IMG/VR virus record: IMGVR_UViG_3300045988_073070
Reading direction: 5' to 3' (one strand)
DNA from: a virus
Length of the DNA: 64,000 bases
Position numbers and translations under genes: made by a program. The notes beneath the pieces were generated by a model. It was not told the origin of the DNA. It was given only the letters and a program-made list of their open reading frames with translations, and did not search any database. Below are positions 1-64,000 of the stretch, piece by piece; within the stretch, counting starts at the first letter, position 1; every line of letters starts with the position of its first letter.

Positions 1-49
1 CTTTTTTTTGGTGCCCAAAGTTAAAAAGATAAAATAAATGACAAAAAGT

Positions 50-80
50 TTTGTAGTTACAAAAATACTCCGTAACTTTG
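50..80 (+). promoter_or_regulatory. Bacteroidota-type promoter P1 (-33 TTTG, 19 nt spacer, -7 TAACTTTG)
   Basis: TTTG at 50-53, 19-nt spacer, TAACTTTG at 73-80. Same architecture and nearly the same sequence as 1628-1658 and 55147-55177. AAGTTAAA box at 18-25. ATG at 107. Confidence 0.7.
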
Positions 81-106
81 TAACATAAACTTAAATAAAT
101 TGGATT

Positions 107-1585
107 ATGGCATTCATACCGAGCAAATATCAAAAGACCGTTTACACTTACATCAAGATAGGTAAAGGCAATGCGGTTATTGATGCAGTAGCAGGTTCAG
201 GGAAATCTACTACCATAGTGAATGCGCTCAAACAAATACCGAGCGCAAAGAGAGTTTTGTTTTTGGCTTTCAATAAAGCTATCGTTGAAGAACTGAAAAT
301 TAAAATCGGAAATCTACCAAACGTTGATATTAAAACACTTCATAGTTTGGGAGCTTCTATTTGTATGAGGAATTTGAATTGCCAAATACAAGATGATAAG
401 TATAAGATTTGGGTTAATAACGGAGTAAATTATAGCAATCTTGTTCCGACAGTCCCACTTCCAGATGAGCAAATGGGTACGTGGAAGCAAAATATCTTAA
501 AACTTATAGACCTTGGCAGAGTTAATTTGGTAAAGACGAAAGAAGCGTTGGAAGATTTATCATATAAACATGATATAGACCTTCTTGATAACGAAGCCGA
601 CCTTGCCTTGAAGGGTATTCAATGGGGAGAGCGAGAAACGGCAACCATTGATTTCACGGATATGATATATTTCCCGAACGTTAAACAATTGAAGATATTC
701 CAATATGATTGGGTATTCATAGACGAGTGCCAAGACTTAAATGCGGCTCAAAGGGAATTGTTCTTGAAATGCGTTAAGCCGAAAGGAAGATTTATTGCGG
801 TGGGAGACCCACGCCAAGCAATATACGGATTTGCTGGAGCTGACGTTGAAAGTTTCAATCTCTTGAAGAAGATTCCGAATACAGTGAAACTTCCACTATC
901 GGTTTGTTATCGTTGCGATGCCGACATTATAAGTTTAGCCAAAGAGATAGTGCCTCAAATAGAAGCACGTGATGGAGCACCTTCGGGAGAAGTAAACCGA
1001 GATTGTAAGATGGCAGATATTCAAGACGGTGATATGGTGCTTTGTCGTCTTTCAGCTCCTTTGGTTAAGTTGTGTATGAAATATATCGGTTCAGGCGTTA
1101 AGGCTTATGTCAAAGGAAGGGATATTGGAACCAACCTTATAAATATGATTAAAAAGACCAATCGCAAGCAGATTAAGGACGTTGAAGAACGTCTCCAGAA
1201 GGAGTTATCACGAATAGTAGGAAAAGTGGTTACAAGGCAGAAATGCACTGAGCAGGAAGCGAGAGAAAGCGATGTGTACAAGAACTACGAAGATAAGGTC
1301 AAAGCAATCGAAGTCCTTTCAGAAGGATTAACAACCGCAAAAGAGGTCATTGACCGCATTGATACAATATTCTCCGATGGAAATAAATCGGGAATATGCT
1401 TGAGCACAATCCATAAATCGAAAGGATTGGAAGCCGACCGAGTATTCATCATATGTGAAGATAAGTTATATTTCAAGCCTTGTATGAATGTTCCTTGGAT
1501 GGCTGAGCAGGAAAAGAATTTGGTGTATGTAGCTTATACGAGGGCAAAACATTTTCTTGGATTCGTTAAGGATTTTGTAGCATAA
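107..1585 (+). CDS. UvrD/PcrA-like superfamily 1 DNA helicase
   Basis: Walker A AVAGSGKSTT and Walker B FIDECQD. GDPRQAIYGFAGA motif. C-terminal STIHKSKGLEADRVFI and YVAYTRAK motifs typical of UvrD-like helicases. Confidence 0.85.
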   Translation: MAFIPSKYQKTVYTYIKIGKGNAVIDAVAGSGKSTTIVNALKQIPSAKRVLFLAFNKAIVEELKIKIGNLPNVDIKTLHSLGASICMRNLNCQIQDDKYKIWVNNGVNYSNLVPTVPLPDEQMGTWKQNILKLIDLGRVNLVKTKEALEDLSYKHDIDLLDNEADLALKGIQWGERETATIDFTDMIYFPNVKQLKIFQYDWVFIDECQDLNAAQRELFLKCVKPKGRFIAVGDPRQAIYGFAGADVESFNLLKKIPNTVKLPLSVCYRCDADIISLAKEIVPQIEARDGAPSGEVNRDCKMADIQDGDMVLCRLSAPLVKLCMKYIGSGVKAYVKGRDIGTNLINMIKKTNRKQIKDVEERLQKELSRIVGKVVTRQKCTEQEARESDVYKNYEDKVKAIEVLSEGLTTAKEVIDRIDTIFSDGNKSGICLSTIHKSKGLEADRVFIICEDKLYFKPCMNVPWMAEQEKNLVYVAYTRAKHFLGFVKDFVA

Positions 1586-1627
1586 AAGTTAAAATTTGGT
1601 AAAAATCGAAAAAAGTTGGCAATTTAT

Positions 1628-1658
1628 TTTGCGGTTTGAAAAATAGTCCGTACCTTTG
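1628..1658 (+). promoter_or_regulatory. Bacteroidota-type promoter P2 (-33 TTTG, 19 nt, -7 TACCTTTG)
   Basis: TTTG 1628-1631, 19-nt spacer, TACCTTTG 1651-1658. Upstream AAGTTAAA box 1586-1593. Lies in the 122-nt gap before ATG 1708. Confidence 0.7.
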
Positions 1659-1707
1659 TATCATAATCGAAAAACAAATTGTAAATTAAATCGTAAATTT
1701 TTGGAAT

Positions 1708-2493
1708 ATGGAAGCAACAAATTTAGACAAGATTAAGACGAAACTTCAAAAGTTAATGCGTTTGTACGAAGGTGCAAAGAAAATCAACTCCGAAGGTGAA
1801 GCAAATGCTGCGGCTGCCGCAATTCAACGGCTGCTCACCCAGTACAATCTTACTATGGGTGATGTATCGCAGGAAGAACAAGACCGAGACGTGGTCAAAG
1901 AAAATATCATGTCTTGCTATCGTTTCAAATCAATCGGTGGTGATTGGGAGTTCCGTTTGATGTTCGTAGTTTGTAAGTGGAATTTCTGTAAGGTGTTCCG
2001 CTACGGCAAGACGAAAGACAAAAATATGATTTTCTTCGGTAAAGAGGAAAACATGGAAACCGTTAAGTGGTTGTACAATATGCTTTGTGAACGTTTTGTT
2101 TCTTTCGGGAAAGCGAGATACAAAGAGTATCAAGAGACTGAAGATTACTTGGTGAAGCCTATCGGACTTGACACCTACCTTCGGAGATACCTTGAAGGAT
2201 GCGCAAAAGGACTTGACGCAAAATTCCAAGAGGAAGCCGACCGTGAGAAAATCCAAAACGAAGATAAAGACTATTCAGCCAAAGTAACAGCGTTGGTAGT
2301 TCGGAACGGAGCAGAGATTGATAAGTATGTAGGCGAAAAGTTTGGCGGTTATCAGAAGGGCAGAGCGATGCCGAGTGCTAAAAGAGATTCATGTTTCGCA
2401 TACGGATTCAAAGATGGTAAGAATACTCAAATCAACAAACAAGTTGGAGAGTCAACCAGAGAACAAGCAAGTAAAGTTAAGTTGCTCAAATAA
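1708..2493 (+). CDS. DUF2786-like phage protein
   Basis: The N-terminal helix KLQKLMRLYEGAKKINSEGEANAAAAAIQRLLTQYNL resembles the DUF2786 signature seen in many phage early genes. Assignment is from memory only. Confidence 0.4.
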   Translation: MEATNLDKIKTKLQKLMRLYEGAKKINSEGEANAAAAAIQRLLTQYNLTMGDVSQEEQDRDVVKENIMSCYRFKSIGGDWEFRLMFVVCKWNFCKVFRYGKTKDKNMIFFGKEENMETVKWLYNMLCERFVSFGKARYKEYQETEDYLVKPIGLDTYLRRYLEGCAKGLDAKFQEEADREKIQNEDKDYSAKVTALVVRNGAEIDKYVGEKFGGYQKGRAMPSAKRDSCFAYGFKDGKNTQINKQVGESTREQASKVKLLK

Positions 2494-2515
2494 TCCAAAT
2501 ATTTAAGTTGAGAAT

Positions 2516-2556
2516 CGTGGGGCAGTTCCTTCGGGGATTAGTCCCACGGTTTATTT
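2516..2556 (+). terminator. Intrinsic terminator-like hairpin
   Basis: CGTGGG (2516-2521) pairs with CCCACG (2543-2548). An inner CC-UUCG-GG tetraloop hairpin lies between them. Followed by GTTTATTT. Confidence 0.55.
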
Positions 2557-2574
2557 AAGAAAAGATTAAAAGAC

Positions 2575-3549
2575 ATGAATATACTTTTTGACGGGAATTA
2601 CTTATTCCACAAAACGTTCTCCGTGTTCTCAACCTACTACAAAGGTCAAGATATGGGAGAAGTTCTTCAAGACAAGGAGAAGCAGCAGGTGCTATTGAGA
2701 AAGTGCATAATTGATATGTGCTTTGCTTTATCGAAGTTCCGAGATATAAAGCGAGTTGCGTTTGTAATAGATTCATCAAGCTGGCGTTACAGCATATACG
2801 ATGATTACAAGTACGCATTGACGAGAGTGAGAGACCCATTTTACAAGCATTTTCTGACGTGTTTAGATATGTTTGAGGCTCTTTTACGAAAGAAAGGAAT
2901 AATCGTCAGTAGAGTCATGGGAGCAGAAGGAGATGACCTGCTATATGTATGGTCAATTTACTTCGGATATATTCTTGACGAGCCGTTGGTGATTGTAACG
3001 GGTGATTCCGATATTCGTCAAATAATGAATAAGAATGTAGCGTTGTTCAATAACAATTCAAAGAATCTACGGATGTATTGCATACCAGACCGAGAAGTGT
3101 TTTGGAACGAATACATGGAAACCGATGTTCAGGTTGTAGCGACAAACCCATTTGAAGTTCTTCTGTATAAAGTAATAATGGGCGACACTTCGGACAATAT
3201 ACCGAAGCTCAAAAAGGGATTCGGGGATAAAGCATTTGAGAAATTCATAGCAAGCATATCTCCATACAGAGAGCCGAAAGACGTTGATTTGGTTAGTATG
3301 GCTCAATGGATTGCTGGACGTTTTTCCGAGTTCGCTGGAATGAAATATGAGGAAGTATTGGGACAAGTCCTATTTAATTTGAAGATGACTTGGTTGAATT
3401 TGTCTGTTTATAATGAAACCGACTACTACACCCAGAATGGCAAGAGCCTTCTTGAGAACATGCTTGACGATGTGAACGCCAACAAGAACAATTACAAGTA
3501 TAATAAGGCATACACGTTGGAAGATTTTTATGGTTCGTTAATTAAATAA
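2575..3549 (+). CDS. 5'-3' exonuclease / flap endonuclease (FEN, T4 RNase H-like)
   Basis: PIN-like N-terminus ILFDGNYLFHK, acidic motifs FVIDSSSWRY, GAEGDDLL and VTGDSDIRQI, and the H3TH motif GDTSDNIPKLKKGFGDKAFEKF. Confidence 0.85.
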   Translation: MNILFDGNYLFHKTFSVFSTYYKGQDMGEVLQDKEKQQVLLRKCIIDMCFALSKFRDIKRVAFVIDSSSWRYSIYDDYKYALTRVRDPFYKHFLTCLDMFEALLRKKGIIVSRVMGAEGDDLLYVWSIYFGYILDEPLVIVTGDSDIRQIMNKNVALFNNNSKNLRMYCIPDREVFWNEYMETDVQVVATNPFEVLLYKVIMGDTSDNIPKLKKGFGDKAFEKFIASISPYREPKDVDLVSMAQWIAGRFSEFAGMKYEEVLGQVLFNLKMTWLNLSVYNETDYYTQNGKSLLENMLDDVNANKNNYKYNKAYTLEDFYGSLIK

Positions 3550-3556
3550 AGAGACA

Positions 3557-3733
3557 ATGAAAAAGAAAACAATTATTTGGATTGCGGTTATTGTAGCCGT
3601 AGTTATCGGAGTTCTGGTGTATATGCACTACACTCCTGTTTGGGTGTCTATCTCAAACGTAATTTTCGGAGCTGTCGGCATTGTTGTAGGCTGGATTGCT
3701 CATGTGTTGTACAACAAATATATCAAAGAATAA
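3557..3733 (+). CDS. Small membrane protein with two predicted TM segments (58 aa, below the ORF-track cutoff)
   Basis: Hand translation from ATG 3557: MKKKTIIWIAVIVAVVIGVLVYMHYTPVWVSISNVIFGAVGIVVGWIAHVLYNKYIKE, stop at 3731-3733. It fills the gap between flanking genes exactly. Confidence 0.55.
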   Translation: MKKKTIIWIAVIVAVVIGVLVYMHYTPVWVSISNVIFGAVGIVVGWIAHVLYNKYIKE

Positions 3734-3737
3734 AATT

Positions 3738-4394
3738 ATGGGAAACGAAATTCATGATGCAATTCACGGAGCAAGAGCCGAAAGACTGAATTTGCTTTAC
3801 AAAAGTTTCGGGAGCGAAAAACCGAACGATGACACAATTCAGAAGGGAGAAGAAAATGAGAATCCCTTTGAAAAGGCAGCTCAAGAAGCGGATTTGGAAA
3901 AGTCCGATGTGATGAACGCTATTCAATATGGCGGTGACATTAAGGTAGCAAAGACGGGAAAGGAAATCAAGAAACAGGTAACTGATATTTTGATTCCCGA
4001 ATTAAACGCTCAACTTGCTACCAAAAAGAAAGAAGCAAACGAGTGTTTGAAATCTTGCGGGCAAGCTCCTACGAAAGATGTAAACCCGTGGTGGACTGAC
4101 GACCTACGTGTTGAAGTTCCTTACAAGGTGTACGATTGGGAAGAAATGAGCGTTAAGTCAACCGATGACCGTGTTGTTGATACTCTTTCCGCTGAACATT
4201 CAGCCGATATGGAGAAGAAATACAACTACGCAAAGACGGCAGATGAAGCTGCTGCGAGACGGGAATACAATGACTGTGTTCGTGCGGTATGTAATATTGT
4301 GGTAGATTTGGAAGCGTGTCGAATTTGCCAAAGTCTCAAGGATGCGACCGAGTATGAATTGACTCCGAAGCAATTCGCAACATTCCGCTTTTAA
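3738..4394 (+). CDS. Hypothetical protein
   Basis: Long ORF. Start moved to ATG 3738 (MGNEIHD), 4 nt after the stop of the small membrane ORF. The track start at 3696 would overlap that ORF. Confidence 0.6.
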   Translation: MGNEIHDAIHGARAERLNLLYKSFGSEKPNDDTIQKGEENENPFEKAAQEADLEKSDVMNAIQYGGDIKVAKTGKEIKKQVTDILIPELNAQLATKKKEANECLKSCGQAPTKDVNPWWTDDLRVEVPYKVYDWEEMSVKSTDDRVVDTLSAEHSADMEKKYNYAKTADEAAARREYNDCVRAVCNIVVDLEACRICQSLKDATEYELTPKQFATFRF

Positions 4395-4423
4395 CAGAAA
4401 GGACGGTGTTTTGAAGACAAAGA

Positions 4424-4460
4424 AAGCTCTGGGCTGTGAAGTTCGGAGCTTCTTTATTTT
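4424..4460 (+). terminator. Intrinsic terminator-like hairpin
   Basis: An 11-bp stem (4424-4434 with 4441-4451, three G-U pairs), 6-nt loop, then CTTTATTTT. Confidence 0.5.
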
Positions 4461-4491
4461 CCAGAGTTAATAAGGGAAAAAGTTCATAATT

Positions 4492-4833
4492 ATGCCATCA
4501 CAAAATACAGACCCAAAAGTTTGGAAATATTTCAAGACAGGAGACATTGTGAGAGATTCCGATGATAGTGTCTGGGGAAAGACCAAATTTGAAATAACGG
4601 GTTTTCACGGGAATTGGTATTGTCCTATGTTATCTACAAATATATGCGGCAAGTTCTATCCCAGCGGAAATCCTCAAAGATGTAACTTGGGTGTTCGAGA
4701 AGCAAAGTTAATATCAGCACCACGCAGACCGTTCCGAAATATGCCGAAGAAAGTTTTGATAAAACTAATGGGCAAAGGAAACGTTGAAGCCAAGCGAGAG
4801 TTCATGATGAGATTAAATACAAAAAGTTTATAA
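4492..4833 (+). CDS. Hypothetical protein
   Basis: ORF of 113 aa packed tightly before the next gene. No recognisable motif. Confidence 0.5.
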   Translation: MPSQNTDPKVWKYFKTGDIVRDSDDSVWGKTKFEITGFHGNWYCPMLSTNICGKFYPSGNPQRCNLGVREAKLISAPRRPFRNMPKKVLIKLMGKGNVEAKREFMMRLNTKSL

Positions 4834-4835
4834 AT

Positions 4836-5993
4836 ATGTTTGAGAATGCAGCATGGTACGACAAGTTACCTGACGAAAACTTGGAAGTGTACGAGCCTCA
4901 TTTGAGATTGTTCTTTGAGACTATGTACGAAAGACAAATGATTTGGAAACGTAGATTCATTGAGAAGAAAGAAAGACCTTGGACAGATAACAAGATATTT
5001 CAAGAATCGAAGTTTACCAACGTATATCGGGAATTGGACAGAAATAGTCAATGGCAAATCAAAAACATTCTCCTTGACGATTCTTTGACTTTGAAGAATC
5101 TTATTTGGAAGATGATGGTTTTCCGTTTCTTCAACAATCCTGAAACGTTCATGTTCGAGCCGAAAGGAAAGACCTTACAACCGAGCTTATTTGGAGCACC
5201 TATCAAGTCAGGACTTAAACAAGCTCAATCGAAAGACGAATTGATTGCGGCAACGAAGTGGAGAAACGGCATTCCAGATTATGACGAATATGATGAGGAC
5301 GAGTTCAGCCGATTTATTGCGGGCGTTCGCAGTTCGGGTCAGAATCCTTACACGACCGCTTACTTGATAAACTCTCAAGCTACACCTGGTCAGCCGAGAG
5401 ACTATTGTTATACAAGGGTGGTTATTCCTACGTTACATAAGAACATGGATAAGCTCATTGCTAAGGTGATGACAGCGAAGAAGCCAGAAGATATTATTGA
5501 GTACTTGAAAACGTTCCCTGCGGTGGCGGATTTTATTGCTCACGAGTTCTATCAGGACTTCACATACATACCGAGATACACCAACCGTAAATTCATGAAA
5601 TTTGACCAAAACGACTTTACGAATGTTGGGCCAGGTGCGTCAATTGGTATTCGTCTTATCTATCCGAGTTTGAAAACCGTTCGTGAGCAAAAGAAAGCTA
5701 TCTATTGGTTGAAAGACGAAGCCGATAAATGGCTTGAAAAGATAGGAAAGGAAAAGGGTGAGATGTTTCCTTATCTTGGTTGGGATTCGGCTGATGGAGA
5801 ATATTTCATATATGACTTGAAGAAGCAAAAGGAATATTCAAAGGATTCTGATGCCCGTATGTATAGTGGCATAACTCTTCACCAAATTGAGATGTGGTTA
5901 TGTGAGTTCCAGAAATATTGGAAGATGATTATTGGGGAAGGAAAACAGCGTTCCAAATTCGTTCCGAGAAGTAAAACCATTATAAAGAAATAA
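4836..5993 (+). CDS. Candidate thymidine-hypermodification protein (aGPT-pyrophosphorylase / 5-hmdU DNA kinase helical-domain-like)
   Basis: The N-terminal pattern YERQMIWKRRFIEKKERPWTDNKIFQESKFTNVYRELDRNSQW matches my recollection of the R-x-I-W-x-R-R...PWT-D...F-T/C-N-V-Y/x-R-E-x-D-R signature of this family. There is no P-loop. Not verified by search. Confidence 0.45.
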   Translation: MFENAAWYDKLPDENLEVYEPHLRLFFETMYERQMIWKRRFIEKKERPWTDNKIFQESKFTNVYRELDRNSQWQIKNILLDDSLTLKNLIWKMMVFRFFNNPETFMFEPKGKTLQPSLFGAPIKSGLKQAQSKDELIAATKWRNGIPDYDEYDEDEFSRFIAGVRSSGQNPYTTAYLINSQATPGQPRDYCYTRVVIPTLHKNMDKLIAKVMTAKKPEDIIEYLKTFPAVADFIAHEFYQDFTYIPRYTNRKFMKFDQNDFTNVGPGASIGIRLIYPSLKTVREQKKAIYWLKDEADKWLEKIGKEKGEMFPYLGWDSADGEYFIYDLKKQKEYSKDSDARMYSGITLHQIEMWLCEFQKYWKMIIGEGKQRSKFVPRSKTIIKK

Positions 5994-6000
5994 AAGCCTT

Positions 6001-6336
6001 ATGTATGCGAAGAAGCTAACAACGATGAAAGAGCCGTTGGATATTGATTTACAACTTGCCGCAGCTGAAATTGATACTTCCGTACCGAGAATGAAATATC
6101 TGTCGAATACAGTCATGGAAACTGCCTTCGATATAGAAGCGTTCAAACTACTTTGGGAAGACATACGCACCAACGCTCCTGAAATTACGAGCCTTGACGG
6201 AAATACCGTTTTGGTAGAGTATCTTGAAGAAGCCATAATCATTCACGAGAGCTTGGAGAACAAATACATTATATTCGATTCCTCAATCACTCATAAGGTT
6301 GAGGAAGCACTTAACAGTTATAAGGAAGTAAATTGA
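6001..6336 (+). CDS. Hypothetical protein
   Basis: ORF of 111 aa, co-directional and tightly packed. Confidence 0.5.
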   Translation: MYAKKLTTMKEPLDIDLQLAAAEIDTSVPRMKYLSNTVMETAFDIEAFKLLWEDIRTNAPEITSLDGNTVLVEYLEEAIIIHESLENKYIIFDSSITHKVEEALNSYKEVN

Positions 6337-6364
6337 TTTTACAAACTTTTTAATACGTTAAGAA

Positions 6365-6877
6365 ATGAGAGATTATGTATTTGTAAACAAAGACACCAAA
6401 GCAAAGGCGACCTTGCGTACAGACATAATTGATGGTAACGAAAGATTTACTATCATGTGGCTGGAAGGTGTACAAGGAACGGAATTTGAGAAGATTATGC
6501 CGTTCAAACCTGGCACTGTTATTACCAAGAAAGAAATGGAAGAGTGGTTTGAAACTTTCCAAGGCATTCTTGACGGGTACATCTACGGTGGTGAACAAGT
6601 AGTTCTTATGGGAGCTGAAACGTTTGACCTGACCATTACTCCGACTATCACGGGAGCGACTTCATGCCAACTCACGCTTTCGGGAACGAAGGAAGGAGCA
6701 GAGCCGATTCAGGACACTGTTACCGTTAATACGGGTGAGGCAAAAGTTCTCAAAATCATTGATGGTTGGGAATACAAAATCACCCTTCCTACGGGAACAA
6801 TTACAAGTGGAGACCCAGGCACTTGGACAGCCGATGCCGACAAAGCGGTTGCGTTGGCTATTACTATTGAGCCGTGA
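6365..6877 (+). CDS. Hypothetical protein
   Basis: ORF of 170 aa, followed by a terminator. Confidence 0.5.
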   Translation: MRDYVFVNKDTKAKATLRTDIIDGNERFTIMWLEGVQGTEFEKIMPFKPGTVITKKEMEEWFETFQGILDGYIYGGEQVVLMGAETFDLTITPTITGATSCQLTLSGTKEGAEPIQDTVTVNTGEAKVLKIIDGWEYKITLPTGTITSGDPGTWTADADKAVALAITIEP

Positions 6878-6906
6878 TAACAATAATTTCTGCTCAGTAA
6901 GAAGAA

Positions 6907-6940
6907 GGAGACAAAAATCAAAATTGTCTCCTTTCTTTTT
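6907..6940 (+). terminator. Rho-independent terminator
   Basis: Perfect 8-bp stem GGAGACAA (6907-6914) with TTGTCTCC (6924-6931), then TTTCTTTTT. Confidence 0.75.
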
Positions 6941-6946
6941 GTTCAC

Positions 6947-8719
6947 ATGTTTAACAGTTATAGATACTCAAAAGAAAATATAAATTGTATAACAGATATG
7001 GCGGAATTATGGCAACAATTGGACGCTATTGATTTAGCAAACGCCAAGTTACGGGTTAAGAAAATGAGGACGATTGAAAAGGCAATTCGCTCTGATTCTC
7101 CTGACGATATACTACGAGCACAGAGAGCTTTGAGTAATATTCAAGCAAGAGATGAACAGACAATTGGCCCAAAGGCGTATTTCATTGACCCACTTGAATT
7201 CAATTCAAACTTGGGTTACAAAGACAAGTCATTTTCTTTGACGTACACTACGTTGAAGCGAATGTCTAAAACTCCCATTATCAATTCCATCATAAAGACA
7301 AGGAAGAATCAAGTAGCAGACTTTGCAGAGCCTCAAGAGAATAAATATCAAACGGGGTTTGTTATCCGAAAGAAGCCGAAGGGTGGAACTGAGCAGAAGA
7401 TGGATAACAAAGACAAGAAGATTGCTTTTGCTATTACTGATTTTCTTTTGAAGGGTGGTAACGTAGGAGAATGGGAACATGATGACTTCGATACCTTTAT
7501 CAGAAAGATTGTAGAAGATTCCTTGACTTATGACCAAATGACCTTTGAGATTATGCGAAATCGAAGGGGGCAAGTAGAATCGTTTATTGCAACAGATGCA
7601 GCAACATTCCGCATGGCCAACTCCTATTTTGCAAAAGACTATGACACTGCGTATTTCAAAAAAGACAAAGGACTTTGGGGAATAGATAAGGAAGATTATG
7701 GGCCAAAAATCAAGGGTTACTATCCCGCTTATGTTCAGGTTTACCAAAACATAAAGGTTGGAGAGTTTTACCCATGGGAGCTTTGTTTTGGAGTTCGCAA
7801 TCCTTCTACTTCTATTTTTGCGAATGGTTACGGATGCTCAGAACTTGAAGAGCTTATCAACGTTGTAACATCCATGCTCTGGGGAGACGAATACAACCGA
7901 AGATTTTTCAGTCAGGGTTCAGCTCCGAAGGGAATGTTGAGAGTAAAAGGAACGGTAAACGAAGCGGCACTACAACAGTTCAAGCAGCAATGGCAGTCTA
8001 TGATTACGGGAGTTATGCAAGCATGGAAAACTCCTGTGGTAAATCAAGACGTTGAATGGATTGACCTTCAAAAGAACAACCGTGATATGGAATACACGGC
8101 TTGGATGGAATATCTTATCAAGATTGCTTGTGCTATATATAATATTGACCCTGTTGAGATAGGTTGGGACATCAGCCGTTCTTCGGGCGGTGGCGGACTT
8201 TTTGAAGGAAGTCAAGAACAAAGACTTCAACACTCCAAAGACAAAGGTTTATATCCATTACTGAAATTCCTTCAAAGGAAAATCAATAAGTATATCATTG
8301 AGCAAATTCATCCAGACTTTGAGCTTGTATTTATGGGCTTGAACGGTATGACTATTGAGCAAGAACTTGAAATGGATATTAAGAAAGTTCAACACTTTGC
8401 TACAATAAATGAAATACGGGAGAAATACGAGATGAAGCCTTTGGATGATGGAGACATTATTGAAAGCACCGTATATATGCAAGCACGTAATGCAGCAGCT
8501 GGTTTGGGCGGTATGCCAGGTCAAGGGAATCCGAATCAACCTCAATCGGGCGTTCCTACTCCTGATGGAGAGGAAGAACAAGCAGAGGAACAGAATCCAT
8601 TTGATTTATATGCCGAAGGAGACGAGGAAGAAACCGAAGATGGGGACGACACTGAAAAGGCAGAAAATTCGTTTGTAAAGGCTTTTGATAGTTTCATGGA
8701 AAAAGAATTAAACAAATAA
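6947..8719 (+). CDS. Portal protein
   Basis: 590 aa, first gene of the virion block. Central segment ELEELINVVTSMLWGDEYNRRFFSQGSAPKGMLRV is portal-like. Acidic, Pro/Gly-rich C-terminus. The start may instead be the in-frame ATG at 6998. Confidence 0.65.
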   Translation: MFNSYRYSKENINCITDMAELWQQLDAIDLANAKLRVKKMRTIEKAIRSDSPDDILRAQRALSNIQARDEQTIGPKAYFIDPLEFNSNLGYKDKSFSLTYTTLKRMSKTPIINSIIKTRKNQVADFAEPQENKYQTGFVIRKKPKGGTEQKMDNKDKKIAFAITDFLLKGGNVGEWEHDDFDTFIRKIVEDSLTYDQMTFEIMRNRRGQVESFIATDAATFRMANSYFAKDYDTAYFKKDKGLWGIDKEDYGPKIKGYYPAYVQVYQNIKVGEFYPWELCFGVRNPSTSIFANGYGCSELEELINVVTSMLWGDEYNRRFFSQGSAPKGMLRVKGTVNEAALQQFKQQWQSMITGVMQAWKTPVVNQDVEWIDLQKNNRDMEYTAWMEYLIKIACAIYNIDPVEIGWDISRSSGGGGLFEGSQEQRLQHSKDKGLYPLLKFLQRKINKYIIEQIHPDFELVFMGLNGMTIEQELEMDIKKVQHFATINEIREKYEMKPLDDGDIIESTVYMQARNAAAGLGGMPGQGNPNQPQSGVPTPDGEEEQAEEQNPFDLYAEGDEEETEDGDDTEKAENSFVKAFDSFMEKELNK

Positions 8720-8724
8720 TAGTT

Positions 8725-10608
8725 ATGGCAGGTAGCAAAAATTTAGGACAAGTGGCGGGTATCTACGTTGGTACCACGCCACCTGAAAATATCAAAATGA
8801 TATGGTGGGATAGCACTTCCAGCCAACAGTGTCATAAAGTCTATGACTACAATCTAAAACAATGGGTAATACTTAATCAAGGTATTCTTTCAACCATTAC
8901 TTATACGGAGCTGCGAAATATAGCTTTGACGGTTGGGTTATCTCTTGGTAAGTTCTATGTTGTTACGGATAAAGGAAATGTGCTTGCTCTATCCATTACC
9001 AGAACGAAAGTACAATATGTGGATATTTCTGGAAACCTTTTGGTTGACGATTTGGGTTCAAATATCCAATATTATGTATCTTCAAACAATCTTACCATAG
9101 ATGGTGAGACGGGAGTGTTCAACCAAGAAAGCACGAAGCTGAATTTCAATTTCGTTGAAGCCGTTCCGAACGTAGATACAGCGTACATCTACGGTAAAGA
9201 TAGAACTTCATCAAGTTCTTCGGTCATGCGTTTGATTAAGTTCAAGTTGAGTTCCCTTATTTCAACAGTAACGGGAAATGCTTTGACTTGGAACTCTGGA
9301 TTGTATTTCAATTTCAATCAAACTCTTTTGGACTTGGGAGACAAGAAGGGCGGTGTTGTTCTTTTCGACACTTATACAAAGGAACAAGAAGTACAAGACC
9401 AATCTATTGAGAACATAGCGAACAATTACAATGCTCTTGTTTCGCAAGTGAATGCTCTTGTAACGTCAGCGACTTCGGACGTTAATATAATGAACAAAAA
9501 GATAACGGCATTACAGACGGGTGGAGAGCCTATTGATGCCGCAGCAGGTGATACTCTGTACACCGTCTTATCGAAGTTTCAGAGATACATAAACAAGTTC
9601 AAATACGCCACTGGAATCAGCATTAGCAAGAACTTCAAGGAAGCTACCGACCCAGAGTACATAAATAATAATGACACTGTGGAATCGGCATTCTCAAAGG
9701 TTCAATATTGGTTGAAGAATATTTATAGCACTTTGTCGCTATCGAAGGACTTCAAACCAGCAACTGACCCGTCATATGGTACTCCGATTCCTGAATGTGC
9801 TCCGCTTGACCCAATTGAAACTGCTATATCAAAACTTCAAGGAGTTCTGAATGATATTGGGACGATTACGGATGGCAATATAAAATCCAAACAACAAGCT
9901 GTCAATTCAAGTGGTCAAAATCGGGGAAACCGAATGGAGATAAATTTGAATCAAGGCTCTATTGCTATAAAAGCAGACCAATATGGCGGTGGAAGTACGG
10001 CTGCTGATGTTACCATAGACACTTCTGGATTTAGTGCTTACAGTCAAGCAGCTGGGAAATCTGCTCAATTAAATATGAGCGGATTATATACCAACGGTGG
10101 CGGTCAAACAAACGGTTATCCGTACAACGGACACGCTTCAGCTAATATATTTATGACAGGAAATTACGGTTCAGAATATCCTACATTGGGAGATTGGATT
10201 GCTGGATTGTATGCTTGGTCAAATAATAATTCTACATCAGCATATCCTTATGCAGATTACGGAGCTTATATTGAAAAGTTATGTGCAGCAGGACTGATTC
10301 TTGCTTGTCGTAGGTTAAGTGATTCTGATTCTGGATTGACTCTTGGTAATTTTAATTGCTATATTTCTTGTTATAACCAAAATGAGAATATAACAATTAA
10401 TCTTCCACCGAAACCGCAAACAGGACAGTGTTTATGGATTAGACAGGTTAATCCGAACGGTTGTGTAATAAATGGTAATGGAAAAAACATTGTAAGAAAT
10501 GCAAATGAATCGGGCGGTGCATCAAGTGTTACAGTATCGGAAAGAGGTGCTTTGTATTTCCTTTGTTTTGATGGGCAATTTTGGATGATGAATAAGCAAA
10601 ATAATTAA
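8725..10608 (+). CDS. Fibre-like virion protein (possible neck or head fibre)
   Basis: The N-terminus GQVAGIYVGTTPPENIKMIWWDSTS...HKVYDYNLKQWVIL resembles the conserved N-terminal motif of phage fibre proteins. The C-terminal Gly/Asn-rich region looks beta-rich. Lies directly after the portal gene. Confidence 0.4.
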   Translation: MAGSKNLGQVAGIYVGTTPPENIKMIWWDSTSSQQCHKVYDYNLKQWVILNQGILSTITYTELRNIALTVGLSLGKFYVVTDKGNVLALSITRTKVQYVDISGNLLVDDLGSNIQYYVSSNNLTIDGETGVFNQESTKLNFNFVEAVPNVDTAYIYGKDRTSSSSSVMRLIKFKLSSLISTVTGNALTWNSGLYFNFNQTLLDLGDKKGGVVLFDTYTKEQEVQDQSIENIANNYNALVSQVNALVTSATSDVNIMNKKITALQTGGEPIDAAAGDTLYTVLSKFQRYINKFKYATGISISKNFKEATDPEYINNNDTVESAFSKVQYWLKNIYSTLSLSKDFKPATDPSYGTPIPECAPLDPIETAISKLQGVLNDIGTITDGNIKSKQQAVNSSGQNRGNRMEINLNQGSIAIKADQYGGGSTAADVTIDTSGFSAYSQAAGKSAQLNMSGLYTNGGGQTNGYPYNGHASANIFMTGNYGSEYPTLGDWIAGLYAWSNNNSTSAYPYADYGAYIEKLCAAGLILACRRLSDSDSGLTLGNFNCYISCYNQNENITINLPPKPQTGQCLWIRQVNPNGCVINGNGKNIVRNANESGGASSVTVSERGALYFLCFDGQFWMMNKQNN

Positions 10609-10612
10609 TATT

Positions 10613-11176
10613 ATGGAACAGAAAGTAAAAATTTTGAGCAAGTATTCGATTGATGCAATTGATTACGATTTTGAGAAAAAGAAAGCCGAAGCGAGAATGA
10701 AAGACCGCATTGAGGCTTTGGGCGTTGACCTTGCCGAAGTTAAGAAGATAAATGCCAAGAAAAAGAAAACCGAAGAAGATGAATTGATTCTTGCTTCGGT
10801 TGTGGAAATTGAGAAGGAATATTCAACCCGCATGGATGAAATAAGCCAATACAAAGAGTTGATTGTTCCACCCGTTCCCGAAACTACTGACCTTGACCAA
10901 GCTGTTCCGTATTACGAAGAAAAGGACGGCAAAGTTGAGATGCTTTGGGAAGTTACTTTGAATGAACCTACCAGAGTTGTGGAAAAAATAGATTCTTTGA
11001 AGAAGTCTCTTTCAGATGGTGATTATAAAATCACAAAGTGCTATGAGGCAAGTCTCTTGAAAAAAGAACTGCCTTATGATTTGGAAACTCTTTCGGAAGA
11101 AAGGAACAAAATGCGTGAAGAAATTAACCGTTTGGAAGCATTACTGCCGAGTGATGTGAAGACTGTCAAACTTTAA
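10613..11176 (+). CDS. Hypothetical coiled-coil protein
   Basis: ORF of 187 aa, rich in K and E. Confidence 0.5.
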   Translation: MEQKVKILSKYSIDAIDYDFEKKKAEARMKDRIEALGVDLAEVKKINAKKKKTEEDELILASVVEIEKEYSTRMDEISQYKELIVPPVPETTDLDQAVPYYEEKDGKVEMLWEVTLNEPTRVVEKIDSLKKSLSDGDYKITKCYEASLLKKELPYDLETLSEERNKMREEINRLEALLPSDVKTVKL

Positions 11177-11188
11177 TAAGACAATCTC

Positions 11189-11749
11189 ATGTGCAAGATA
11201 GTTTATTTAACGTCCAGACGTTTCGATGAGCCTTCAAACAAATTCAAGAAGGCTCTTGCGGACGAATTAAGAAAGCGAAATGTTGAAGTTGTGGTAGATA
11301 GTTCGTATGACTTCTTTAATTACTTTCGCAAGCATAAAACGTATGGAATAGCACTTGCGTTCGACTTTTACCGAGACGGGAAAGAAGGATGCGGACTGAC
11401 GTTGAATAAAAATTGTTCTGCCATTGGGAGAGACTTTGCCTACAATCTGTCGAATGAATATGATATAACAACTCCGAGAATACATTGGCGAGATTTTAAG
11501 TATGTCAATTCAGACGACAGAGAGTGGTACAAGTTTTTCAATAAAGTCAGCTCAACAACAAAGGCAATATTTTATCTATGCACTTATACCAATGAAAGCG
11601 ATTGGAACGCTTTTTCCGTGGCATTTGAAAATATCATAAAATTATTTGCTGATGAGATAGTTCGTTGTTTACGCTCTGAATATGATACAGAGGACTATCG
11701 CAAGAGGGTGAAAAGAGCAAAATTACGAACCAATAAAGTAAATAAATAA
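11189..11749 (+). CDS. Hypothetical protein
   Basis: ORF of 186 aa. Loose resemblance to the Amidase_3 fold, but the metal ligands are missing (see rejected list). Confidence 0.45.
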   Translation: MCKIVYLTSRRFDEPSNKFKKALADELRKRNVEVVVDSSYDFFNYFRKHKTYGIALAFDFYRDGKEGCGLTLNKNCSAIGRDFAYNLSNEYDITTPRIHWRDFKYVNSDDREWYKFFNKVSSTTKAIFYLCTYTNESDWNAFSVAFENIIKLFADEIVRCLRSEYDTEDYRKRVKRAKLRTNKVNK

Positions 11750-11753
11750 CGCC

Positions 11754-12218
11754 ATGGAGTGGTCATCAATAATTTCGCTAATATTCGGTGCGGGCGGTAT
11801 CGGGTATGCTATAATAGCGAGAATCTTGGACAGGCGAAAGTATGAGCAAGAAGTTCGCAATGCACAAGCAGAAGCTGACTTGAAAGGAGACGATTTTTGG
11901 AAGAAGCGTTATGATGTTCTCCAATGCGAGGTTCAAAGCAAGGATGTCTGGTGGAAGGAACGTTATGATACATTATACAAAGAATTTCAACAAGAGAGGC
12001 AATTGAATAATGAAATAGTTAAATCCTTCCGTACAGAGTTAAATGAAATGAGAAGCGATTACGAGAAGCAACGAGAGCTTGACAAACAAAAATATGAAAA
12101 GCTATTGGAGCAATATCGTAAATTCGAGGAAGAAAGTCAACAACAGGAAAACGAATATAAACAACGTATTTCTCAGCTTGAGAATTTGGTTGCGAAGTAT
12201 GAAAAAAGATTGATGTAA
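11754..12218 (+). CDS. Membrane-anchored coiled-coil protein
   Basis: N-terminal TM segment SSIISLIFGAGGIGYAIIARIL, then about 120 aa of heptad-like charged sequence. Confidence 0.5.
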   Translation: MEWSSIISLIFGAGGIGYAIIARILDRRKYEQEVRNAQAEADLKGDDFWKKRYDVLQCEVQSKDVWWKERYDTLYKEFQQERQLNNEIVKSFRTELNEMRSDYEKQRELDKQKYEKLLEQYRKFEEESQQQENEYKQRISQLENLVAKYEKRLM

Positions 12219-12793
12219 TGAACAAGAGTATAACCATATCAGTAGGCGGTATCATAGCAATAGCCATTGCTGTATTTATCGGTTATCTTTGGGGGCAATC
12301 AAACGTGACCATTCCAGAGGCAGAGATAAAAGAAGTTGTAAAATGGGAGAAAGAGCCGTATGCGGTTCATGATACTATTTATGAGCCAAAACCATATCGG
12401 GTTGAAGTTCCCGTTGACCGACCTGTTTTTATTCCGACCGATACTGCAGCACTGTTTGCGGTTTGGTGTGATTATTACTTGAAAAGAGATTACAAATTGG
12501 ACTTCTCTAATGATACGCTGGGAACGTTCATAGTAAATGCGTCTATCCAAGAAAATAAGCTGCTTTCTGCCACTTCTACGGTTCAACCTGTAAGGAAGAT
12601 TGTAGAAAGGGAGAAAACTGTTTATAAAGTGCCCGCAATGCAACCTTGGGTTATGATAGGAACGTCACCAACGTTGAATACTCAAAAGATTCAATTTGGT
12701 TTGGATATAAAGAACAAGTACATCTTCGGAGCTTCGGGAATACGTTTGGATGATAAATATGGTTATACATTAGATTTTGGAATTAAGTTTTAA
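12218..12793 (+). CDS. Membrane-anchored protein
   Basis: N-terminal TM segment ITISVGGIIAIAIAVFIGYLWG. Its start codon overlaps the previous stop (ATGTAATG context). Confidence 0.5.
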   Translation: MNKSITISVGGIIAIAIAVFIGYLWGQSNVTIPEAEIKEVVKWEKEPYAVHDTIYEPKPYRVEVPVDRPVFIPTDTAALFAVWCDYYLKRDYKLDFSNDTLGTFIVNASIQENKLLSATSTVQPVRKIVEREKTVYKVPAMQPWVMIGTSPTLNTQKIQFGLDIKNKYIFGASGIRLDDKYGYTLDFGIKF

Positions 12794-12807
12794 CAAATAG
12801 AGCGATT

Positions 12808-12999
12808 ATGAACAACAAGAAGGAAGTTGTAAAGAATAATCATTTCATTCCTTCTCCGTTTCCAGCTGTTACCGCTTATGAGAATGAATTTGTAAAAGTG
12901 TGGAACAATAATACGGCTGAGGCAGTTGCAGAGGTTTTGAAATATATGGCCAAAGCTACTGCCTTCGCTATTAAAGAAACGAAGGAGACAAAGAAATGA
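12808..12999 (+). CDS. Hypothetical small protein
   Basis: ORF of 63 aa. Its stop overlaps the next start (ATGA). Confidence 0.4.
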   Translation: MNNKKEVVKNNHFIPSPFPAVTAYENEFVKVWNNNTAEAVAEVLKYMAKATAFAIKETKETKK

Positions 13000-13928
13000 T
13001 ATTCAATCAGGCACAGATTCAAGATATGCTATCAATACTCAAAAGGTATGAGTTGTTGTTTATAGCAGGACAGTTGGGATTGGATTTTCTCTCTCAATCG
13101 GATAAGGATATTTTGATTGCCGCAGGGGTGGACTTGGATAAGTTCAAAAACCAAAAAGGAATAATTGAACATGCCTTTCTTTTCGGAATCCTTGCTGAAG
13201 CTATCGGAGACAAGAGAGCTCAAAATATGACTTATGCTCAATTCAAGAAGTTTCTTGCTTCGGGAAATTTCATACCATTGACCGAAGAAGAAGAATTTGC
13301 CTTGCAAACTTTGAAGAATCGGGCATACACCGATATTACGAGTTTGGGAAGTAGAATGAGAACGGGGTTGAGCAATAACATTCTACGAAACAATCAACAG
13401 CAATCGGTTTTAGTACAACGGATGATTAAGCAAAAGGCAATTAAAGCAGCCGAGCTACGAGTTGGAGCGAGAGGACTTGCGGCAGACCTTGCTGAAACGT
13501 CAAAGGATTGGGAAGTTGATTGGTTGAGAATTGCGTACTATCTTACTCACGAAGCGTTCAATTCAGGACGTGCTCAAAGTATATTAAAGAATTACGGAGC
13601 TGATGCTGAGGTTTACTTCGATGTGTACGAGGGTGCTTGTAAGCATTGTCGTGAACTTCTTTTAACCGACCCAGAGGACGTAAACAGTGAGCCGATTGTG
13701 TTTAAGCTCAAGGACATTATAGCAAACGGCAATAATATTGGTAGAAAGGTTGCTGAATGGAAAGCTACCATATCACCTATACACCCATATTGTCGTTGTA
13801 CTATTAATCACAAAAAGAAGGGTTTTGCTTGGAATCCTGACCTGCGTGCTTTCACAACTCCGATAAAGAAAGTATCTAAAAATCCAAAGTTAAAGAATGT
13901 AAAGTTAAACATAAAAGTTTCAAAGTAG
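12996..13928 (+). CDS. Head morphogenesis protein (Mu F / SPP1 gp7-like)
   Basis: C-terminal ISPIHPYCRCT matches the P-x-H-P-x-C-R-C signature of the Phage_Mu_F family. Located in the head module. Confidence 0.6.
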   Translation: MIFNQAQIQDMLSILKRYELLFIAGQLGLDFLSQSDKDILIAAGVDLDKFKNQKGIIEHAFLFGILAEAIGDKRAQNMTYAQFKKFLASGNFIPLTEEEEFALQTLKNRAYTDITSLGSRMRTGLSNNILRNNQQQSVLVQRMIKQKAIKAAELRVGARGLAADLAETSKDWEVDWLRIAYYLTHEAFNSGRAQSILKNYGADAEVYFDVYEGACKHCRELLLTDPEDVNSEPIVFKLKDIIANGNNIGRKVAEWKATISPIHPYCRCTINHKKKGFAWNPDLRAFTTPIKKVSKNPKLKNVKLNIKVSK

Positions 13929-13932
13929 TATT

Positions 13933-14889
13933 ATGGCTAAAAAGAAAATTGTACAACAGCCACCGTTCACGGTTTTAATAGAGCCGACCGAAGGCTGTAA
14001 TTTGGGGTGTTCATTTTGTGGGTTAAGAGGTATGCGTGAAAAAGGAACGAAGCCTTGGAATCATATGAGCACTAAAACTGCAAAGCGTATTGCGACCGAA
14101 ATAGCGAAAGCTGGTTGGAATAGCAAAATTGTATTCGCTCAACATGGAGAGCCAACGTTGAATCCGAAAATCTTTGAGATTGTGAAGATATTCCGAGAAG
14201 CGTTGCCAAATAGTATTTTCCATATGTACACAAATGGTTATGCGGCAAACCGAGCCGAAGACACCGAAGCGTATGTGAGCGAGTTGTTTGCGTCTGGAAT
14301 TAACAATCTTATCGTGGATTGCTATACAGACGAAGGAGATTGGAACTTCATCAATAAGTTAGAGAAGGAAAGTTGGAATATTGAATTTTACACAAAGGGA
14401 GTTCCGTTGTACACTAACAATCGCAAACCAAGAATCCTTTTACTTCCACCGATTAAGACCGACCATAAAATAACAAGAAAACTTGCTAACCATTGCGGAG
14501 CTGCCGCACCTTTGGATAAGTCTTATAACAATAAGCGTTGCGCCATGCCGTTCCGTGAGTTAGCTTTCCGATACGATGGCAACGTTTCTTTATGTTGCGA
14601 TGACTTTCGTGGGGAATATCCGATTGCTAATATCAATGATATGGGAATCGTTGAACTTTGGAATCACGAACGTTTTCAAGCAGCAAGGATTATGTTGTAT
14701 AATTACAGCCGTCATTTCAGACCATGCAGCGGTTGTACTAACATTAGTATGCGTGTAGGATTCTTGCCTGATAGTTCGGGTCAAGAGAGCCTTCCAGAAA
14801 TTACTCCAGAAATCAAGAAGTTAGCACAAAGTGTGCACAAAGATGGCTTCTTGTCTCCTATAATCATAAAAAGGAAATGGGAAAAATAA
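13933..14889 (+). CDS. Radical SAM enzyme with a SPASM/twitch-like C-terminal Cys cluster
   Basis: CX3CX2C motif in EPTEGCNLGCSFCG. GGEP-type SAM motif QHGEPTLNP. C-terminal cysteines in CAMPFRELAFRYDGNVSLCCDDF and RPCSGCTN. Confidence 0.85.
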   Translation: MAKKKIVQQPPFTVLIEPTEGCNLGCSFCGLRGMREKGTKPWNHMSTKTAKRIATEIAKAGWNSKIVFAQHGEPTLNPKIFEIVKIFREALPNSIFHMYTNGYAANRAEDTEAYVSELFASGINNLIVDCYTDEGDWNFINKLEKESWNIEFYTKGVPLYTNNRKPRILLLPPIKTDHKITRKLANHCGAAAPLDKSYNNKRCAMPFRELAFRYDGNVSLCCDDFRGEYPIANINDMGIVELWNHERFQAARIMLYNYSRHFRPCSGCTNISMRVGFLPDSSGQESLPEITPEIKKLAQSVHKDGFLSPIIIKRKWEK

Positions 14890-15563
14890 AACAAAAATAT
14901 CTCATAATAGCTCCGCATTCCGATGATGCTCTTTTTTGTTGTTCTCACGTTTTGTTCTTCCCTGAATATGAAGTTCAGGTTTTGACCGTAGAGAATGACG
15001 AGAAACGAGTTTCAGAAGATGCGAAGTTATTCGAGTTCTTAAACATTCCCTTTCATCATTTGGAGCTTGATTTTAAGGATGAAAGTTATTACGGATATAA
15101 TAAGGCATACCCGAAGGGAATAACATTGGAGCATGCTTACAAATATCTGAATGAATACTTCGGGCGTGAGACTTTGAGCGAGATAGAAGACACATTGATT
15201 GAATGGGCAAGAAAGTTTTTGAAGAAAAATAAAGGGTATAAGATTCTTGCCCCTTGGGGAGTTGGACACCCTTTTCACTTCTTTGTTCGAGAAACATTAC
15301 AATCGGGATTCTCCGATATGGACTATTATCGGGAATTTCCTCACTCATACAAGAGACGTTCTCAAGCGCAAGTTGAAGAACAAAAGAAAGATTGGTATTT
15401 AGAACGTTCAGTACCAGTGGAAGAGTTTGCTGATATTAAGTGGAAATTAGCATACAAGTTCTATCGTTCTCAATCGGGTTTACTCTTTTACGAACAGGGT
15501 TATATAAAGAAAAACCTGCCTGAAGAAATATGGCGAAGATATGATTCAGACTTACCATTTTAA
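14877..15563 (+). CDS. PIG-L / LmbE family deacetylase
   Basis: N-terminal YLIIAPHSDDALF matches the (A/P)HPDD(E) motif, and a second His motif GVGHPFH is present. The start overlaps the radical SAM gene by 13 nt. Confidence 0.7.
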   Translation: MGKIKQKYLIIAPHSDDALFCCSHVLFFPEYEVQVLTVENDEKRVSEDAKLFEFLNIPFHHLELDFKDESYYGYNKAYPKGITLEHAYKYLNEYFGRETLSEIEDTLIEWARKFLKKNKGYKILAPWGVGHPFHFFVRETLQSGFSDMDYYREFPHSYKRRSQAQVEEQKKDWYLERSVPVEEFADIKWKLAYKFYRSQSGLLFYEQGYIKKNLPEEIWRRYDSDLPF

Positions 15564-15568
15564 GGATT

Positions 15569-17008
15569 ATGAGAATACTTATAGCAGATTTTGAGATTGC
15601 TAAATACGGTGGAATCGTAGAGCATGTAACAGCGAAGGTCAAGGCATTAAAAGCTCTTGGCCACGTTGTCGATATAGCTCAATTGTCCGCTGCCGCAACA
15701 ACTCAAAAAACTTATGATAACAAAGTGAAGAAATTTGAGGATGGTACTTTCAGTGAAGGCTTGAAGGTTAATTCTCAAAATGGCGGTTATGAATACGATG
15801 AAGCAACTGGATATTGGAAGAACAATTATTATGGATTCTTTCTTCCACCCAGTAACCGTATCGGAGTATTTGAAAAGAACGCTTTGGAACGATGGCATAA
15901 TCTTGTTGAGAAGTTCGATTTGATTATGTGGAACTTTATGCCTACGAAGTCAAGTGCTTGGGGAAAGGGTGATTTTTCTTTTTGGTGGAAGTTCTATGAC
16001 CTTCCTACCGATAAGATAAAGCAAATATTCATTGCTCACGATGCGTACTTTGATGTACGTGCTTCAAACGTTACTGCCCTACGGGAGAAGATATTGTTTA
16101 TAGAGTGTGCTCATATTGCTGCATATCGTTGTTGCGAGCATCTGGGAATACCAAGAACGTTATTGTTGAATCCGAGATACCTTGAAGAAGGAGCGAGAAT
16201 GCCAATCAAGATGATGCAGAAGCGTGAAATTGACTTCTTTGCCGCTCATATATTCAAGTCTATGAAGCACGTTGACGACCTTATCAGAGCCGTACCGCAT
16301 TTCAATCAAAAATCGGAATACTCCGTACAGATAGCAGGTTCAGGAATAGAACAAGCCTATATGGTAGCTCCTACGAAATGTAAAGAGCCATACAAGATAA
16401 GTAGAAAGCGTGACCCAGATATTGATTCAGAATATCTTGGACAAAAGATTTGGGATGTAGCGGAACAATATGGCATGGAATATCTTGGTCAGATAAGCTC
16501 CGAAGAAGTAAACCGAAAGTTGAGGAACGCTAAATTTGCGATTGACCCAAGTTGGGCTGCTCATTATTCTCAATATTGTCGTACTCATATAAACGGCTTT
16601 ATTATCGAAGCTATGTTGAATGGGTGTTATCCTGTTTTGCGTGATTATAGAGGACTGATGAAGGGCGTGGACGAGGATTTATATGACCCGTTGTTTGAAA
16701 ACATCAACGCAATCATTATTCCATGGAACGCTACACCGAAGGAATTTGCGAAGGCTTTGAAGAAAGCCGAGAGAATGAGCCCAGCCAAATATTTGAAAGA
16801 TACCAGAGAGAATTTTGCTTTGGTTCACGAGTTATTCAACGCAAAGAATAACATGAAAGAAGTCATTCGACTTGTTAAGGGTGGAAAGAAACTTGTAAAC
16901 AAAGAGCTTGAAAAAGGTAAGGATTCACCAACGGTTAAGAAAATTACAAAAGAGATAATGGAAGATTTTTACCATATTGATTTACCGATTGAGTGGGAGA
17001 CTGATTAA
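15569..17008 (+). CDS. GT-B fold glycosyltransferase (GT4-like)
   Basis: N-terminal MRILIADFEIAKYGGIVEHV...LKALGHVV, and C-terminal INGFIIEAMLNGCYPVL, which matches the E-x-F-G...EAM-x-x-G-x-PV motif of Glycos_transf_1. Confidence 0.7.
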   Translation: MRILIADFEIAKYGGIVEHVTAKVKALKALGHVVDIAQLSAAATTQKTYDNKVKKFEDGTFSEGLKVNSQNGGYEYDEATGYWKNNYYGFFLPPSNRIGVFEKNALERWHNLVEKFDLIMWNFMPTKSSAWGKGDFSFWWKFYDLPTDKIKQIFIAHDAYFDVRASNVTALREKILFIECAHIAAYRCCEHLGIPRTLLLNPRYLEEGARMPIKMMQKREIDFFAAHIFKSMKHVDDLIRAVPHFNQKSEYSVQIAGSGIEQAYMVAPTKCKEPYKISRKRDPDIDSEYLGQKIWDVAEQYGMEYLGQISSEEVNRKLRNAKFAIDPSWAAHYSQYCRTHINGFIIEAMLNGCYPVLRDYRGLMKGVDEDLYDPLFENINAIIIPWNATPKEFAKALKKAERMSPAKYLKDTRENFALVHELFNAKNNMKEVIRLVKGGKKLVNKELEKGKDSPTVKKITKEIMEDFYHIDLPIEWETD

Positions 17009-17068
17009 GCCCAGTTATTATCTAACCATATGTAACGATAAATCATAAATGTTTAATAATCGTAAAAT

Positions 17069-19072
17069 ATGGACGAAATTAAAAAAGCACGCCAAGTAGG
17101 CGACCAACACCCATCAAAGCCTTGGGTGTGGACGGAGTACAAGCCTGGCAAGTTTGATTGGAGACCTATGAAGGGAAAGAAGGCAACAACGGCTTCTTCT
17201 GACGATGATTCGGGAGATGACGACAATGCTGGAGCAACCAAGAAAACTCCGTCAAAGCCTTCTGCCGCACAAGTAGCAGGAGCGAAGGCGAAAGCTGGCA
17301 AACCCATGAACTCTCAGCAACTGTTAGTTTGGGCTCAAAAGACTTCTGATGATAACCTTCTCAAAGTAGCTAACAGCAAGAACGGAAACGCTCAAATGCG
17401 AAAGATAGCGTATGACGCTTTAGAAGCAAGAGGGTTTGATATGTCGCAAGTTGATACTTCGGGAACGCTTGCCCAACTTATGAAGATGACAGGCAAAGGA
17501 AGTCCGAAAGCTCCGACAACGGGAGATGATGACGATGAGGTTGATGTAGCCGATACAAACGAAGAAGCCGAAGTTGATATTGATGACGATTCCGATGGAG
17601 ATTCAGACGGCATCAAAATTACGGAAAAGTGGTATCTTGACAAAAATGACGACCGTGTCAAAAAGATGTTCAATCTGAAAACAAAAGAAGGACGTATCAA
17701 ATACGACCAGTTTGTTTATCGGATGAAGAAAAAAGAGAAGGATTACAAAGACCCAGTTGAAGTAGTTCAGGACTTGAACGAACAATATTTGGAGTTCCTT
17801 GATAACGATGAACAACGGTTCATGATTTCAGCAGGTGGAGCTGGTATTGGTAAATCATACGGCTTCAATAAAATGGCTGAACTCCTTAATATGAAACCGT
17901 TCGAGGAAGGAGACTCACCAGGGGATGGAGATTACGACATATTTGAAGCTCCTGACGTTAATTCAGGCAAACAGCTTTTGAATATTCTCAAAGCCCATAA
18001 CGGTAAAATCATTGTATTTGATGATAACGATAAAGTGTTGAAGAGAGCCGACTGCGCAAGTGTTATGAAGAAGGCTACTGCTACAACAGGCAGACGTATC
18101 GTTGGCGACCCAGATGATATCAAACAGAACTTTGAATTCACTGGACGTATCATTATCATGACCAACAAAGACCTTTCGCAGTTATCCGAGAACGAAGACA
18201 CGAAAGCGATTATCAGCCGTGCAATGATGGTATCGGAAATCTACATGACCGTACCAGAAACAATCCAAGTAATGGAGAGCCGTTATCAGGATTATGAATT
18301 CAAACAAGCTCCAAGACTTGACGATGAAGGAGAAGATAAGAAGGAGCGTGATGAAATTTTGAGTCTTATCAAAAAGAATCAGAAGAACATTGACCCTGCT
18401 CAATTCACAACCCGTACTTTCCAAGAGATTTTGGTGAACAAAAGAAAAGTGGACAACGCAAATGAAAAGCGTTCCAATCCAGCGTTTGCTGCTCTTATCG
18501 GTACAAAGAATAAGGATTGGAAAGAAGTGGCATTGGGAGTTCTCACGAAAGCTGCTGTGAATGATATTGAAGGAAGCTCCGAAGATACTTTTGAGAAAGG
18601 AGAGGACGATGAGTTGGAGAAGGCTGAGGATATTATTTTGGGAGATGAATTCAAAAAAGGGTATTCTGCTGATGACGGAGTTGATTACACCGTAGATGAT
18701 GAAGAGGAAGAAGACATGGATGAAGTCACAAAGGCTGAACTGCTCCTTCTTGGCGATGATTACGGAGTTTTTGAAAAAGCTGAATTTTCCGAGAAACAAC
18801 GCAAAAGTTTGGCTAAGAAAAAAGAAGCCATGCCCGATGGTTCATTCCCAATTCGTAATACTTCGGATTTGAAGAACGCAATTCAGGCGGTTGGAAGAGC
18901 GAAAGACCCAGCAAAAGCGAAAGCATGGATTAAGAAACGTGCGAAAGCTCTTGGAAAGGAAGATTTGCTGCCCGACACTTGGAAAGCGAACACAAATGAC
19001 TTCTTTGGTGAAGATATGGACTTGCAAAAAGCTCAAAGCATTCTTGGAATTGGAAGCGGAATAATGGGATAA
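17069..19072 (+). CDS. Acidic protein with an AAA-like P-loop NTPase core
   Basis: Walker A ISAGGAGIGKSYG, Walker B KIIVFDDND, sensor-1-like RIIIMTNKD. Long D/E tracts. C-terminal motif MPDGSFPIRNTSDLKNAIQAVGRAKDPAKAKAWIKKRAKALG. Confidence 0.55.
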   Translation: MDEIKKARQVGDQHPSKPWVWTEYKPGKFDWRPMKGKKATTASSDDDSGDDDNAGATKKTPSKPSAAQVAGAKAKAGKPMNSQQLLVWAQKTSDDNLLKVANSKNGNAQMRKIAYDALEARGFDMSQVDTSGTLAQLMKMTGKGSPKAPTTGDDDDEVDVADTNEEAEVDIDDDSDGDSDGIKITEKWYLDKNDDRVKKMFNLKTKEGRIKYDQFVYRMKKKEKDYKDPVEVVQDLNEQYLEFLDNDEQRFMISAGGAGIGKSYGFNKMAELLNMKPFEEGDSPGDGDYDIFEAPDVNSGKQLLNILKAHNGKIIVFDDNDKVLKRADCASVMKKATATTGRRIVGDPDDIKQNFEFTGRIIIMTNKDLSQLSENEDTKAIISRAMMVSEIYMTVPETIQVMESRYQDYEFKQAPRLDDEGEDKKERDEILSLIKKNQKNIDPAQFTTRTFQEILVNKRKVDNANEKRSNPAFAALIGTKNKDWKEVALGVLTKAAVNDIEGSSEDTFEKGEDDELEKAEDIILGDEFKKGYSADDGVDYTVDDEEEEDMDEVTKAELLLLGDDYGVFEKAEFSEKQRKSLAKKKEAMPDGSFPIRNTSDLKNAIQAVGRAKDPAKAKAWIKKRAKALGKEDLLPDTWKANTNDFFGEDMDLQKAQSILGIGSGIMG

Positions 19073-19075
19073 AAT

Positions 19076-21442
19076 ATGGAAGATATAAGAAAGGCATTGG
19101 AAACAATAGCTCTTCAAAATGCGAAGGGCAAAGTGTCTGATGACCTTCTTATAAAGGCTTGCGATGCTTACAAGATTAAGTCCGAGACGTTTGACGATTC
19201 TTATGACTATCATGTATGCGTCGCAAAGTCTTTATATGACCACATAAATGGTATAGAGCCGAACGATGAAATCAATAAGGCTATCGTGCCAGGTCAAACG
19301 AAGGTTGTTGATGGAGTGGTGTATATTTACACTGCCACTCCGAACGCAAAGACACAATATGATTGGCGTGTTCTAAAACCAAAGACCGCATCAAAAGTGG
19401 GGCGTCAGGTAGATGCGGCAAAAGCCGATTCAAAACAGAAGTACGTCAATGAATTATTCCCCAATGATTTAAGCACGTTAAAGGTGATTAAAAAGTTAGG
19501 TGGAAGTACGGGAGCGCAACTTGTTGAAGATAGCAGAGGCAATCAGTACGTGATGAAGAAGGGCAGTAATACGTCCAACGAGCACGTCAAGTCCGAGTAT
19601 ATGACCAACCAGTTGTACGACCTTCTTGGTTTACGAGTTCCCGACTTTGAATTGTACGAGGAAAACGGAGAAGCAATATTGTTGTCAAAATTCATACCGA
19701 TGACCCGTATGCCGTCTGCAAAAGATTATGATGAGATGGCGAAGGGTTTTGCGGTTGATGCGTTGTTAGCTAACTGGGATATTTATCAAAACGACAATTG
19801 CTTAATTGATTCGGCTGGTAGAGTTATCCGAGTGGATAATGGCGGTGCTATGGAGTATCGTGCTCAAGGTTCAAAGAAAACTTTTGGTAAGAGTGTTACA
19901 GACTTCAACTCAATGTTGAACTACAATCCGAGTGTTCTTGGAAATCTATCGTTACAAGATAAAGTGAATCAGTTGGATGAGCTTTTGAAGAAACGTGATG
20001 ATGTAATAGGATTCTTGGTTGAAAGTAATTCTAATTTAGTAGGAGTATTTGATGGGCGTTTCAAAGACCTTGAAAATATCAAGAATCAACTTGAAGCGAA
20101 AATAAACAAGAATCAACGCAAGATTACTCCGAGAAAGCTCAAGAGTGATGCGGACATGTACAGAGAGTTATCCGAAGATGAATTGGATGCTATCTGGAAA
20201 GCTCAACAAGGTAGTGATTATTATAGCAAACTCAATGCTACGAATTACACCGTTGGTTGGGAGCTTTTGAGTGCTATTTGCGAAGAACGAGGATTCACTG
20301 CCCGTCCAGAGGTTGTAGATGAAACGGAGTATTGGAATAGAGTAAAGGGTTCAAAGTATCAAATATTTCGTGGGCTATCGTCTGGAAGCGGACATGATGC
20401 GGAATATTATGCTGATGACTTCCGATATAATGACAACTGTTTCTATGGAACTATTGGTATTCACGGTTCAGGACTTTATTTCCACGTGAACGATGGTACT
20501 GGTAATAAGGACAACACAAAGACTACTTTCAAAAATTCCGATGCTTATAAGAACGCAAGGAGTTATGCAGGTAGTTCGGGAGAAATACTTGAGTGCGCTC
20601 TTGACCCCAAAGCAACTGTTGCATTAGTTCCCGACTTGAAGAAAGAGATTCTTTCAATGGTAACATTCGACAAAGCAGCAGTTGATGCGAAGCAGCTTGA
20701 GATTGATTCTCTTAACAAGACCTTATCGCAGCAGCAGGATGACCTTAACAATATAACGGATAAGACCGAGAAGGACATCAAAACAAAGATGCACTGGGAT
20801 AACGATGTTCTTGTTATGCACCAATTGGAAATCGACAATACTGACTGGGGAGCTACGGACGCAGACGGCAATCCAGATTATCCGAGCTTTGAGGATTTTG
20901 TTGAAAAGAAGATGTTTGATTGGGTTAAGAAGAATGGCGGTACTGTTACAGAGAAGGGGAAAGGAAGCGATGTGTATATTTTGAAACTTCCCAATTCCAA
21001 AGAGCCTTTCATGATGAGCCGTTTCCAATACGAGAACAACGCAATCAAAAGAAAGAATGCGTTTTCAAAGCCGTACAACTATCCAGTGAAACGATTTTCC
21101 GATTGGTTGATGAAAGAGCATTACAACGTTATTAACAAAAAGGTTGAGAAGGCTATCGACCAAATTGGTTCAAAGGTTCAAGAGATACAAGCCGACATAA
21201 AACTCACCAAGACCGAGTTGAATACAAAGATTGGTGAGATGAACGACTTGAAGAAGACAAAAGACCCAAATGGGGATATTCTTTCTGGAATCTACGAATC
21301 AGTCAGAAAAGGAAGCAAAGAAGCTATTGGAACATACGCAGCTCTCAAGGGCATTGACGCCATAGTAGAGCCGCATGGAAACGGTGGGCCAAATTCCTTT
21401 ATGATTGTTCTTAATCGTAGTAAAGTAATTGTTAAAAGATAA
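19076..21442 (+). CDS. Large multidomain protein: atypical kinase-like domain plus ADP-ribosyltransferase-like domain
   Basis: Kinase-like string: GGSTGAQLV...YVMKKG...SEYMTNQLY...DALLANWDIYQNDNCLID...IRVDNGG. ART/PARP-like string: YQIFRGLS...GIHGSGLYFH...SSGEILECAL. Coiled-coil C-terminal third. Confidence 0.35.
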   Translation: MEDIRKALETIALQNAKGKVSDDLLIKACDAYKIKSETFDDSYDYHVCVAKSLYDHINGIEPNDEINKAIVPGQTKVVDGVVYIYTATPNAKTQYDWRVLKPKTASKVGRQVDAAKADSKQKYVNELFPNDLSTLKVIKKLGGSTGAQLVEDSRGNQYVMKKGSNTSNEHVKSEYMTNQLYDLLGLRVPDFELYEENGEAILLSKFIPMTRMPSAKDYDEMAKGFAVDALLANWDIYQNDNCLIDSAGRVIRVDNGGAMEYRAQGSKKTFGKSVTDFNSMLNYNPSVLGNLSLQDKVNQLDELLKKRDDVIGFLVESNSNLVGVFDGRFKDLENIKNQLEAKINKNQRKITPRKLKSDADMYRELSEDELDAIWKAQQGSDYYSKLNATNYTVGWELLSAICEERGFTARPEVVDETEYWNRVKGSKYQIFRGLSSGSGHDAEYYADDFRYNDNCFYGTIGIHGSGLYFHVNDGTGNKDNTKTTFKNSDAYKNARSYAGSSGEILECALDPKATVALVPDLKKEILSMVTFDKAAVDAKQLEIDSLNKTLSQQQDDLNNITDKTEKDIKTKMHWDNDVLVMHQLEIDNTDWGATDADGNPDYPSFEDFVEKKMFDWVKKNGGTVTEKGKGSDVYILKLPNSKEPFMMSRFQYENNAIKRKNAFSKPYNYPVKRFSDWLMKEHYNVINKKVEKAIDQIGSKVQEIQADIKLTKTELNTKIGEMNDLKKTKDPNGDILSGIYESVRKGSKEAIGTYAALKGIDAIVEPHGNGGPNSFMIVLNRSKVIVKR

Positions 21443-21446
21443 AGTT

Positions 21447-21812
21447 ATGAACAGAGAAAGATTGGTTTCAATAGTAGGTGGACGAGCCAACCGAGTTGTT
21501 GGGCTCAAAAAACCGAGTGAGCTGATTCCGTTCAAGGGCAAGTTTCCTCTGTTAGAGCCTTACCAAAATGAAGCATTCCATAAAGCTATCGAAGAAACGG
21601 AATACATTGAAAACCTTCCAGAAGATATTCAAAAAATCGTTGAAAAGGGTAGCAGAATTGTAATCATGGAAGAAGGCTTTCAGAGATACCTGAACGAAAA
21701 CGGACTTCAAAAAAGCGACTTCTTGAAGTTGTCCAATTCCGATAAATCAAATTATCTTGTAAATTGGATGAACCAAGATTGTATTGATTATTCACAATTA
21801 ACCATAAAGTAA
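21447..21812 (+). CDS. Hypothetical protein
   Basis: ORF. Start moved to ATG 21447 (MNRERL), just after the upstream stop at 21442. Confidence 0.5.
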   Translation: MNRERLVSIVGGRANRVVGLKKPSELIPFKGKFPLLEPYQNEAFHKAIEETEYIENLPEDIQKIVEKGSRIVIMEEGFQRYLNENGLQKSDFLKLSNSDKSNYLVNWMNQDCIDYSQLTIK

Positions 21813-21813
21813 G

Positions 21814-22224
21814 ATGGCAGATTTTGAGAAAGCATTCCAGCGTACCGAGAAGCACGAAGGAAAGAATGTATGGACGAACATTGACGGTGATTCGGGAAAG
21901 GAAACTTGGAGCGGCATAAGCCGTGCTGCCAATCCTAAATGGGCAGGTTGGGCTATCCTTGATAAAATACCGAATAAAAAGAACAACCAAGTTATAAGCA
22001 CTCCAGAGTTGGAGCGTTTGAAACGAGAGTTGTACAAAAGTAATTATTGGAATCCCGTTTGGGGCGACCGTATCAAGAATCAGAAAGTTGCTGAAGATAT
22101 GTATGATATGGGCGTTAATGCTGGCCCAGCAACTTCCATAAAGTTATCCGAGCGACAATTCAAAATGACCGAAACGGGAAAGATGAGTGAAGCTCTATTA
22201 AACAAATTAAATTCAGTGGTATGA
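21814..22224 (+). CDS. Endolysin, GH108-like muramidase
   Basis: N-terminus FEKAFQRTEKHEGKNVWTNIDGDSGKETWSGISRAANPKW fits the GH108 pattern (catalytic E in the EGG-like motif, D-x-G-G/x-x-T-x-x-GI). Confidence 0.6.
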   Translation: MADFEKAFQRTEKHEGKNVWTNIDGDSGKETWSGISRAANPKWAGWAILDKIPNKKNNQVISTPELERLKRELYKSNYWNPVWGDRIKNQKVAEDMYDMGVNAGPATSIKLSERQFKMTETGKMSEALLNKLNSVV

Positions 22225-22535
22225 AAAAGGTCATATTTTTATTGCTAATAGTCTTATGCTCCTGCGGTAGTAAGAACGTACAGACGAGTGAAGAAAGTCC
22301 GCAGATAGTGCCTGAAATCGTGTACGTTGAAGATACTACGAGAGTAATGGAGCTTGAAGCGAGAATCCGAGTTATGGAAGATTCTTTGAAATTCTATCGG
22401 GATTCAATTCCATACGATACTTATATCAATGCCCGTAGGATTGAGAAAATCAAATACTACATAAGTATAACCGAGAAAAAACCTACAAATCAAAAATTTT
22501 TCTATGGGTGGATAAGAAGAACGATGAGTGAATAA
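22221..22535 (+). CDS. Lipoprotein (possible spanin-like lysis accessory protein)
   Basis: Signal peptide and lipobox MKKVIFLLLIVLCSCG. The start overlaps the endolysin stop (ATGA). Confidence 0.5.
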   Translation: MKKVIFLLLIVLCSCGSKNVQTSEESPQIVPEIVYVEDTTRVMELEARIRVMEDSLKFYRDSIPYDTYINARRIEKIKYYISITEKKPTNQKFFYGWIRRTMSE

Positions 22536-22565
22536 TAAAGCCAAGAGACAAAAGCAGCTATAAAG

Positions 22566-22602
22566 AGGTCAAGAGATTAAAAACTTTTGACCTTTTTATT
22601 TT
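22566..22602 (+). terminator. Rho-independent terminator
   Basis: AGGTCAA (22566-22572) pairs perfectly with TTGACCT (22587-22593), followed by TTTTATTTT. Confidence 0.7.
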
Positions 22603-22604
22603 AT

Positions 22605-24218
22605 ATGGCTACAAAAAGTAAAAGCAATTTGGACAAATTCACCTTCTGGTGTCCTCTGGATATTCAGAAAGCCGTTATTGACCCAGAAACAGGTCAAGAG
22701 GTAATGAGGTTGGGGGGAATAGCTTCAACGTCAGACGAGGACAGTGATGGTGAATTTCTTGACCCGAAAGGGTTTGACATAAAACCGTTAATCAATAGTG
22801 GTATGGTAAATTGGCATCATCAAGCCAAAGGACAGCCTGCTACTATTATCGGAGAGCCTTCAAAAGCAGAGATACGCCCAGAAGGACTTTATATTGAAAC
22901 TGACTTGTATCCTTCTTCTGCTATCGCACGAGATGTGTGGGATTTGGCTCAAACTCTTGAGAAAGATTCAAAGACAAGGCGGTTGGGGTATTCTATCGAA
23001 GGAAAAGTTGTAAAGCGTAAATCCAATGATAAAAAGTCTCCTGACTATAAGAAGATAGTCAAGGCAATTATTACGGGAGTAGCAATCACTCATCAACCAA
23101 AGAATCCTAAAACTTTCGCAAATATAATCAAAGGCGAGATTGATGAGGATTTTGAAGATGAAGTTGAGGAAGCATTGGACACTGAAAACGGTAAAGCTCT
23201 CAAGAAAGAATCGGTTGATAAGAAGTTAAAAAAACAAACTTTTTCAAAATCCGAAGCAATTGAGAAGCTATTCAAAGACATTCCAGGTATAGATATTGAG
23301 AAAGCAGAAAAAATTTATTTAATGACATCTAAATTTGCTAATATGAAAGGTAAAAAAAGAGTCACCGATGAAGACATCAGCAAAGCATACGAAGCTCTTG
23401 GGCTTGAGATAGAAGCTGCTGACGATATTCAGAAGGGTGATGGTTGCGCTGCTAATGGCGGTGGCACCAAAAAGCAGCCTATCAAGAAGGCTAAAAAAAC
23501 GGCAGACGATGTTGGCGATGACGGAGACGAAACGGACGAAGAAGATGAGGACGATGACGACTTCGAGGAAGCCAAAAAGGCCAAAGGTAAAATGAAAAAA
23601 GCCAAGGATGACGAAGGCGATGAAACTGATGATGACGAGCCAGACGATGAGGAAGATGATGAAGACGGAAAAGTTTTCACCAAAAAATCCAAAGGTAGCA
23701 AAATGAAGAAAGGTGGAGACGGTGCAAACCGCTTTGACCGTATCGAAAAGGCTATGGCTACGAGTTACGCAAATCAGACGCAGCTCATTCGTGCTCTTGG
23801 CGTTATGGTAAAGAACTCTGTTCAGAAAACAGAGGAAGTTCTTGCGAAGAACGATGAACTTTTGGACATTGTAAAGGCGCAGGAAGAAACTATCAGCGTA
23901 ATGTCCGAAAAGTTGGAAGAGTACGGTTCAGAGCCTTCGGGGTTCAAGTCTCACCGCAATGTTCAGGGCGTTGACCGTAGCTTTGCGAAAGCAGAGGATT
24001 CAGACATCACCAAAGGTGGTAAACGTGGACTTGGTAAAAATCAAATTCCTATCGGTAACAAAAAGGTTGTTGCAGACCTTCTTGACCAAGCGACCTTTGC
24101 AAAAGGTTATGACGAGGAATTTAGCAAGGCTTGTACTACCTACGAAGCAAGTGGTGCTCTGCCTGCAAACATCATAGCACGTATCAAGAACGAGCTTGGA
24201 TTTGAAATTGTAAAATAA
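22605..24218 (+). CDS. Prohead protease (HK97/U35-like) fused to a scaffold-like region
   Basis: N-terminus GGIASTSDEDSDGEFLDPKGFD...VNWHHQAKGQPATIIGEP...GYSIEGKV resembles prohead serine proteases. The rest is highly charged D/E/K tracts and coiled coil. Start set to ATG 22605, because the track start (TTG 22587) lies inside the terminator stem. Confidence 0.6.
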   Translation: MATKSKSNLDKFTFWCPLDIQKAVIDPETGQEVMRLGGIASTSDEDSDGEFLDPKGFDIKPLINSGMVNWHHQAKGQPATIIGEPSKAEIRPEGLYIETDLYPSSAIARDVWDLAQTLEKDSKTRRLGYSIEGKVVKRKSNDKKSPDYKKIVKAIITGVAITHQPKNPKTFANIIKGEIDEDFEDEVEEALDTENGKALKKESVDKKLKKQTFSKSEAIEKLFKDIPGIDIEKAEKIYLMTSKFANMKGKKRVTDEDISKAYEALGLEIEAADDIQKGDGCAANGGGTKKQPIKKAKKTADDVGDDGDETDEEDEDDDDFEEAKKAKGKMKKAKDDEGDETDDDEPDDEEDDEDGKVFTKKSKGSKMKKGGDGANRFDRIEKAMATSYANQTQLIRALGVMVKNSVQKTEEVLAKNDELLDIVKAQEETISVMSEKLEEYGSEPSGFKSHRNVQGVDRSFAKAEDSDITKGGKRGLGKNQIPIGNKKVVADLLDQATFAKGYDEEFSKACTTYEASGALPANIIARIKNELGFEIVK

Positions 24219-24238
24219 ACCATTTATAAAGGAAAATT

Positions 24239-25738
24239 ATGACACCTGAAAGATTAACAATTAACCTGTCTGACTACGGTTATGCCGCTCAGCAGGATGG
24301 GTATCATATCGGTATGGGTAGTTCCGAAAACGTTGACCAGCTCAACAAAGCTCTTGCTGCGGAACAGATAACTGGTATGCAAACCCAGAACATGACGGAT
24401 GCCTCTGGTGCTCCGTTGAAGGTTGAATCTTTGGAGAAAACTCTGAAGCATATCACCTTCCGTGAGAGTGATATTCGCTTGTGGAAAGACCTTCCCAAGA
24501 AACCTGCTTACAATACCGTGGAAGAGTACAATCAGCAAACTTCTTATGGTGCTAACCGTGGCGGTTGGAATCGTGAAGGGGAATTGCCTGAGGAAGAAGA
24601 TTCCATCTTTGTTCGTAGAGCGCAGTTGGTGAAATACTTGGGTGTAACCAAGTCCGTAACTCACCAGATGACGCTTGTGAACACGATGATTGGTTCTGTA
24701 ATGGAACGCACAATCAAAGATGGTACGCTTTGGATTCTCCGTACTTTGAACCAAGGTTTGTACTTCGGTAACGAAAAACTCATTCCTGAACAGTTCAATG
24801 GATTCCTTGCTCAGCAAATGCAGTCTGACGCTTGGGCTTCTTATGCGGCTTACATGGATTCGGAAAACGTTATTGACTTGCGTGGTAACGCATTGACCGA
24901 AGATGCCATTGAAAGCGGTGCCAACTCTATCGTAGAAAACTACGGATTGGGAACACAGATTTATGGCCCACCTGCTGTACTGTCCAACTTTGTGAAGAAC
25001 TTCTACGGTAACAAGTTTATCGTTCCGAATACTCCTTCAATGTCTGACGGTATCATGGGTCAGAGGGTTCAGGCTTTCGATAGCCAGTTTGGACGTATCG
25101 GATTGAACCATGACGTGTTCTTCAAGAAACTTCCTGCTAAAAATTCCGTATCACCCGCCAACTCTCAGAAAGCTCCGAACAAACCTGTTTGGGACACTAC
25201 AACTCCTGCAGCAGTTCAGAGCAATGTTACTGGAACGAAGTGGGCGAGTGAAGATGCCGGCAACGTTATGTACGCTGTATCTGCTATTAACCGTTTCGGT
25301 GAATCCGAGCTTTCAATTTACGCAACAGCGGTTGCTGCCGTTGCTAATTGCGCAATTGACTTGAAGTTTACCGATGGTGGTGGCGTGAATAAAGCAACTG
25401 CTTATCGCATCTATCGTACCAAGGTTGGTGGAAGTGCTACTGGCATGTTCTATCCGTTGTTTGAAGTTTCTTTGGACGATTTGACCCGTGGTTACGATGG
25501 CGGTGGAGCTGGTATTATCCGAGACATGAACCGCTTCTTGCCCGACACTGACCAATCAATGCTTGTACAGTTCGACAACGAGGTTGTTGAGTTTGCTCAG
25601 TTAGCTCCGCTGATGAAGATGGATTTGGCTGTTCTTTCTCCTGCCTTCCGATTCATGGTGCTTCTGTATGGAACTCCGTTCTTGTACGCTCCGAAGAAAA
25701 TGGTGCGCTTAATCAATATCGGAAAGACCATCAAATAA
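24239..25738 (+). CDS. Major capsid protein
   Basis: 499 aa, directly after the protease/scaffold gene and followed by a strong terminator. Called by position and size. Confidence 0.6.
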   Translation: MTPERLTINLSDYGYAAQQDGYHIGMGSSENVDQLNKALAAEQITGMQTQNMTDASGAPLKVESLEKTLKHITFRESDIRLWKDLPKKPAYNTVEEYNQQTSYGANRGGWNREGELPEEEDSIFVRRAQLVKYLGVTKSVTHQMTLVNTMIGSVMERTIKDGTLWILRTLNQGLYFGNEKLIPEQFNGFLAQQMQSDAWASYAAYMDSENVIDLRGNALTEDAIESGANSIVENYGLGTQIYGPPAVLSNFVKNFYGNKFIVPNTPSMSDGIMGQRVQAFDSQFGRIGLNHDVFFKKLPAKNSVSPANSQKAPNKPVWDTTTPAAVQSNVTGTKWASEDAGNVMYAVSAINRFGESELSIYATAVAAVANCAIDLKFTDGGGVNKATAYRIYRTKVGGSATGMFYPLFEVSLDDLTRGYDGGGAGIIRDMNRFLPDTDQSMLVQFDNEVVEFAQLAPLMKMDLAVLSPAFRFMVLLYGTPFLYAPKKMVRLINIGKTIK

Positions 25739-25769
25739 ACCGAGAAAAAAAATTGTCTAACAGAGAGAA

Positions 25770-25799
25770 GGGGTGGGTGCTTTGCCCCACTCCTTTTTT
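25770..25799 (+). terminator. Rho-independent terminator
   Basis: GGGGTGGG (25770-25777) pairs with CCCACTCC (25786-25793, one G-U), followed by TTTTTT. Confidence 0.7.
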
Positions 25800-25818
25800 C
25801 GTAAATTGTAAAACAAAT

Positions 25819-26262
25819 ATGAAAATTAAAGCAAAAAATCCGAAGATTGCGTCAATGAAGTTAATCGTGCCCGTAGATGGCGAAATTTCGATTGACGGTA
25901 ACGGTGTAGCCGATGTATCAGCGAAGTGCGCAGTAGCATTGGTAACGGGCACTAATGATTGGGCGTACGCAAGTAAAGCGAAGAACGCACCCGAAGTAGA
26001 GGACGAGGATGATGAGGAAGAAGATGACACTGACGAGGCATCTGACCGTGACAAATTTGAAGCTCACCTGAAAACTCTCAAGCTGGAAGAAATGAAAGCT
26101 ATGGCAGAAGAAGGAGAGATGCCGAAAGAGGAATGGGAAAAACTCAACTCCAAGAAACTCATGTCAGCCTACCTACTCAAAAAGTACGATGAAGCCGAAG
26201 CAAACGGTGAATTGGACGAGGATGATGAGGAAGAAGATGACACTGACGAGGATGGAAAGTAA
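25819..26262 (+). CDS. Acidic head-module protein with an internal repeat
   Basis: Start moved to ATG 25819 (MKIKAKNPK), because the track start lies inside the terminator. Contains two copies of EDEDDEEEDDTDE encoded by a 38-nt perfect repeat. Confidence 0.55.
   Translation: MKIKAKNPKIASMKLIVPVDGEISIDGNGVADVSAKCAVALVTGTNDWAYASKAKNAPEVEDEDDEEEDDTDEASDRDKFEAHLKTLKLEEMKAMAEEGEMPKEEWEKLNSKKLMSAYLLKKYDEAEANGELDEDDEEEDDTDEDGK
26001..26251 (+). repeat. 38-nt perfect direct repeat (26001-26038 and 26214-26251)
   Basis: GGACGAGGATGATGAGGAAGAAGATGACACTGACGAGG occurs twice, 213 nt apart and in frame. Confidence 0.9.
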
Positions 26263-26286
26263 TAACCTATAAAACATTGTCTTGAT

Positions 26287-27084
26287 ATGCCAAGTTTGAA
26301 GCTGAAAATATTATACAACAAGAATGAGGGTTTAATAATGAGCCCAACGGAGTTATCCGAGCTTTACTTGTTTGGTATTCCTATGTGCACCAACGATGGA
26401 AGAAAAGTGTCTATGCAGAGCATTAAGAACGCTATTCAAGTTGCTCAAACAAAGGTTGAGAATCTTTTCAGTATCAAACTCGCAAAACAGGTCATATATG
26501 AAAACCGTGATTTTATACGGCAAGAATTTATGTCTTGGGGGTATATCAAGACAATGTATCCTATTGATTACATAGACAATTTGGAAGGTTGGATAAACGA
26601 TGTTTGTCAAATAACCTATCCGAGAGAATGGCTGTCCATTAAGAAGATTGAAGCGGTTGCTGTTTATCGAAACATTTACCTTATACCAAATACTGGAAGT
26701 AAGGAAGGAGCAACGATGACTCAAAACTCTTTAATCTACAACGGCATCAGTCCGCATCTTGGTTGGTTTGGTCAAACTTACATTCCAAACTATTGGCGTA
26801 CAAGATACATTACAGGTTGGGATAAGATTCCAGCCGACCTTCTTGACTTTGTAGCAAAATTAGCAGCGTTGAACGTTCTTGCTATTATTGGAGATATAAT
26901 TTATGGAGTAGGATTGACGAGTATCAATATAACATTGGACGGTGTAAGTCAAGTAACTCCGCTTTCACGTTCCGCACAAGGCGGTTTATTTGCAGGAAGA
27001 ATAAAATTGTATCTTGACCAAATGAACAATGAACTCCCAACGCTTACTTCACGTTATCGGGGAATCCCTTTTGAAGTATTATAG
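26287..27084 (+). CDS. Virion protein (head completion or connector region)
   Basis: ORF of 265 aa between the capsid and sheath genes. Function assigned by position only. Confidence 0.4.
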   Translation: MPSLKLKILYNKNEGLIMSPTELSELYLFGIPMCTNDGRKVSMQSIKNAIQVAQTKVENLFSIKLAKQVIYENRDFIRQEFMSWGYIKTMYPIDYIDNLEGWINDVCQITYPREWLSIKKIEAVAVYRNIYLIPNTGSKEGATMTQNSLIYNGISPHLGWFGQTYIPNYWRTRYITGWDKIPADLLDFVAKLAALNVLAIIGDIIYGVGLTSINITLDGVSQVTPLSRSAQGGLFAGRIKLYLDQMNNELPTLTSRYRGIPFEVL

Positions 27085-27086
27085 CG

Positions 27087-27908
27087 ATGGCAAAACAAGA
27101 AAGAAAAAGCATACTTACAGGACACCCTGTAACAGCTACAACCCCACCTGCCCCAGCGAATCCTGCTGCGTATTGGCGGGTGGATGACTTTAATAAGCTC
27201 ATATATTCACAAGGATATGACGCATTAATTGACCGAGCTATGCGATGTCCTTGTGTTGATAGAACTTCTGGTCAGGCTCTATCTACTTGTCAAAACTGTT
27301 TAGGCAGGGGATGGTTTTTTGTTGACCGAAGGGAAACGAGAGTTATTGCACAATCCATGGACAATAAAAAGAGATATGAAGCGTGGGGAGAAGTAAACCG
27401 TGGCACGGCTTCGATTACAACGAGAGGTTCAGACAAATTGGGCTTTATGGATAGAATCATATTGACGGAATTGGAAGCGTATTTCTCCGAGATATTAAGA
27501 CCAATCATGTACCGACAATTGGTAGCATATCCCGTTTACGAGCCTTTGGAAGTTACAAGCATATATTTGTTCACGGCTGACAATGCTCCTTTGTATCCTA
27601 TTCCAGAAGATATGTATGAAGTGGACGGTAACAAAATAGTATTTGACCCGAAGTTATGGGAACACGTTGGAGCGAGTGATATGAATAAAGTTCCTTTGAC
27701 TATTTCGATACGTTATTCACACCACCCAGTTTTCCATGTGATAGATGCTAATAGAGAGCTGATGAAAGTTCGGGAGAGGAATTGTTCTATGTCCGAAGAA
27801 CAGCTCACGCAAATGCCGATAAATGTGTCCGCAAGGAAAGCTCATTATATCTTCAACGCTCAGAATTTCGGAGTGGAGATGTTTGAAAATTCAATAACGC
27901 AAAAATGA
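27087..27908 (+). CDS. Virion protein with a Cys4 motif
   Basis: ORF of 273 aa. CPCVDRTSGQALSTCQNCLGRG forms a C-x-C...C-x2-C zinc-ribbon-like motif. Confidence 0.4.
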   Translation: MAKQERKSILTGHPVTATTPPAPANPAAYWRVDDFNKLIYSQGYDALIDRAMRCPCVDRTSGQALSTCQNCLGRGWFFVDRRETRVIAQSMDNKKRYEAWGEVNRGTASITTRGSDKLGFMDRIILTELEAYFSEILRPIMYRQLVAYPVYEPLEVTSIYLFTADNAPLYPIPEDMYEVDGNKIVFDPKLWEHVGASDMNKVPLTISIRYSHHPVFHVIDANRELMKVRERNCSMSEEQLTQMPINVSARKAHYIFNAQNFGVEMFENSITQK

Positions 27909-28708
27909 AACCAATAATCATAGATTTGTCGGGGTTACAATCTCAATTCGGACTTGCTGCCGATACGATTGACCAACTAACTGAGACTTGCGTAAATGCA
28001 GTCACAGCGGCAATCTATGCTAATTGGGAAGCTCTGGCGAAACAAAAACTTCATTCAACCCTTCCTGAATACGTTCAAAATCTTATAAGGGTTGACAAAG
28101 GACGTTTTGAGAAGCAAATAATGTTGACGGGCGTTCTTCCGAATATGATTGAGCAGGGAGCAACTGCCTTTGATATGAAGGAAGGATTCAAAAAATCCCA
28201 AAAAGTAAAATACACCATTCCCGTTTATAACAAGAAAGGTAAACAAGTTTACAAAGGCGGTGATTGGTATTTAACAATTCCCTTTCGTATCGGAGTACCA
28301 GGCACGTTGGGTCAAGCAGGATTTACAGGACAAATGCCCCAAGAGATATACAACTTGATGAGGAAGCGTGGGGCAGGAAAGGGTTTGACTTTATCGGAAA
28401 TTCCAGAGCCGTACAATGTACCACGCTCAAGAGCTGCAATTGAAGCTACACCAACAACTCCTTACTATGGAGAGTATCAACATAAAAATTCTATCTATGA
28501 AGGATTAACAAAAAGGAAAGCTCAATACAGTAAGACTTCTCAAAACACATATGGAACATTCCGAAGGGCAGGAGCAAATTCTGACCCATTGAGCTGGATA
28601 AACAAAGGAATCAAAGCGTACCATCTTGCCGAACAAGCCGTTCAAGATACGGACGTTGAGACTATCGTAGAAAACGAAGTGTTGGACTATTTAGAAAATA
28701 TATTATGA
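27905..28708 (+). CDS. Virion protein (neck or tail completion region)
   Basis: ORF of 267 aa with ATGA overlaps at both ends. Confidence 0.4.
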   Translation: MKPIIIDLSGLQSQFGLAADTIDQLTETCVNAVTAAIYANWEALAKQKLHSTLPEYVQNLIRVDKGRFEKQIMLTGVLPNMIEQGATAFDMKEGFKKSQKVKYTIPVYNKKGKQVYKGGDWYLTIPFRIGVPGTLGQAGFTGQMPQEIYNLMRKRGAGKGLTLSEIPEPYNVPRSRAAIEATPTTPYYGEYQHKNSIYEGLTKRKAQYSKTSQNTYGTFRRAGANSDPLSWINKGIKAYHLAEQAVQDTDVETIVENEVLDYLENIL

Positions 28709-29424
28709 GCGCAATACTCTTACCAGAAGTAATTATTTACAAAACTCTGGAATCAATTGTAAAGTTGCTTCGAGACGATTTGCAAAATAATCGTGAGAAC
28801 GCAACAATATTGTATCGTTTACTTGGAGTTGATGAGGACGGTAAACCGCTTTCAATGAATCTTTATAACTTCTTTACGCAAGCCAAGAAGATTATAACAA
28901 CTCCAGAGAATCTGAATGTACACTTTGGGTATAATCAGGAAACCGCAAAACAAATAGCTTTACACATTATCCTTCCAGCAGAGCAAGGCAAGTCCGCTAT
29001 CGGAGAAGATGAAGGATATTTGGATGAGGACGAAGTTAATGCCGTTGGAGATAGAGTTGTACAGCAGCAATTTACAAACACCTTTGAGAGCACTTATCAG
29101 ATTATGATAACGGGATATAACTCAAGCGAGGTGAACTTGGTTTACAATATCCTTAAAAGCATGCTCCTGATGGTTAATGAGCATCTTGAAATATTGGGGT
29201 TGAGGATTCCCGTTTTATCGGGGAATGATATCATAATGCAAGATGACCTTGTACCTGTTCCAATATTTCATAAGGTCATCAATCTTTCTTTTACATACGA
29301 GCTTACTGTTCCAAAATTGCTTAAAGATGAAATCATGAAAGGCTTTTGGCAAAATGTTAGAATTTGTGACCCGTTTGACGAAAGTAGATGTATTCCCATT
29401 AAGCCGAGAGGCAAGCAAGTATAG
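28705..29424 (+). CDS. Virion protein (neck or tail completion region)
   Basis: ORF of 239 aa immediately before the sheath gene. Confidence 0.4.
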   Translation: MSAILLPEVIIYKTLESIVKLLRDDLQNNRENATILYRLLGVDEDGKPLSMNLYNFFTQAKKIITTPENLNVHFGYNQETAKQIALHIILPAEQGKSAIGEDEGYLDEDEVNAVGDRVVQQQFTNTFESTYQIMITGYNSSEVNLVYNILKSMLLMVNEHLEILGLRIPVLSGNDIIMQDDLVPVPIFHKVINLSFTYELTVPKLLKDEIMKGFWQNVRICDPFDESRCIPIKPRGKQV

Positions 29425-29467
29425 ATTATTGAGAAATCATAGAAATTCATAAATTTAATTTGAAGTT

Positions 29468-31090
29468 ATGGCAACAGTTGTTAATTTTCACGGTAAGGAC
29501 TATGTTGAACCTGGTTCTTATGCAGCAACGGTTTACAACCCAACTTCTGTCGTTAATGTCGCTACGTTCGGGAACGTGATGATTATTGATACGGGGTTGA
29601 GCATCAACGGCTCTTATGAATTTGCTGGCGGTTCAGGCGTACACGGAGAACTCAATCAAGGCTTAAAGTCTGTATATGAGTTCGACAATTACGAGGACTT
29701 CTTGGCATTCATGGGCGGTGGATTCGTTGGAAATCTTGCTGAAAAAATCTTTACTCCGATGGACGGAGTAGCTGGTGCGCCCAAGCTCTATTATACGAGA
29801 GCAGCAACGACCAAATGCGCAAACATAACTCTTACAATGTCATCAGGGAATACTCTGAATCTGAAATGTAAGAACGAAGGTATTGCGGGAAATGGTCAAG
29901 CTGTATCGGGCGTTTTGAAAGTAGGTTATGCATGTAAGATTATCGCAGGTGAAACTGCTGATACATTTATTTTACAAGCATACAAAGGCTCTTTTATGGG
30001 AGTGGACGAAGCAGGGGAAGCCTACGGAGCGAAAGACTTGGAGAATGCTACTCCAAACCTCATTGCTGAATCTCCTGAATGTGCTACGTTACAAGACCTG
30101 TACAATTGGGCAAGTACCAATAAACAGATGCTTGCTAATTTCGTAGTAAGTATGACGGGAGACGGAGCAACCGAAGTAGTGGCAATTGACCAAACTCTTG
30201 CTACGGGTGGTACAACCGAGTTTTTGAGCGGTAATGAATATGCTGACGTTTTGGAAGCTATTACGGAGCTTGATGTAACGTTCTTCCTTTGTACAAACAA
30301 AAATGCTTCTAATGGAAAGGGAGTTGATGCAGCTACAAACGGCAAGTTATTTACGTTCTTGAAACAAACTGCGAAGTACACCGAATTTATGGTTGTGCCT
30401 GGTGGACAAGACGATACCGACTTGTTTGGTGACGCTAATACTTCTCAGTCAATTGCGAAGTATTTCAATTCAGGACAGGTTGTTTGCGTACACGGTGCTC
30501 CGCAGGTTACGAGAAAAGACCAAAACGGAACGAAGGATTTGCCGACCATTTATTTGGCTGCGGCTATCGTAGGACTTAATGCGGGTATGGCTGCTCAAAC
30601 TCCTTTGACATTCAAACGAGTTGGTTACCAAAATTTCGTTTACGACTTGAAACAAAGGGAACGTGTGAGAGCTTTACAGGCAGGTATCATGCACGTTCGG
30701 AACGTAGCAGGATATTGGTGCGTGAACCAAGGGATTACCACTTTGCTGGAGAACAAGAAAACTATTGCAGACGATGGTCAAAGTTTTGAGCTTTCAATCG
30801 AGCTTATCAAGGCTCAGTTGAACAAAGAACTTATCATTGAAGGACAAACGAGATTCACGGGTAACACCGCTGCTCAAGCAAGTCCTCAATCGGTTAAGAA
30901 CTTTACAGAGACCAAACTGCAATCGTTGGTTGCATATCCTGGCAATGATAATTTGCTTATCAGTTGGAAGAACGTAAAAGTTGTTGCTAAAAACAGCGAC
31001 TACTTTATCACGTATGACTTTACTCCGAACGTTCCTGTGAATAAGACGTTCTTTATTGGTAACATTCTTGACTTCTACGTTGAAGCATAA
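29468..31090 (+). CDS. Tail sheath protein
   Basis: 540 aa, followed by a 166-aa tube-sized gene, a terminator, two small chaperone-sized ORFs and the tape measure. This is the canonical gene order of contractile-tailed phages. Confidence 0.6.
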   Translation: MATVVNFHGKDYVEPGSYAATVYNPTSVVNVATFGNVMIIDTGLSINGSYEFAGGSGVHGELNQGLKSVYEFDNYEDFLAFMGGGFVGNLAEKIFTPMDGVAGAPKLYYTRAATTKCANITLTMSSGNTLNLKCKNEGIAGNGQAVSGVLKVGYACKIIAGETADTFILQAYKGSFMGVDEAGEAYGAKDLENATPNLIAESPECATLQDLYNWASTNKQMLANFVVSMTGDGATEVVAIDQTLATGGTTEFLSGNEYADVLEAITELDVTFFLCTNKNASNGKGVDAATNGKLFTFLKQTAKYTEFMVVPGGQDDTDLFGDANTSQSIAKYFNSGQVVCVHGAPQVTRKDQNGTKDLPTIYLAAAIVGLNAGMAAQTPLTFKRVGYQNFVYDLKQRERVRALQAGIMHVRNVAGYWCVNQGITTLLENKKTIADDGQSFELSIELIKAQLNKELIIEGQTRFTGNTAAQASPQSVKNFTETKLQSLVAYPGNDNLLISWKNVKVVAKNSDYFITYDFTPNVPVNKTFFIGNILDFYVEA

Positions 31091-31108
31091 CATTAAAACT
31101 ATTGTATT

Positions 31109-31609
31109 ATGGCTAAAAAAGAAAGAGTATTCACCGCACCGCTTGCGGTTATACAAATAAATAGCGTTACAGTGGGGAAGATGAAGAATGTACGCATTAC
31201 CGAGAACATCAGACGTGGACGGGTATCAGGTTTGGGGCGACTCAATCCCGAAGAACTACCTGCGTTGGAATGGACTGGAAGTTTGTCATGTTCTTCCTAC
31301 ACTATCAATTTCAATCTTTTGGCGAATAAGCTCAAGAAAGGTACTTTCAGGAATGCTGGGACTATCGAAGAATGGGCAAACGCTATCTTGATGCAAGAGG
31401 ACGGCTTGGAAATAGCTATCTTGAAGAAAGTGAAAGACGGTGAAATTGATTTGGAAACAGGTTTGGTAAAAACCAAGTACGAAACATTTGCCAAGGTATC
31501 GGGAGCGTTCGCAACCCGTGAAGGATTCGATGTTCAGGAAGGTCAAATTTCAGGTAGAGATACCGAGTTTGAATACACTGACCCGATTCTTTACAACGAT
31601 ATTGCTTGA
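31109..31609 (+). CDS. Tail tube protein
   Basis: 166 aa, between the sheath gene and the terminator. Called by position and size. Confidence 0.55.
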   Translation: MAKKERVFTAPLAVIQINSVTVGKMKNVRITENIRRGRVSGLGRLNPEELPALEWTGSLSCSSYTINFNLLANKLKKGTFRNAGTIEEWANAILMQEDGLEIAILKKVKDGEIDLETGLVKTKYETFAKVSGAFATREGFDVQEGQISGRDTEFEYTDPILYNDIA

Positions 31610-31635
31610 TACGTTGTTTAATCAATTATAGAGAA

Positions 31636-31666
31636 GGTGTACTGTAAATCACGGTACGCCTTTTTT
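31636..31666 (+). terminator. Rho-independent terminator
   Basis: 10-bp stem 31636-31645 with 31651-31660 (two G-U pairs), 5-nt loop, then TTTTTT. Confidence 0.7.
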
Positions 31667-31690
31667 ATTAACAATTAATTGTAAAGTAAA

Positions 31691-32092
31691 ATGGAAAATT
31701 TAGAAAGACAAAAGACGTTCAATTTTCAAGGCGAAAAGGTTACTGTTAAATTTCCCAACGTAGGGCAAATGATTGACATGGAATCTTTGAAGCAATCTTT
31801 GACGGGGAATAAGTACGGAGCTATGTCAGCATCAGGAGTGAAAAGTATGTTCTATGCTCTTGATATGGTAGATGCTCTTTCGTTCTTCGAGGTTATGTGC
31901 CCCAAGATTAAAAGGATTCTTGAGGTAAAGAGTTTCACCGAGATGTCTCCAGAGGAAATGAAACCCGTTGTAGCAGCTTATAAGGAGCATGTAGCACCTT
32001 GGTATAATAAATTGTTACAAGACCTTTACAAATTAGGAGAAAGCGATGGAGAATCAAAAGAAACCACAAACGCTGACGAAGAGAGTAAATGA
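31691..32092 (+). CDS. Tail assembly chaperone (gpG/gpE-like position)
   Basis: 133 aa with an acidic C-terminus, immediately upstream of the tape measure gene. Confidence 0.5.
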   Translation: MENLERQKTFNFQGEKVTVKFPNVGQMIDMESLKQSLTGNKYGAMSASGVKSMFYALDMVDALSFFEVMCPKIKRILEVKSFTEMSPEEMKPVVAAYKEHVAPWYNKLLQDLYKLGESDGESKETTNADEESK

Positions 32093-32396
32093 CTTCATAG
32101 TTGAGTGGTCAAGATTCACCGTTGACCTCTGGTGGCGAAGGCGTTACAACATTCCTTTTGGTTCTCCTGCCCATAGAGCTATGAACTTCATAGACATGGC
32201 GATTGAGTACCAAGAGGCATTGTTGTGGAATAAAGCTATTAATCAACCATACGAGGAAGTTGTTGATGAAGAACAAGAAGCATACATTGATAAACAACTC
32301 AAGGATTCCGAAGAAAAGACCGTAAAAATGACCCAAGAGGAAATTGACGAAGATTACGAAAACTTAGATTTGGATGAATTTGATAACAAAGAATAA
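32046..32396 (+). CDS. Second chaperone-region ORF overlapping the first by 47 nt
   Basis: 116 aa, acidic, ends 5 nt before the tape measure start. Lies in the +1 frame relative to 31691-32092. Confidence 0.45.
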   Translation: MENQKKPQTLTKRVNDFIVEWSRFTVDLWWRRRYNIPFGSPAHRAMNFIDMAIEYQEALLWNKAINQPYEEVVDEEQEAYIDKQLKDSEEKTVKMTQEEIDEDYENLDLDEFDNKE

Positions 32397-32401
32397 GTAA
32401 T

Positions 32402-34411
32402 ATGGATGTAACTGTTAATATTCGTGGTAATGCTCAGGGATTGAGAGATGAGCTGGACAATGTAACTCCTGACCAAACAGCTCCCACTCCAACACCTGGC
32501 AGAGCACCCGATGATTCCAGACCGCCAACACTTCCACCGAGCGACCGACTTATTGACGACCTTCGGAGAGCCGTCATGCAGCAAGGTGCTGTAATGGTGC
32601 CAGGTTCAGCAAACTATCGTCAAATATTGGGACAAGTAGGGCAGAATCAACGTACTACCATGGAAGATGATATTTCGTCAAGATACGGAGCAAGGAGAGC
32701 CGATGTCCAATCAAGAATGTCCGCTGAATATGAAAAGATAGACAAAGAAATTGAAGCGAGACGACAAGAAGGTTTGAGGAATCTTGGGCCAAATGCTAAT
32801 GACCCATTCTACCAAGCTATGCTCAATCAGCAATTGGAGAGTGAACGTGATAGACGTTATCGGAGAGCTGGAACAATGTTCGATTCTGAAATGGAAGAAA
32901 TCGACAATCAAGAAGCCCAAGAACGTATTGATGCCGAAAAAGAATTGACTGAAGCTATCCGAAGGCTTACAGGAGAAATGGAGCAACGGGATAAGGAAAG
33001 TGAAACAGGCGGTGACCCAAATTCCTATATCAATAAGCTCCGTGAGCAAAGACGGCAATTGTTGATTGACCGTGATAATGCTCCTGATGAAGAATCGGCA
33101 ATGGCGGCTCAAGGACGTTTGAATGCCGTAGATGACCAGTTGCGTAGAGTGATGAACGGTGGTGGAGCAAAGCAGGGATTCGGAGCGAAGATGCCAGGAT
33201 TGGTAATGGGAGCGATTGGCGTTGGTTCTTCTTTAAGCGAAGGAGACTTGGGCGGTGCTATGATGAGTGGCGGCTCTATGGGTTTAATGATGGGTGCGAA
33301 TCCGTATGTAATGGCTGCTATTATTGCAGGCGGTGGACTTTGGAAAGGAGCTACGGGAATATCAAGAGGGTATGACGACTTGGGACAAATTGCTGCTTAT
33401 CGAGCTACTGCTGGCGGTATGAGGGGTGAAGCTGGTATGGGATATTTGGCTCAAAATATAGGCAGTCAAACAGCCAACGGATTACAGCCAGCCGACCTCA
33501 ATTTATCTATGGATGAGTTTTACGAACAAGCATCCAAACGAATAAAAGCGAGAGGAACATCAGACGATTGGTACAGGGAAACTATGTCTCAATTAAGTTT
33601 GGAACGTACATTAGCACTTGACCAAGGTAGTCTGGAACGTGGTTCTCAATATGACCGTTACGGAACGAATGTGACGGATGCTATAAGCCGTTTGGTAACT
33701 GTACTTCAAGGAATAGAAGGTTCAGGAGTATCAAGCGGAGACTTTACAAGGGTACAAGAGAAGTTTGATATACAACAGCAGTTGATGGCTTCTTATATGG
33801 GACGTACCGACCGACCTGATTACACTTGGGCAAACAATACTCTTGCTGCTTTCTCTGCTACGGGAGTTCAACAAGATTCCCGAATGGGAACGGATATTGC
33901 ATCATTCCAGAATATGATTCAGAATCCGATGAACGAACGTATGAGAGCGTTGATATATGGAACGGTTGCAGACCTTATGCCCGAAACTGGCGGACGTATG
34001 GACTTAATTGACCGAGCTATCCGAGACCCAGAGAACGAAGGTAAAATCATGCAAGCAGTCGTACAACGTATTCAACAACAGTTTGGCGGTACTGATACGA
34101 CAATGGGATATTTCGCATTCAAGTCCTTACTTCCGAATATAGCACCTGACCGATTGGATGAATACATAGAACAATTTACAGGCGGTAACTATGCAGGTGG
34201 ATTGTTGAAGAGTATGGCTGGTTTTGGAAACCAAGGTAGGCTTGATGAAATTGGTACAAATAATAAATCCGCTTGGTCATCAGAAGCAGCTGAATTAACG
34301 AGTGCTATGACAAAGGGAATAACCGATATATTGAACACTTTGAAAAATACAGGTGTTAAGGTATTCTTTGGAAGTGGAGTAACTCCCAATTCAACTAAAC
34401 AAGGACAATAA
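32402..34411 (+). CDS. Tail tape measure protein
   Basis: 669 aa. Charged coiled-coil N-terminal half and a Gly/Met/Ala-rich hydrophobic stretch GAIGVGSSLSEGDLGGAMMSGGSMGLMMGANPYVMAAIIAGGGLW. Position follows the chaperones. Confidence 0.7.
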   Translation: MDVTVNIRGNAQGLRDELDNVTPDQTAPTPTPGRAPDDSRPPTLPPSDRLIDDLRRAVMQQGAVMVPGSANYRQILGQVGQNQRTTMEDDISSRYGARRADVQSRMSAEYEKIDKEIEARRQEGLRNLGPNANDPFYQAMLNQQLESERDRRYRRAGTMFDSEMEEIDNQEAQERIDAEKELTEAIRRLTGEMEQRDKESETGGDPNSYINKLREQRRQLLIDRDNAPDEESAMAAQGRLNAVDDQLRRVMNGGGAKQGFGAKMPGLVMGAIGVGSSLSEGDLGGAMMSGGSMGLMMGANPYVMAAIIAGGGLWKGATGISRGYDDLGQIAAYRATAGGMRGEAGMGYLAQNIGSQTANGLQPADLNLSMDEFYEQASKRIKARGTSDDWYRETMSQLSLERTLALDQGSLERGSQYDRYGTNVTDAISRLVTVLQGIEGSGVSSGDFTRVQEKFDIQQQLMASYMGRTDRPDYTWANNTLAAFSATGVQQDSRMGTDIASFQNMIQNPMNERMRALIYGTVADLMPETGGRMDLIDRAIRDPENEGKIMQAVVQRIQQQFGGTDTTMGYFAFKSLLPNIAPDRLDEYIEQFTGGNYAGGLLKSMAGFGNQGRLDEIGTNNKSAWSSEAAELTSAMTKGITDILNTLKNTGVKVFFGSGVTPNSTKQGQ

Positions 34412-35724
34412 TGGCAGAAAAAGATAACAATAATTTCATTTGGCTTTATCACCGCTATCGTTCCGTAAAGACCGTTGAGGACTTCATGGAACGTGAGCAT
34501 ATTTACAATATAGAGCTGAAAGACTTCTTTGAGTTGAATCGGGAATTGATTTGGCAACAATATACCGATTACGATAAAACCATTGAAAAAGCAGGAACTG
34601 GTAAGTGGCCAGAGTCAGCGTCAGACCTTACTGAGAACTCATGGTTGCCCTGCCCTTGTAACCTCAAAATACAAGCAACGAAAGTTACGGCTGAGTTAGC
34701 CATCAGTCAGACCAACTTCCAGTCAGAAACAGGCGATTTTTATGCCTTTGCATCTGATGAGATAGCAAACATAATTCAAGACGGGGGTTATCAGATAGCC
34801 GAAGCCGTGAAGAGGAATCCCGTTGCGAGAGTTTATGGTTGGTTTAAGTCAATGTATTTCGTACATTCATTGAAGAATGAGGGTTTGGCTTATACTTTGA
34901 ATGACGATTTTTTTGATATATCTCAATTCATTGTAAACTTATCAACGCTTCAAGCGAAAGATGGTGGAAGTTTCTCTATGCGTTTACCTATTGTAAATAT
35001 ATTCAAATACGCTAATGGAGTTGGTGTAAATGATAATGATGTTGTTTATAGTGGGACGCCATACGCAGATTTGAAAAAAGATGGAAATAGTTATCGGAAT
35101 TTGTACATGAAAGACGAGGAATTTTATTCCAAGAATATGTACGGAGAACTTGAATCAAACTATTTCAATTGGCTAATCAGTTCAAACGACCTTCTGTTCA
35201 TATCCTTTGAGCAATTGGAAATGGAAGAGGATTCCGACAAGGATGAAATGAGAACGAAAATAGCGAACGGAGTTTTTGATATGATAGCTTTGGTAGATGA
35301 CGTTAAGGTTGTAGCTGATTCTGCGGGTTCAAATGGATATGTAGAAGTAACGGGAAGGGATTTGATGAAACTTCTTATTGAGGATGGCTCTTTCTTTTTT
35401 AATCCTTCAACGACTTCTGACCCAAGCAATATATTCATGAATGAACAAAGCTATGGTAAGCAAGGAGACATACGAGAAGCCGACCAGATAAATAATACCT
35501 ACAATAATCCAATAAACCGACTTCGGAGAGTAACGGGAGAAATTGATATATTTGCCAATAGAATCAATATGGATTTGAGCTATATATTGAAGGGCGTTAT
35601 TTCTCAATTGTCGAATGTTGAGGTTGTGCCTGGATTTGTATTCGATGCTTGGGGCGAAAAAAGAACAACCTATTTGGAATTACAACCATTAAGAAAAGAG
35701 GAAACAACGAATGGCAACAATTAA
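34411..35724 (+). CDS. Tail or baseplate hub-region protein
   Basis: 437 aa. The start overlaps the tape measure stop. Function assigned by position only. Confidence 0.4.
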   Translation: MAEKDNNNFIWLYHRYRSVKTVEDFMEREHIYNIELKDFFELNRELIWQQYTDYDKTIEKAGTGKWPESASDLTENSWLPCPCNLKIQATKVTAELAISQTNFQSETGDFYAFASDEIANIIQDGGYQIAEAVKRNPVARVYGWFKSMYFVHSLKNEGLAYTLNDDFFDISQFIVNLSTLQAKDGGSFSMRLPIVNIFKYANGVGVNDNDVVYSGTPYADLKKDGNSYRNLYMKDEEFYSKNMYGELESNYFNWLISSNDLLFISFEQLEMEEDSDKDEMRTKIANGVFDMIALVDDVKVVADSAGSNGYVEVTGRDLMKLLIEDGSFFFNPSTTSDPSNIFMNEQSYGKQGDIREADQINNTYNNPINRLRRVTGEIDIFANRINMDLSYILKGVISQLSNVEVVPGFVFDAWGEKRTTYLELQPLRKEETTNGNN

Positions 35725-37303
35725 AACTTTCATGAAAGGCTTTTTGGTAGGTCAATCGCAACTTAATGTTACAAGCGACTTCGGCAAAAGACATATGAAT
35801 GGTAAGATAAGAAACCATAACGGGATTGACTTTGGCGTTCCCGTAGGTACTGTTTTGAAAGCTCCTTTGGCTGGTACGGTTATAAAGAAAACTGTTCAAA
35901 AGAACGGAGCTGGATTGTACGTTGCTATAAGATACATTGCTGATATGGGTATGTATTTTGATATATACTTTATGCACATGCATACTGTTGAATCAAGCAT
36001 ATCCGTTGGCGTATCAGTAGCCGAAGGTCAAACGATAGGAACGACTGGCGGAGCGAAGGGAGACCCAAACGCAGGGCATTCAACTGGCCCACATTTACAT
36101 CTTGAAGTTCGTAGAAGTGGAACTGTACCTGTTGACCCAAAGTATTGGTTTTTAGCAAAGGAAAGACTTTATTCAGTTAAGTACAAAAAGATATTGAACT
36201 ATGGAGACCCAACTTGGTTATCATTTACGGATGCTTCTTTGAAATCTCAAACAGCTTATAAGTATTCAGCCCAAGCCGATATGACAATGGCTGATGCTAC
36301 TGAATATGTTCCGATAAAAAAGAAATCTCAACCCAATACCGAAGCGAAAGAGAGACTTGCCCCAGGCATTTGGCAGATAACTAAACTTTTGGTTGATAGC
36401 TCCGTTGCTGATAAGCAAGTTTTTGATTCGGGAATATCTACTCAAATGGGAAGTATATTGAATTTCTTCCATAAGGTTTGTCAAGAGCCTTTGGTTGAAA
36501 TGATGGGAGACACGTTTGGTAGTCAATATTATTGGATAGTTCGCAGACCGCCTTTTGATAAAGAGAATCTGACGAAGCTGATAGAAAGTGCGAACTTTGT
36601 ACTGAACGGAGATGATATCATAAATACCAATTTATCTTGGAACAACCAAGAGATATTTTCATGGTATCGTTATGTGCCGTATGGCGACCTTTTGGGAATA
36701 CCCGAAGCTCAATTGTTCATGCCTGCGGTGTTCTTCCCAGAATTTGCTGCGGTATGGGGAAGCCGACCGCTTGCTGTAGAATCTAACTATTACAATTGGG
36801 CTCAATCAGGACGTTGGAATAATGATAAGACCGAGCAAAAGAATAACGGAGACAGAATCATTCGCAATGCAGTACGTGATTTCAAATACCTTATTGAAAG
36901 CAATGCTTACAATGCATTCACCCGAAGGGGCACAATAACACTCATGGGCGACCGAAGAATCAAACGGGGAACGTTGGTGACTCATACTTCTGGTGAGATA
37001 TTCTATGTGGATTCGGTTCAAAATGAATATTCTGTTTTCGATAAGCAAATAACGAGAACAACAACGCTTACCGTCTCCAGAGGAATGTATCCAAAATTTA
37101 TTGATGGTTTTGAGATTAATAACAAAAAGTATAGTTATTTCAACATCATAGACTTTGGTGAATTAGACATTGAACAGATAACTTCGGAGAATTGGAAAAA
37201 GCAAATTTCAAAATGGAAAGTTGATATTGATAACTTCGGATTCTTTATGTCCAAGCAACAACTGTTTTGGAGTAACATTTGGTTAAATAGAAAAAAGCAA
37301 TAA
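35711..37303 (+). CDS. Tail-associated peptidoglycan hydrolase with a Peptidase_M23 domain
   Basis: HNGIDFGVPVGTVLKAPLAGTV and GHSTGPHLHLEVR match the H-x-x-x-D and H-x-H zinc motifs of LytM/M23 peptidases. A C-terminal region of about 370 aa follows. Confidence 0.8.
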   Translation: MATIKTFMKGFLVGQSQLNVTSDFGKRHMNGKIRNHNGIDFGVPVGTVLKAPLAGTVIKKTVQKNGAGLYVAIRYIADMGMYFDIYFMHMHTVESSISVGVSVAEGQTIGTTGGAKGDPNAGHSTGPHLHLEVRRSGTVPVDPKYWFLAKERLYSVKYKKILNYGDPTWLSFTDASLKSQTAYKYSAQADMTMADATEYVPIKKKSQPNTEAKERLAPGIWQITKLLVDSSVADKQVFDSGISTQMGSILNFFHKVCQEPLVEMMGDTFGSQYYWIVRRPPFDKENLTKLIESANFVLNGDDIINTNLSWNNQEIFSWYRYVPYGDLLGIPEAQLFMPAVFFPEFAAVWGSRPLAVESNYYNWAQSGRWNNDKTEQKNNGDRIIRNAVRDFKYLIESNAYNAFTRRGTITLMGDRRIKRGTLVTHTSGEIFYVDSVQNEYSVFDKQITRTTTLTVSRGMYPKFIDGFEINNKKYSYFNIIDFGELDIEQITSENWKKQISKWKVDIDNFGFFMSKQQLFWSNIWLNRKKQ

Positions 37304-37304
37304 T

Positions 37305-38279
37305 ATGAATACCATTGGACTTGTAAAGGTTGAGACGGGAGTAGGTTCAGGCGGTGTAGGCTTTTTAGTCGTACCAGATGAAATTGACCGTGTGCAATAT
37401 ATAGAAGATTGCTACCGCACTCAAACCGTTTCGATGAACGGTGGTGAGGGTTACGGTTATTACAATTCAGTACGATGCCCGCAAAACATTCTTGAAAATC
37501 TTCAATTCCCTACGGAAACGAGCCGTGGGACACCTGTCGTTTGGGTCAAGGACGGTATGAGTCATTTGCCCGTTATCGTTGGTTGGCTACGTCCAGAAGG
37601 AGACTTTTATGCGTTGGGAGAAAATCAATGGAGAGTTTCAAGAGGTAACGACAAGCGGAATGTTGAGCTATTTGTTGATGGTAATGTAGCTGCTCTTCAA
37701 ATCAGCGTCATGGGCGATAGTGAAGAGCCTGCCAACGTTGATATAAAATTGACGAGCCAAAATCAAGATTCCGTATTTAATCTTTCTTCGGATAATGAAA
37801 TAAATCTTAATGCAGCCAAAAAGGCTACCATTTCAGGAGACAATGAGTTGGACTTCAATATCAAGGAAAAGGGAGAAGTCAAGGGTCAAATAAGATACTT
37901 GATTGGGGAAGGACTTTCAATCATATCCGAGAAGAACGTTTCATGGACTATCCGAGATGATGAGGATAAGGAATTGACTACAATGACGTACAAGGCTGGT
38001 ACGGGCTTTGTATATAAAGACGAATTTGGAAATGAGATAAAGTGTTCTGACGGACTGGTAGAATTGATTAGCAAGCAAATAAACCACAATAGCGGAAAAG
38101 AGCCGATGGTTTTGGGAGATACGCTTGAAAAGATATTGAATGACCTTTTAACGGCAATACAAAAATTAACCGTTATTTCTCCTGTGGGAGCTACATCACC
38201 GCCAGTTAATATAGCCGACTTTGCTGAAATACAAGCGAGGTTGGATACAATCAAAAGTAAAAAATCTAATTTGGAATAA
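37305..38279 (+). CDS. Baseplate hub/spike protein (gpV / Mu gp45-like)
   Basis: 324 aa. The C-terminus GKEPMVLGDTLEKILNDLLTAIQKLTVISPVGATSPPVNIADFAEIQARLDTIKS resembles the conserved tail of spike and baseplate V proteins. Confidence 0.4.
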   Translation: MNTIGLVKVETGVGSGGVGFLVVPDEIDRVQYIEDCYRTQTVSMNGGEGYGYYNSVRCPQNILENLQFPTETSRGTPVVWVKDGMSHLPVIVGWLRPEGDFYALGENQWRVSRGNDKRNVELFVDGNVAALQISVMGDSEEPANVDIKLTSQNQDSVFNLSSDNEINLNAAKKATISGDNELDFNIKEKGEVKGQIRYLIGEGLSIISEKNVSWTIRDDEDKELTTMTYKAGTGFVYKDEFGNEIKCSDGLVELISKQINHNSGKEPMVLGDTLEKILNDLLTAIQKLTVISPVGATSPPVNIADFAEIQARLDTIKSKKSNLE

Positions 38280-38281
38280 TT

Positions 38282-38548
38282 ATGCCATTAGCAACAGAAG
38301 TATTGAGAACAACTCTCAAAGCAAAAATCAAGGAAGCTCTTGACCAACCGATTGATGAAAAATCGGATTCCGAAGCGGTAAAGAATAGATTTGCCGAAAA
38401 CATATCAAACGCAATAGCCGATGGCGTTGACGCTTGGATTAAGACAGCGACCGTTACAGTGGCTCAAGGAATACCAGTGGCAACAGCAGGAAGTCCTACG
38501 GCACAGACAGGTGCAACAACAGCTCCTGGCACTGGAACAATCTCTTAA
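38282..38548 (+). CDS. Small baseplate-region protein
   Basis: ORF of 88 aa, tightly packed. Confidence 0.4.
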   Translation: MPLATEVLRTTLKAKIKEALDQPIDEKSDSEAVKNRFAENISNAIADGVDAWIKTATVTVAQGIPVATAGSPTAQTGATTAPGTGTIS

Positions 38549-38576
38549 CAGTTATTAAGTTGTAAAATTAAACAGT

Positions 38577-39329
38577 ATGGGAGTTTTAGGAAATTCAGTA
38601 AACGAAGTATTGGAACAATCGAGGTCATTAGTGATGACGGTTGGGAAGGCTGCTTTACACTCTATAGCTCCAGACAACTTTGAATATTATCTTTGTTCTT
38701 TGGAACTTATTGATAGTGCTGGAAATACAAAGGGTTTTTTGTCTTTCGTTGTTATGCCAAATAACTATATGGAGACGAGAACAACGGTTGGTTCGGTTAC
38801 TAAAACCCAAAGTGGTGTAACTACATTATATAACAGCACATTCGCTCCGAGAGATATTTCAATTCAAGGAACGTTTGGACGAAAATTGAGACTTTTGCTT
38901 GGCTTAAAAGAGGTTGAGGATAAGAATGATAAAAGTATTCCATTTTTCAATGGTCAATTCGGCAAAGTATTAGGTCAGGAAGTTCTGGTGAAGACGGGAT
39001 ATGGTTTGACGAAGATGCTACAAAAGATGGTTGAAACTACTTATAAGACCGATGAGCAAGGTGGTTCACATATACTTCTTTTTAGCAATTATTCTTTGAA
39101 TACCAATTACGTTGTAGAAGTTTTGCAGGATTCTTACAGTCAAAGTATAGATAACAATATGCTTTGGTTTTATTCTTTGGAAATGAAAGCCGTTGCACCT
39201 CAATCAGCCGTACAACGTGGAGAGAATTTTAGCAAGACCGCTCAACTAATAACAACCGTTGCAGCAGGAGCGATAGCGAAGGGAATTGGTAATATATTGA
39301 ACTCCGTAACAAGAGCGATAAATTTGTGA
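38577..39329 (+). CDS. Baseplate-region protein
   Basis: ORF of 250 aa. Confidence 0.4.
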   Translation: MGVLGNSVNEVLEQSRSLVMTVGKAALHSIAPDNFEYYLCSLELIDSAGNTKGFLSFVVMPNNYMETRTTVGSVTKTQSGVTTLYNSTFAPRDISIQGTFGRKLRLLLGLKEVEDKNDKSIPFFNGQFGKVLGQEVLVKTGYGLTKMLQKMVETTYKTDEQGGSHILLFSNYSLNTNYVVEVLQDSYSQSIDNNMLWFYSLEMKAVAPQSAVQRGENFSKTAQLITTVAAGAIAKGIGNILNSVTRAINL

Positions 39330-39330
39330 T

Positions 39331-40251
39331 ATGGAAAGTATTGTAATAGAATTTCAAAAAGTAACGAAATATCCGTTGGTTGAGTTTCTGACTCAATACA
39401 GGAATTTTATGCTCAATTCCTATCCAGAGATTGACCGCTATTTTTCGGGAGAAACTGCGTCAATAGATAACGCTCATTTGATTGCTCTGAAGAACTTGAC
39501 TAATGAGTGTGGTAATTGTATGTCGCAATTCAAAAACTTTGCTAATAAGTTCGACAAGTGCGGTTATTGGGAATTGATGGAATATATAGGAAATTTGGAA
39601 GATACGATTGATAAAATCAACAAACTTCCGAAGTTCCGCAGAACGTCTTTGACCAAGCGAGGTTATCAACCAGTAGTTCAAGTAGCAACGGATGTTGGCG
39701 GATTCCGTACTATGGAAGATGTTGCGAATATTGTTCAAAATCTAAACCAAGATAATTTCAATTGGGTTGATTTGATGTTAAGCAATGACTTAAACGAGGT
39801 AGATTGGGAGATTGATAAACTCACTCCGTTGAACGTATTGATAAATAATACGGTTGATGTAGTAGTTACAACGATTCTTGACCAACCTATCGGAAAGCGT
39901 ATCTATGGGAAGGATATAAACAGAAAGATTACTTTTGTAGATAACGACTTGGATATAAAGATTTGGCAAGATAATATTGAACAAAAGTGCGATATATTGT
40001 TAAGTCTGAAACGTGGCGATGTTCCCGAAAATATGTTATTTGGTCAAAACACTGAATTGACTATCGGAGTAACGTCAAAAAGTTTCTCCTATCCAGAGTT
40101 GGTTAAAAATCTACAAAACACGTTCTTACAAAACGACTTGTTCCAATATGTAGAAATAACCAAGTTTCAATATGAGAACGGCTCTATGTTTATGTATTGC
40201 GAGATTAAGACAAAATATGATTATAAAACCGAAAGAAAGATTGTAGTATGA
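39331..40251 (+). CDS. Baseplate-region protein
   Basis: ORF of 306 aa. Confidence 0.4.
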   Translation: MESIVIEFQKVTKYPLVEFLTQYRNFMLNSYPEIDRYFSGETASIDNAHLIALKNLTNECGNCMSQFKNFANKFDKCGYWELMEYIGNLEDTIDKINKLPKFRRTSLTKRGYQPVVQVATDVGGFRTMEDVANIVQNLNQDNFNWVDLMLSNDLNEVDWEIDKLTPLNVLINNTVDVVVTTILDQPIGKRIYGKDINRKITFVDNDLDIKIWQDNIEQKCDILLSLKRGDVPENMLFGQNTELTIGVTSKSFSYPELVKNLQNTFLQNDLFQYVEITKFQYENGSMFMYCEIKTKYDYKTERKIVV

Positions 40252-41444
40252 TTACAAAAATAATTCCTGTAAATGAGCTCAAGCAGATGTTCCTTGAAAT
40301 CTTTCTTAACAAGACGGATAAGGTCAACGATGTTTCTCAAGAATCTGTATTGAATGGCTTTGCCTTCGGATGCGCCAAAGTGGGTCAGAAGTGTTTGGTC
40401 AATCAAGCGATTGTTGAGGGGCATATTTTTCCTGATACGGCTTATGGAAAGTATTTGGATGACCTTGCTAAAATTCGTGGCGTAGCTCCGAGATTTGGCG
40501 CACAAGGCTCTTCCACTTATTTGAGATTGGTAGGAGATGAAGGAACGACCTATTTGGCTGATGTGACTACCTTTACAAGTTCTTCGGGCGTTAATTTCTC
40601 TTTGGAAAATGACGTTGTGATAGGTGTGAATGGTTTTGCTTATGCAAAAGTCAAAAGCGATTCCGAAGGAGCTTCAACGAACGTTGACCCATTGTCTATA
40701 AATAAGCTCACCCCAGTTCCTTCTGGACATATAGCTTGTACAAATGAATACCGAGCTACGGGTGGACGAGACGATGAGGATGACGATTTGTTCCGAATAA
40801 GAATCAAAGAAAGCGTAAACCAATTGGCGAGAAATACACTGTCTTATTTGGAGCAAGTGTTTATGAAAATAAACAATAATGTTTTGAAAGTTCATAAGGG
40901 CGGTGTTGATAGCGATGGAAGATTCAACTTGATTGTGGTATCGGTAAATGGACAAGACTTCACGGATGAAGAATTTAACCAGATATTGAGCCAAAGCGAG
41001 GAATTTTTGACGTTATCGGAGTTATTGAGCACATCAACTGGATATTCCTTGAAACTCAATAATGTTAATTGGTTACCTGTTGACGTGGAGTTCCGAGTGG
41101 ATATTGACCCAGCCTATGACCAAGATAAAGTAAGAAGGGAAATCCAAATTCAGATGGGCAAGATGTTTGACTATCGTTTCTGGAAGTACGGGGATAAAGT
41201 TGAATGGGAAAACCTTTTATATGCCGCCAAGAACGTTGATGGAGTGCGATATGTGCCCGATACGCATTTTTCACCTCATGCTGATATAAACGTTCCCGAA
41301 TATCGACTACCACGCATAAGAGGGTTTGTAATGCGTGACCTTGATGGGAATATCATAGAAGATAATGGCGGTGTATTGAGTGAGTTCTTCTATCCCAACG
41401 AAATTGATTATTCATTCCAAGCATCTGTATTAACGACAATATGA
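40248..41444 (+). CDS. Baseplate J-like wedge protein
   Basis: 398 aa. VLNGFAFGCAKVGQKCLVNQAIVEGHIFPDTAYGKYLDDLAKIRGVAPRFGAQGS resembles the Baseplate_J N-terminal pattern. Confidence 0.5.
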   Translation: MITKIIPVNELKQMFLEIFLNKTDKVNDVSQESVLNGFAFGCAKVGQKCLVNQAIVEGHIFPDTAYGKYLDDLAKIRGVAPRFGAQGSSTYLRLVGDEGTTYLADVTTFTSSSGVNFSLENDVVIGVNGFAYAKVKSDSEGASTNVDPLSINKLTPVPSGHIACTNEYRATGGRDDEDDDLFRIRIKESVNQLARNTLSYLEQVFMKINNNVLKVHKGGVDSDGRFNLIVVSVNGQDFTDEEFNQILSQSEEFLTLSELLSTSTGYSLKLNNVNWLPVDVEFRVDIDPAYDQDKVRREIQIQMGKMFDYRFWKYGDKVEWENLLYAAKNVDGVRYVPDTHFSPHADINVPEYRLPRIRGFVMRDLDGNIIEDNGGVLSEFFYPNEIDYSFQASVLTTI

Positions 41445-41755
41445 CAACCGAAGTACCAACAAGAACAATAACCGAGATGAAGGATGGAGAAGGCGTGAAC
41501 TTATCTATCCTTTGCGTTCCTTCAATACAGGATGATGGTTCGGAAAATCCGACAATTTATTCATCCAAAGTATTGGAAGAGCCTTTGACCGTTGATACAG
41601 TTGATGGAATAGAAGGTGAGTTGATAATTTCTTCCGAAGAAACAAATGCAGGAAGTCTCAACAACGCTGGCGACTTTATAGTCAATACCGAGATTGATGA
41701 CGCTGATAAGTATTCGGTTGACCAAACAGAGGGGGATTTGCTATATGAAGAATAA
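41441..41755 (+). CDS. Small acidic baseplate-region protein
   Basis: ORF of 104 aa. Confidence 0.4.
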   Translation: MTTEVPTRTITEMKDGEGVNLSILCVPSIQDDGSENPTIYSSKVLEEPLTVDTVDGIEGELIISSEETNAGSLNNAGDFIVNTEIDDADKYSVDQTEGDLLYEE

Positions 41756-43430
41756 CAAACTATTAGCAGTTGGAGATATATTGATTGTAAACGTCCATTC
41801 TCAAATGAGTGGACGGGTTCAATTGTTATCCTTTGTAGATGACCTCACAGGAATTGATACCAATAGAAACATACAAAGAGAGTTCCGAATAACGGTTGAT
41901 GATACGTTCTGGACTGAATGGACAAATTTGACCGATGAGAATTTAGCAAAGACCGATTCAACGTTTGTTGATGGATTCTTTACAATTCAAGTTCGTTACA
42001 CACGCATAGGCTCTGACGAGACGGGAGAAATAGAGTTCAACAGTATTAACTTCTCAGGACACGTTGAACCCAAGATTTTAGTAGCACCTACAATCGAAGG
42101 CAGCATCTTCGCTGATACTATTAATGAGCCTGAATTAAAAGTCTTGGAAAGGAACATTTTCAAGAAATTATATTATCGTGGAATTTTACCTCAATATATC
42201 ATACGTGCCGACAATTCCGATATAAAAGAAGATAAGGACTTTGCTGACCTTTGGAGTTCGGTTGCTAAATTCTTTGGTTTGTTTATACGATTCTTCAAGA
42301 GATATGAAAATTTCAACGATGATTATTCTTTGTTGTATGAATACGTTCGACAGAATGGTTTGTATTTTGATGAGTCAAAAATAACTCTTGAAGATTTACA
42401 ATATTTAGCTCAGCACTTCTATGACCAGATTCGTCAAAGAGGAACGAATATGATATTCAAGAAAAAAGGAGATGTCTTGGCTGATGGAACTATTGTACCG
42501 ATTAATGGCGAATTTATTCGTTTGATGAGAACGAAGATATATGATGAGCTTTTGTATGAAGTCCTTCCTTTGAACAAAATAGGTTGGTGCGTTGGTCAAT
42601 CATCTCCGATGTGGAGAGGTACATCACGCTCCAAATTTTTGAATAAAACAAAAGAAGATACCGAGAATTTCCAAGACCTATCTAATTTTGTATTGAATCG
42701 TGAAGGCAATGCTTCATACGCTCTATCTACTTTTGATGGCAAACAAGTTTTGATGTTAAGAGCCAATACGGGTGGAACGGCAGGACTTGGAAGATTGGAT
42801 GAAGAACAAGACGTTTCAAACAATCTCTATATTGCCGATTCAAGAATGGATTATGAGATAACTTTCGCTTTCCGAATTTTGAGCACTTCCAGCGCAAATT
42901 CTCATTTACGTTTCGGAGTTGAGGGATTTGATTCATCAAAGAATAAATTGAACGATGCTTTCATTTTACCAAGTGGTGATTCTGTTTCTGAATCCTTCTT
43001 TGATATTGATACGCTGAATAAGCGAAAGGATTGCTGGTATTATGTTCGTGGAATCATACACGCCTATTCTACCCAGAATGTTGACGAGAATCCGAAAACT
43101 AATATTGGATTTGGGAACAACTTATATTTCAATAACTCTTTTGTCAAATATATATTGCCGAAGATTCAAGTCACTGGTACTTCCGATACCCAAATAGCAA
43201 TTTGGGATTATAAGATAAGACCTTTGGTGAGAGGAACAAATATATTGCCGTTGAAAGACGGTCAAGCGAACGCAATGAGCTTGGGATTTATTCAAAGTTC
43301 ACGTGTATTCTTTATATACGTTAAGAGCAATAACAATTCCTTGTCTCAACAAGAGTTGACCGAGATAGTAAACAAATATTTACTTCCGTTCAACTTCAAC
43401 ACCATTTATGTATATATTAACAATTTCTAA
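41745..43430 (+). CDS. Baseplate or tail-fibre-region protein
   Basis: Start set to ATG 41745 (MKNNKLLAV), an 11-nt overlap with the upstream gene. 561 aa. Confidence 0.45.
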   Translation: MKNNKLLAVGDILIVNVHSQMSGRVQLLSFVDDLTGIDTNRNIQREFRITVDDTFWTEWTNLTDENLAKTDSTFVDGFFTIQVRYTRIGSDETGEIEFNSINFSGHVEPKILVAPTIEGSIFADTINEPELKVLERNIFKKLYYRGILPQYIIRADNSDIKEDKDFADLWSSVAKFFGLFIRFFKRYENFNDDYSLLYEYVRQNGLYFDESKITLEDLQYLAQHFYDQIRQRGTNMIFKKKGDVLADGTIVPINGEFIRLMRTKIYDELLYEVLPLNKIGWCVGQSSPMWRGTSRSKFLNKTKEDTENFQDLSNFVLNREGNASYALSTFDGKQVLMLRANTGGTAGLGRLDEEQDVSNNLYIADSRMDYEITFAFRILSTSSANSHLRFGVEGFDSSKNKLNDAFILPSGDSVSESFFDIDTLNKRKDCWYYVRGIIHAYSTQNVDENPKTNIGFGNNLYFNNSFVKYILPKIQVTGTSDTQIAIWDYKIRPLVRGTNILPLKDGQANAMSLGFIQSSRVFFIYVKSNNNSLSQQELTEIVNKYLLPFNFNTIYVYINNF

Positions 43431-43443
43431 AAATAAGAACGCT

Positions 43444-44823
43444 ATGTCAAAGTTGAAAATTAGTGAAAATTTATTCCTTGAAGTAGCGGAGCTGAACAGG
43501 CTTGTCCGATTCCTTAAAACAGAAGGATATGAGCAGCTTGTAAAGTCTATGGTAAAGTCATACGGAATAGTTAGCAATGCTGAAAATAACTATTACAAGG
43601 TGACTTCAAAGGTTGGTACTTCCAATAGTATCATTATCAATCCTGGCATTGCCTTTGATTCCCAGCTCCGAGCTATCAAAATGGAAAACTCACTGGACAT
43701 GACCATAACCAATACGGGTATGGTACGTTGGTTGATTTTGCAATATAAATCTACCAATTTTGAGAAAGGAACGGTTGCTGTAACCGCTGACGGAACGATT
43801 CAAGGAACAGGAACAGCTTTCACAGAAGTATTAAGAGGACAACCAAACTTTCCAACGAAAGTAGTTTTCAATTCTTCTACCAATACAGAAGAATATGAAG
43901 TTGTATCGGTAACCAATGATAATTCGGCAATCCTTTCAGGCTCTTTCATTCCCGAAGCTGGTTTGAGGTATTCTGTTGTTGGAGCTTTCACACCTGGTTT
44001 TGAACCGACCGAAGAAAACAAAAGAATTTATGAAATGGATAGTTATGAAATAACCATCATAGATTCGGCTGACGTTCCTTCCTTGACTGCTGACCAATTC
44101 GTTTTGGCTTCAATAGAGTTTTCTGGCAATGGTATGATAATAACCGACAGACGGTCAGGATATATGTTTAATAGCTCAAGTTACACGGGCGGTATCAAGC
44201 CGACTACGGATGAGCTTGTAAGTTTGTTGAGGATTCAAAGGATTCAAACAAACCTTTTGGAAGTTTCTATTGAACATGGATATTCCATAACGGGTTTTGA
44301 AGTAATAGAAACCACAACGGCAACGATATTCCGAATAAAAGCAGGTAGTAGCAATTTCTTGGGCACTGGAGCTATTCCCAACAGTATGTTCAAGAATTGG
44401 GTATTGATTAACAAAAATACTTTGAAAAAAGTAGCTATTGACGACAATACCGACCATGACTTGTATATCTCCAAATTTGATGAGGACGTTATCGCAGGGG
44501 ACGTATCGCAATTTGCTGTTTGTCCACCATATCCAGAATTGGAATACCGAATTTCATACGCTGGAGATAGTGTTTCGGCAGCTCCTTCTTTCCATCTGGT
44601 TACGCAAGGAAGTAATGCGAACAAAATATTGATTCCCGTTCCGTATGGAGTTATAACAATCAGTTTGCGTTTTCGTCTTATTGACGGAGATGAATCAACT
44701 CCTTGGCAAAAATTCTCAATAGCCGAATATGTCAACGAGAACGGAGAAAAGCAAATGATTGGAGATTCTCAATTTATAATCACGGTGAACGAGCCTGTTG
44801 TTGAACTCAGAAATTATTCGTAA
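43444..44823 (+). CDS. Tail-fibre-region protein
   Basis: Start set to ATG 43444 (MSKLKISEN), after the upstream stop at 43430. 459 aa. Confidence 0.45.
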   Translation: MSKLKISENLFLEVAELNRLVRFLKTEGYEQLVKSMVKSYGIVSNAENNYYKVTSKVGTSNSIIINPGIAFDSQLRAIKMENSLDMTITNTGMVRWLILQYKSTNFEKGTVAVTADGTIQGTGTAFTEVLRGQPNFPTKVVFNSSTNTEEYEVVSVTNDNSAILSGSFIPEAGLRYSVVGAFTPGFEPTEENKRIYEMDSYEITIIDSADVPSLTADQFVLASIEFSGNGMIITDRRSGYMFNSSSYTGGIKPTTDELVSLLRIQRIQTNLLEVSIEHGYSITGFEVIETTTATIFRIKAGSSNFLGTGAIPNSMFKNWVLINKNTLKKVAIDDNTDHDLYISKFDEDVIAGDVSQFAVCPPYPELEYRISYAGDSVSAAPSFHLVTQGSNANKILIPVPYGVITISLRFRLIDGDESTPWQKFSIAEYVNENGEKQMIGDSQFIITVNEPVVELRNYS

Positions 44824-44827
44824 AGAT

Positions 44828-45727
44828 ATGATGATATATTTAACAGGTGCACAAGCACCATTAACAAAGTCTGACTGGGCAAGTCCCCAGTCAGACGTTA
44901 ATAAGAGTTTGGGTGGGTATGTTTCTTCAACTACAGTTCCCAACGGAGCTTTGAATGTAGTCTTTGACCTTATTTCTTCTTATACTTTGGAGAAGCGTAC
45001 ACCTGAAACTCTTGCTTTTGCGTTGATAAACAAGTTCGATAAACCTGTTAAAGACGTTGAGCTGAAACTTGTAACAGATGAAGGAAATTTGGCTATGTTC
45101 AAGATAGCAGCCGTTTCAGTGGATTCCGAGACTATGGCAATGGAACATATTGCTAATAGATATGAACAGCCGATTAATGCCGAGTTTCATGACGCTTCTT
45201 TCTATCGAGCAGCTGTTGACGTTCGTATCGTTACGCCAGCCGTTAAGGGGGAAGAAATTGTATTTTATCCGATGAACGTTGTTGTGGAAGTAAAAGAAAG
45301 CGGATTGGAAGGAACATGGGAAGCAATTTGCGATGCTTTTGACGATGATGACACCTATCGGGCGAAACGACTTACAGCTGATACTTTCAGAATCGAAAGA
45401 AGGGATGAAACGGTGCTTTCCGAGCCGTTACCATGCTCTTTTATATCCACGGAAGGTTCTTCCTTCATTTTCGATGGAGAATTGCGTAACAAGGCAAATA
45501 ACACTGTTCTTTTATCTGATGAACTTGCGGCAGGAGCTTGCATTGGAATTTGGGTTCAAAGACGTATTAAACGCACCAAAGGATTATCCAACGAAGAAAT
45601 ACTCAAAAACTACAAAGATAAGTTTAATTATCCGACTATTGAAGAGGTTGATTTGGTTATCAATTATAACGAAGTTGAAGACGATAAGAACTATCAGGAA
45701 AACGAGTACGATGAAGAATATTCATAA
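44828..45727 (+). CDS. Tail-fibre-region protein
   Basis: Start set to ATG 44828 (MMIYLTGAQ), after the upstream stop at 44823. 299 aa. Confidence 0.45.
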   Translation: MMIYLTGAQAPLTKSDWASPQSDVNKSLGGYVSSTTVPNGALNVVFDLISSYTLEKRTPETLAFALINKFDKPVKDVELKLVTDEGNLAMFKIAAVSVDSETMAMEHIANRYEQPINAEFHDASFYRAAVDVRIVTPAVKGEEIVFYPMNVVVEVKESGLEGTWEAICDAFDDDDTYRAKRLTADTFRIERRDETVLSEPLPCSFISTEGSSFIFDGELRNKANNTVLLSDELAAGACIGIWVQRRIKRTKGLSNEEILKNYKDKFNYPTIEEVDLVINYNEVEDDKNYQENEYDEEYS

Positions 45728-45750
45728 TTTATAAATAATTTACAACGATT

Positions 45751-48700
45751 ATGGCGGGTTATAATGACACGAAGGCAATGATTATCAGTACCCTTATGGG
45801 AAGACCTGCGGGTACTGAAATTCAGCCTGAAAATCAACAAGCGTATGAGTTAAATATGCTTGACTACATTCGGAGCTTGGAATTGATTTCAAGCAGTTCT
45901 ATTATCGGAGTGGCTGACGAATCAACAACTCCGGTGCAACCCGATAATGCAAGGGTGAGTTATATTGCGGGAGTTGCTCAAAATAGAACAGTTACTTTCC
46001 AAAATTTTATAGGACAAAATGGTCAGCCATTGTCGATTACTACGAGTGATATGGAAGCCTATCTTGTAATATTACTTTGGAATGCTCAATATTGGACAAT
46101 GCAGGCAATTCCAACAAATATAATAAGTTCGGCAGAAACGGCTTATTTTTATTACAATTACAACATACGAAAGACATACACATCAGTATCGGCAATGAAC
46201 GCTGATTCTGTCAATCCTATTGGAGTTGATGGAAAGCCTATAAAAGTCGGTGATTTAGTTAGCATTGTTAATAGCAATAATAGTAGTGAGAATGGAATGT
46301 ATAGTTACACTGGTTCAGAGTGGCAATTCCAAACAAGTTATAATTTTCAGTTAGTTCAATCATTAGGCAATGACCCAAATGTTGGCGTATCTCAACAAGG
46401 ATTAACGAAAGTGATAAATCGCTCAAATGTTGTTAACCCATCATCCATAAATTGGGTATCTGGCTCATATATCAATACAACTGGCGGAACGACTAATAAT
46501 TCAACTTTCTCTCATAGTGAAAATTATATTGATATTTCAGGAGCTATTTCCATAGACATAACATCAATATTTTATACAAACGCTTGCTTGGCATTTTATG
46601 ACGAAAATCAAACTTTCATTTCAAATATTCAAGAAAGCAGCGGTAATGATACAACCGTGATTAGAAAATCTTACGGAGTTCCTTTCAGAGCAAAATATAT
46701 TCGTATATCTTGTTTAACTTCTTTCAAAGATTATTGCATATTGTCGTTTACTTCCAATTCTGATTTGAAATCAATTGGAAATATTAAAGCTGCATTTGCT
46801 ATTCCGAGAATAAACTTCACAAAAAGAAGTCCATTAAAGTGGGATGACTTAATCACAGTCAATAATTCCACTGGAACTGTAACTTTCAATACTCCGAGTG
46901 TGGTTTTTGGATTGCCTTACAATAATTCAAATTATATTCGTTTTGATAATTTTCAAATTCAATTCGATATAACGAAAGAATGGGGCGTTGCTTGTGTTCG
47001 TGTTCCCGCTAATTGGTTAAGCGGTACGAATCAAGCGGTATTACTGAATACGGCTGACGTGGAATTGCATTATTATGGAGATGCTTGGGAGTTGACGCCT
47101 GACCGAATACCGCTTTGGTTTTGGAATAAAAATACTGGTAATTTATTTTCTCCGTATTTTTCTCTGTTGATGATTACTGAAAATTATCCTTCTCTTGTTA
47201 CTACTGTAAGTGGACTAAATGCTCAGTTTGTCAAACTGAGCGGATATTTTAATTCAGCATTTGAAATTAAGCAAGAGCCGCAATATGACGGTATTTTTGT
47301 AAAAGCAGGAGTTGGATATTGGACAGCCGCAGTTGGTAGTCCAATAGCAATCAATCCTGCCGCATCTTATTATTACATGAACATAATGGATGTAACTCCT
47401 GGTCAAAGATTACGTCTTTCTGGTTTTTATACTCCGCAATCTGGTATAGGGATATGTGCTTATATAGATGCAAACGGCAATTATCTTTCAAGACTTTCTT
47501 CAGGAGCTAACTTTGCTACTGGAGAATATGATGTTAAGATTCCAGATAACGTTTATAAAATAGGTATATATTTTAATAATACAGGCGGTTCAGCATGGCC
47601 AGTTGAAAATGCTAAAATTATATTGGGCGATTATTCTATAAAATTATTAGCTGAAGCCCTTCCAGAAGGATTGGAAGATTTAGCAAATATTCCTACGAGA
47701 GTTGCTGATTTGGAAAATGTTGAAGATTTTTGTTATGACGTTAAACAGCAAAAAGTTTACGATTATGAACTTTACGGCAAAGGAGTTTGGCAATCAACGG
47801 GTCAAGTTGTAGGACAACCAGTATTATTATCAGCAAGTGAAAATTACGATGCTCAACCGTTAATTTCAGTAAAACAGGGCGATTATGTTAACGTAAAGGG
47901 AGTATATTCTGCGAGTTCTGGAGTAGGATGTTTCGCATTAATAGATGCAAACGGCAATTATCTTGGTAGAAAGAATTTCGGTAATGCCATTGAATCAGAT
48001 TCAGTTTTGGGTAACTATAAGTTTCTCATTGATAATGCTGCTACTGTTAAAATAGGTTGGTATATTGATAATAGACAATCCGAAACTTTTCCACCTGCTA
48101 ATGCTAAAATTATATTGAACGAAGGTGATTTAACTTTATCTTTGACAGATGAGTACAAGACTGTTTTAGAAGAAAGTTTGAAATTAAATCCAGAAAGTGA
48201 AATGGATTTAGTTGCTCAAATGTATAATCGTGGAGCAACTAATAAGAAAGCTAACACAAAGAAGAAATGTATTTTGATTTGGGGCCAAAGTAATGCTGAT
48301 GGACGAGATGCTTTGGCAGATGCTCCGCAATACATAAAAGACTTGAATTACATTTTGCCCAAAGCTCAACTTTGTAATAATGCAGCTGGTACGTTCGCTG
48401 TATGGAATCAAACTACTGCTTGGGCGTTCAAATTGATAACGGCTTATTATTTAACTGAAGTAGATAATGAGGAATGTTATTTTATCAATTTGACTGTTGG
48501 CGGTACAAGTATGGCGGAAACAGGAACAACTACTCAGCACTGGACGCCGTTCTTCGATAAATTAGCATCCACAGATACTTCATTGTTGAGAAATCTTGAA
48601 GATAGAACAAGAAATGCTTTGAAAGCTCTTTCGGATGAATTTGAAATCGTTGGTATCATAGGTCATCAAGGAGAAGGTGACAAAGACGCAGTTTCAGCAG

Positions 48701-49530
48701 CTCAATATCATAAAAATTTGATATGTTTTATATCTTATTTAAGAGGCGTTGTTGGAAACCCTTATTTGCCTTTTGTTTCGGGAACTATTCCACATCTTTC
48801 GAGTTCTTATAATAAGGTGGTTGAGGAAGCTCAATTGCAGGCTATGCGAGAGGACTATTATACATATTATGTAGATTTGTCCCAAGGAACAATGTTTGAC
48901 GGTTTGCACTTTGATGCGGCAACTTCTGAATATTTCGGTATTTCTGTTTATAATAAGTTGAAAGAATACTTCGCATTAGCAGCATTGAGAAAATTATACA
49001 ACGATAAACCTGTTTTGCAAAACAACTCTGGACAAATAAAAGTAGGTTATACAGGATTATCAAGAACTAATTTTGTAAATGGTACTGTATATGCCCTTCC
49101 TTTTAATACGGCAGTAGCTACGGTTGCCCCTTCTCCGCTGACTAAATATCCATATGGCAGTGTTAAAAGTTATGCTGCTATGTATTCATCTTCATCAAGA
49201 AAATTGAGAGAGAACAATGTTTATGGACAAGTTCATCGTTGGAGAATTCAAGCAACCTATTCAGGAAAGGCTTCTGCTAATAATGGTCAATTGGAGTTTC
49301 GTTTGAACAATACGGTAAGCGGATTTATTGTAACATCTGAAATTACATTACCAAGCGGATTAACAGAGGGAAATATAACTTGCGAATTAACCACAATAGC
49401 GGACAGCAATTCATTGTCTGGAACTAATGGTTATGTTCTGGAAGTTATAAGTTCATTCACTGACGCTAATTTAGTTGTCAATGTTACTTCTATAACGAGA
49501 ATAAGCGAAGCAACTGAAAATGTGTCGTAG
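45751..49530 (+). CDS. Large tail fibre/spike protein with duplicated beta-rich modules and an SASA/SGNH-type carbohydrate esterase domain
   Basis: 1259 aa, the last structural gene. KKCILIWGQSNADGR (about nt 48260-48300) matches the GQSN-x-x-G motif of sialate O-acetylesterase-like (SASA) enzymes. Two paralogous modules each contain (Y/L)IDANGNYL ... NAKIIL. Confidence 0.6.
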   Translation: MAGYNDTKAMIISTLMGRPAGTEIQPENQQAYELNMLDYIRSLELISSSSIIGVADESTTPVQPDNARVSYIAGVAQNRTVTFQNFIGQNGQPLSITTSDMEAYLVILLWNAQYWTMQAIPTNIISSAETAYFYYNYNIRKTYTSVSAMNADSVNPIGVDGKPIKVGDLVSIVNSNNSSENGMYSYTGSEWQFQTSYNFQLVQSLGNDPNVGVSQQGLTKVINRSNVVNPSSINWVSGSYINTTGGTTNNSTFSHSENYIDISGAISIDITSIFYTNACLAFYDENQTFISNIQESSGNDTTVIRKSYGVPFRAKYIRISCLTSFKDYCILSFTSNSDLKSIGNIKAAFAIPRINFTKRSPLKWDDLITVNNSTGTVTFNTPSVVFGLPYNNSNYIRFDNFQIQFDITKEWGVACVRVPANWLSGTNQAVLLNTADVELHYYGDAWELTPDRIPLWFWNKNTGNLFSPYFSLLMITENYPSLVTTVSGLNAQFVKLSGYFNSAFEIKQEPQYDGIFVKAGVGYWTAAVGSPIAINPAASYYYMNIMDVTPGQRLRLSGFYTPQSGIGICAYIDANGNYLSRLSSGANFATGEYDVKIPDNVYKIGIYFNNTGGSAWPVENAKIILGDYSIKLLAEALPEGLEDLANIPTRVADLENVEDFCYDVKQQKVYDYELYGKGVWQSTGQVVGQPVLLSASENYDAQPLISVKQGDYVNVKGVYSASSGVGCFALIDANGNYLGRKNFGNAIESDSVLGNYKFLIDNAATVKIGWYIDNRQSETFPPANAKIILNEGDLTLSLTDEYKTVLEESLKLNPESEMDLVAQMYNRGATNKKANTKKKCILIWGQSNADGRDALADAPQYIKDLNYILPKAQLCNNAAGTFAVWNQTTAWAFKLITAYYLTEVDNEECYFINLTVGGTSMAETGTTTQHWTPFFDKLASTDTSLLRNLEDRTRNALKALSDEFEIVGIIGHQGEGDKDAVSAAQYHKNLICFISYLRGVVGNPYLPFVSGTIPHLSSSYNKVVEEAQLQAMREDYYTYYVDLSQGTMFDGLHFDAATSEYFGISVYNKLKEYFALAALRKLYNDKPVLQNNSGQIKVGYTGLSRTNFVNGTVYALPFNTAVATVAPSPLTKYPYGSVKSYAAMYSSSSRKLRENNVYGQVHRWRIQATYSGKASANNGQLEFRLNNTVSGFIVTSEITLPSGLTEGNITCELTTIADSNSLSGTNGYVLEVISSFTDANLVVNVTSITRISEATENVS

Positions 49531-49559
49531 TGTATTGCTTAAATAAGTGAAGTTAATTA

Positions 49560-49598
49560 AGAGACGGGAGTGTATTGCTTTCGTCTCTTTTTCTTTTG
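49560..49598 (+). terminator. Rho-independent terminator ending the structural block
   Basis: 10-bp stem AGAGACGGGA (49560-49569) with TTTCGTCTCT (49579-49588, two G-U pairs), then TTTTCTTTTG. Confidence 0.7.
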
Positions 49599-49766
49599 TA
49601 TTCGTGCTATCGTATATCGGTGAAGGGAAATTATCACGGTTAATAATAGCAGTGCCGAGCAAGCATGAAAATGCTCACTATCCGAAGCGAGGTTCAAAGT
49701 TATAAACGGAGCGTGAACGTCTTCACCAGTAACGCCAATTAAAATCGCAGCACTGTCCTTTATCAA

Positions 49767-49885
49767 ACGGGGGTAAATTTCTGACAACTGCGTACTCATA
49801 CCCAAGTAAATTGATTGTTTAACAAAAAGGGGGAACGGGGGTCAAAATTTCTTTGCTTCTCACCCCAAGTAAAATTCAAAGATTG
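49767..49885 (+). repeat. Two imperfect copies of a direct repeat of about 50 nt, immediately upstream of the replication module
   Basis: Unit A 49767-49817 and unit B 49835-49885 share ACGGGGGT(C)AAA(A)TTTCT ... CCCAAGTAAA(A)TT ... GATTG. Unit B ends 2 nt before ATG 49888. Confidence 0.7.
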
Positions 49886-49887
49886 CG

Positions 49888-50253
49888 ATGAAGAAAACAG
49901 TTTGGAGCATATTTCGGGATTTGGTCAACTCCAAAGAGGTTGGCACCGAAATTACAAGGCAAGAGATTCTTGACGAAATAGAACGACAACTCATTGAGTA
50001 TGGAACGTTCATTGAAACAAAAGGAGTAAAACGAGCAAGATTTTCATCAGTTACGTTGGATTGTGCTCGCAATATGGCTACGGGCAGATATTATCTTGAA
50101 AAGACCGAGCGAGTTGGTCACTATAAGATAATTTGTCATTTTCCGCCAGATTACACCGTGTCGCAGTTGAGACGAGATTACGACCGAGAAATGGCGATGA
50201 TGGCTGAAAGAAATAATCATGGTAGCAATTGTAAAGATAAATCGGATAAATAA
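49888..50253 (+). CDS. Hypothetical protein (first gene of the replication module)
   Basis: ORF of 121 aa. Confidence 0.5.
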   Translation: MKKTVWSIFRDLVNSKEVGTEITRQEILDEIERQLIEYGTFIETKGVKRARFSSVTLDCARNMATGRYYLEKTERVGHYKIICHFPPDYTVSQLRRDYDREMAMMAERNNHGSNCKDKSDK

Positions 50254-51709
50254 TTTGACTTATTCGTTCAAGCTATCTACCAAAGAAGGTATAAGGCATG
50301 TTGCGAAAGCATTAACGTTTCGCAATCCAGACCCATTTGCGTATAGTAGCAGAATAGAGAAGTTTGATAAAAAGAAGTTTACGTTCAAAATAGGCATGAT
50401 GCCAACGCTTGAACGTTATTTAACCAAGAAAGGCGTTGAGTACGAAGTAGAGGACTACGCATTTGATTTGCCCGTTGGGGTTGAAGTGGATGACCGAATG
50501 ACGGGCAAATACATTCACCAAAAGAGAGCCGTTGAAGCATTCTTCCGAAAGAGGTTTGGAATCATAGTTGTCCCAACGAGAGGCGGAAAGACTTTCATTG
50601 CTTCCGAGATTTGCCGAATATTCTTGAATACGGATGACGGCAAATTTTTATTCCTTACAGATAACACAACGTTGTTTAATCAAGCTGTTGGAGACTTACA
50701 AGAGTTCTTCCAGAGATACGGTGGTGTAGAGGTAGGAGAGATAAAAGCTGGCAAGATTGACACTGGCAAGCGCGTAACTGTTGGAATGATTCAAACCGTC
50801 CAAAGTACACTATCGAAGCGTTGTAAGGACAAAAAGAAGAAAGCGGAGCTGACGAAGTATTTGCGTGAGTTGAAGTTTCTTTGTGTCGATGAGATACATG
50901 ATAACTGCTCCGATTCCAAATTGTCGATATACAAGAAGTGTAAGCGGTTGGAATATCAACTTTGTCTTTCAGCAACTCCGTATCGCACGGGAGCTTTGGT
51001 GCAAAATTTGAAGCTCAAGGAATGGAGTGGTGATGTTGTTTATACAATAACCGAAGCAAAGTTGAGGAAACGAAAAGTGTTGTCGGATTACAAAGTGTTC
51101 ATGCTTTTGGTAAATCATAACAATCTTGAATACGATACGAAGGTTGATGATTATGACCAATACCGAAAGGACTTGATATTTCATTCAGCCTATCGGAACG
51201 GGGTATTGCGTATGGTGGTTAAGATTCTACGGAGATTGAACCTGAAAACTTTACTACTATTCCAATCGAAAGAGCATGGCTACACGATGGAACGGCTCAC
51301 GGGCATACCTTTTATCTGCGGTGATAATACGGGTGAGGAAAGAGAGGAAGCAAAAGAAGCCTTCTTGGAAGGAAAAGGCGGTATGTTGTCTGCTTCGGGG
51401 ATATTCAAGAAAGGCGTAACACTTCCAGCCGTGGAAGTAATGATTAACGTAGATGGCGGATTGGAAGATGCTAATACGATTCAGAAAAAAGGGCGTGTTC
51501 TTGGAGCTACCAAAGATAAACAACGGAGCTTGATAATAGACTTCTTTGACGAGTTTGACGCATACTTCTCAGACCATTCGGGGGCAAGGTTACAGACCTA
51601 TATTGACGCTATCGGAGAGAAGCGTGTGGGAATCCTTGATACCGAAATTGACGATTGCTACGAGACTTTGGAACGATGGATTAAAAGGTGGTTCAAATTA
51701 GATGAATAG
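50219..51709 (+). CDS. Superfamily 2 DEAD/DEAH-box helicase
   Basis: Motif I VVPTRGGKTFIA, motif II CVDEIHD, motif III SATPYR. The C-terminal helicase domain contains KKGRVLG. Confidence 0.75.
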   Translation: MVAIVKINRINNLTYSFKLSTKEGIRHVAKALTFRNPDPFAYSSRIEKFDKKKFTFKIGMMPTLERYLTKKGVEYEVEDYAFDLPVGVEVDDRMTGKYIHQKRAVEAFFRKRFGIIVVPTRGGKTFIASEICRIFLNTDDGKFLFLTDNTTLFNQAVGDLQEFFQRYGGVEVGEIKAGKIDTGKRVTVGMIQTVQSTLSKRCKDKKKKAELTKYLRELKFLCVDEIHDNCSDSKLSIYKKCKRLEYQLCLSATPYRTGALVQNLKLKEWSGDVVYTITEAKLRKRKVLSDYKVFMLLVNHNNLEYDTKVDDYDQYRKDLIFHSAYRNGVLRMVVKILRRLNLKTLLLFQSKEHGYTMERLTGIPFICGDNTGEEREEAKEAFLEGKGGMLSASGIFKKGVTLPAVEVMINVDGGLEDANTIQKKGRVLGATKDKQRSLIIDFFDEFDAYFSDHSGARLQTYIDAIGEKRVGILDTEIDDCYETLERWIKRWFKLDE

Positions 51710-52298
51710 GAAACAAAAACAATTGTATAGACAATCGGTTGATATGTTTATAGATATGTTGGAAACGATAACCAAACGGAAATGTAATTACAGGTGTAAT
51801 GATTCCGATGTTGGTTCGTTTGAAACGTTCTGTAACGAGTTCGACACGAATATTATCGGCATGTCCTTTATCAAGACGTATCTTGAATACCAATTCCAAA
51901 GTTGGTTCAATACGGGAACGGATAAGGACTATTCAAGAACAGTCAGATTCAGTTGGATGTTTGGAGCGAAAGCAATAAAACGCTGGCGAGTATTCAAACC
52001 CGAAGTGAACGTGAAGATTGTTCGAGGTCACATAAAAAAGTTGGGTATCTACAAACCGAAGGTGAGCCGAGAAACGAAGATACCAGAGTTAATTTTAAGG
52101 ATAAGACCTGCTGAAGAAAACTTCAAAAGGGAGTATCACAACACCCAGAGGGGATTCGCATGGTGTATAGCGAATACAACGTTGTATAACCATAAAAGTT
52201 CCCTTTGTGTTCGTTGTAGCTTCAAGAACGAATGTAAGGAAGTTCTGGAGAAACAATATCCAAAAGTATATGTAAAACGAGGTTATGGCAAGAAATAA
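51702..52298 (+). CDS. Hypothetical protein
   Basis: ORF of 198 aa between two helicase genes. Contains Cys pairs (CNYRC, CVRCSFKNEC). Confidence 0.5.
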   Translation: MNRKQKQLYRQSVDMFIDMLETITKRKCNYRCNDSDVGSFETFCNEFDTNIIGMSFIKTYLEYQFQSWFNTGTDKDYSRTVRFSWMFGAKAIKRWRVFKPEVNVKIVRGHIKKLGIYKPKVSRETKIPELILRIRPAEENFKREYHNTQRGFAWCIANTTLYNHKSSLCVRCSFKNECKEVLEKQYPKVYVKRGYGKK

Positions 52299-53664
52299 CG
52301 CATTAACAAGTAATTATATCAACGAGCTATTTGCGGCTGCGTTTCAACGTAGGGGTGTATTTGATACGATTCGTGAATATCTCAAATTCTCCTACTTACA
52401 AACCGAAGCCGAAAAGCAACTATGGCAGTGGGCGGTTAAACAATACGACCGAACAGGCAAAGTACCAACGATTGGTCAACTACAACAACAGTTCTCCGAG
52501 AATGAGAAAGTGTTGGATTTTATTGTAGATATAGCCGATGTTGAGTTTGACGATGAAGATAATTTTGAGGAAGGCTTGATGCATACTTTTGAGGACTTTA
52601 TCAAAAAGATGAAGTTTCTTGAGGTAAACGATAAAATTGTTGATATTTATAATAGGGGTGAGAAAGACAAAGCGTATGAGACTTTTGTGAAGTATGCTGA
52701 GGACTTTGGTAAATTCTCTATTATGAAGCCGAAGTTTGAGACGGTGTTTGGAGACTTCGGAGAACGTCAAGCAAAACGAAAGAGCGAGGATTACAATTTC
52801 AGGTTCAAGATTCCTACGGGAATAGATGAAATTGATTATAGGCTTGGCGGTGATTACGGTGGGCCAGAAACGGGTGAATGCGTTCTTTGGCTTGGAGATT
52901 CGGGAGCTGGTAAGAGTCAGTGTTTGGTTCATCTTGGTATAGCTGCCGCACGTCAAGGATTCCGAGTTGCGCACTTTCAGTTGGAAGGTACAAAGGAACA
53001 ATGCTTGAATCGTTACGATGCTGCTTGGACAGGTACGTTATATCAAGATGTGAAACTTGGTAACATTACCGATAAGAAAATGGAAGTTACCAAGCGTATC
53101 ATCAAGAAGCTCAAAAAGTCTGATGTTATTGTAAGCTCCGAAGAAAAGTGGGGTGGTAAGAGCCTTGTTGATGTTCGTAGGGAACTGAAAGAAATGGAGA
53201 AAATCTATGGCAAGATAGATGTAATTGTCATAGACTACTTGGAATTGTTAGAGGTTGGTGATGGTATAGTGTATATGCCAAAAGATGAGCGATTCCGTCA
53301 GGCGAAACTTGCGAAGGGTATGAAGGCTTTGGCGATGGAGTTTAATGCCGTAGTACATACCGCAACCCAAGCAAGTAATATTCCCGAAGAACAGAAGAAC
53401 GACCCAGAGTTTGTAATAACGAGAGCGCAGTTGAGTGAGGATAAGGGAAAGATACGACCGTTTGATATTTTCATAACGATTAATCAAACCCGTGATGAGA
53501 TGCGAGAGGAAATCATGCGACTTCATACAGATAAGCTCCGAGACTATAAAAACGGAGAGCCTGTTCACATTTGTAATAATTTTGCTTATTCACGTTTCTA
53601 CGATAGAATGAGAACATTGAATACAGATTGGGATGAAAGAGAGGAAGCGAACGAGGAAGATTGA
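52285..53664 (+). CDS. dnaB: DnaB-like replicative helicase
   Basis: RecA-like C-terminal domain with Walker A LGDSGAGKSQC and Walker B-like VIVIDYLELL. Helical N-terminal domain. Adjacent to the primase gene. Confidence 0.75.
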   Translation: MARNNALTSNYINELFAAAFQRRGVFDTIREYLKFSYLQTEAEKQLWQWAVKQYDRTGKVPTIGQLQQQFSENEKVLDFIVDIADVEFDDEDNFEEGLMHTFEDFIKKMKFLEVNDKIVDIYNRGEKDKAYETFVKYAEDFGKFSIMKPKFETVFGDFGERQAKRKSEDYNFRFKIPTGIDEIDYRLGGDYGGPETGECVLWLGDSGAGKSQCLVHLGIAAARQGFRVAHFQLEGTKEQCLNRYDAAWTGTLYQDVKLGNITDKKMEVTKRIIKKLKKSDVIVSSEEKWGGKSLVDVRRELKEMEKIYGKIDVIVIDYLELLEVGDGIVYMPKDERFRQAKLAKGMKALAMEFNAVVHTATQASNIPEEQKNDPEFVITRAQLSEDKGKIRPFDIFITINQTRDEMREEIMRLHTDKLRDYKNGEPVHICNNFAYSRFYDRMRTLNTDWDEREEANEED

Positions 53665-54610
53665 TGAAGCGGATTTGAAAGACATTCTTGTCAATCCGAC
53701 TTTGAACCGTAGAGGACAATACATTTGCGATTGTCCTTTTTGCGGAAAGGAAAAGCATTTTTATATCTCCAAAGATACCCAGATGTGGGATTGTAAGAAG
53801 TGCGGCGAATATGGAAATATTTACAAACTTCTAAAACGTCTCAATAAAACCTACCTTCTGGGTGGAGCTACGATTGAGGACACCGATATTCTTACCAGTA
53901 TCAAGGTATGGTTGGAAGAGCAAGCAGAATCTGACGATACAGTATTGGAAGAACTTCCTGTGAAGAAGTTACCTGTGGGGTGGAAGATAAGCGAAAAGAG
54001 CACACCGTATTTATTGGGTAGAGGCATTACACCCGAAGATTGCAAGCGGTATAATATCGGAGCTACTGATTTGTATAGAAAGTACAAGAATTATGTTATC
54101 ATTCCGATTTACGACAATGGTGAAATAAGAGGATTCTTGGGACGATACGGAGCAAAACACGTTCCCGAAGATAAGTTGCGTTACAACAACAGTACGAATA
54201 CTGAGTTTGGTCAATTGCTATTCGGATATGACGAGATTGTAAAGAATAAGACTTTGACCGTTATTTTGGTAGAAGGTGTCTTTGATAAGATAGCGGTTGA
54301 CAAAGTTCTTCGATTATGGGAAATTGACGAAATAAAGTGCGTTTGTACGTTCGGCAAGAAGATAAGCCCAGAGCAACAAAAGAAACTTATACAAAAGGGA
54401 ATTGAGAATGTTGTTTTGTTATATGACTTCGATGCTATCAAGGATATAAAAAAGTATGGATTGGAACTTGAAGAATCGTTCAATACAACTATTACTTATA
54501 CAATGAAAAAGGACATTGATGAGTGTACCAAAGATGAAGCATTGGAAGTTTTTAACAACGTAAAACGACCGAGAGAGTTTAATGAGGATGTTATTGGAAA
54601 ATTAAAGTAG
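53633..54610 (+). CDS. DnaG-like primase (zinc finger + TOPRIM)
   Basis: CHC2-type zinc finger CDCPFCGKEKHFYISKDTQMWDCKKCGEYG. TOPRIM motifs ILVEGVFDK and LLYDFDAIKD. Confidence 0.8.
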   Translation: MKERKRTRKIDEADLKDILVNPTLNRRGQYICDCPFCGKEKHFYISKDTQMWDCKKCGEYGNIYKLLKRLNKTYLLGGATIEDTDILTSIKVWLEEQAESDDTVLEELPVKKLPVGWKISEKSTPYLLGRGITPEDCKRYNIGATDLYRKYKNYVIIPIYDNGEIRGFLGRYGAKHVPEDKLRYNNSTNTEFGQLLFGYDEIVKNKTLTVILVEGVFDKIAVDKVLRLWEIDEIKCVCTFGKKISPEQQKKLIQKGIENVVLLYDFDAIKDIKKYGLELEESFNTTITYTMKKDIDECTKDEALEVFNNVKRPREFNEDVIGKLK

Positions 54611-54613
54611 GTT

Positions 54614-55048
54614 ATGGAACATACAAAAACAAGAAACCTTTCAGTTGCCGAATATTTTTTGCAGTTACAAAAAGAATATTTGACTGCTGAGTTTAGGCGA
54701 AAAATATATTTCAATCCCAAAGATAAGGCGTATTACCAGAAGGTGATGGGCTTCAAGAAGGAGAAGATTGAAAGTATAGCAAAAAGAAATCGTTTGAAGA
54801 GCATTTTTAATGACAACGTTACTTTAAGCGAGATACAAAGAGAATTGTTCACTTTGGACGGAAAGCCGAAGTTTGAGATGACGGATATTGACCGTGAAAA
54901 TTACTACGCAACGGGCAATGAGTTTTCCTATAAAGGAGAAATATGGACGCTTGACCAAGTGAACGATGATGGAAGTTTAACGCTTTATTCATTGAGCCGT
55001 GAGCAATATGAAAATGCAACCCAAGATGAGGTTTGCCGAATATTATAA
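54614..55048 (+). CDS. Hypothetical protein
   Basis: ORF of 144 aa, last gene before the inverted repeat and promoter P3. Confidence 0.5.
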   Translation: MEHTKTRNLSVAEYFLQLQKEYLTAEFRRKIYFNPKDKAYYQKVMGFKKEKIESIAKRNRLKSIFNDNVTLSEIQRELFTLDGKPKFEMTDIDRENYYATGNEFSYKGEIWTLDQVNDDGSLTLYSLSREQYENATQDEVCRIL

Positions 55049-55073
55049 AAGAACTTGCGAAAACCCAATTTAA

Positions 55074-55136
55074 GTTTGGTTTTACCTGAGAATTGCTTAA
55101 CAAAAGTTAAATTTTTGGGTAAAACCAAACTTTTTT
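55074..55136 (+). repeat. 12-bp perfect inverted repeat followed by T6 (terminator-like or operator-like)
   Basis: GTTTGGTTTTAC (55074-55085) and its exact reverse complement GTAAAACCAAAC (55119-55130) are separated by 33 nt and followed by TTTTTT (55131-55136). Confidence 0.7.
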
Positions 55137-55146
55137 CGTAAAAAAT

Positions 55147-55177
55147 TTTGTAGTTTGGAAAATAGTCTCTATCTTTG
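55147..55177 (+). promoter_or_regulatory. Bacteroidota-type promoter P3 (-33 TTTG, 19 nt, -7 TATCTTTG)
   Basis: TTTG 55147-55150, 19-nt spacer, TATCTTTG 55170-55177. AAGTTAAA box at 55104-55111. 27 nt upstream of ATG 55204. Confidence 0.7.
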
Positions 55178-55184
55178 TATCAGA

Positions 55185-55202
55185 ATCGTAAATCAAATTG
55201 TA
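55185..55202 (+). repeat. 18-nt leader motif ATCGTAAATCAAATTGTA (identical second copy at 62115-62132)
   Basis: Exact 18-mer ending 1 nt before ATG 55204. The second copy ends inside ATG 62132. Related ATCGTAAA and AATTGTAAA half-motifs precede other start codons. Confidence 0.8.
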
Positions 55203-55203
55203 A

Positions 55204-55854
55204 ATGACGATGGAGAAAAAACAAAAAATTTCAGAAACTTTGTACCATAGATACGAGTATCTTGCAAAGAAATATGCAAGCCGTATTTATTCATACGAAC
55301 AATTATCATACGAGTTCGATGATTTGGTGCAGGAGTTCCGAATAAAGATATTCACGTCAATAAAGAGCTACGGAAAGCGTTGGTTAAAATATCGGAAAGA
55401 AGGTTATGCGAAACCTGTGCCCTTGAAATATTATCTTGAAGCTGCTTGTGCTAATAAAATGAGAGACTTCATGAAATATATAACAAGGGAAAATTACAAA
55501 GTAAGGATTGACGAAATCAATTATGACTTTGGGGTGGAAATGGATTCCGAGATTATTCCAGAGCTTAACAAGTTCGTCATTAACGGAATAGATTTATTGG
55601 AAGGATTAACGGGAAAGGAGAGAGCAATATTCAGTTTGTATCTCCGTGGGCATAGCTCAAAAATTCTTACCAAAGTTTATTTTAACAACGCCAAAGAGAA
55701 GGCAAAACGAAAAGAAATTTTGGACAGTGGTGACGAGCCGTTTGGAGTAGCAGATATAATAGAAATGCAATGTAACTTCTTAATCAAAAAGTATGGTAGT
55801 GAATTGCAGCAACTCCGTAGGACTTTCGCAACTTACAACTTTGATGAAGAGTAA
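55204..55854 (+). CDS. Phage-encoded sigma-70 family (ECF-like) sigma factor
   Basis: Region-2-like FDDLVQEFRIKIFTSIKSY and region-4 HTH-like LTGKERAIFSLYLRGHSSKILTKVY. Size of 216 aa fits the family. Confidence 0.5.
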   Translation: MTMEKKQKISETLYHRYEYLAKKYASRIYSYEQLSYEFDDLVQEFRIKIFTSIKSYGKRWLKYRKEGYAKPVPLKYYLEAACANKMRDFMKYITRENYKVRIDEINYDFGVEMDSEIIPELNKFVINGIDLLEGLTGKERAIFSLYLRGHSSKILTKVYFNNAKEKAKRKEILDSGDEPFGVADIIEMQCNFLIKKYGSELQQLRRTFATYNFDEE

Positions 55855-55899
55855 CAAATAATTAGACAATTTTTAATAAACAATTAAATCGTAAAAAAG

Positions 55900-57243
55900 A
55901 TGGCAACTAAATTGACCGCCAATGTGGCAAAGAGAGTTAAAGCATTAGGAATTAATGCAACAACTGACGAGGCAGCACGCCCAAAACTTCTGGAAATTCT
56001 GGAAGAGAATGGAATTGAGCAGATGGACGATGAGGACATCACAACTCTGGTAGAAATCGCAGAATCTTTCGTGGACGCAGATGCGGACGGGGATGATGAA
56101 GGAGACGAAGAAGCGGAAAACGATGCTTTGGCTGAAGAAGTTGAAGAGGAAGAAAAACCGAAAAAGGGAGCAAAGAAAGCTACCAAGAAAGCCGAGCCTG
56201 AACCCGAAGAAGAAGATGAGGACGAGGAAGAAGAAAGCGATGATGAGGAAGAATCTGACGAGGATTCCGAAGAAGGCGATGAGCTTGACGACATGGACAG
56301 AGGTGAGTTGAAAGACTACATCAAAGAAAACGAATTGGAAATCACCGTGAAGAAATCTTGGAGTGATGACGACATTCGTGAAAAAATCCGTGAAGCTATG
56401 GGCGATGAAGAGGATGAGGAAGAAGATGAAGCACCTGCTCCGAAAAAGAACGCCAAAACTGCGGCTGCTCCGAAAAAAGAGGAAAAGAAAGCCGACAAAA
56501 AAGAAGCTCCGAAGGCTTCAGCCAAAAAGGAAGACAAACCGAAGGCTGACAAAAAAGCTACTGCGAAACGTGGTAACAAACTTGACCCGAAGAACAACGA
56601 AGAAGACAGAAAACATTTTGACTTCTTGAAGAAGTTGTTCCCTGAAAAAGATTACATCTATGCTTGGGTTGCAAGTGCTGGCGTAACAATCAAGTACAAA
56701 GGCAAAAACAGCAACCGTTCTCTTATCAGCCTTGAAAATTGTACGCTCAAGGGAGAAGGAAAGAATGCGGTTATGACTTGCAACCTGTACCTGCTTATCT
56801 TCAACGGCAAATACGAAGCGTTGGAAAAAGCCGAAGTGGAATATGAAAAATGTTGGAGTGGTGCTCCGATGTTGAAAGCTATCGAAGTAAGCGAAGCCGT
56901 TGAGGTCATTGAATCTCTGAAAGACGAAATGGACAAGATGGTAGGCGGTATCGACAAGAAGTTGGGAGACAACCGCAAGAAAATGGAAGAAGGTTTGAAG
57001 AAGGACAAGAAAGCTGCCGGCAAAGCATCATCCAAGAAGGCTTCTGACGATGAAGAGGAAGAAGATGAGGACGAGGAAGAACAGCCGAAAGCAAAAGCGA
57101 AACCTGCCGCAAAGAAGGCTTCCAAAAAGGTAGAAGTGGAAGAGGACGAAGAAGATGAGGATGACGAGGAAGAAGCACCCGCACCGAAAAAGAAAGCGAC
57201 CTCAAAGACCGCTACCAAGAAAACGGTAAACAAAAAGAAATAA
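55900..57243 (+). CDS. Hyper-charged protein with D/E tracts, histone-H1-like K/A/P tracts and a central globular domain
   Basis: 447 aa. Acidic runs (EEEDEDEEEESDDEEESDEDSEEGDE), lysine-rich runs (AAPKKEEKKADKKEAPKASAKKEDKPKADKKATAKRG, and the C-terminal KKKATSKTATKKTVNKKK), and a non-repetitive core at roughly aa 225-340. Confidence 0.6.
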   Translation: MATKLTANVAKRVKALGINATTDEAARPKLLEILEENGIEQMDDEDITTLVEIAESFVDADADGDDEGDEEAENDALAEEVEEEEKPKKGAKKATKKAEPEPEEEDEDEEEESDDEEESDEDSEEGDELDDMDRGELKDYIKENELEITVKKSWSDDDIREKIREAMGDEEDEEEDEAPAPKKNAKTAAAPKKEEKKADKKEAPKASAKKEDKPKADKKATAKRGNKLDPKNNEEDRKHFDFLKKLFPEKDYIYAWVASAGVTIKYKGKNSNRSLISLENCTLKGEGKNAVMTCNLYLLIFNGKYEALEKAEVEYEKCWSGAPMLKAIEVSEAVEVIESLKDEMDKMVGGIDKKLGDNRKKMEEGLKKDKKAAGKASSKKASDDEEEEDEDEEEQPKAKAKPAAKKASKKVEVEEDEEDEDDEEEAPAPKKKATSKTATKKTVNKKK

Positions 57244-57272
57244 GCCCAACCAGACTTATTGTAATTGGAAAG

Positions 57273-57306
57273 GGAGTAGCTTGTAAAAGTTGCTCCTTTT
57301 CTTTTC
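57273..57306 (+). terminator. Intrinsic terminator-like hairpin
   Basis: GGAGTAGCTT (57273-57282) pairs with AAGTTGCTCC (57287-57296, two G-U pairs). GTAA loop, then TTTTCTTTTC. Confidence 0.6.
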
Positions 57307-57385
57307 TCCCAGCGTTATCAACGTTATAAGATACGAACGAAAGAATAAAGAAATTAAGTCATTTTAACAAATAAATTAAGTTGAT

Positions 57386-58585
57386 ATGGAAATTCCGAAA
57401 AACAATTGCTTTTTTCCCGATTATGGAGTGGCGAAAGTAGAAACGTTTGGGATGTTGTACCCTGTAATTAATGATTACATCTTAACCAACAAACAAAAAG
57501 AAGAAAGCCGAGCAGGAGATGTAAAGGAACTGCTGGACGTCAAAACAATCATAACCAATCCTTATCAACGTTGCGTTGGCGGTTATGGTAGAGACATCAA
57601 TGTATTCTTTCTTCTTGCCGAAGCTATGTGGATAGCTGTTGGAAGAAAAGATGTAGAGTTTTTGGAAATATTCAATTCACGTATGAAGGACTTCAGTGAT
57701 GACGGAAAGACTTTCCACGCACCATACGGATTCCGATTGCGTCATTGGGGTATTCGTACCGAAGACAAATATGAAAGCGGAGTTAATGCCGCTCAAGGAT
57801 ATGACCAAGTAGCAGATGCAATACGGCTCTTGTCCGAGAATCATAACACACGTCAGGTAGTTATGGCAATATGGAATCCGAGTTTTGACTTGGGAGCGAA
57901 AAGCAAGGACATTCCTTGTAACGACCTTGTGATGTTGAAGATTCGTGATGGTAAGATGGTCACCACAATTCAGAATCGGAGTAATGACCTTCATTGGGGA
58001 TTGCCGACAAATATATTCCAATTCTCTTTCTTGACCGAGATTATGGCGACTTGTCTTGGTATCGAATTGGGAACACAAACACACAACTCTCAAAGTCTTC
58101 ATATTTATGATTGGAACGGTACGGCAAAGAAGATGCAAGAAATCTTCAAGGCTTCGGGAACGGGGCATTCACTTTATGAAGCTACGCCAGCCGAAGCGAA
58201 ACCGATGGACTTTGCTTTCAATCATGAGGTTGCAATTAACCGTCTCCGTGAAGTAGATTCACATTTGAATATCGTTATCGAAAATCTTCTCAGGATAAAG
58301 AATGGAGAAGATGAGATACAAGACGAAATTAAGCAGCTACAAGACTTTTCAACCTTCTTCTTTAATACTTACCAGCTCCTGAAAATATACGTGCTCTACA
58401 AGCATAAAAACAAGCTGGCTAAAACGGATATTGAAAAGGATGCTATTCGCAAAACAGCGATAGCCGAAATTGAACTGTTGGAAGCCGAAGGAGCAAAAGA
58501 TTGGGACATGGCAATACTTGCAAAGAACTTCTTTCACGCAAGGTTAAGTAAACCAATGAAGCATAAATATCTTGGGAAGCTATGA
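57386..58585 (+). CDS. Thymidylate synthase superfamily enzyme, probably a deoxypyrimidine-monophosphate hydroxymethylase
   Basis: TS-fold motifs FHAPYGFRLRHWG, NTRQVVMAIWNP, DIPCND (catalytic Cys) and NRSNDLHWGLPTNIFQF, then SLHIY. The sequence is divergent and carries a helical C-terminal extension of about 100 aa. Confidence 0.7.
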   Translation: MEIPKNNCFFPDYGVAKVETFGMLYPVINDYILTNKQKEESRAGDVKELLDVKTIITNPYQRCVGGYGRDINVFFLLAEAMWIAVGRKDVEFLEIFNSRMKDFSDDGKTFHAPYGFRLRHWGIRTEDKYESGVNAAQGYDQVADAIRLLSENHNTRQVVMAIWNPSFDLGAKSKDIPCNDLVMLKIRDGKMVTTIQNRSNDLHWGLPTNIFQFSFLTEIMATCLGIELGTQTHNSQSLHIYDWNGTAKKMQEIFKASGTGHSLYEATPAEAKPMDFAFNHEVAINRLREVDSHLNIVIENLLRIKNGEDEIQDEIKQLQDFSTFFFNTYQLLKIYVLYKHKNKLAKTDIEKDAIRKTAIAEIELLEAEGAKDWDMAILAKNFFHARLSKPMKHKYLGKL

Positions 58586-61500
58586 CCGAAAGTTTACAAA
58601 AATGGATTGAAGAAAATCATTTGGTAATATCAGAATCGTCTTTGAATGGTTCTGATATTATCTCTATTGAAGGCATGGGAACATTCTTATACCTTCACCC
58701 GTTTGACGGGAAAATAATTGACGAAGATTTTGGCTTTATATTATCCGATGAAGAATTTGATATGTTGGATGAGGCGAAAGTGAACTTCATTCTATTTGAG
58801 TTTGGTCAAAAATTCTATTATTCGGGAATAAAGAAAACCAAAAACCGCTACAACGAATTAATCTTCAAACCTCAATTCAATGACTTCAAATATCTTGGAG
58901 TAACAAGCGAGGAATTTATAATGGACTTTTCTCACTTGGGCGTTCATTCGGAGTACGAAATATTGAATGGCTCTGGCGGTTGTGAGGTATGGGCAAAGAA
59001 AGCTAAATTCACTGGCGTTAAGGCTCTTGGAATATGCGACCGAAATACTTTGGCTGGAGCTTTATCATTCCAGAGCTTTTGCGATAAGTATGGCGTGAAA
59101 TCGGTTATCGGAGAAACCATAACCGTTGCCAAGGACTATGATGCTGAAAAAGAGAATCAAGAAACCTTTGAACTGAAAGCCTACATATTGAACTACGAGG
59201 GGTGGAAAAACCTTTTGTTGATTAATAAGGCTATGAACGTAGATTACAACGGATTCATTCCAGACAATGAATTGTATAAGCGAGGAAAGGGATTGGCGTT
59301 GGTCATACCCAAAGAATCGGAGTTCAATTACATTAAGGATGAAAAGAAGGAAGTTATCAAGCTCATAGCAAAGTATAAGAAGCATTTTACAAGAGTTTAT
59401 TATCAGATAGACACCGTTGAGTACGTTTCGGATTCTTTATTCAAGAAGCACTTGGAAAACATTGATACATATATCTGCGAATATAAGAAATATGTCAAAC
59501 CAATTCTCATAAATGATTCCTACTATCTTGACCGTGAAATGCACGAGTTGAAAGGAGTTCTGAACAAGGTATTAGGAAAAGCAGCACCCGAAGCATTGAA
59601 CCAATATTTCAAGAGTTGTCGAGAAACGTTTGATGAATATGCCGATTGGCTTGACGAGGTTGAACCGTTATTCCAGACAATCATAGAAGGTATTGAAAAT
59701 GCCAACCGATTAGCAGACCGAGTTGACTTCAAGATTCCTTCGGGAGAAAGAAAGCTGCCTCACTTCGAGGTTGATGACCCAGTAGCACTGTTCTTCGATA
59801 TGTTGGAGAAAGGAGTTCAAGAACGTCTTTCACATCTTCCAAAGAAAGAGTTTGAAGTGTATATGAAACGCTTGGAAATCGAATGTAATGTAATTGTACC
59901 GAATGACTTGGTTGATTACTTTATGATTCTTTGGGATATAATCAATTGGTGTAAAAAGAATGGTATAATGGTAGGCACTGGACGTGGTTCGGTTTGCGGT
60001 AGTCTTGTCGCTTATTGTTTACACATTACAGATGTTGACCCATTGAAATACGGATTGATGTTTGAACGTTTCTTGAACGAAACACGTGTATCGGGAGAGC
60101 GAGCAAAGTCAGCCGATAGTATGCCCGATATTGATGTGGACTTTCCAACGGAACACCGAGATGCGGTGAAGAACTATATCAAGGATAAATATGGGTATGA
60201 TTACACTTGTTCTATCGGAACGTACACCCGAATGAAACTCAAGACTTGCTTGAAGGACTTCGCCAAAGTAAAGGGTTTGCCGTTCGATGTAATGAATAAA
60301 CTCACGAAGGATATTGACGACCAAATTGAATACACTTGGGGAGACTTAATTGAATACGCAAGTAAATCGAAAGCCTTGTTCAAGTTCGTTCAGGAGAATC
60401 CTGATATTGTTCATTTGACGAAATACGGCATGTTACAATGCAAGGCTGCTTCGGTTCACCCTTCTGCTGCGATTATAGTTCCAAAGCATACGGTTGATGG
60501 AACAAACCGAGAAATTGATATTTGGGAATGGATGCCCGTTAAGAAAATTGATGGCGTTCTTGTATCGGAGTGGGAAGGTAAATACATAGACAAGTCTGGA
60601 TTCTTGAAAGAAGATATTTTGGGACTTAATCAGCTTGATAAGTTCAAGAGTATGGAGATATTGATTCAGAAGAACTACGGGAAAAAGATTGATTGGAATC
60701 AGATTCCTTTGGACGATGAAGAAACATTCAAATATTTCAAGAGAGGTTGGAATGAGGATGTATTCCAATTTGGTACACAAGGCTTGATGAATTATAGCCG
60801 ACAAGTGAAACCTGATACTTTGGCGCAACTAATAGCCATGACGGCTCTATTCCGACCTGGCCCAATGGAGCTTAATGCACACTCAGATTTTGCCGATATT
60901 AAGAACGGAAAGAAGAAGCCAACATACGACTTCGGAATGGAAGAGATAACTGGGGAAACCTTTGGATTATACGTCTATCAAGAGCAAATCATGAAGGGTG
61001 TAGTTGTGGGCGGTTTAACCGAAGTTGAATCAGACATTCTCCGTACTACTATCAAAAAGAAAGACGTCAAGACACTATCATCATATGGCGAAAAATTCAA
61101 AGAAGGATATTCAAAATTATTGGAGAAAAACGGCATAGAGAATCCGAAGGAATATGCGGAGAAGGTATGGGCAAAATTGCTTGCTTTCTCTGGATATGGT
61201 TTCAATAAATCTCATGCTGCGGCTTATTCCATAATGTCCTATTGGAGCCAATATATGAAAGTTAATTATCCGTTGGAGTTTTGGACAACTTCTTTGCAAT
61301 ATGCCAAAGAGGGTGAAGTGCCATACCGATTAGCGGAGTTAAAGAAAACAGGCGTTGAAATCGAAATACGACCGCCAGATGTTAATTTCTCCGAGCAAAC
61401 ATTCACTTGTGACCCGAAAGAACAACGCATCTTCTTCAGTTTAACAAAGATTAAGGATGTTGGTGAAAAGGTAGTTCCATATATCATGGCTGAACGTGAG

Positions 61501-62121
61501 AAGGGTGGAAGATTCTTTTCATTGGAAGAGTTCGTTGAAAGAGTTCCGTCAAAGGTAAACAAGAAAATCATAGAGAGGTTAATTGTTGCGGGAGCTTTTG
61601 ATATTGTTGAAAATGTAAAAAATCCGAGAGATAGAAAGAAGTTGTTGCAATGGTATCTTGATTATAAGAAAGCCGAAATGCCGAAAGATTATCAAGTGCC
61701 CGAAAGTGAAACAAATTCATTTTGGGTATTCGAGCAAAAACGTTTGACGGGATTTGGTGAAGTAGATTATGAGACAATGATTCGGGATGCTATTCCAAAT
61801 AAAAGAGTGGCAAAGTTATACGTTAATGACTTTGAGTTCTCCAATACGAAGGAAGGCAAAGAAGCCACAATTGCAGGCAAGTTAATATACTACCAAGAAC
61901 GTAGCATCAAGAACGGAACAATGGTCAGCGTTAATATAGACTGTAACAATACTATCATACCCGTAACACTTTGGCCAGATGCGGTTGAGAGACTTCCTGA
62001 AAATATATCGGAGTATAAAAACCGAGTTGTGGCAATATCTGGACGGGTCAAGAAAGATAAGTTCAAAAACCAAAAAGTTCTCTATTCAGATGATAGAACA
62101 AAAATTTATATAATATCGTAA
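58582..62121 (+). CDS. dnaE: DNA polymerase III alpha subunit (DnaE-type)
   Basis: PHP motifs HLGVHSEYEILNG and GICDRNTLAG. Palm and fingers motifs GRGSVCGSLVAYCLHITDVDP, MPDIDVDF and FNKSHAAAYS. C-terminal OB-like region. A leader of about 110 aa precedes the PHP domain. Confidence 0.9.
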   Translation: MTESLQKWIEENHLVISESSLNGSDIISIEGMGTFLYLHPFDGKIIDEDFGFILSDEEFDMLDEAKVNFILFEFGQKFYYSGIKKTKNRYNELIFKPQFNDFKYLGVTSEEFIMDFSHLGVHSEYEILNGSGGCEVWAKKAKFTGVKALGICDRNTLAGALSFQSFCDKYGVKSVIGETITVAKDYDAEKENQETFELKAYILNYEGWKNLLLINKAMNVDYNGFIPDNELYKRGKGLALVIPKESEFNYIKDEKKEVIKLIAKYKKHFTRVYYQIDTVEYVSDSLFKKHLENIDTYICEYKKYVKPILINDSYYLDREMHELKGVLNKVLGKAAPEALNQYFKSCRETFDEYADWLDEVEPLFQTIIEGIENANRLADRVDFKIPSGERKLPHFEVDDPVALFFDMLEKGVQERLSHLPKKEFEVYMKRLEIECNVIVPNDLVDYFMILWDIINWCKKNGIMVGTGRGSVCGSLVAYCLHITDVDPLKYGLMFERFLNETRVSGERAKSADSMPDIDVDFPTEHRDAVKNYIKDKYGYDYTCSIGTYTRMKLKTCLKDFAKVKGLPFDVMNKLTKDIDDQIEYTWGDLIEYASKSKALFKFVQENPDIVHLTKYGMLQCKAASVHPSAAIIVPKHTVDGTNREIDIWEWMPVKKIDGVLVSEWEGKYIDKSGFLKEDILGLNQLDKFKSMEILIQKNYGKKIDWNQIPLDDEETFKYFKRGWNEDVFQFGTQGLMNYSRQVKPDTLAQLIAMTALFRPGPMELNAHSDFADIKNGKKKPTYDFGMEEITGETFGLYVYQEQIMKGVVVGGLTEVESDILRTTIKKKDVKTLSSYGEKFKEGYSKLLEKNGIENPKEYAEKVWAKLLAFSGYGFNKSHAAAYSIMSYWSQYMKVNYPLEFWTTSLQYAKEGEVPYRLAELKKTGVEIEIRPPDVNFSEQTFTCDPKEQRIFFSLTKIKDVGEKVVPYIMAEREKGGRFFSLEEFVERVPSKVNKKIIERLIVAGAFDIVENVKNPRDRKKLLQWYLDYKKAEMPKDYQVPESETNSFWVFEQKRLTGFGEVDYETMIRDAIPNKRVAKLYVNDFEFSNTKEGKEATIAGKLIYYQERSIKNGTMVSVNIDCNNTIIPVTLWPDAVERLPENISEYKNRVVAISGRVKKDKFKNQKVLYSDDRTKIYIIS

Positions 62122-62131
62122 ATCAAATTGT

Positions 62132-62773
62132 ATGTTAAGCAAAATTATTTTAGGCAAGTACCTGCAACGACTTGACAACATCAAGCAATGGCAGGAAATG
62201 GACGTTTTCAAGGAAGAAAGCGTGAGTCAACATTCGTATAAAGATTCAATTTTTGCGAGAGTATTATTGGAAGATATATTCGGCAACAATCAAAGTCCGA
62301 AGGTAGTTCAGTTCAAATTAGATGTAGTTACAAGAACACTTCTTCACGACTGGGATGAAGCCTTGATTCTACGAGACATGTCTCACGAGACCAAATACAA
62401 TCCTTACAACGGAGAGGAAATCAGAAGGTGCTTAAATGCCCTTTCCAATCATATTGCGTTGAATGAGTTCCGAGAGGTTGACGAGGATTCTTGCGACACG
62501 GATTCGTCACGTATGATGTGGGGAATGATTTGCGCTTGTCCAGAGCCAGTAAAGAGTTTTGCTAAACTATGTGATTGGATTGCGTTATTCTTTTATATGC
62601 AAAGGGAAAAGCATCTGGGCAATAAGGACTTGGAGAAATCTTGGAACATTGCGGCAAGTAAATTTCCCGAAGCGATTGACAATGTAATAAATGTGTTGAA
62701 GGGATATTTCCCGAACGAGAAATTGAACTTTGATGAATTGTATAACTTAAAAACAATTTTTGAAGATGAGTAA
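62132..62773 (+). CDS. HD-domain phosphohydrolase (YfbR-like 5'-deoxynucleotidase)
   Basis: VSQHSY ... LLHDWDEALI gives the H...HD...E metal-ligand pattern of the YfbR-type HD family. Confidence 0.55.
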   Translation: MLSKIILGKYLQRLDNIKQWQEMDVFKEESVSQHSYKDSIFARVLLEDIFGNNQSPKVVQFKLDVVTRTLLHDWDEALILRDMSHETKYNPYNGEEIRRCLNALSNHIALNEFREVDEDSCDTDSSRMMWGMICACPEPVKSFAKLCDWIALFFYMQREKHLGNKDLEKSWNIAASKFPEAIDNVINVLKGYFPNEKLNFDELYNLKTIFEDE

Positions 62774-63068
62774 ACAGGAACAGGGTAAAGAGATGACCAA
62801 AGAAAGTATCAATGGCATCTTTGATGGCATGACTGATACGTTGTTGAAGAAGAATGCCGACTACAAAGGAGCGAGTTTTGACTTGGGTTTGAACGGGAAT
62901 ATGGTTCATATTTGGGACAAAGTTAGAAGATACAGAAGTATGGTGGAGAATCAGAATCACGGAATCACGCCAAACTTTGAAGGTATCGAAGACACTTTGA
63001 AAGATATTATTGGCTATGCCGTTATTGGCTTGCATATCTTGAAAAAGGAAAACGAAGAAAAGGAGTAA
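62760..63068 (+). CDS. DUF1599 / nucleotide-modification-associated domain 1 (Nmad1)-like protein
   Basis: 102 aa. LLKKNADYKGASFDLGLNGNMVHIWDKVRRYRSM fits my recollection of the K-N-x-D-Y-G ... D-K-x-x-R pattern of DUF1599. The start overlaps the HD gene by 14 nt. Confidence 0.45.
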   Translation: MKMSKQEQGKEMTKESINGIFDGMTDTLLKKNADYKGASFDLGLNGNMVHIWDKVRRYRSMVENQNHGITPNFEGIEDTLKDIIGYAVIGLHILKKENEEKE

Positions 63069-63075
63069 CATCAAT

Positions 63076-63597
63076 ATGGAAAAGAAAGTAATTACCATTG
63101 GCGGTCAAACCTACGTGTTAAGGTTTGATGACTTTGACGAAGATGTTGATATTGATTCTTTGTTAAAGATAGACTATTCCAATTTAATCGGAGAGCTTAT
63201 CACCTTCCCAGTCATTGTAAACCGTTTTGGTCAATTGCTTGCGGAAGCCGAAAGTCAAGTTGCTCTTGCTAAATTAAATTTGGAAGTAACGGAAGCCAAA
63301 CTCAAAGAATCAATGCGAGTTAAATTGGCAGACCGTAACGGGAAAGCTCCGAGCGTTGACGCTGTAAATTCTGCTGTTACGTTGGAGAAGGCATATCAGG
63401 CAATGCGTAGGAATTTGATTGAGAGACAAAAGACAAGAGACTATATGAATTCAATCTTTTGGTCAGCCAAAGATAAGAGCGAAAAGTTGGATAAATTGTC
63501 TTTGACTATTCAGCCGAATGATTTGCCCGATTCGGTTATCGAAGGTAGAGTGAACAACGTTCTTATAAAGAGAACAAAGAAATTAATTGGAGATTAA
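63076..63597 (+). CDS. Hypothetical coiled-coil protein
   Basis: ORF of 173 aa. Confidence 0.5.
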   Translation: MEKKVITIGGQTYVLRFDDFDEDVDIDSLLKIDYSNLIGELITFPVIVNRFGQLLAEAESQVALAKLNLEVTEAKLKESMRVKLADRNGKAPSVDAVNSAVTLEKAYQAMRRNLIERQKTRDYMNSIFWSAKDKSEKLDKLSLTIQPNDLPDSVIEGRVNNVLIKRTKKLIGD

Positions 63598-63622
63598 AAT
63601 AATTTTACAAATTCAAAAGATT

Positions 63623-64000
63623 ATGGCTGTAAAGAAAACAGAAAAGAAAGGTGGCGCAGATTTGAGAGCGCAACTCAGACCGACTTCAATCAAGAAGTTG
63701 AAGAAGGTTGTCGATGAAGACAATGAAATGGTAGGTGCTCAAAGTAATGAGTATCTCAACCTTGAGGATGGTAAAACGCTCAAGATTCGCATTTTCCCTG
63801 CACACCCTGGTCAAGAAAACTTCTATGTAGCAAAGAAATGTTACTGGTTGACCGTAGAAGGAAATGACGGAGAGCCGAGACGCACGACCGTTCTTGATTC
63901 CGTAGTTCATGGTGGAACAGAGAAAGACTTGTGTGCCGAGTTCATCAAGTACGCCAAAAAGAAATGGGCAAAGGATTCCGAGAAAATGGAGTGCTTCAGC
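63623..64000 (+). CDS. Partial CDS (5' part), possibly a T4 gp32-like ssDNA-binding protein
   Basis: Hand translation from ATG 63623 is open to the end of the window: MAVKKTEKKGGADLRAQL...YLNLEDGKTLKIRIFPAHPGQENFYVAKKCYWL. The pattern resembles the gp32 N-terminus (KLKLD..G.AVIRFLP). It is absent from the ORF track because there is no stop in the window. Confidence 0.4.
   Translation, partial: MAVKKTEKKGGADLRAQLRPTSIKKLKKVVDEDNEMVGAQSNEYLNLEDGKTLKIRIFPAHPGQENFYVAKKCYWLTVEGNDGEPRRTTVLDSVVHGGTEKDLCAEFIKYAKKKWAKDSEKMECFS

Follow-up and report, generated by a model that had tools for sequence, protein, structure and literature searches.

What does the gene at positions 4836 to 5993 of this viral DNA encode, and does its presence mean that the phage hypermodifies its thymine? 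Through thymidine hypermodification, among other means, phages protect their DNA against nucleases, and bases of this kind can block sequencing and amplification. The established logic runs from a kinase through a Pplase2 transferase to tailoring enzymes; a second "helical" paralogue, HMUDK_hel, occurs in every model system and has never been given a function. A first-pass annotation of the 64,000-nucleotide stretch analyzed here (the window) had placed the gene with the helical family of aGPT-pyrophosphorylases and 5-hmdU DNA kinases. The observation is confirmed, and the interpretation finds partial support: the family is a known one, and its context here is kinase-less and non-canonical. 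Since both the DNA kinase and a proven transferase are missing, we infer that the phage probably changes the hydroxymethyl-uracil of its DNA by a non-canonical route.

The gene is a single open reading frame (ORF) with an ATG start that spans exactly these positions and encodes 385 amino acids. Its source is an uncultured gut-type phage of approximately 98 kb. Gene callers report the identical protein sequence on at least 24 metagenome contigs, and relatives are encoded on 128 IMG/VR stretches and make up 618 protein clusters at 90% identity. In a Pfam hmmscan the protein scores 165.2 bits for HMUDK_hel (PF18723; E = 2.7e-48; the gathering cut-off is 25), the only family to reach E ≤ 1; the same domain is precomputed on all of its close relatives. 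The signature that had suggested the helical family (ERQMIWKRRF, RPWTDNKIF and KFTNVYRELDRNSQW) is indeed present at residues 32–73. Among the PHROGs the protein matches phrog_2396 best (E = 6.5e-43), a family without an assigned function. NCBIfam gave no match to the ORF, a megablast search found no match to the locus among GenBank phages, and sequence searches of the PDB with the protein and with a profile of 96 family sequences were both empty. The AlphaFold2 (AF2) model is all-alpha (pLDDT 90.4, pTM 0.89). In a Foldseek search of BFVD its best structural match is SP10 gp186 (E = 1.9e-13, TMq 0.68); PhiW-14 C9DG43 (E = 1.4e-6) and a "Pplase1" protein model (E = 1.4e-4) also match. Together, the members from phiRSL1, a Nodularia phage, a Microbacterium phage, SP10 and PhiW-14 match with E-values of 1e-13 to 1e-6 and TM scores of 0.55–0.72, and nothing significant was found among 350,542 PDB chains. 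The protein is thus a bona fide member of HMUDK_hel, called "aGPT-Pplase I" in some papers, a family whose members are mostly stand-alone proteins.

Which residues does the family keep? We examined conservation in 96 diverse HMUDK_hel representatives clustered at 50% identity and in a lineage set of 121 members. Eight residues are invariant in all 96 representatives (R33, N62, R65, D68, F233, G267, C356 and K360, in the numbering of our protein), and all are present here; the invariant basic residues of the family include R33, R65, R97 and K360. W49 and F60 are at least 90% conserved across the representatives, as are E352, E357 and Y361. Within the lineage, R33, W49, F60, N62, R65 and D68 are kept in every one of the 121 members, C356 and E352 in 120 of them, and E357 in 120–121. 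D241 does not vary in a reference alignment of six sequences or in any of the 121 lineage members. The insert predicted to be disordered is missing from most family members, and homologues match in two stretches that skip roughly residues 106–140. The spacing of E352 and C356 (E-x3-C) is that of the essential pair E243/C247 in the Pplase2 motif VETVLCKWK (PMC8989533, PMC11472151); there, alanine substitution of either residue abolishes activity (PMC8989533). The coordinates of these features are listed in the table with those of the neighboring and candidate pathway genes.

Features of the HMUDK_hel gene and of candidate pathway genes in the window
Feature	Coordinates	Strand	Basis or remark
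Stand-alone HMUDK_hel (PF18723) ORF, putative DNA pyrimidine-C5 modifying enzyme	4836..5993	+	Pfam, AF2, Foldseek BFVD
N-terminal conserved block, residues 33-68 (R33, W49, F60, N62, R65, D68)	4932..5039	+	Family conservation
Predicted disordered insert, residues 112-133	5169..5234	+	pLDDT <50; gapped in reference alignment
Helix-hairpin-like motif and Asp, residues 226-241, FPAVADFIAHEFYQD (family consensus ipGvG.FlAyE..D)	5511..5558	+	Conservation
Putative catalytic helix I351-E352-M-W-L-C356-E357-F-Q-K360-Y361 (E-x3-C)	5886..5918	+	Conservation; Pplase2 spacing
Upstream 113-aa partner ORF, conserved	4492..4833	+	Stop codon 2 nt before the HMUDK_hel ATG
Downstream 111-aa ORF	6001..6336	+	Kept near HMUDK_hel in relatives
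Thymidylate-synthase homologue, dUMP-hydroxymethylase type (would make 5-hmdUMP)	57386..58585	+	Pfam Thymidylat_synt
YfbR-like HD-domain 5'-deoxynucleotidase	62132..62773	+	Pfam PF12917 E=1.5e-11; PHROG 7076 (dATP triphosphohydrolase label)
Radical SAM / SPASM protein	13933..14889	+	Pfam Radical_SAM E=3e-13, SPASM E=1e-11; PHROG 1802
GT-B (GT4-like) glycosyltransferase candidate	15569..17008	+	Sub-threshold Pfam Glyco_trans_1_4 and Glycos_transf_1, E~2e-4

Is the protein then one of the amino-acid:DNA transferases (aGPT-Pplase2, PF18724), represented by M6 gp51, ViI gp247, PhiW-14 gp109, PaMx11 gp46 ("PUGT") and the 15599 Pplase2? Here the first-pass annotation, which had named both families, holds for HMUDK_hel and fails for Pplase2. 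PF18724 does not match the protein at E ≤ 1, phmmer finds no similarity to M6 gp51 (E = 1.6), and hhalign of our family against a 36-sequence Pplase2 profile gives a probability of 1–1.5% even with permissive settings. The protein is therefore not a member of PF18724. The two families nevertheless have several things in common: both are all-alpha, both are encoded in 5-hmdU phages, and both carry a hairpin-Asp motif followed by an E-x3-C helix. Hhalign pairs our hairpin motif with the Pplase2 segment GFGPWIGFKIA-D162 and brings the E-x3-C motifs, whose conservation is equivalent, into the same order, in an alignment that is not statistically significant; given that probability we claim co-linearity of motifs, not homology. 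The folds resemble each other weakly (TM 0.28–0.43). Against the solved structures (PUGT, 8z2m/8z2n; 25qc), the PUGT chains rank 2, 4 and 14 of all PDB chains in Foldseek, with weak scores (E = 0.9–3.2, TM 0.28–0.41), and a BFVD Pplase2 model gives E = 1.6 and TM 0.35/0.43. The N-terminal halves do not align, so any assignment of an Asp as metal ligand in our protein is a guess by analogy, and the Thr that follows the metal-ligand Glu of Pplase2 (E-T) is replaced by Met. Whereas Pplase2 enzymes have a proven substrate (5-PmdU) and proven donors, HMUDK_hel proteins have neither; the clade is a sister of the amino-acid:DNA transferases that is itself uncharacterized.

We are interested in whether the phage encodes the other steps of the canonical pathway. 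The kinase was sought with Pfam on all plus-strand ORFs of at least 100 amino acids, with a profile of four reference kinases and with Walker-A scans, none of which finds a P-loop 5-hmdU DNA kinase in the window, as had been noticed at first pass. Nor did one turn up outside the window, where the first pass had allowed for it, in the genome as closed through sister genomes. Approximately 14.3 kb of the phage's own genome was covered via sister genomes that are about 91% (one of them 91.5%) identical in DNA, which closes the circle, and the kinase family PF18748 is absent from the window, its flanks, the gap region in the sister genomes and the relatives (Pfam scans and precomputed tables). A DNA-anchor scan of JGI metagenomes aimed at the phage's own gap region brought up only one of the sister contigs. 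The best hits of the four-kinase profile (E = 0.05–0.12) are all the P-loop of a UvrD-like helicase. The P-loops that we do find belong to a helicase, RecA, DnaB, TerL and a few uncharacterized ORFs: one of 667 amino acids at 17069–19072 (GGAGIGKS, phrog_1250) and, in some relatives only, a 194 amino acid protein (L077:17846-18430, phrog_4182), which might conceivably be a kinase, and a 158 amino acid protein with PNK-like motifs. The latter two are missing from a sister genome that still carries HMUDK_hel. Neither Pfam nor a PF18724-type profile built for this analysis finds a Pplase2 in the genome as closed through the sisters, and no PLP enzyme appears in any Pfam table. Of the canonical ViI/M6-type set (kinase, Pplase2, hydroxymethylase and a tailoring enzyme, the last being a PLP decarboxylase, an rSAM isomerase or a FAD oxidase/acetyltransferase), the hydroxymethylase alone is present. 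In this phage HMUDK_hel shows co-occurrence with a dUMP hydroxymethylase and not the fusion to, or co-occurrence with, a PF18748 kinase that gave the family its name; elsewhere the fusion exists in both orders (Goe26/SP10 type and P0185).

The supply of 5-hmdU is better represented. The thymidylate-synthase (TS) homologue, noted earlier as a TS-like hydroxymethylase, is of the dUMP-hydroxymethylase type: it scores 162 bits against Goe26 "thyA" (SP10-like) and 119 against M6 gp58, compared with at most 71 against any TS of known structure. Its catalytic Cys ("PCN") is retained, as is the Asn ("LPTN") that specifies the base, and its closest cultured matches are SPO1 gp29 (40.7% identity), SP8 and SP10 (about 40%). 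A gene of the dUTPase/dCTP-deaminase (DCD) family lies just outside the window. The HD nucleotidase might serve to deplete dTMP or other canonical nucleotides; orthology to the M6 gp59 HD hydrolase is undetectable (E = 0.064). Given these three genes, for an SPO1-gp29-like hydroxymethylase of dUMP, a member of the dUTPase/dCTP-deaminase family and an HD nucleotidase, the phage very likely replicates with 5-hmdU. Its polymerase is of the DnaE type.

Other genes might contribute. The two small conserved ORFs that flank HMUDK_hel may be its partners. Neither has a Pfam or PHROG match. A homologue of the 113 amino acid ORF stands directly upstream of HMUDK_hel in three relatives (L078, 75% identity; L079, 45%; L068, 30%), and one of the 111 amino acid ORF is found directly downstream in L079 (30%) and, in L078 (50%), downstream at a distance of about 1 kb. 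The Radical SAM/SPASM gene is conserved in relatives and sits in the structural module; a tailoring role linked to HMUDK_hel would be speculative, as it would be for the GT-B-like candidate. The latter carries two motifs ("KYGGI" and "NGFIIEAM..G.YPV") that are invariant in 19 relatives, and its single-sequence AF2 model is unusable (pLDDT 34.5). The glycosyltransferase route offered earlier as a replacement for the kinase comes down to this one sub-threshold GT1-like ORF and is not supported. Comparison with the PDB was uninformative for the GT-like ORF, for the 667 amino acid P-loop ORF and for a 447 amino acid ORF adjoining the TS gene; PHROGs run on the unknown ORFs identified TerL, the rest being of "unknown function."

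How does this gene set compare with known systems? In the Ackermannviridae, PhaxI gp086 and phiMAM1 MAM_083 (ViI gp160-type proteins) belong to the same family (PF18723 at 278–286 bits), and so does Vibrio phage K356_0187 by phmmer and by the family profile built for this analysis. Like our protein they are stand-alone and approximately 400 amino acids long (phmmer E about 1e-26), and they keep the same invariant residues, E-x3-C included, at just 25–27% identity. The phages that encode them also have a TS homologue adjoining the kinase; the SFP10 and K356 loci include a 5-HMUDK kinase, and ViI has two kinases and the Pplase2 gp247 (PMC8989533), while our phage has neither enzyme. In SP10 gp186 and Goe26_01450 (phmmer E about 1e-24) HMUDK_hel and the P-loop kinase PF18748 form one covalent fusion, unlike the stand-alone protein here; SP10-type phages, like ours, lack Pplase2 (PMC5889632, Table 3).

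A kinase-less precedent is the cultured Ralstonia phage RP13. Its g120 ("aGPT-Pplase I") is a stand-alone HMUDK_hel protein (E = 2.4e-61 to the family profile), and by profiles its genome has an HMase-type TS and neither 5-HMUDK nor Pplase2; a dUTPase, a dCMP deaminase and an HD protein are annotated there as well. The DNA of RP13 is heavily modified, with 5HMUDK "not detected" (bioRxiv 10.1101/2025.03.26.645540). Only three proteins are common to these two unrelated phages at E < 1e-4: the dUTPase/DCD protein, the HMase-type TS and HMUDK_hel. The differences are considerable. RP13 g120 is only 22% identical to our protein, and the small flanking ORFs have no counterpart at its locus. RP13, with 171 kb, belongs to the SP-15/YerA41 group, whose defining trait is a PolA that carries an N-terminal UDG-like domain and which has glycosyltransferase gene blocks (PMC12686479); the polymerase here is of the DnaE type.

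On balance we lean towards the view that the gene encodes a stand-alone HMUDK_hel enzyme that modifies 5-hmdU DNA after replication without the canonical kinase/Pplase2 route. The family, the fold, the conserved residues, the gene content and the cultured precedent RP13 are established; substrate, chemistry and product can be sketched by analogy. 5-hmdUMP would be made by the SPO1-gp29-like hydroxymethylase, fed by the dUTPase/dCTP-deaminase-family enzyme and assisted by the HD nucleotidase, and the DNA would be replicated with 5-hmdU in place of T. The enzyme would then act on DNA before packaging: as in Pplase2, it might flip out the base and add the invariant Cys356 to the pyrimidine C6, with Glu352 and Asp68 or Asp241 serving as general acid or metal ligand. 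Departure of the C5-CH2-O leaving group would produce an exocyclic methylene, to which a nucleophile could add to give a modified thymine. Because the genome lacks both the 5-hmdU DNA kinase and Pplase2, activation has to depart from the paradigm of ViI and M6; unphosphorylated 5-hmdU could be used directly, or an unrecognized enzyme could activate it. Against the proposal, the characterized systems all use a phosphate leaving group, and no recognizable enzyme here makes one. The literature searched reports no enzymatic activity for any HMUDK_hel protein, and the hypermodification branches of ViI and M6 were reconstituted without ViI gp160 or M6 gp55 (PMC8989533). To say that the gene implies hypermodification, as the first-pass annotation did, is therefore an overstatement; besides a hypermodified T, the product could be plain T or something different.

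One rival reading leads to plain T. The same chemistry of Cys addition and exocyclic methylene, followed by reduction, could convert 5-hmdU (or 5-PmdU) to thymine before packaging. Virions of SP10, PhiW-14, M6 and ViI are free of 5-hmdU, all of it having been turned into either the hypermodified base or canonical thymine (PMC8989533), and no enzyme has been assigned to the thymine branch in any of the four. An HMUDK_hel paralogue is found in M6 (gp55), in the SP10-type fusion (Goe26; SP10 gp186) and in PhiW-14, and presumably in ViI, judging from PhaxI gp086, which we take to be the orthologue of gp160; gp160 and gp55 were not required for the hypermodification branch, and the intermediate generated by Pplase2 yields thymidine with NaBH4 (PMC8989533). 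Our phage has the paralogue without Pplase2. However, the all-alpha model leaves no recognizable hydride-donor or cofactor-binding domain. Restoration alone would mean that 5-hmdU is made only to be reverted to T, with no obvious benefit. SP10 has no Pplase2 (PMC5889632), so that the helical domain of gp186 has been proposed as a glutamyl transferase rather than a reductase, and the DNA of RP13, whose gene set is the same, carries heavy modification (bioRxiv 10.1101/2025.03.26.645540). We consider a thymine-restoring enzyme unlikely. A canonical pathway with a hidden kinase is a little easier to entertain, though still doubtful. It would need 5-phosphomethyl-dU as in ViI and M6, the phosphate coming from a non-orthologous phage P-loop protein or from a host enzyme. 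The fusions in both orientations suggest that HMUDK_hel normally works on the kinase product, the invariant R33, R65, R97 and K360 could bind phosphate, and uncharacterized P-loop proteins do exist. Yet the four-kinase profile returned nothing better than the helicase P-loop, the Pfam scans and tables show no PF18748, the 194 and 158 amino acid proteins are missing from the sister genome with HMUDK_hel, and RP13 and our phage have no such P-loop protein in common.

Two further readings would remove the protein from base modification proper. It might bind DNA or flip bases as an accessory protein, or recognize 5-hmU, U or T in DNA as a glycosylase-like enzyme of repair or exclusion. The family was earlier described as glycosylase-like with a helix-hairpin-helix (HhH) fold (PMC5889632, PMC8989533), its Pfam name says nothing more than "helical domain" of a kinase, and among the weak top PDB matches are OGG1 and AlkA, both HhH glycosylases, and a DUF2419 queuine-salvage enzyme. 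The glycosylase profiles and folds are insignificant: OGG1 and AlkA match in Foldseek at E = 3–8 with TM of at most 0.25, and no HhH-GPD family in Pfam matches the protein. A mere binding module hardly accounts for an invariant Cys that has a conserved Glu at −4, as in the Pplase2 pair. The members also mostly stand alone, and we find this reading quite improbable. The gene also lies approximately 950 bp upstream of the portal gene, both here and in a relative 47% identical, and phrog_800 ("terminase small subunit") matches residues 150–282 (E = 4.3e-7), as would fit a small terminase subunit. In GenBank, however, that label also sits on M6 gp54 and on kinases of Ackermannviridae and Vibrio phages, and for M6 gp54 and the kinases of ViI experiments have proven 5-hmdU DNA kinase activity (PMC8989533). 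Of the 511 profile positions the match covers 324–422, where kinase-helical fusions would have their helical part; phrog_2396 outscores it, and TerL is approximately 8 kb away, outside the window. The terminase reading is effectively refuted, the label being a propagated misannotation.

Returning to a stand-alone enzyme that acts on 5-hmdU DNA, it is tempting to go further, although the extended version is unlikely. HMUDK_hel proteins might be kinase-independent DNA-base transferases: together with the small partner ORFs, our protein would act on unphosphorylated 5-hmdU DNA by acid- or metal-assisted dehydration through a Cys356–C6 adduct. A novel thymine hypermodification would follow, perhaps elaborated by the rSAM/SPASM and GT-B-like proteins as in the linker-plus-sugar bases of RP13, YerA41 and SP-15, across a large clade of Bacteroidales-associated phages of approximately 100 kb. 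The phage appears to belong to a Bacteroidales-associated lineage; a Bacteroidota promoter pattern is not significantly enriched in it (7 matches versus 3.6 expected).

The clade is abundant in metagenomes and has only the HMUDK_hel paralogue and the 5-hmdU supply genes, which makes it a natural minimal system for the role of the paralogue and for kinase-free activation of 5-hmdU. If its DNA is modified, a widespread phage group, probably of gut Bacteroidales, carries a non-canonical thymine, and virome sequencing bias, evasion of host defenses and nanopore base-calling would all be affected. Experiments could start at once with RP13, which is cultured and carries the identical module of three genes.

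The gene that the first-pass annotation had read as an aGPT-Pplase or 5-hmdU DNA kinase helical-domain protein is a single ORF at exactly the tabulated positions, with the quoted motifs at residues 32–73, and at least 24 metagenome contigs encode an identical predicted protein. Pfam assigns the protein to HMUDK_hel (PF18723, "5-hmdU DNA kinase, helical domain"; E = 2.7e-48, 165 bits; the cut-off is 25), with no second Pfam family at E ≤ 1. In PHROGs it matches phrog_2396 (unknown function; E = 6.5e-43) and, weakly, phrog_800; an NCBIfam search returned nothing.

Features of the window (L078 and L079 are sequences of relatives)
Feature	Position	Strand	Remarks
113-aa ORF	4492-4833	+	stop codon 2 nt before the HMUDK_hel ATG
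HMUDK_hel protein	4836-5993	+	ATG start, 385 aa
111-aa ORF	6001-6336	+	homologues close to HMUDK_hel in L078 and L079
Radical SAM/SPASM protein	13933-14889	+	morphogenesis module
GT-B-like protein	15569-17008	+	invariant KYGGI and NGFIIEAM..G.YPV motifs
TS homologue	57386-58585	+	
YfbR-like HD 5'-deoxynucleotidase	62132-62773	+	

Two "glycosylase-like" paralogues have been told apart in thymidine-hypermodifying phages. The clade-2 aGPT-Pplases (M6 gp51, ViI gp247, PhiW-14 gp109, PaMx11 gp46/PUGT, 15599 Pplase2; Pfam PF18724, hereafter Pplase2) have been proven to transfer amino acids or polyamines to 5-phosphomethyl-dU in DNA, using an essential Cys, a nearby Glu and a divalent metal (PMC8989533, PMC11472151, PMC13458397). 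ViI gp160, M6 gp55 and the C-terminus of SP10 gp186 represent the other paralogue, which the first lysate experiments included (PMC5889632); reconstituted pathways dispense with it, and it has no assigned activity (PMC8989533). Judged by sequence, our protein sits in this second clade. With phmmer it matches PhaxI gp086, phiMAM1 MAM_083 and Vibrio K356_0187 (E ~1e-26), the C-terminal half of Bacillus phage Goe26_01450 (E 1e-24) and M6 gp55 (E 5e-13), but not M6 gp51, a Pplase2 (E = 1.6). PhaxI gp086 is the likely orthologue of ViI gp160. By Pfam, the Ackermannviridae relatives are stand-alone HMUDK_hel proteins, and the Goe26 protein is a kinase (PF18748) fused to HMUDK_hel. Such fusions are found in both orders and link HMUDK_hel to reactions of the 5-hydroxymethyl group. 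In an exhaustive search (E ≤ 0.001; 2,303 clusters at 50% identity), most homologues are stand-alone proteins of 300–350 amino acids.

Among 96 diverse aligned representatives, R33, N62, R65, D68, F233, G267, C356 and K360 are invariant, and W49, F60, R97, N100, G265, G271, E352, E357 and Y361 are at least 90% conserved. A phage lineage of 121 members keeps all of these, with one exception each at E352 and C356. The AF2 model is confident (pLDDT 90.4, pTM 0.89) and all-alpha except for one beta-hairpin; residues 112–133 form a predicted disordered insert. Compared with predicted viral structures, the model resembles SP10 gp186 (E = 1.9e-13, TMq 0.68), HMUDK_hel proteins of PhiW-14, phiRSL1, Nodularia phage and Microbacterium phage, and a "Pplase1 clade 1" protein (E = 1.4e-4); the match to a Pplase2 model is weak (E = 1.6, TM 0.35/0.43). 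The helix I351-E-M-W-L-C356-E-F-Q-K-Y shares its E-x3-C spacing with the catalytic helix of Pplase2, V-E243-T-V-L-C247-K-W-K, and hhalign pairs FPAVADFIAHEFYQD241, upstream of this helix, with the hairpin-Asp motif GFGPWIGFKIA-D162 of Pplase2. Both elements occur in the same order, at a non-significant hhalign probability of 1–1.5%, and the N-terminal halves do not align. The HMUDK_hel part of the original family call thus holds, while the proposal that the protein is itself a Pplase2 is not supported; for the same reasons, that it works like one is a reasoned inference.

The HMUDK_hel profile also gives a weak match within the latter half of the PHP domain in the DnaE of the window (58582-62121; residues ~236–306 counted from the ATG, nt ~59290-59500), at 19.5 bits and E = 2.3e-5 over 1,032 ORFs. 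Part of the match, NIDTYICEYKKYVK, resembles the putative catalytic helix, nIEhsLCEfsKYwk in the family. The segment reaches 23.6 bits, while 5,000 shuffles peak at 11.6, and DnaE matches our protein by BLASTP at E = 0.013. The likeness may be chance helix similarity or a true common motif.

The substrate would be supplied by genes of the same phage. The TS homologue keeps both the catalytic Cys and the Asn that we take, from established knowledge of TS and dCMP hydroxymethylases, to specify uracil over cytosine. Its score is 162 bits with the SP10-like Goe26 enzyme and 119 bits with M6 gp58, whereas no thymidylate synthase of known structure exceeds 71 bits. Its best cultured matches (SPO1 gp29, SP8, SP82G and SP10; ~40% identity) are annotated "dUMP hydroxymethylase" or "deoxyuridylate hydroxymethyltransferase," in agreement with the hydroxymethylase first read here from sequence. 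With a dUTPase/DCD-family protein and the HD nucleotidase, it makes up the classical pre-replicative tool-kit (as in PMC8989533). The early region, outside the window, encodes DenV (Pyr_excise; L063:5683-6135 and L077:17393-17842 in sister and related genomes), a T4 endonuclease V homologue; this pyrimidine-dimer glycosylase is noteworthy where non-canonical thymine is predicted.

The cultured Ralstonia phage RP13 (171 kb) resembles our phage in having a stand-alone HMUDK_hel protein (ORF120, E = 2.4e-61) and a hydroxymethylase-type TS homologue (ORF86, 284 bits); profiles for the 5-hmdU DNA kinase and Pplase2 find neither there, as in our phage. Its record also annotates an HD protein, dCMP deaminase and dUTPase. 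RP13 g120 has been called "aGPT-Pplase I," the kinase "could not be detected," and the DNA is so modified that amplification failed with commercial polymerases (bioRxiv 10.1101/2025.03.26.645540). RP13 is placed alongside YerA41, Carin-5 and SP-15, in which the thymines bear a linker, phosphate and oligosaccharide (PMC12686479). When all ORFs of the two phages are compared, only three proteins are common at E < 1e-4: dUTPase/DCD (1.6e-34), TS/hydroxymethylase (6.8e-32) and HMUDK_hel (4e-16). This is strong comparative evidence that the three would form one functional module.

How might the enzyme act? Our best estimate, held with slightly better than even confidence, is that it acts on 5-hmdU within replicated phage DNA: Cys356 would attack C6, the C5 substituent would leave with assistance from Glu352 and an Asp to give an exocyclic methylene, and a nucleophile would then add to it. 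A branch restoring thymine, a step without an assigned enzyme in the model phages, seems rather doubtful. A non-catalytic or glycosylase-like role is improbable; the PDB fold search gave no significant match, the weak top ones being PUGT (8z2m/8z2n, TM up to 0.41), OGG1, AlkA and DUF2419. The weak phrog_800 match carries the label "terminase small subunit," and we give a small terminase almost no credence, since the same label (PHROGs, GenBank) sits on proven 5-hmdU DNA kinases. M6 gp54 and the ViI kinases have been proven experimentally (PMC8989533), and records so labelled include M6 gp54 (L065:5022-5585), SFP10_0056 (L067:2917-3591) and K356_0184 (L066:5905-6564). This is a widespread propagated misannotation; it spills onto HMUDK_hel proteins, e.g., in Klebsiella phage phi1_175010.

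Canonical chemistry with an unrecognised kinase is unlikely in our judgment. The genome circle was closed from the window through L011, L014/L063 (IMG/VR contig 3300045988_066266, a sister bearing the HMUDK_hel gene at 91% identity) and L013, with ~14.3 kb read through sister genomes only, ~91% identical there. Over this circle, a kinase profile from four references (M6 gp54, SFP10_0056, K356_0184, Goe26 N-terminus) gave a best E of 0.12, to the P-loop of a UvrD-like helicase. Pfam found no PF18748 in the circle, including the sister-read stretch, nor do the precomputed Pfam tables of three further relatives list it; Pplase2 was likewise not found in the circle (phmmer, PF18724-type profile). 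The kinase's absence from the window, as originally noted, thus extends to the circle. The early region, including the sister-read ~14.3 kb, is variable among relatives. Some have a 158-aa kinase (AAA_33/KTI12 matches, motifs resembling T4 polynucleotide kinase), and four (L064, L072, L073, L077) have a 194-aa P-loop protein (phrog_4182, unknown function; L077:17846-18430); both are absent from the HMUDK_hel-bearing sister. Strain-variable accessory genes in otherwise collinear genomes (L006:6005-6757, L010:13548-14291, L073:9201-9677, L077:17846-18430) include NUMOD3 and GIY-YIG homing-endonuclease-like ORFs.

The 113-aa ORF lies directly upstream of HMUDK_hel in relatives whose enzymes are 86%, 52% and 47% identical to ours; neither it nor the 111-aa ORF has a family match in Pfam or PHROGs. 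In our phage and in L068, the portal gene comes soon after the block, a placement that would fit an enzyme acting just ahead of packaging. The trio (small ORF, HMUDK_hel at 52% identity, small ORF) recurs at 814-2394 of L079 (DZBD01000005.1), a 39-kb contig binned with a Sulfuricurvum sp. MAG; SulCav, the isolate name of that MAG, hints at sampling in a cave. The block hence extends beyond gut-type phages.

The HMUDK_hel family was already known, and its kinase-less state had been remarked on once, for RP13. New are a large, abundant clade of ~100-kb DnaE-encoding myophages, apparently Bacteroidales-associated, with the stand-alone enzyme as a conserved gene; the enzyme, hydroxymethylase and dUTPase as the only module common with RP13; the conserved small partner ORFs; and the family-wide E-x3-C motif. 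The finding is not surprising in kind. Its value is its bearing on a real question, the role of the second paralogue, for which the clade is a clean natural system, as it is for whether the kinase is dispensable.

The phage genome is ~98 kb long, of which the window covers ~64 kb; the identical protein is encoded on contigs of 97,993, 98,487 and 98,958 bp. All long ORFs of the window are on the + strand and include a UvrD-like helicase, FEN-type exonuclease, portal, baseplate J, sheath initiator, GH108 lysozyme, M23 peptidase, DnaB, primase and DnaE-type Pol III alpha. Outside it lie TerL, the dUTPase/dCTP-deaminase-family protein, RNase T, HU, RecA, SbcCD-like proteins, a second UvrD-like helicase, an ECF-type sigma factor, DenV and an SLT lysozyme. 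Comparison of TerL points to Bacteroides thetaiotaomicron phages as the nearest cultured relatives (38% identity), and a 97-kb relative is binned into an uncultured Bacteroidales MAG. The two UvrD/Rep-like SF1 helicases are near-equal in length (window 107-1585, 492 aa; L011:17944-19434, 496 aa). TerL has 577 aa in most genomes (L013:6560-8293) and 929 aa in some (L007:1-2576, L012:5294-8083), the longer form with Hom_end_hint/LAGLIDADG matches, which indicates a putative intein in part of the population.

Six genes embedded in the morphogenesis module (12996-21442) could modify virion proteins or DNA: the radical SAM and GT-B-like proteins, unknowns of 310, 228 and 788 aa, and a 667-aa P-loop protein (GGAGIGKS, phrog_1250). 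Relatives keep at least the 310-aa, radical SAM, 228-aa and GT-like genes. A 1,259-aa protein (45751-49530) has a SASA sialate-O-acetylesterase-type carbohydrate esterase domain (residues 838–1066, Pfam E = 1.3e-15) and is probably a tail fibre or receptor-destroying enzyme for acetylated host glycans. Three intergenic + strand sites just upstream of genes (50-80, 1628-1658, 55147-55177) share the extended consensus TTTG.(A/G)GTT...AAAATA.TC..TA.CTTTG, which presumably fits the Bacteroidota promoter type (-33 TTTG / -7 TAnnTTTG); over the whole window, its 7 matches do not significantly exceed the 3.6 expected. Intergenic blocks of up to 47 nt are exactly conserved between relatives only 79% identical (merged L014+L063 coordinates 18042-18088, 18118-18137 and 25033-25057), and TACCTTTG is present in two of the shorter ones.

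Follow-up and report, generated by a model that had tools for sequence, protein, structure and literature searches.

Why three consecutive genes for sugar chemistry should be lodged among the head genes of a phage is the question raised by this locus. It lies in a window of 64,000 nucleotides (the whole stretch of DNA that was analysed, IMG/VR record IMGVR_UViG_3300045988_073070) from an uncultured myovirus with a genome of ~98 kb. An earlier note had described it as a trio of radical SAM/SPASM enzyme, PIG-L deacetylase and GT-B glycosyltransferase (GT), with hydroxymethyl-pyrimidine DNA, a virion protein or a host envelope molecule as candidate targets. The reading preferred here, to which a probability of roughly 60% is given, is that the cassette constitutes a late-expressed accessory DNA-hypermodification module, which adds an amino sugar to 5-hmU in the phage DNA.

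The ORF check reproduced three tightly coupled genes (Table 1), with a 13-nt overlap followed by a 5-nt gap; 4 nt separate the upstream neighbour from the radical SAM gene, and 60 nt separate the GT gene from p667. The cassette does appear to be devoid of its own signals: no terminator-like site on the + strand was found by the scan of the block, and the sigma-70-like matches numbered 14 against a shuffle expectation of 14.2, Bacteroidota-type promoters being outside that scan. It is situated within the head module, between the portal gene and the prohead protease and major capsid genes, ~40 kb away from a thymidylate-synthase (TS) homolog. The name "MuF-like" for the upstream gene derives solely from a weak match to SPP1 gp7 (E = 0.14) and an HPYCRC motif. 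This gene is directly 5' of the cassette in all related loci, and p667 is kept directly 3' of it across them. The p667 protein contains a GGAGIGKS P-loop and acidic low-complexity regions and matches phrog_1250 (function unknown); its Walker A motif made it a candidate 5-hmdU DNA kinase, which was rejected, as it has no similarity to the HMUDK_hel protein described below. The closest relatives of the capsid protein are Bacteroides phages, and the host is therefore presumed to be anaerobic. At the nucleotide level the block had no match among 50,697 phage records, and tblastn with the deacetylase and the GT against deposited phage genomes found nothing; therefore, no cultured relative is available.

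Table 1. Positions in the window of the cassette genes, their neighbours and other genes considered.
Feature	Position	Strand	Remark
Portal gene	6947-8719		
MuF-like gene, 310 aa	12996..13928	+	upstream boundary of the cassette
Radical SAM gene, 318 aa	13933-14889	+	optional cassette member
Deacetylase gene, 228 aa	14877-15563	+	core cassette member
Glycosyltransferase gene, 479 aa	15569-17008	+	core cassette member; interchangeable with TAGT in relatives
p667, P-loop protein	17069..19072	+	downstream boundary of the cassette
Prohead protease and major capsid genes	22587-25738		
Thymidylate-synthase (TS) homolog	57386..58585	+	Pfam Thymidylat_synt 4e-24; predicted dUMP hydroxymethylase
YfbR-like HD 5'-deoxynucleotidase	62132..62773	+	Pfam YfbR-like 1.5e-11; phrog_7076

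The first enzyme belongs to the radical SAM superfamily (Pfam Radical_SAM, PF04055, 3e-13, 50.6 bits against a gathering score of 29.5). The cysteines of the CX3CX2C motif (C22, C26 and C29) are invariant in 19 homologs of 45-98% identity, as are C203, C221, C222, C265 and C268 of the C-terminal cluster, and C188 is kept in 17 of these sequences. The SPASM profile (PF13186) matches above the Pfam cut-off (1e-11, 45.2 bits); the NCBIfam twitch profile N_Twi_rSAM also matches (3.8e-11), NCBIfam scores being far under any equivalog cut-off. A full SPASM domain uses about seven or eight cysteines to ligate two auxiliary [4Fe-4S] clusters. The invariant C-terminal cysteines are too few for two clusters and fit one. 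The radical SAM part of the earlier assignment stands, but the C-terminal domain looks, from its sequence, like the single-cluster twitch type and not a full SPASM domain. The proposed resemblance to BtrN was borne out, since BtrN was the only sequence match in the PDB (E = 9e-10) and the alignment extends over the core and twitch domains including the auxiliary cysteines, despite low identity. Since dehydrogenases of the BtrN type are marked by four such cysteines and by a substrate that is an amino-cyclitol or amino-sugar alcohol, the protein is a candidate for this type. Campylobacter phage proteins annotated as "BtrN protein" were also matched; they were rejected as the same system because they sit in a cluster of multiple radical SAM, amidinotransferase and aminotransferase genes, with no annotated GT or LmbE gene close by.

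The product of the second gene is a divergent, predicted metal-dependent deacetylase of the LmbE/PIG-L family with an intact metal site. Enzymes of this family have a Rossmann-like fold and a metal site composed of the His and Asp of (A/P)H(P/S)DD and the His of HPxH. Both motifs are invariant in 39 homologs (PHSDD and GHPxH; residues H14, D16, D17, H131 and H134), the zinc-ligating residues among them being presumed from MshB and Orf2*. For the protein alone, Pfam falls short of its cut-off (11.5 against 28.2 bits), but the PIG-L assignment holds by homolog profiles and fold. Weak PF02585 matches occur in 36 of the 39 homologs, the family profile reaches bona fide PIG-L proteins, and an extended profile matches Dbv21 at 3e-14 and Orf2* at 3e-13 (hhalign against Dbv21, E = 1.3e-4), with H14/D16/D17 and H131/H134 aligned to two Dbv21 motifs, PHLDD and HPDH. 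The AF2 model (pLDDT 93.6) matched LmbE/GlcNAc-PI deacetylases in BFVD (6e-8, TM 0.60-0.69). The 50 best Foldseek matches in the PDB were only generic Rossmann folds (CARF, SDR, 2-epimerase) at TM ~0.35, and the profile of the phage-only family gave nothing significant against PDB sequences. Because the Pfam score and the PDB fold matches fall short, family membership relies on the transitive profiles and BFVD.

The evidence for the third gene is weaker, and its product is best described as a predicted GT-B-fold, GT4-like glycosyltransferase. The family put forward earlier was retained at this strength: Glycos_transf_1 (PF00534) scored 21.2 bits against a cut-off of 26.4, and Glycos_transf_1 and Glyco_trans_1_4 both matched at 2e-4, under cut-off. 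The donor-site region, NGFIIEAMLNGCYPV, resembles the EX7E motif while departing from its strict form. All 31 significant PDB matches found by Foldseek were GT-B proteins (TM ~0.2), including PimA, T4 alpha-GT with DNA, 7qsg and BshA; these matches give the fold class only, since the model was built from a shallow alignment (identities of at least 76%) and is poor (pLDDT 63). The GT has no detectable relative in the 50,697 deposited phage genomes, nor a relative that is a demonstrated DNA glycosyltransferase. With such a model and no phage relative, its link to DNA depends on its displacement by another glycosyltransferase and on the neighbours found in relatives.

The combination of a GT4 enzyme with a PIG-L deacetylase is the logic of mycothiol (MshA/MshB), bacillithiol (BshA/BshB) and BtrM/BtrD biosynthesis. 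It could be supposed that the three enzymes serve to build or alter a metabolite or an envelope component that contains GlcN, for host manipulation or the exclusion of other phages. Such a role would suit the presence of BshA among the fold matches, the place of BtrN as the solved structure nearest to the radical SAM enzyme, and the label "glycosyltransferase involved in cell wall biosynthesis" given to the GT by one source. The other pathway enzymes were, however, not found: about 45 window ORFs were scanned with Pfam or PHROGs (several structural-region ORFs were left out of Pfam), and no 2-DOI synthase, aminotransferase, Cys ligase, acetyltransferase or other acyltransferase was seen among them. 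Moreover, an informal look at the three proteins noticed no signal or membrane segment, and the neighbours in relatives are DNA-modification genes, which makes this a very improbable explanation. Transfer followed by deacetylation remains a plausible logic, but pathway membership does not follow. The cassette has the same three families and GlcNAc-transfer-then-deacetylate order as BtrM/BtrD/BtrN of butirosin/neomycin 2-deoxystreptamine synthesis, and Dbv21/Orf2*, considered here together with teicoplanin GtfA/B, are the solved proteins nearest to the deacetylase profile. It differs from both in identity (at most ~25%), viral context and the DNA-modification neighbours of its relatives; the likeness to these systems is one of logic, not membership.

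The target is indicated more directly by the variation of the cassette in relatives. Among 66 related loci collected through the flanking MuF-like gene, the deacetylase and a glycosyltransferase were present in 63 and the radical SAM gene also in 33, while the whole cassette was absent from three. The trio is therefore not obligate, which revises the earlier picture: the conserved unit is deacetylase plus GT, the radical SAM gene accompanies it in about half of the loci, and the cassette is dispensable. In two of the loci without it (L222 and L265), the MuF-like gene is followed directly by the p667 homolog; the cassette-less relatives are known from contigs of only 10-17 kb. That three loci do without the cassette is what one would expect of a counter-defence accessory and not of a morphogenesis gene. 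Its variants differ in the glycosyltransferase (GT-B or TAGT) and in whether a radical SAM gene and an FkbM methyltransferase gene are present. A recurring ORF of ~230 aa between the deacetylase and the GT was considered as a pathway enzyme and rejected, as it is a NUMOD3-type homing endonuclease.

TAGT, the TET-associated glycosyltransferase (PF20691), is a DNA-glycosylating family, and it occupies the GT slot in 15 of the MuF-selected loci. The replacement is clearly visible in the collinear loci L250 and L252 (~82% nucleotide identity; amino-acid identity of 94% for MuF, 87% for rSAM and 80% for the deacetylase): homology stops where the deacetylase gene ends and restarts at p667, with TAGT in between in the former (51.8 bits) and GT-B in the latter. 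Fusions of the deacetylase with TAGT occur in P0248, L071 and L194/195 (40.9 bits), and one with the radical SAM enzyme in P0243. A stand-alone TAGT (72.3 bits) accompanies the deacetylase within a replication module of L199/L200, where a radical SAM gene weakly resembling SPL lies upstream. L196 has a full-length GT ortholog (3e-63) together with the deacetylase, and the gene that comes after them encodes the 5-hmdU DNA-kinase helical domain (HMUDK_hel, 92.4 bits). The use of the GT slot by TAGT, the proximity or fusion of the deacetylase to TAGT and the kinase-domain neighbour all favour DNA, which, judged from these sequences, is the most likely target of the cassette and the one of the three earlier candidates that the comparison now supports. 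For T6-like phages, TAGT has been connected with sugar addition to modified cytosines, and the T6 enzyme is thought to act on a sugar already on the DNA, not on the base itself (PMC13390438). That presumed substrate counts against the DNA reading.

The position of the cassette between the portal/MuF-like and protease/capsid genes, with which it is apparently co-transcribed, could also be taken to mean that capsid, tail or internal head proteins receive HexNAc from the GT as the virion is assembled, and that the glycan is modified by the deacetylase and the radical SAM enzyme, altering virion surface properties or immune recognition. Mycobacteriophage GTs near structural genes have been associated with capsid glycosylation (e.g. 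PMC11256854), and non-DNA acceptors are common for GT4-like enzymes. However, DNA-glycosylation clusters themselves also occur beside structural genes (bioRxiv 2023.12.21.572611). Furthermore, presence or absence of the cassette is not matched by a change in any acceptor protein, MuF and p667 being the same in both cases, and neither the replacement of GT by TAGT nor the deacetylase-TAGT pair in the replication module and the kinase-domain neighbour would be explained. Glycosylation of virion proteins is therefore considered unlikely. It is highly improbable that the three proteins are delivered with the DNA into the next host, acting early there on a host molecule or on DNA, be it that of the host or incoming. 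The region from MuF to the protease is variable and in relatives carries polyvalent/ejected-protein domains (InPase, N6/N4 DNA methylase), and the flanking proteins are large and acidic, but an Fe-S radical SAM enzyme is an unlikely capsid cargo; delivery, moreover, is a matter of timing and would fit a DNA target too.

If DNA is modified, a hydroxyl acceptor is needed, and the TS homolog is its probable source. The TS-like and HD genes of the earlier note are present by Pfam, whereas its "Nmad1" and "aGPT-like" genes received no Pfam or PHROGs support near the TS homolog. The best PDB profile match of the TS homolog is the CMP hydroxymethylase MilA (1.5e-20), which scores marginally above thymidylate synthases (76.8 against 72.3 bits). 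According to the hydroxymethylase criteria of PMC13326640, its catalytic C178, N209 and D201 correspond to C146, N177 (uracil) and D169, respectively, and D175 is at the L143 position; from these few diagnostic residues, a dUMP hydroxymethylase is predicted. Of the 22 contigs that bear the cassette and reach 85 kb or more, 21 also have the gene, one TAGT-type contig included. These signatures and the co-occurrence support 5-hmU as acceptor; the co-occurrence discriminates little, however, because both may simply be near-core genes of the clade. The ~40 kb between the two, with the cassette lodged in the head module, speak against the DNA reading. The YfbR-like HD protein may possibly deplete canonical dTMP, a role suggested solely by analogy with hmU-containing phages.

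The proposed pathway would begin with 5-hydroxymethyl-dUMP, predicted from the sequence signatures to be made by the TS homolog and then incorporated into phage DNA. The GT-B enzyme would place an N-acetylhexosamine, probably GlcNAc out of host UDP-GlcNAc, on the hydroxymethyl group of 5-hmU, and the LmbE/PIG-L enzyme, as its family and intact metal site suggest, would take off the acetyl group, leaving glucosaminyl-oxymethyl-uracil, whose amine, lying in the major groove, could be protonated. Among the window ORFs scanned, no gene for sugar-nucleotide biosynthesis was seen, which speaks against this scheme. Deacetylation is presumably not universal, as deacetylases of L250-type phages have lost metal-site residues. 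In phages with the radical SAM gene, including this one, the BtrN-like enzyme would oxidise or epimerise a position of the amino sugar, so that the product is proposed to be glucosaminyl-5-hydroxymethyl-dU tailored further. The likely benefit would be resistance to restriction and other DNA-targeting defences, and partial charge neutralisation may also aid packaging. As to timing, PMC13326640 describes as the norm a transfer of groups to DNA hydroxyls late in infection, up to packaging.

Known phage DNA glycosylation comprises T4 alpha/beta-GT, T6 TAGT and metavirome GT clusters (Pyle et al., bioRxiv 2023.12.21.572611), along with arabinosylation in RB69/DLP3 (PMC13326640). As in those systems, a TS homolog is predicted to supply a hydroxylated pyrimidine, which GT-B or TAGT would glycosylate post-replicatively; GT-B types are associated with TS homologs there, and HexNAc on DNA is documented, being installed on 5hmC by phage GTs (bioRxiv 2023.12.21.572611). 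The predicted acceptor here is 5-hmU and not a cytosine derivative, and no described system in the literature searched uses an LmbE/PIG-L or BtrN-like enzyme, in agreement with the earlier statement that no characterised phage system with this trio is known. In Carin-5, YerA41 and SP-15, thymidine is likewise hypermodified with sugars, GlcNAc maybe among them, by a block that has GTs and a predicted GlcNAc N-deacetylase; their putative deacetylase, however, is annotated as the polysaccharide-deacetylase type and not LmbE/PIG-L, and their sugars are on a dihydroxypentyl-phosphate linker, with no radical SAM enzyme involved (PMC12686479). Post-replicative modification of 5-hmdU with radical SAM tailoring, as proposed here, resembles that of phage M6 gp53 (5-HMUDK/aGPT-Pplase; PMC8989533), and the 5-HMUDK helical-domain neighbour in L196 and the SPL-like neighbour in L199 recall it. 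The M6 enzyme is, in contrast to the BtrN/twitch type found here, an SPL-like isomerase acting on an appended amino acid (PMC8989533), and no 5-HMUDK or aGPT-Pplase was detected among the window ORFs scanned.

Summarizing, it may be tentatively suggested, at somewhat less than even odds, that a widespread clade of ~100-kb myoviruses replaces thymine with cationic glucosaminyl-oxymethyl-uracil, which a GT and an LmbE-type deacetylase would build on the DNA, and that about half of its lineages add radical SAM sugar tailoring. Glycosylation of bases is one of the main ways in which phages evade restriction, CRISPR and further defences directed at DNA, and base-glycosylation systems supply enzymes for DNA labelling and epigenetic sequencing. 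If true, the present proposal would provide the first amino-sugar nucleobase in any DNA; to the enzymes that act on DNA it would add the first of the LmbE family and the first radical SAM enzyme for sugar tailoring. A polymeric substrate, DNA, would thereby be gained for both the twitch radical SAM dehydrogenases and the LmbE/PIG-L deacetylases, which are well-studied families; the modular cassette offers ready natural variants for reconstitution. Such a base would combine glycan bulk with a positive charge like that of polyamine- and amino-alkyl-thymidines, so that characteristic effects on resistance to nucleases, on packaging and on sequencing (as artefacts) would be predicted for abundant uncultured phages, and it would be a chemically new form of the camouflage that shields phage DNA from nucleases of the host.

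The three open reading frames lie exactly at the positions assigned to them in the earlier note, and they are tightly spaced: a 4-nt gap follows the upstream gene, the radical SAM and deacetylase genes overlap by 13 nt, and gaps of 5 nt and 60 nt precede the glycosyltransferase (GT) gene and p667, respectively. The portal gene is located on one side of this cassette and the genes of the prohead protease and major capsid protein on the other; therefore, the cassette is placed inside the head-gene block, as had been proposed. The genome of this uncultured myovirus has a size of ~98.5 kb. A comparison with 50,697 deposited phage genomes gave no nucleotide match, and the public annotations of the window proteins are generic. 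Every non-nested ORF of at least 120 aa in the 64-kb window is carried by the + strand, the GC skew is positive in all 2-kb bins, with a monotonically climbing cumulative value, and no tRNA genes were found in the window. The suggestion that the trio has no promoter or terminator of its own agrees with the scan of 12.7-19.2 kb, in which no + strand terminator-like sites were present and sigma-70-like matches stayed at the shuffle level (14 vs 14.2), Bacteroidota-type promoters being outside the scan. The p667 and p788 proteins, both kept beside the cassette across the clade, contain long acidic low-complexity stretches; p667 has Walker A (GGAGIGKS) and Walker B-like (IIVFDDND) motifs, and p788 gave no family match.

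Coordinates of the cassette, of other genes in the window and of additional ORFs in related loci of uncultured phages (L-numbers)
Feature	Coordinates	Strand	Remarks
Portal	6947-8719		
Radical SAM gene	13933-14889	+	318 aa
Deacetylase gene	14877-15563	+	228 aa
GT gene	15569-17008	+	479 aa
p667	17069-19072	+	667 aa; phrog_1250 match only (function unassigned)
p788	19076-21442		788 aa
Prohead protease	22587-24218		
Major capsid protein	24239-25738		46% identity to Bacteroides phages DAC19-23; related to SPO1/SP-10-type capsids
Tail sheath	29468-31090		
Thymidylate-synthase homolog	57386-58585		399 aa
NUMOD3 homing endonuclease ORFs	L005:6687-7364, L017:6596-7357, L023, L025, L027, L052, L066, L078, L079		
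FkbM-type methyltransferase (PF05050)	L194:6866-7939, L195:3745-4818, L072:4549-5613		between radical SAM gene and deacetylase-TAGT fusion
N6/N4 DNA methyltransferase	L032:2199-2960, L037:7672-8379		
InPase-domain ORF	L038:4405-4977, L070:4237-4809		

The trio is a variable cassette and not a fixed unit. Among 81 loci found with the deacetylase, this gene and the GT gene are neighbours almost everywhere, down to ~36% identity, and without exception the two are flanked by the MuF-like gene on one side and p667/p788 homologs on the other; only a minority of these loci also have the radical SAM gene. A second search, unbiased for the cassette, used the flanking MuF-like gene as the query and gave 66 loci with both flanks; as this set was not dereplicated, its counts have descriptive value only. 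The deacetylase is present in 63 of them, GT-B in 48 and a different glycosyltransferase in 15. The radical SAM gene appears in 33/66, that is, in 18 loci with GT-B and in all 15 with the other enzyme. In the remaining three loci the cassette is absent, and MuF is followed directly by p667.

The radical SAM assignment is well founded, with Pfam scores of 50.6 bits for Radical_SAM and 45.2 bits for SPASM, both exceeding the cut-offs. The residues C22/C26/C29 (the CX3CX2C motif) and C203/C221/C222/C265/C268 are invariant across 19 homologs (45-98% identity). This C-terminal set suffices for one auxiliary cluster; therefore, the SPASM label of the original description, in the sense of two auxiliary clusters, is not supported, and the protein is regarded as a BtrN-like twitch enzyme. 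The proposed resemblance to BtrN was confirmed: it is the sole relative of solved structure by sequence (E = 9e-10, core and C-terminal domain covered), and its auxiliary-cluster cysteines align with those of the window protein, which is also matched by an NCBIfam twitch-domain model (3.8e-11). Genes annotated as 'BtrN protein', with 25% identity to the window enzyme, occur in Campylobacter phage vB_CjeM_WX1 (L276, record 107727-122464), within a cluster that also includes an amidinotransferase, an aminotransferase and three or more further radical SAM genes.

The window deacetylase alone scores below the Pfam PIG-L cut-off (11.5 bits vs 28.2), and 36 of 39 family members match PF02585 weakly. 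The H14-S-D16-D17 and H131-P-x-H134 motifs are invariant in 39 homologs. A profile built from the phage family only retrieved 338 of 1.84 billion representative proteins, and 15 of the sequences in the alignment with distant matches are genuine PF02585 members (best 1.6e-13). The extended profile matches the solved LmbE-family deacetylases Dbv21 (3e-14) and Orf2* (3e-13) over their full length, and hhalign of the phage-only profile against Dbv21 aligned both motifs (E = 1.3e-4, probability 54%). The AF2 model is confident (pLDDT 93.6); LmbE structures are absent from its PDB top 50, and in a viral structure library every significant match outside the family is annotated as an LmbE/GlcNAc-PI deacetylase (6e-8 with TM 0.60-0.69, 4e-5 and 3e-4). 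The 'LmbE-like protein' of Campylobacter virus IBB35 is also a structural match. The PIG-L claim was thus upheld, and the protein is accepted as a divergent LmbE/PIG-L branch with an intact metal site.

The GT is less firmly assigned than the other two proteins: Glycos_transf_1 and Glyco_trans_1_4 match at 2e-4, under the cut-off. The structural model is poor (pLDDT 63), and all 31 of its significant PDB fold matches are GT-B enzymes, including PimA, DNA-bound T4 alpha-glucosyltransferase, 7qsg and BshA; the same templates are given for phage DNA glycosyltransferases (PMC13326640). These matches support a GT-B fold class but not a specificity. No DNA-GT has been demonstrated among the relatives of this GT.

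Four independent contexts tie the deacetylase family to DNA-base modification. In L250-type phages, a stand-alone TET-associated glycosyltransferase (TAGT; PF20691, 51.8 bits) takes the place of GT-B. L250 is collinear with L252, a sister that has the GT-B, at ~82% nucleotide identity (MuF 94%, radical SAM 87%, deacetylase 80%), and the homology break runs exactly from the end of the deacetylase gene to the start of p667, which is a clean non-orthologous displacement. A deacetylase-TAGT fusion (40.9 bits) occupies the same slot in P0248, L071 and L194/195. In L199/L200, a deacetylase homolog precedes a TAGT (72.3 bits), both within a replication module (clamp loader, AAA_24). The helical domain of 5-hmdU DNA kinase (HMUDK; 92.4 bits) occurs in L196, in a protein whose gene comes after those of a deacetylase homolog and a full-length ortholog of the window GT (29% identity, 3e-63). 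Glycosylation of a virion protein fits the location of the cassette within head genes and has precedent in mycobacteriophages, but it leaves the TAGT, HMUDK and replication-module contexts unexplained. Some DNA-glycosylation clusters also adjoin structural genes, GT-B types are preferentially associated with thymidylate-synthase homologs, and phage GTs were shown to place hexose, N-acetylhexosamine or heptose on 5hmC (bioRxiv 2023.12.21.572611). According to PMC13390438, glucosyl-hydroxymethylcytosine in the DNA of T6-like phages is presumably extended by their TAGT. By analogy, a small-molecule or envelope product would fit the BshA/BshB and BtrM/D/N logic, but the other pathway enzymes are absent among the window ORFs scanned. 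Delivery of the cassette proteins as packaged cargo is speculative and compatible with a DNA target. Upstream of the L199 pair, a 446-aa protein (L199:8010-9350) with weak Radical_SAM (5e-5) and spore-photoproduct-lyase (SPL; 3e-3) matches recalls the radical SAM enzyme, likewise SPL-like, with which phage M6 modifies DNA.

The acceptor is probably provided by the thymidylate-synthase (TS) homolog, located 40 kb from the cassette. The top match of its family profile is MilA, a CMP hydroxymethylase (1.5e-20), with a marginal lead over the best thymidylate synthase (76.8 vs 72.3 bits). At the diagnostic positions of PMC13326640, the catalytic Cys is kept (C178), Asn at the N177 position (N209) reads as uracil and not cytosine, Asp at D169 (D201) reads as not 5-hydroxy-dCMP synthase, and the L143 position is taken by Asp (D175), which corresponds to the MilA Asp and is the acidic residue that hydroxymethylases typically have; the family shows no variation at any of the four. 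Therefore, from these residues and the MilA match, a dUMP hydroxymethylase is predicted. The gene adjacent to the TS homolog encodes Pol III alpha, and its neighbour in turn a YfbR-like HD 5'-deoxynucleotidase. Of the 22 contigs with a cassette and a length of at least 85 kb, 21 also carry the TS homolog, one TAGT-type contig included; this co-occurrence, which the earlier note proposed to check, discriminates little, since both may simply belong to the near-core gene set of the clade.

DNA glycosylation by phages is already known; in the literature searched, no LmbE-type deacetylase or BtrN-like radical SAM enzyme is described in such a system. The nearest precedents are set apart by enzyme family: the thymidine-oligosaccharide block of Carin-5 has an uncharacterised polysaccharide-deacetylase-type gene (PMC12686479), and the radical SAM isomerase of phage M6 is SPL-like (PMC8989533). 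In the proposed mechanism, 5-hmdUMP would be made and then built into DNA, and late in infection the GT would move N-acetylhexosamine onto the DNA hydroxymethyl group. This timing agrees with PMC13326640, where such transfers are placed in the run-up to packaging. In view of its intact metal site and of the reactions of its family, the LmbE-type enzyme would strip the acetyl group, giving a glucosaminyl base. By analogy, the BtrN-like enzyme may oxidise or epimerise the amino sugar, and its action there is supported by the fusion of a radical SAM enzyme to the deacetylase in P0243.

The deacetylase of L250-type phages is without H14, D16 and H134, which implies that the chemistry differs between lineages. 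In this TAGT-bearing sub-clade the LmbE-like protein is full length, with PHSDD changed to SQAGD and GHPFH to GHPFN (L250:8880-9560), and the same loss is seen in L251, L253-255, L258-261, L263, L264, L266 and L275; from its sequence, it is probably a pseudo-enzyme with a non-catalytic role. The TAGT-fused deacetylases (P0248, L071) retain the motifs. Gene order is not constant: L037 and L198 deviate, the latter running deacetylase, GT, radical SAM, with a 139-aa Sequestin-domain gene (PF21825; L198:2242-2661) separating the deacetylase from the MuF-like gene. Most extra ORFs within the cassette encode homing endonucleases of the NUMOD3 type; an ORF of ~215-250 aa, which combines NUMOD3 repeats with an N-terminus of GIY-YIG-like type, recurs either just 5' of the deacetylase gene or between it and the GT gene. 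The FkbM-type methyltransferase of some lineages suggests sugar O-methylation as an extra tailoring step. Two loci have also gained an N6/N4 DNA methyltransferase (PF01555, 5e-48) in the MuF-p667 region, and another two an InPase-domain protein (PF18823, 2e-47); the region resembles a hotspot where accessory genes, possibly of anti-defence function, accumulate.

Follow-up and report, generated by a model that had tools for sequence, protein, structure and literature searches.

A conserved phage head-module protein with a kinase-like fold and a divergent ADP-ribosyltransferase-like domain: a candidate injected effector

Introduction

The 64,000-nt window analysed here, the whole of the stretch taken from IMG/VR virus record IMGVR_UViG_3300045988_073070, encodes among its head genes a 788-aa protein that a sequence-only reading had described as a kinase-like domain joined to an ADP-ribosyltransferase (ART)-like domain, packaged and injected as an effector. 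Are the two domains what they seem, which residues define them, and is the protein likely to travel in the virion? T4 Alt, an ART that is packaged in the head and injected, provides a functional precedent. Polyvalent proteins of phages and conjugative elements are encoded with portal or head genes and predicted to be injected with the DNA (PMC5512222); a computational survey found ART to be their commonest modifying domain (Iyer et al. 2017, PMC5512222), and head-module ARTs of myoviruses have been predicted, again computationally, to be packaged (PMC5512222; Iyer et al. 2022, PMC9503650).

Results

A conserved full-length gene in the head module

The open reading frame is real and has full-length homologues; its start lies 3 nt beyond the stop codon of its upstream neighbour, and that of the following gene ~5 nt beyond its own stop (Table 1). 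Searches at E ≤ 1e-3 returned 358 homologues; of the best 120, most are full-length proteins of ~790 aa. In phage contigs of ~95–115 kb, over 120 full-length homologues (44–99% identity) occupy the same head-module slot, and several homologue clusters of this clade comprise hundreds of metagenomic member sequences. Residue conservation in the target family was counted in 70 homologues with 37–89% identity to the target. Each motif quoted in the sequence-only reading lies at its position in the protein and, because these motifs are conserved across the 70 homologues, they are not chance resemblances. With the full-length protein as query, phmmer gave noise only among PDB sequences.

Table 1. 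Features of the locus and its neighbourhood (AF2, AlphaFold2 model; aa, residues of the 788-aa protein unless a gene length is given)
Feature	Position	Strand	Residues or length	Remarks
Upstream gene	17069..19072	+	667 aa	Conserved partner of the target; Walker-A NTPase motif, acidic linkers
Target ORF	19076..21442	+	788 aa	Coordinates include the stop codon
N-terminal family-specific domain	19076..19432	+	aa 1–119	AF2 secondary structure
Protein-kinase-like (HipA/PI3-4K-like) domain	19433..20125	+	aa ~120–350	AF2, Foldseek, sub-threshold HipA
Gly-rich loop GGSTGA	19499..19516	+	aa 142–147	Conserved in 69–70/70
K161	19556..19558	+	in VMKK, aa 159–162	Predicted ATP-anchoring Lys; 70/70
E174	19595–19597	+	in SEY, aa 173–175	Predicted alpha-C Glu; 70/70
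Catalytic-loop-like DALLANWDIYQNDN	19757..19798	+	aa 228–241	D235, predicted catalytic Asp
VDNGG	19832..19846	+	aa 253–257	D254, predicted metal-binding (DFG-like) Asp
Helical linker / N-terminal extension of second domain	20132..20258	+	aa 353–394	AF2 C-half pLDDT 90–95
R-Y-D domain, N-terminal half	20259..20653	+	aa ~395–526	
R432	20369..20371	+	in FRG, aa 431–433	Position of the strand-1 His/Arg of ARTs
Y468	20477–20479	+	in GSGLYF, aa 464–469	Position of the strand-2 Tyr of ARTs
EILE	20582..20593	+	aa 503–506	Catalytic Glu of the sequence-only reading; not conserved
Insert of ~200 aa	20654..21265	+	aa 527–730	Coiled-coil hairpins and a small alpha/beta subdomain (AF2)
R-Y-D domain, C-terminal half	21266..21439	+	aa 731–788	
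Downstream conserved genes	21447..22535	+		~120-aa protein of unknown function, then GH108 lysozyme, then PG_binding_3
GH108 lysozyme	21814–22224			
PG_binding_3	22221–22535			
Prohead protease/scaffold-like and major capsid protein	22587..25738	+		Define the head module

The placement in a head module stands: the gene lies between the portal gene (6947–8719) and the prohead protease gene (22587–24218), the latter followed by the major capsid protein gene (24239–25738), and the synteny around it is kept in relatives at 45% identity. The protease and capsid genes match PHROG 1028 (4e-36) and PHROG 752 (5e-83), and the capsid protein is 46% identical to that of Bacteroides phages DAC19-23. The source phage is a gut-type myovirus, probably with a Bacteroidota host. 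The upstream gene had been called MuF-like, an identity that we abandoned: it has no Pfam match at E ≤ 0.1 and only one match of any kind, to PHROG 1250 (unknown function), and its motifs are those of a P-loop NTPase-like protein. Phage_Mu_F (PF04233) is absent at E ≤ 0.1 from the target, from this neighbour and from the ORF at 8725–10608. Other non-structural enzymes in the neighbourhood are a radical SAM protein, a glycosyltransferase-like protein, a P-loop NTPase and the GH108 lysozyme. A likeness of a 127-aa downstream ORF to P0133 was judged spurious (less than 9 bits per segment).

The first 119 residues are modelled as three helices followed by a small beta unit closing with YDWRV. A hidden Markov model of this region retrieves only proteins with the same architecture as the target, and the region weakly resembles the N-terminus of the upstream NTPase-like protein; it may act as a head-incorporation signal.

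A predicted kinase domain with a complete motif set

The AF2 model (pLDDT 84–97 over aa ~120–340) shows aa ~120–350 as a bilobal protein-kinase-like (PKL) fold, with an N-lobe beta-sheet, an alpha-C helix and a helical C-lobe. Foldseek searches of this region against the PDB gave 338 matches at E ≤ 1e-3 with probability 1.0; every one of the 50 listed has the kinase fold, among them ThurKC (8e-8), RNase L, CK1, Myt1, PKA, PI4KIIIb and NahK. The highest query-length-normalised TM score among these 50 belongs to PI4KIIIb; the TM values of 0.24–0.35 are normalised on a 352-aa query, of which the domain makes up only ~230 aa. Small-molecule kinases, both NahK and APH-type, are found among the matches.

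The residues expected of such a fold are retained almost without exception: G142, S144, T145, G146, K161, E174, D228, N233, D235, N239, D240, N241 and G256 are present in 70/70 homologues, and D254 in 69/70. Together, the model, the structural matches and the 69–70/70 conservation of the motif residues bear out the kinase-like domain proposed earlier. The motif set is complete, the roles of individual residues are assigned by motif order, and phosphotransfer activity is predicted. At the sequence level the closest family is of the HipA/PI3-4K type, below threshold: the only Pfam kinase match of the target is HipA_C at E 0.08 (13.0 bits against a gathering threshold of 30.5 for HipA_C, PF07804, and 12.6 against 27 for HipA_2, PF20613), and among 32 family members 14 match HipA_C and 6 match HipA_2, all sub-threshold (best member E 0.0042). 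Homologous kinase-like domains occur in Dolphis gp117, Mecenats66 ORF50 and GodonK gp67, and the catalytic-loop motif and kinase residues are common to these lineages.

A split domain with an R-Y-D signature

Residues ~395–526 and 731–788 form, as judged by the model (pLDDT 95 for the ART-like domain) and by conservation, one domain split by a coiled-coil insert of ~200 aa. The N-terminal half runs RGF..P..VV, a strand ending in R432-G433, a helix, the G464-x-G466-x-Y468 strand, a helix and two strands. The insert (aa 527–730) sits, in the AF2 model, between strand 4 and the strand bearing the putative catalytic acid, and the C-terminal half consists of a pair of helices, a strand that opens with G759-I-D761-A, and then the FMIVLN780R781 and VIVK strands. 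The ART span proposed earlier (aa ~400–520) thus took in the N-terminal half and missed aa 731–788.

R432, G433, G466 and Y468 are present in 70/70 homologues, and the 36 residues separating R432 from Y468 compare with the 34 that separate H862 from Y896 in PARP1. While the FRG and GSGLYF motifs of the earlier reading are therefore invariant, its catalytic glutamate is not: in EILE, E503 is kept in 13/70 and E506 in 30/70 target-family homologues, and E506 in 11/121 superfamily units, so that we discarded EILE in favour of the invariant D761. The conserved catalytic acid would then be the aspartate of the GYDA motif, followed by N780-R781; it lies ~250 residues downstream of EILE because the insert splits the domain. 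A catalytic position at the 'NSF' preceding FMIVLNR, by analogy to the 'NEY' of PARP, was also rejected, since this position is variable and D761 starts the preceding strand. The signature is R-Y-D, neither R-S-E nor H-Y-E as the proposed H/R-Y/S-E triad had implied.

A profile search with the R-Y-D domain found 1587 representatives at E ≤ 1e-3 (clustered at 50% identity). In 121 domain units from 111 unrelated proteins outside the target family, R432 is conserved in 121/121, Y468 in 120/121, D761 in 121/121, N780 in 120/121 and R781 in 119/121; insert lengths at this site vary between ~0 and 432 aa over the superfamily (median 43 aa outside the target family). No superfamily member tested reaches any Pfam threshold, and the R-Y-D family is a previously unmodelled family of predicted ART-fold domain.

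This conservation bears on whether the protein could be a structural or scaffolding part of the head, such as an internal core or decoration component, with functional coiled coils and relic enzyme domains. The long coiled-coil segments, a weak PHROG 'tail fiber' match on the coiled coil and the strictly conserved head-module position would suit such a part. We nevertheless consider it highly improbable, as the catalytic-type residues of both domains are invariant down to 37% identity and across the superfamily, which is not expected of relics.

Profile comparison links the R-Y-D domain to ARTs

Profile–profile comparison gave a match to N4-ART/ART-PolyVal (Pfam PF18760, Tox-ART-HYD2 clade), with the vRNAP of Roseovarius Plymouth podovirus 1 (RPP1) as prototype. 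Aligned by hhalign to N4-ART-type sequences (the tblastn matches of the RPP1 prototype, assigned to PF18760 by that similarity), the R-Y-D superfamily scored 40.6 (P 2.8e-6, probability 88%, 104 columns), with its GYDA aligned to the GYDG of N4-ART; 150 column-shuffled controls scored 11.3±2.2 (maximum 18.7, z≈13) and a reversed alignment 13.8. The target-family profile alone gave P 2.7e-5. A pairing of the N4-ART 'YHGT' with the target 'FYGT' in the global alignment was dropped, because the model shows coil there and the 'H' position is not conserved.

Weaker matches recur in the same direction. PARP, ART-PolyVal and DUF3990 each appear among the weak Pfam matches of several relatives, and no other enzyme family recurs; sub-threshold ART-PolyVal (PF18760) matches were seen for 4/30 units (E at least 0.011) and 2/53 proteins, the best (P0144) scoring 25.6 against 31.2 gathering bits. 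For the target, Pfam gave no ART match even at E ≤ 10. Weak PDB sequence matches are mostly to tankyrase-2 (5/7), HMMER profiles found no ART below E 5 among PDB sequences, and the target-family domain with its insert deleted yielded nothing there at E ≤ 10 as an HMM and no ART family in a per-member Pfam scan. A broader profile aligned to single sequences in register, at strengths too weak to count alone (PARP1 P 0.0027, RPP1 ART P 0.014); an hhalign run of the insert-deleted domain against a single PARP1 catalytic sequence was meaningless (19 columns), and a homologue search with the 125-aa RPP1 ART domain gave no match.

As for structure, the order of secondary-structure elements in the AF2 model fits the split beta-sheet of ARTs. 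Foldseek with the C-half model found nothing in the PDB at E < 0.25, giving coiled-coil noise there (MutS, V-ATPase stalk) and only uncharacterized phage proteins in BFVD; PARP1 is the one enzyme fold that recurs among the non-significant matches (E 2–3.6, 105 columns). With its 200-aa insert the domain is hard to align locally by structure. We conclude that the second domain is, by profile similarity, a divergent ART-like domain, an R-Y-D sister of the H-Y-D N4-ART/ART-PolyVal clade and in a different clade from the R-S-E ARTs of the Alt/VIP2 type.

An ART fold need not imply ADP-ribosylation of proteins. The domain could be a NADase, a DarT-like nucleic-acid modifier or a non-catalytic binder of NAD+ or ADP-ribose, with the kinase acting on a small molecule or by AMPylation-type chemistry. 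Arg instead of His at the first triad position and the invariant N-R, which is not a described ART feature, would fit, as would the NahK and APH-type Foldseek matches, a frequent co-occurrence of NUDIX suggestive of nucleotide or ADP-ribose metabolism, and a short-form homologue encoded within a 7-deazaguanine DNA-modification cluster. That R, Y and D are completely invariant points to catalysis and away from a mere binder, and the nearest profile match, N4-ART, is predicted to modify macromolecules (PMC5512222); we regard this whole group of activities as unlikely.

Domain partners and the case for packaging

The R-Y-D unit, often in several copies, is part of polyvalent phage proteins with MuF, portal, NUDIX or ART fusions; its partners in large proteins are Phage_Mu_F, Phage_portal, NUDIX, ADPrib_exo_Tox and Zeta_toxin. 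The kinase-like family occurs together with R-Y-D in the Bacteroidota-type myovirus clade of the target and in the Gordonia phage GodonK, whose gp67 carries both domains and immediately follows the portal gene, and with R-S-E/Alt-type ARTs in phages Dolphis, Mecenats66 and fHe-Yen8-01; in Dolphis gp117 and Mecenats66 ORF50 the fusion partner is a genuine ADPrib_exo_Tox domain (PF03496 match). NUDIX genes are often found near kinase/ART pairs. A tblastn search of a phage collection with one compact R-Y-D unit gave no match.

Packaging and injection of the target are suggested by analogy, from the fusions of its domain to MuF and portal proteins and from an R-Y-D carrier that is a virion protein: ORF030 of P-SS2 was detected with 96.5 peptides in virion mass spectrometry (PMC2784084). 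Could the target instead be a late enzyme that stays inside the producing cell and modifies phage structural or assembly proteins or host defence proteins? Its late/head gene location fits equally well, the neighbouring radical SAM, glycosyltransferase-like, P-loop NTPase and GH108 enzymes are non-structural, and no MuF domain or capsid-targeting signal was identified in the target. The repeated fusion of R-Y-D to MuF, portal and known injected-toxin domains, the P-SS2 virion protein and the two-domain protein that GodonK encodes right behind its portal all speak against an unpackaged enzyme, which we consider unlikely.

Discussion

On balance, we find it probable, by a modest measure, that the target is a compact polyvalent effector, packaged and injected, with a kinase and an R-Y-D ART as its enzyme domains. 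Activity, substrates, packaging and ejection are the predicted elements of this account. The protein would be made late together with the head proteins, incorporated into the prohead and ejected with the DNA into a probably Bacteroidota host, where the kinase domain would phosphorylate a host target and the R-Y-D domain would transfer ADP-ribose from NAD+ onto a host macromolecule. NAD+ would be bound by R432 and Y468, D761 would serve as the catalytic acid, and the ~200-aa insert would occupy the site at which ARTs carry a target-recognition loop. The NAD+ chemistry is an extrapolation, since strand 1 bears Arg where the H-Y-[EDQ] clade has His.

That one kinase-like family is found alongside two unrelated ART clades, often with NUDIX nearby, suggests coupled action. 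In its strictest form the two domains would be an obligate two-step system, the kinase acting on the ADP-ribose adduct or at the same target site; the phosphorylated ADP-ribosyl mark might, for example, be irreversible to host hydrolases, and the kinase would phosphorylate no host protein independently. We consider this strict form very unlikely; the repeated pairing itself offers a concrete and testable clue that the two functions are coupled.

If the effector account is true, a widespread clade of ~95–115 kb phages carries a conserved two-enzyme weapon in its head. It would be a defined candidate for taking over the host early or countering its defences in probably Bacteroidota-infecting phages, in which such mechanisms are, to our knowledge, essentially unstudied. 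The analysis also delimits a large R-Y-D superfamily with key residues R432, Y468, D761, N780 and R781. The advance is one of detail and not of kind, since virion-delivered ART and kinase polyvalent proteins and the enrichment of ARTs in myovirus head modules had already been predicted computationally.

Comparison with known systems

T7 gp0.7, a phage kinase whose substrates early in infection are host proteins, is a functional analogue of the target kinase; it is early-expressed, not packaged, and showed no sequence relationship in the searches made. HipA and PI3/PI4-kinase-like proteins are the best sequence-level matches of the target kinase, in the N-lobe and sub-threshold, and the target loop L-L-A-N-W-D-x-Y-x-N-D-N resembles the HipA/PI3K motif 'G-N/D-x-D-[DR]-H-x-x-N' ('GNxDDHxKN' in HipA). 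The target differs from HipA in its short C-lobe after the DFG-like Asp, and from HipA toxin–antitoxin systems in having no HipB-type HTH neighbour, being adjoined by the 667-aa NTPase-like and the 120-aa unknown proteins. A truncated Ser/Thr/Tyr-type kinase family with a His-to-Asp insert and a conserved Gln has been described in Bacteroidetes phages (PMC5512222); these two features are not evident in the target.

Compared with the R-S-E ARTs of the Alt/VIP2 type, the target carries G-x-G-x-Y in strand 2 in place of STS, lacks a conserved ExE and has no ADPrib_exo_Tox (PF03496) match. With N4-ART it has more in common: both show the order strand-1 [H/R]-G, G-x-[YF]-[FY] in strand 2, an A..YA helix and G-Y-D-[GA] opening the strand of the putative catalytic acid, and both occur singly or repeated in polyvalent proteins. 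Relative to the H-Y-[EDQ] triad of N4-ART, R-Y-D keeps the Tyr and the Asp while Arg replaces the strand-1 His, and it adds an invariant L-N-R strand, a conserved N-terminal QGF.G.P.VV and a variable insert of up to 430 aa. Unlike typical polyvalent proteins the target has only two enzymatic domains and lacks a MuF, portal or MPTase module; like polyvalent virion effectors, it combines at least two effector-type domains and is encoded with packaging and head genes.

Conservation and the kinase-like domain

The 788-aa protein under study (the target) is a genuine protein and not a chance ORF; searching 5.8 billion proteins returned 358 matches, the best 120 of which are mostly full-length (~790 aa), 44–99% identical and in many cases encoded on ~95–115 kb contigs. 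All of the motifs quoted in the sequence-only reading were found at the residues claimed. In the target-family alignment (n=70), the kinase-type residues G142, S144, T145, G146, K161, E174, D228, N233, D235, N239, D240, N241, D254 and G256 are each conserved in 69–70 of 70 sequences. The AF2 model of aa 1–352 (mean pLDDT 86.7, >90 across most of 120–340) yielded 338 Foldseek matches in the PDB at E<=1e-3, the best 50 of which are all protein-kinase-like (PKL) folds; the ThurKC kinase domain (8e-8), RNase L, CK1, Myt1, PKA, PI4KIIIb and NahK are among the matches listed. The earlier kinase-like assignment thus held up, and with high confidence we assign aa ~120–350 to the PKL fold, its catalytic motif set being intact. 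At the sequence level HipA is the only recurring Pfam signal (HipA_C matches 14/32 members of the family, with E 0.0042 at best, and HipA_2 matches 6/32; all sub-threshold), and with moderate confidence the domain is nearest to HipA/PI3-4K-type kinases.

Fused to a genuine Pfam ADPrib_exo_Tox (an R-S-E ADP-ribosyltransferase, ART), a homologous kinase-like domain occurs in gp117 of Pseudomonas phage Dolphis and in ORF50 of Morganella phage Mecenats66. Further homologous domains are found in Gordonia phage GodonK gp67 and, as judged by tblastn, in annotated ADP-ribosyltransferase genes of related phages, e.g. Yersinia phage fHe-Yen8-01. In gp117 and ORF50, long Ala/Pro-rich repeats accompany the kinase-like domain and the C-terminal ART; a NUDIX or 'nucleotide phosphatase' gene lies two genes 3' of each, and the Mecenats66 block is immediately 5' of the terminase gene.

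The second domain is a split R-Y-D unit

For the AF2 model of aa 353–788 (pLDDT 95), Foldseek against the PDB retrieved no significant neighbour, only coiled-coil noise and PARP1 at E 2–3.6. A profile of the putative core without residues 527–730 led to short-form homologues (P0131–P0133), and a profile built from these matched 1587 proteins at E<=1e-3 among 1.84 billion representatives. When both domain halves were mapped in these proteins, they formed one conserved unit of ~170–190 aa with the pattern qGFdGkP.vv … RG … G.G.Y … A..YA … v.rmaL.kdAk – [insert] – GYDAi … viLNRt, the insert being ~0 to 432 aa long (median 43 outside the target family, ~200–220 inside). While an ART-like domain does lie in the region 400–520 proposed earlier, that span is the N-terminal half only, since the insert separates the halves of a single unit.

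Among 121 units from 111 proteins of architectures other than the target's, R432, G466, G759 and D761 are present in all, Y468 and N780 in 120 and R781 in 119; R432, G433, G466 and Y468 are conserved in 70/70 of the target family. The 'EILE' Glu previously taken as catalytic fares differently: E503 and E506 are kept in 13 and 30 of the 70 family members, and E506 in 11 of the 121 units. In the AF2 model, D761 begins a beta-strand (aa 762–765). PARP and diphtheria-toxin-type ARTs have their catalytic Glu at the equivalent strand start. Iyer et al. put the Asp of the H-Y-D N4-type ART there as well (PMC5512222). P0133, a 356-aa short form on a 70.6-kb phage contig, has a QueE-like radical SAM gene on one side and QueC on the other, with PTPS/QueD and GTP cyclohydrolase I genes nearby, and thus adjoins 7-deazaguanine DNA-modification genes.

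The R-Y-D unit is probably an ART-fold domain

The target's second domain has no Pfam match, and its relatives give sub-threshold signals only, in which ART-type families recur: ART-PolyVal for P0144 (2.3e-5, under the gathering score), PARP in three and ART-PolyVal in two of 53 R-Y-D proteins, and ART-PolyVal in four, PARP in two and DUF3990, which we take to be an ART clan member, in two of 30 trimmed units. Against PDB sequences, the superfamily profile matched mostly tankyrase-2 (E 5–8) at the GxGIYFA motif. This HMMER evidence is weak. R432 and Y468 are 36 residues apart, comparable with 34 for what we take to be H862 and Y896 of PARP1.

We gathered seven N4-ART/ART-PolyVal-type sequences, their Pfam membership (PF18760) being assumed, by tblastn from Roseovarius Plymouth podovirus 1 vRNAP, the N4-ART prototype of Iyer et al. 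(PMC5512222). The R-Y-D superfamily aligned to their profile in hhalign with a score of 40.6 (P 2.8e-6, probability 88%), as compared to 11.3±2.2 (maximum 18.7) for 150 column-shuffled controls and 13.8 for the reversed alignment; the target family's profile alone gave P 2.7e-5. The 104 columns of the Viterbi alignment begin at the GxGxY strand, end with the final strand and set GYDA opposite GYDG. The second domain is thus probably of ART fold, as proposed earlier, but with D761 as the candidate catalytic acid. We conclude that it is probably a sister of N4-ART/ART-PolyVal, with an R-Y-D signature and an extra invariant N-R. A rival reading keeps both folds and changes the chemistry: NADase, nucleic-acid modifier or binder for the second domain, and small-molecule substrates for the kinase.

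Genomic setting and delivery

The window is the structural region of a myovirus (Table), with ~14 kb of cargo, target included, between portal and protease. The order 663 aa/target/120 aa/GH108/PG_binding_3/~510 aa/capsid protein is preserved in relatives at just 45% identity. GH108 and PG_binding_3 also remain two genes in relatives at this identity (L008, L010); the pair may serve as virion-associated cargo that degrades the wall, and not as a classical endolysin. The ~120-aa ORF was called mechanically from a TTG overlapping the target's end; its true start is probably the ATG at 21447, 5 nt past the target stop, because the ~120-aa product matches the relatives' 120–128-aa gene. A radical SAM + SPASM gene (Pfam 3e-13 and 1e-11), flanked by two unknown-function proteins and a weak GT1-like glycosyltransferase, could form a peptide- or sugar-modification cassette, unusually positioned inside the structural module.

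Table. Coordinates of the features discussed
Feature	Location	Remarks
Portal	6947-8719	
Putative modification block	12996-17008	between portal and head protease
Radical SAM + SPASM	13933-14889	
GT1-like glycosyltransferase	15569-17008	
Upstream partner	17069-19072	667 aa; stop 3 nt before target start
Target	19076-21442 (+)	788 aa
~120-aa ORF	21429-21812	
GH108 lysozyme + PG_binding_3	21814-22535	136 + 104 aa; separate ORFs, 4-nt overlap, inside head module
Prohead protease	22587-24218	
Major capsid protein	24239-25738	46% identity to Bacteroides phages DAC19-23; SPO1-like relatives
Sheath	29468-31090	
Dolphis gp117	L001 4060-7728	~1220-1238 aa
Mecenats66 ORF50	L002 4030-7746	~1220-1238 aa
P0133	L003 10001-11071	
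N4-ART/ART-PolyVal-like protein	L015 391-849	Dickeya phage XF4; ~150 aa, stand-alone

The searches do not support the earlier MuF-like label for the conserved upstream partner, which has no Pfam match and a sole match to PHROG 1250, of unknown function. Its sequence shows a Walker-A motif (GAGIGKS) and a C-terminal 'MPDGSFPIRNTSDLKNAIQAVGRA' motif, as well as long low-complexity linkers of acidic character. At the N-terminus, KPWVWTEYKPGKFDWRPMKGKK bears a weak resemblance to target aa 80–103 (phmmer E~0.02, 285-sequence database), and the two proteins may have a head-incorporation element in common.

R-Y-D domains occur in one to several copies per large polyvalent protein, alongside Phage_Mu_F, Phage_portal, NUDIX, ADPrib_exo_Tox, Zeta_toxin and GNAT domains. 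GodonK gp67 (1479 aa), encoded directly after the portal gene, combines the kinase-like domain (aa 94–248) with an R-Y-D domain split by a long insert (aa 1096–1208 and ~1418–1473). Cyanophage P-SS2 ORF030 (1500 aa; R-Y-D domain at aa 1182–1376) is found in purified virions at an average of 96.5 peptides (PMC2784084), and packaging and injection of ARTs from myovirus head modules is an existing prediction (PMC5512222, PMC9503650). We infer that the target is packaged; the rival is that it acts, unpackaged, inside the producing cell. For the stand-alone XF4 protein, also seen in related Ackermannviridae (YHGS … GPGFYLT … QGYDSVII), the annotation reads 'unknown structural protein', which suggests that N4-ART/ART-PolyVal members are virion components in Limestone-like phages.

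In the mechanism we propose, the target would be made late, built into the prohead, perhaps via its family-specific N-terminal domain, and ejected together with the DNA. The kinase domain would then phosphorylate a host target and the R-Y-D domain ADP-ribosylate a host macromolecule, with the coiled-coil insert as a possible specificity or oligomerisation module, because it sits at the target-recognition-loop site of ARTs. A purely structural role is the rival here, to be weighed against the conserved catalytic-type residues of both domains.

Comparison with known systems

The general concept is already known from computational work. New are the split R-Y-D family with its catalytic candidates, the corrected catalytic residue and a compact kinase+ART architecture kept across a populous phage clade. 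The R-Y-D domain differs from strict PF18760 members in both score and strand His and stands outside the R-S-E (Alt/VIP2-type) clade; the kinase-like domain lies outside the Pfam HipA families and their toxin-antitoxin context. Equally new, a single kinase-like family is seen joined to two different ART clades, according to phage lineage.
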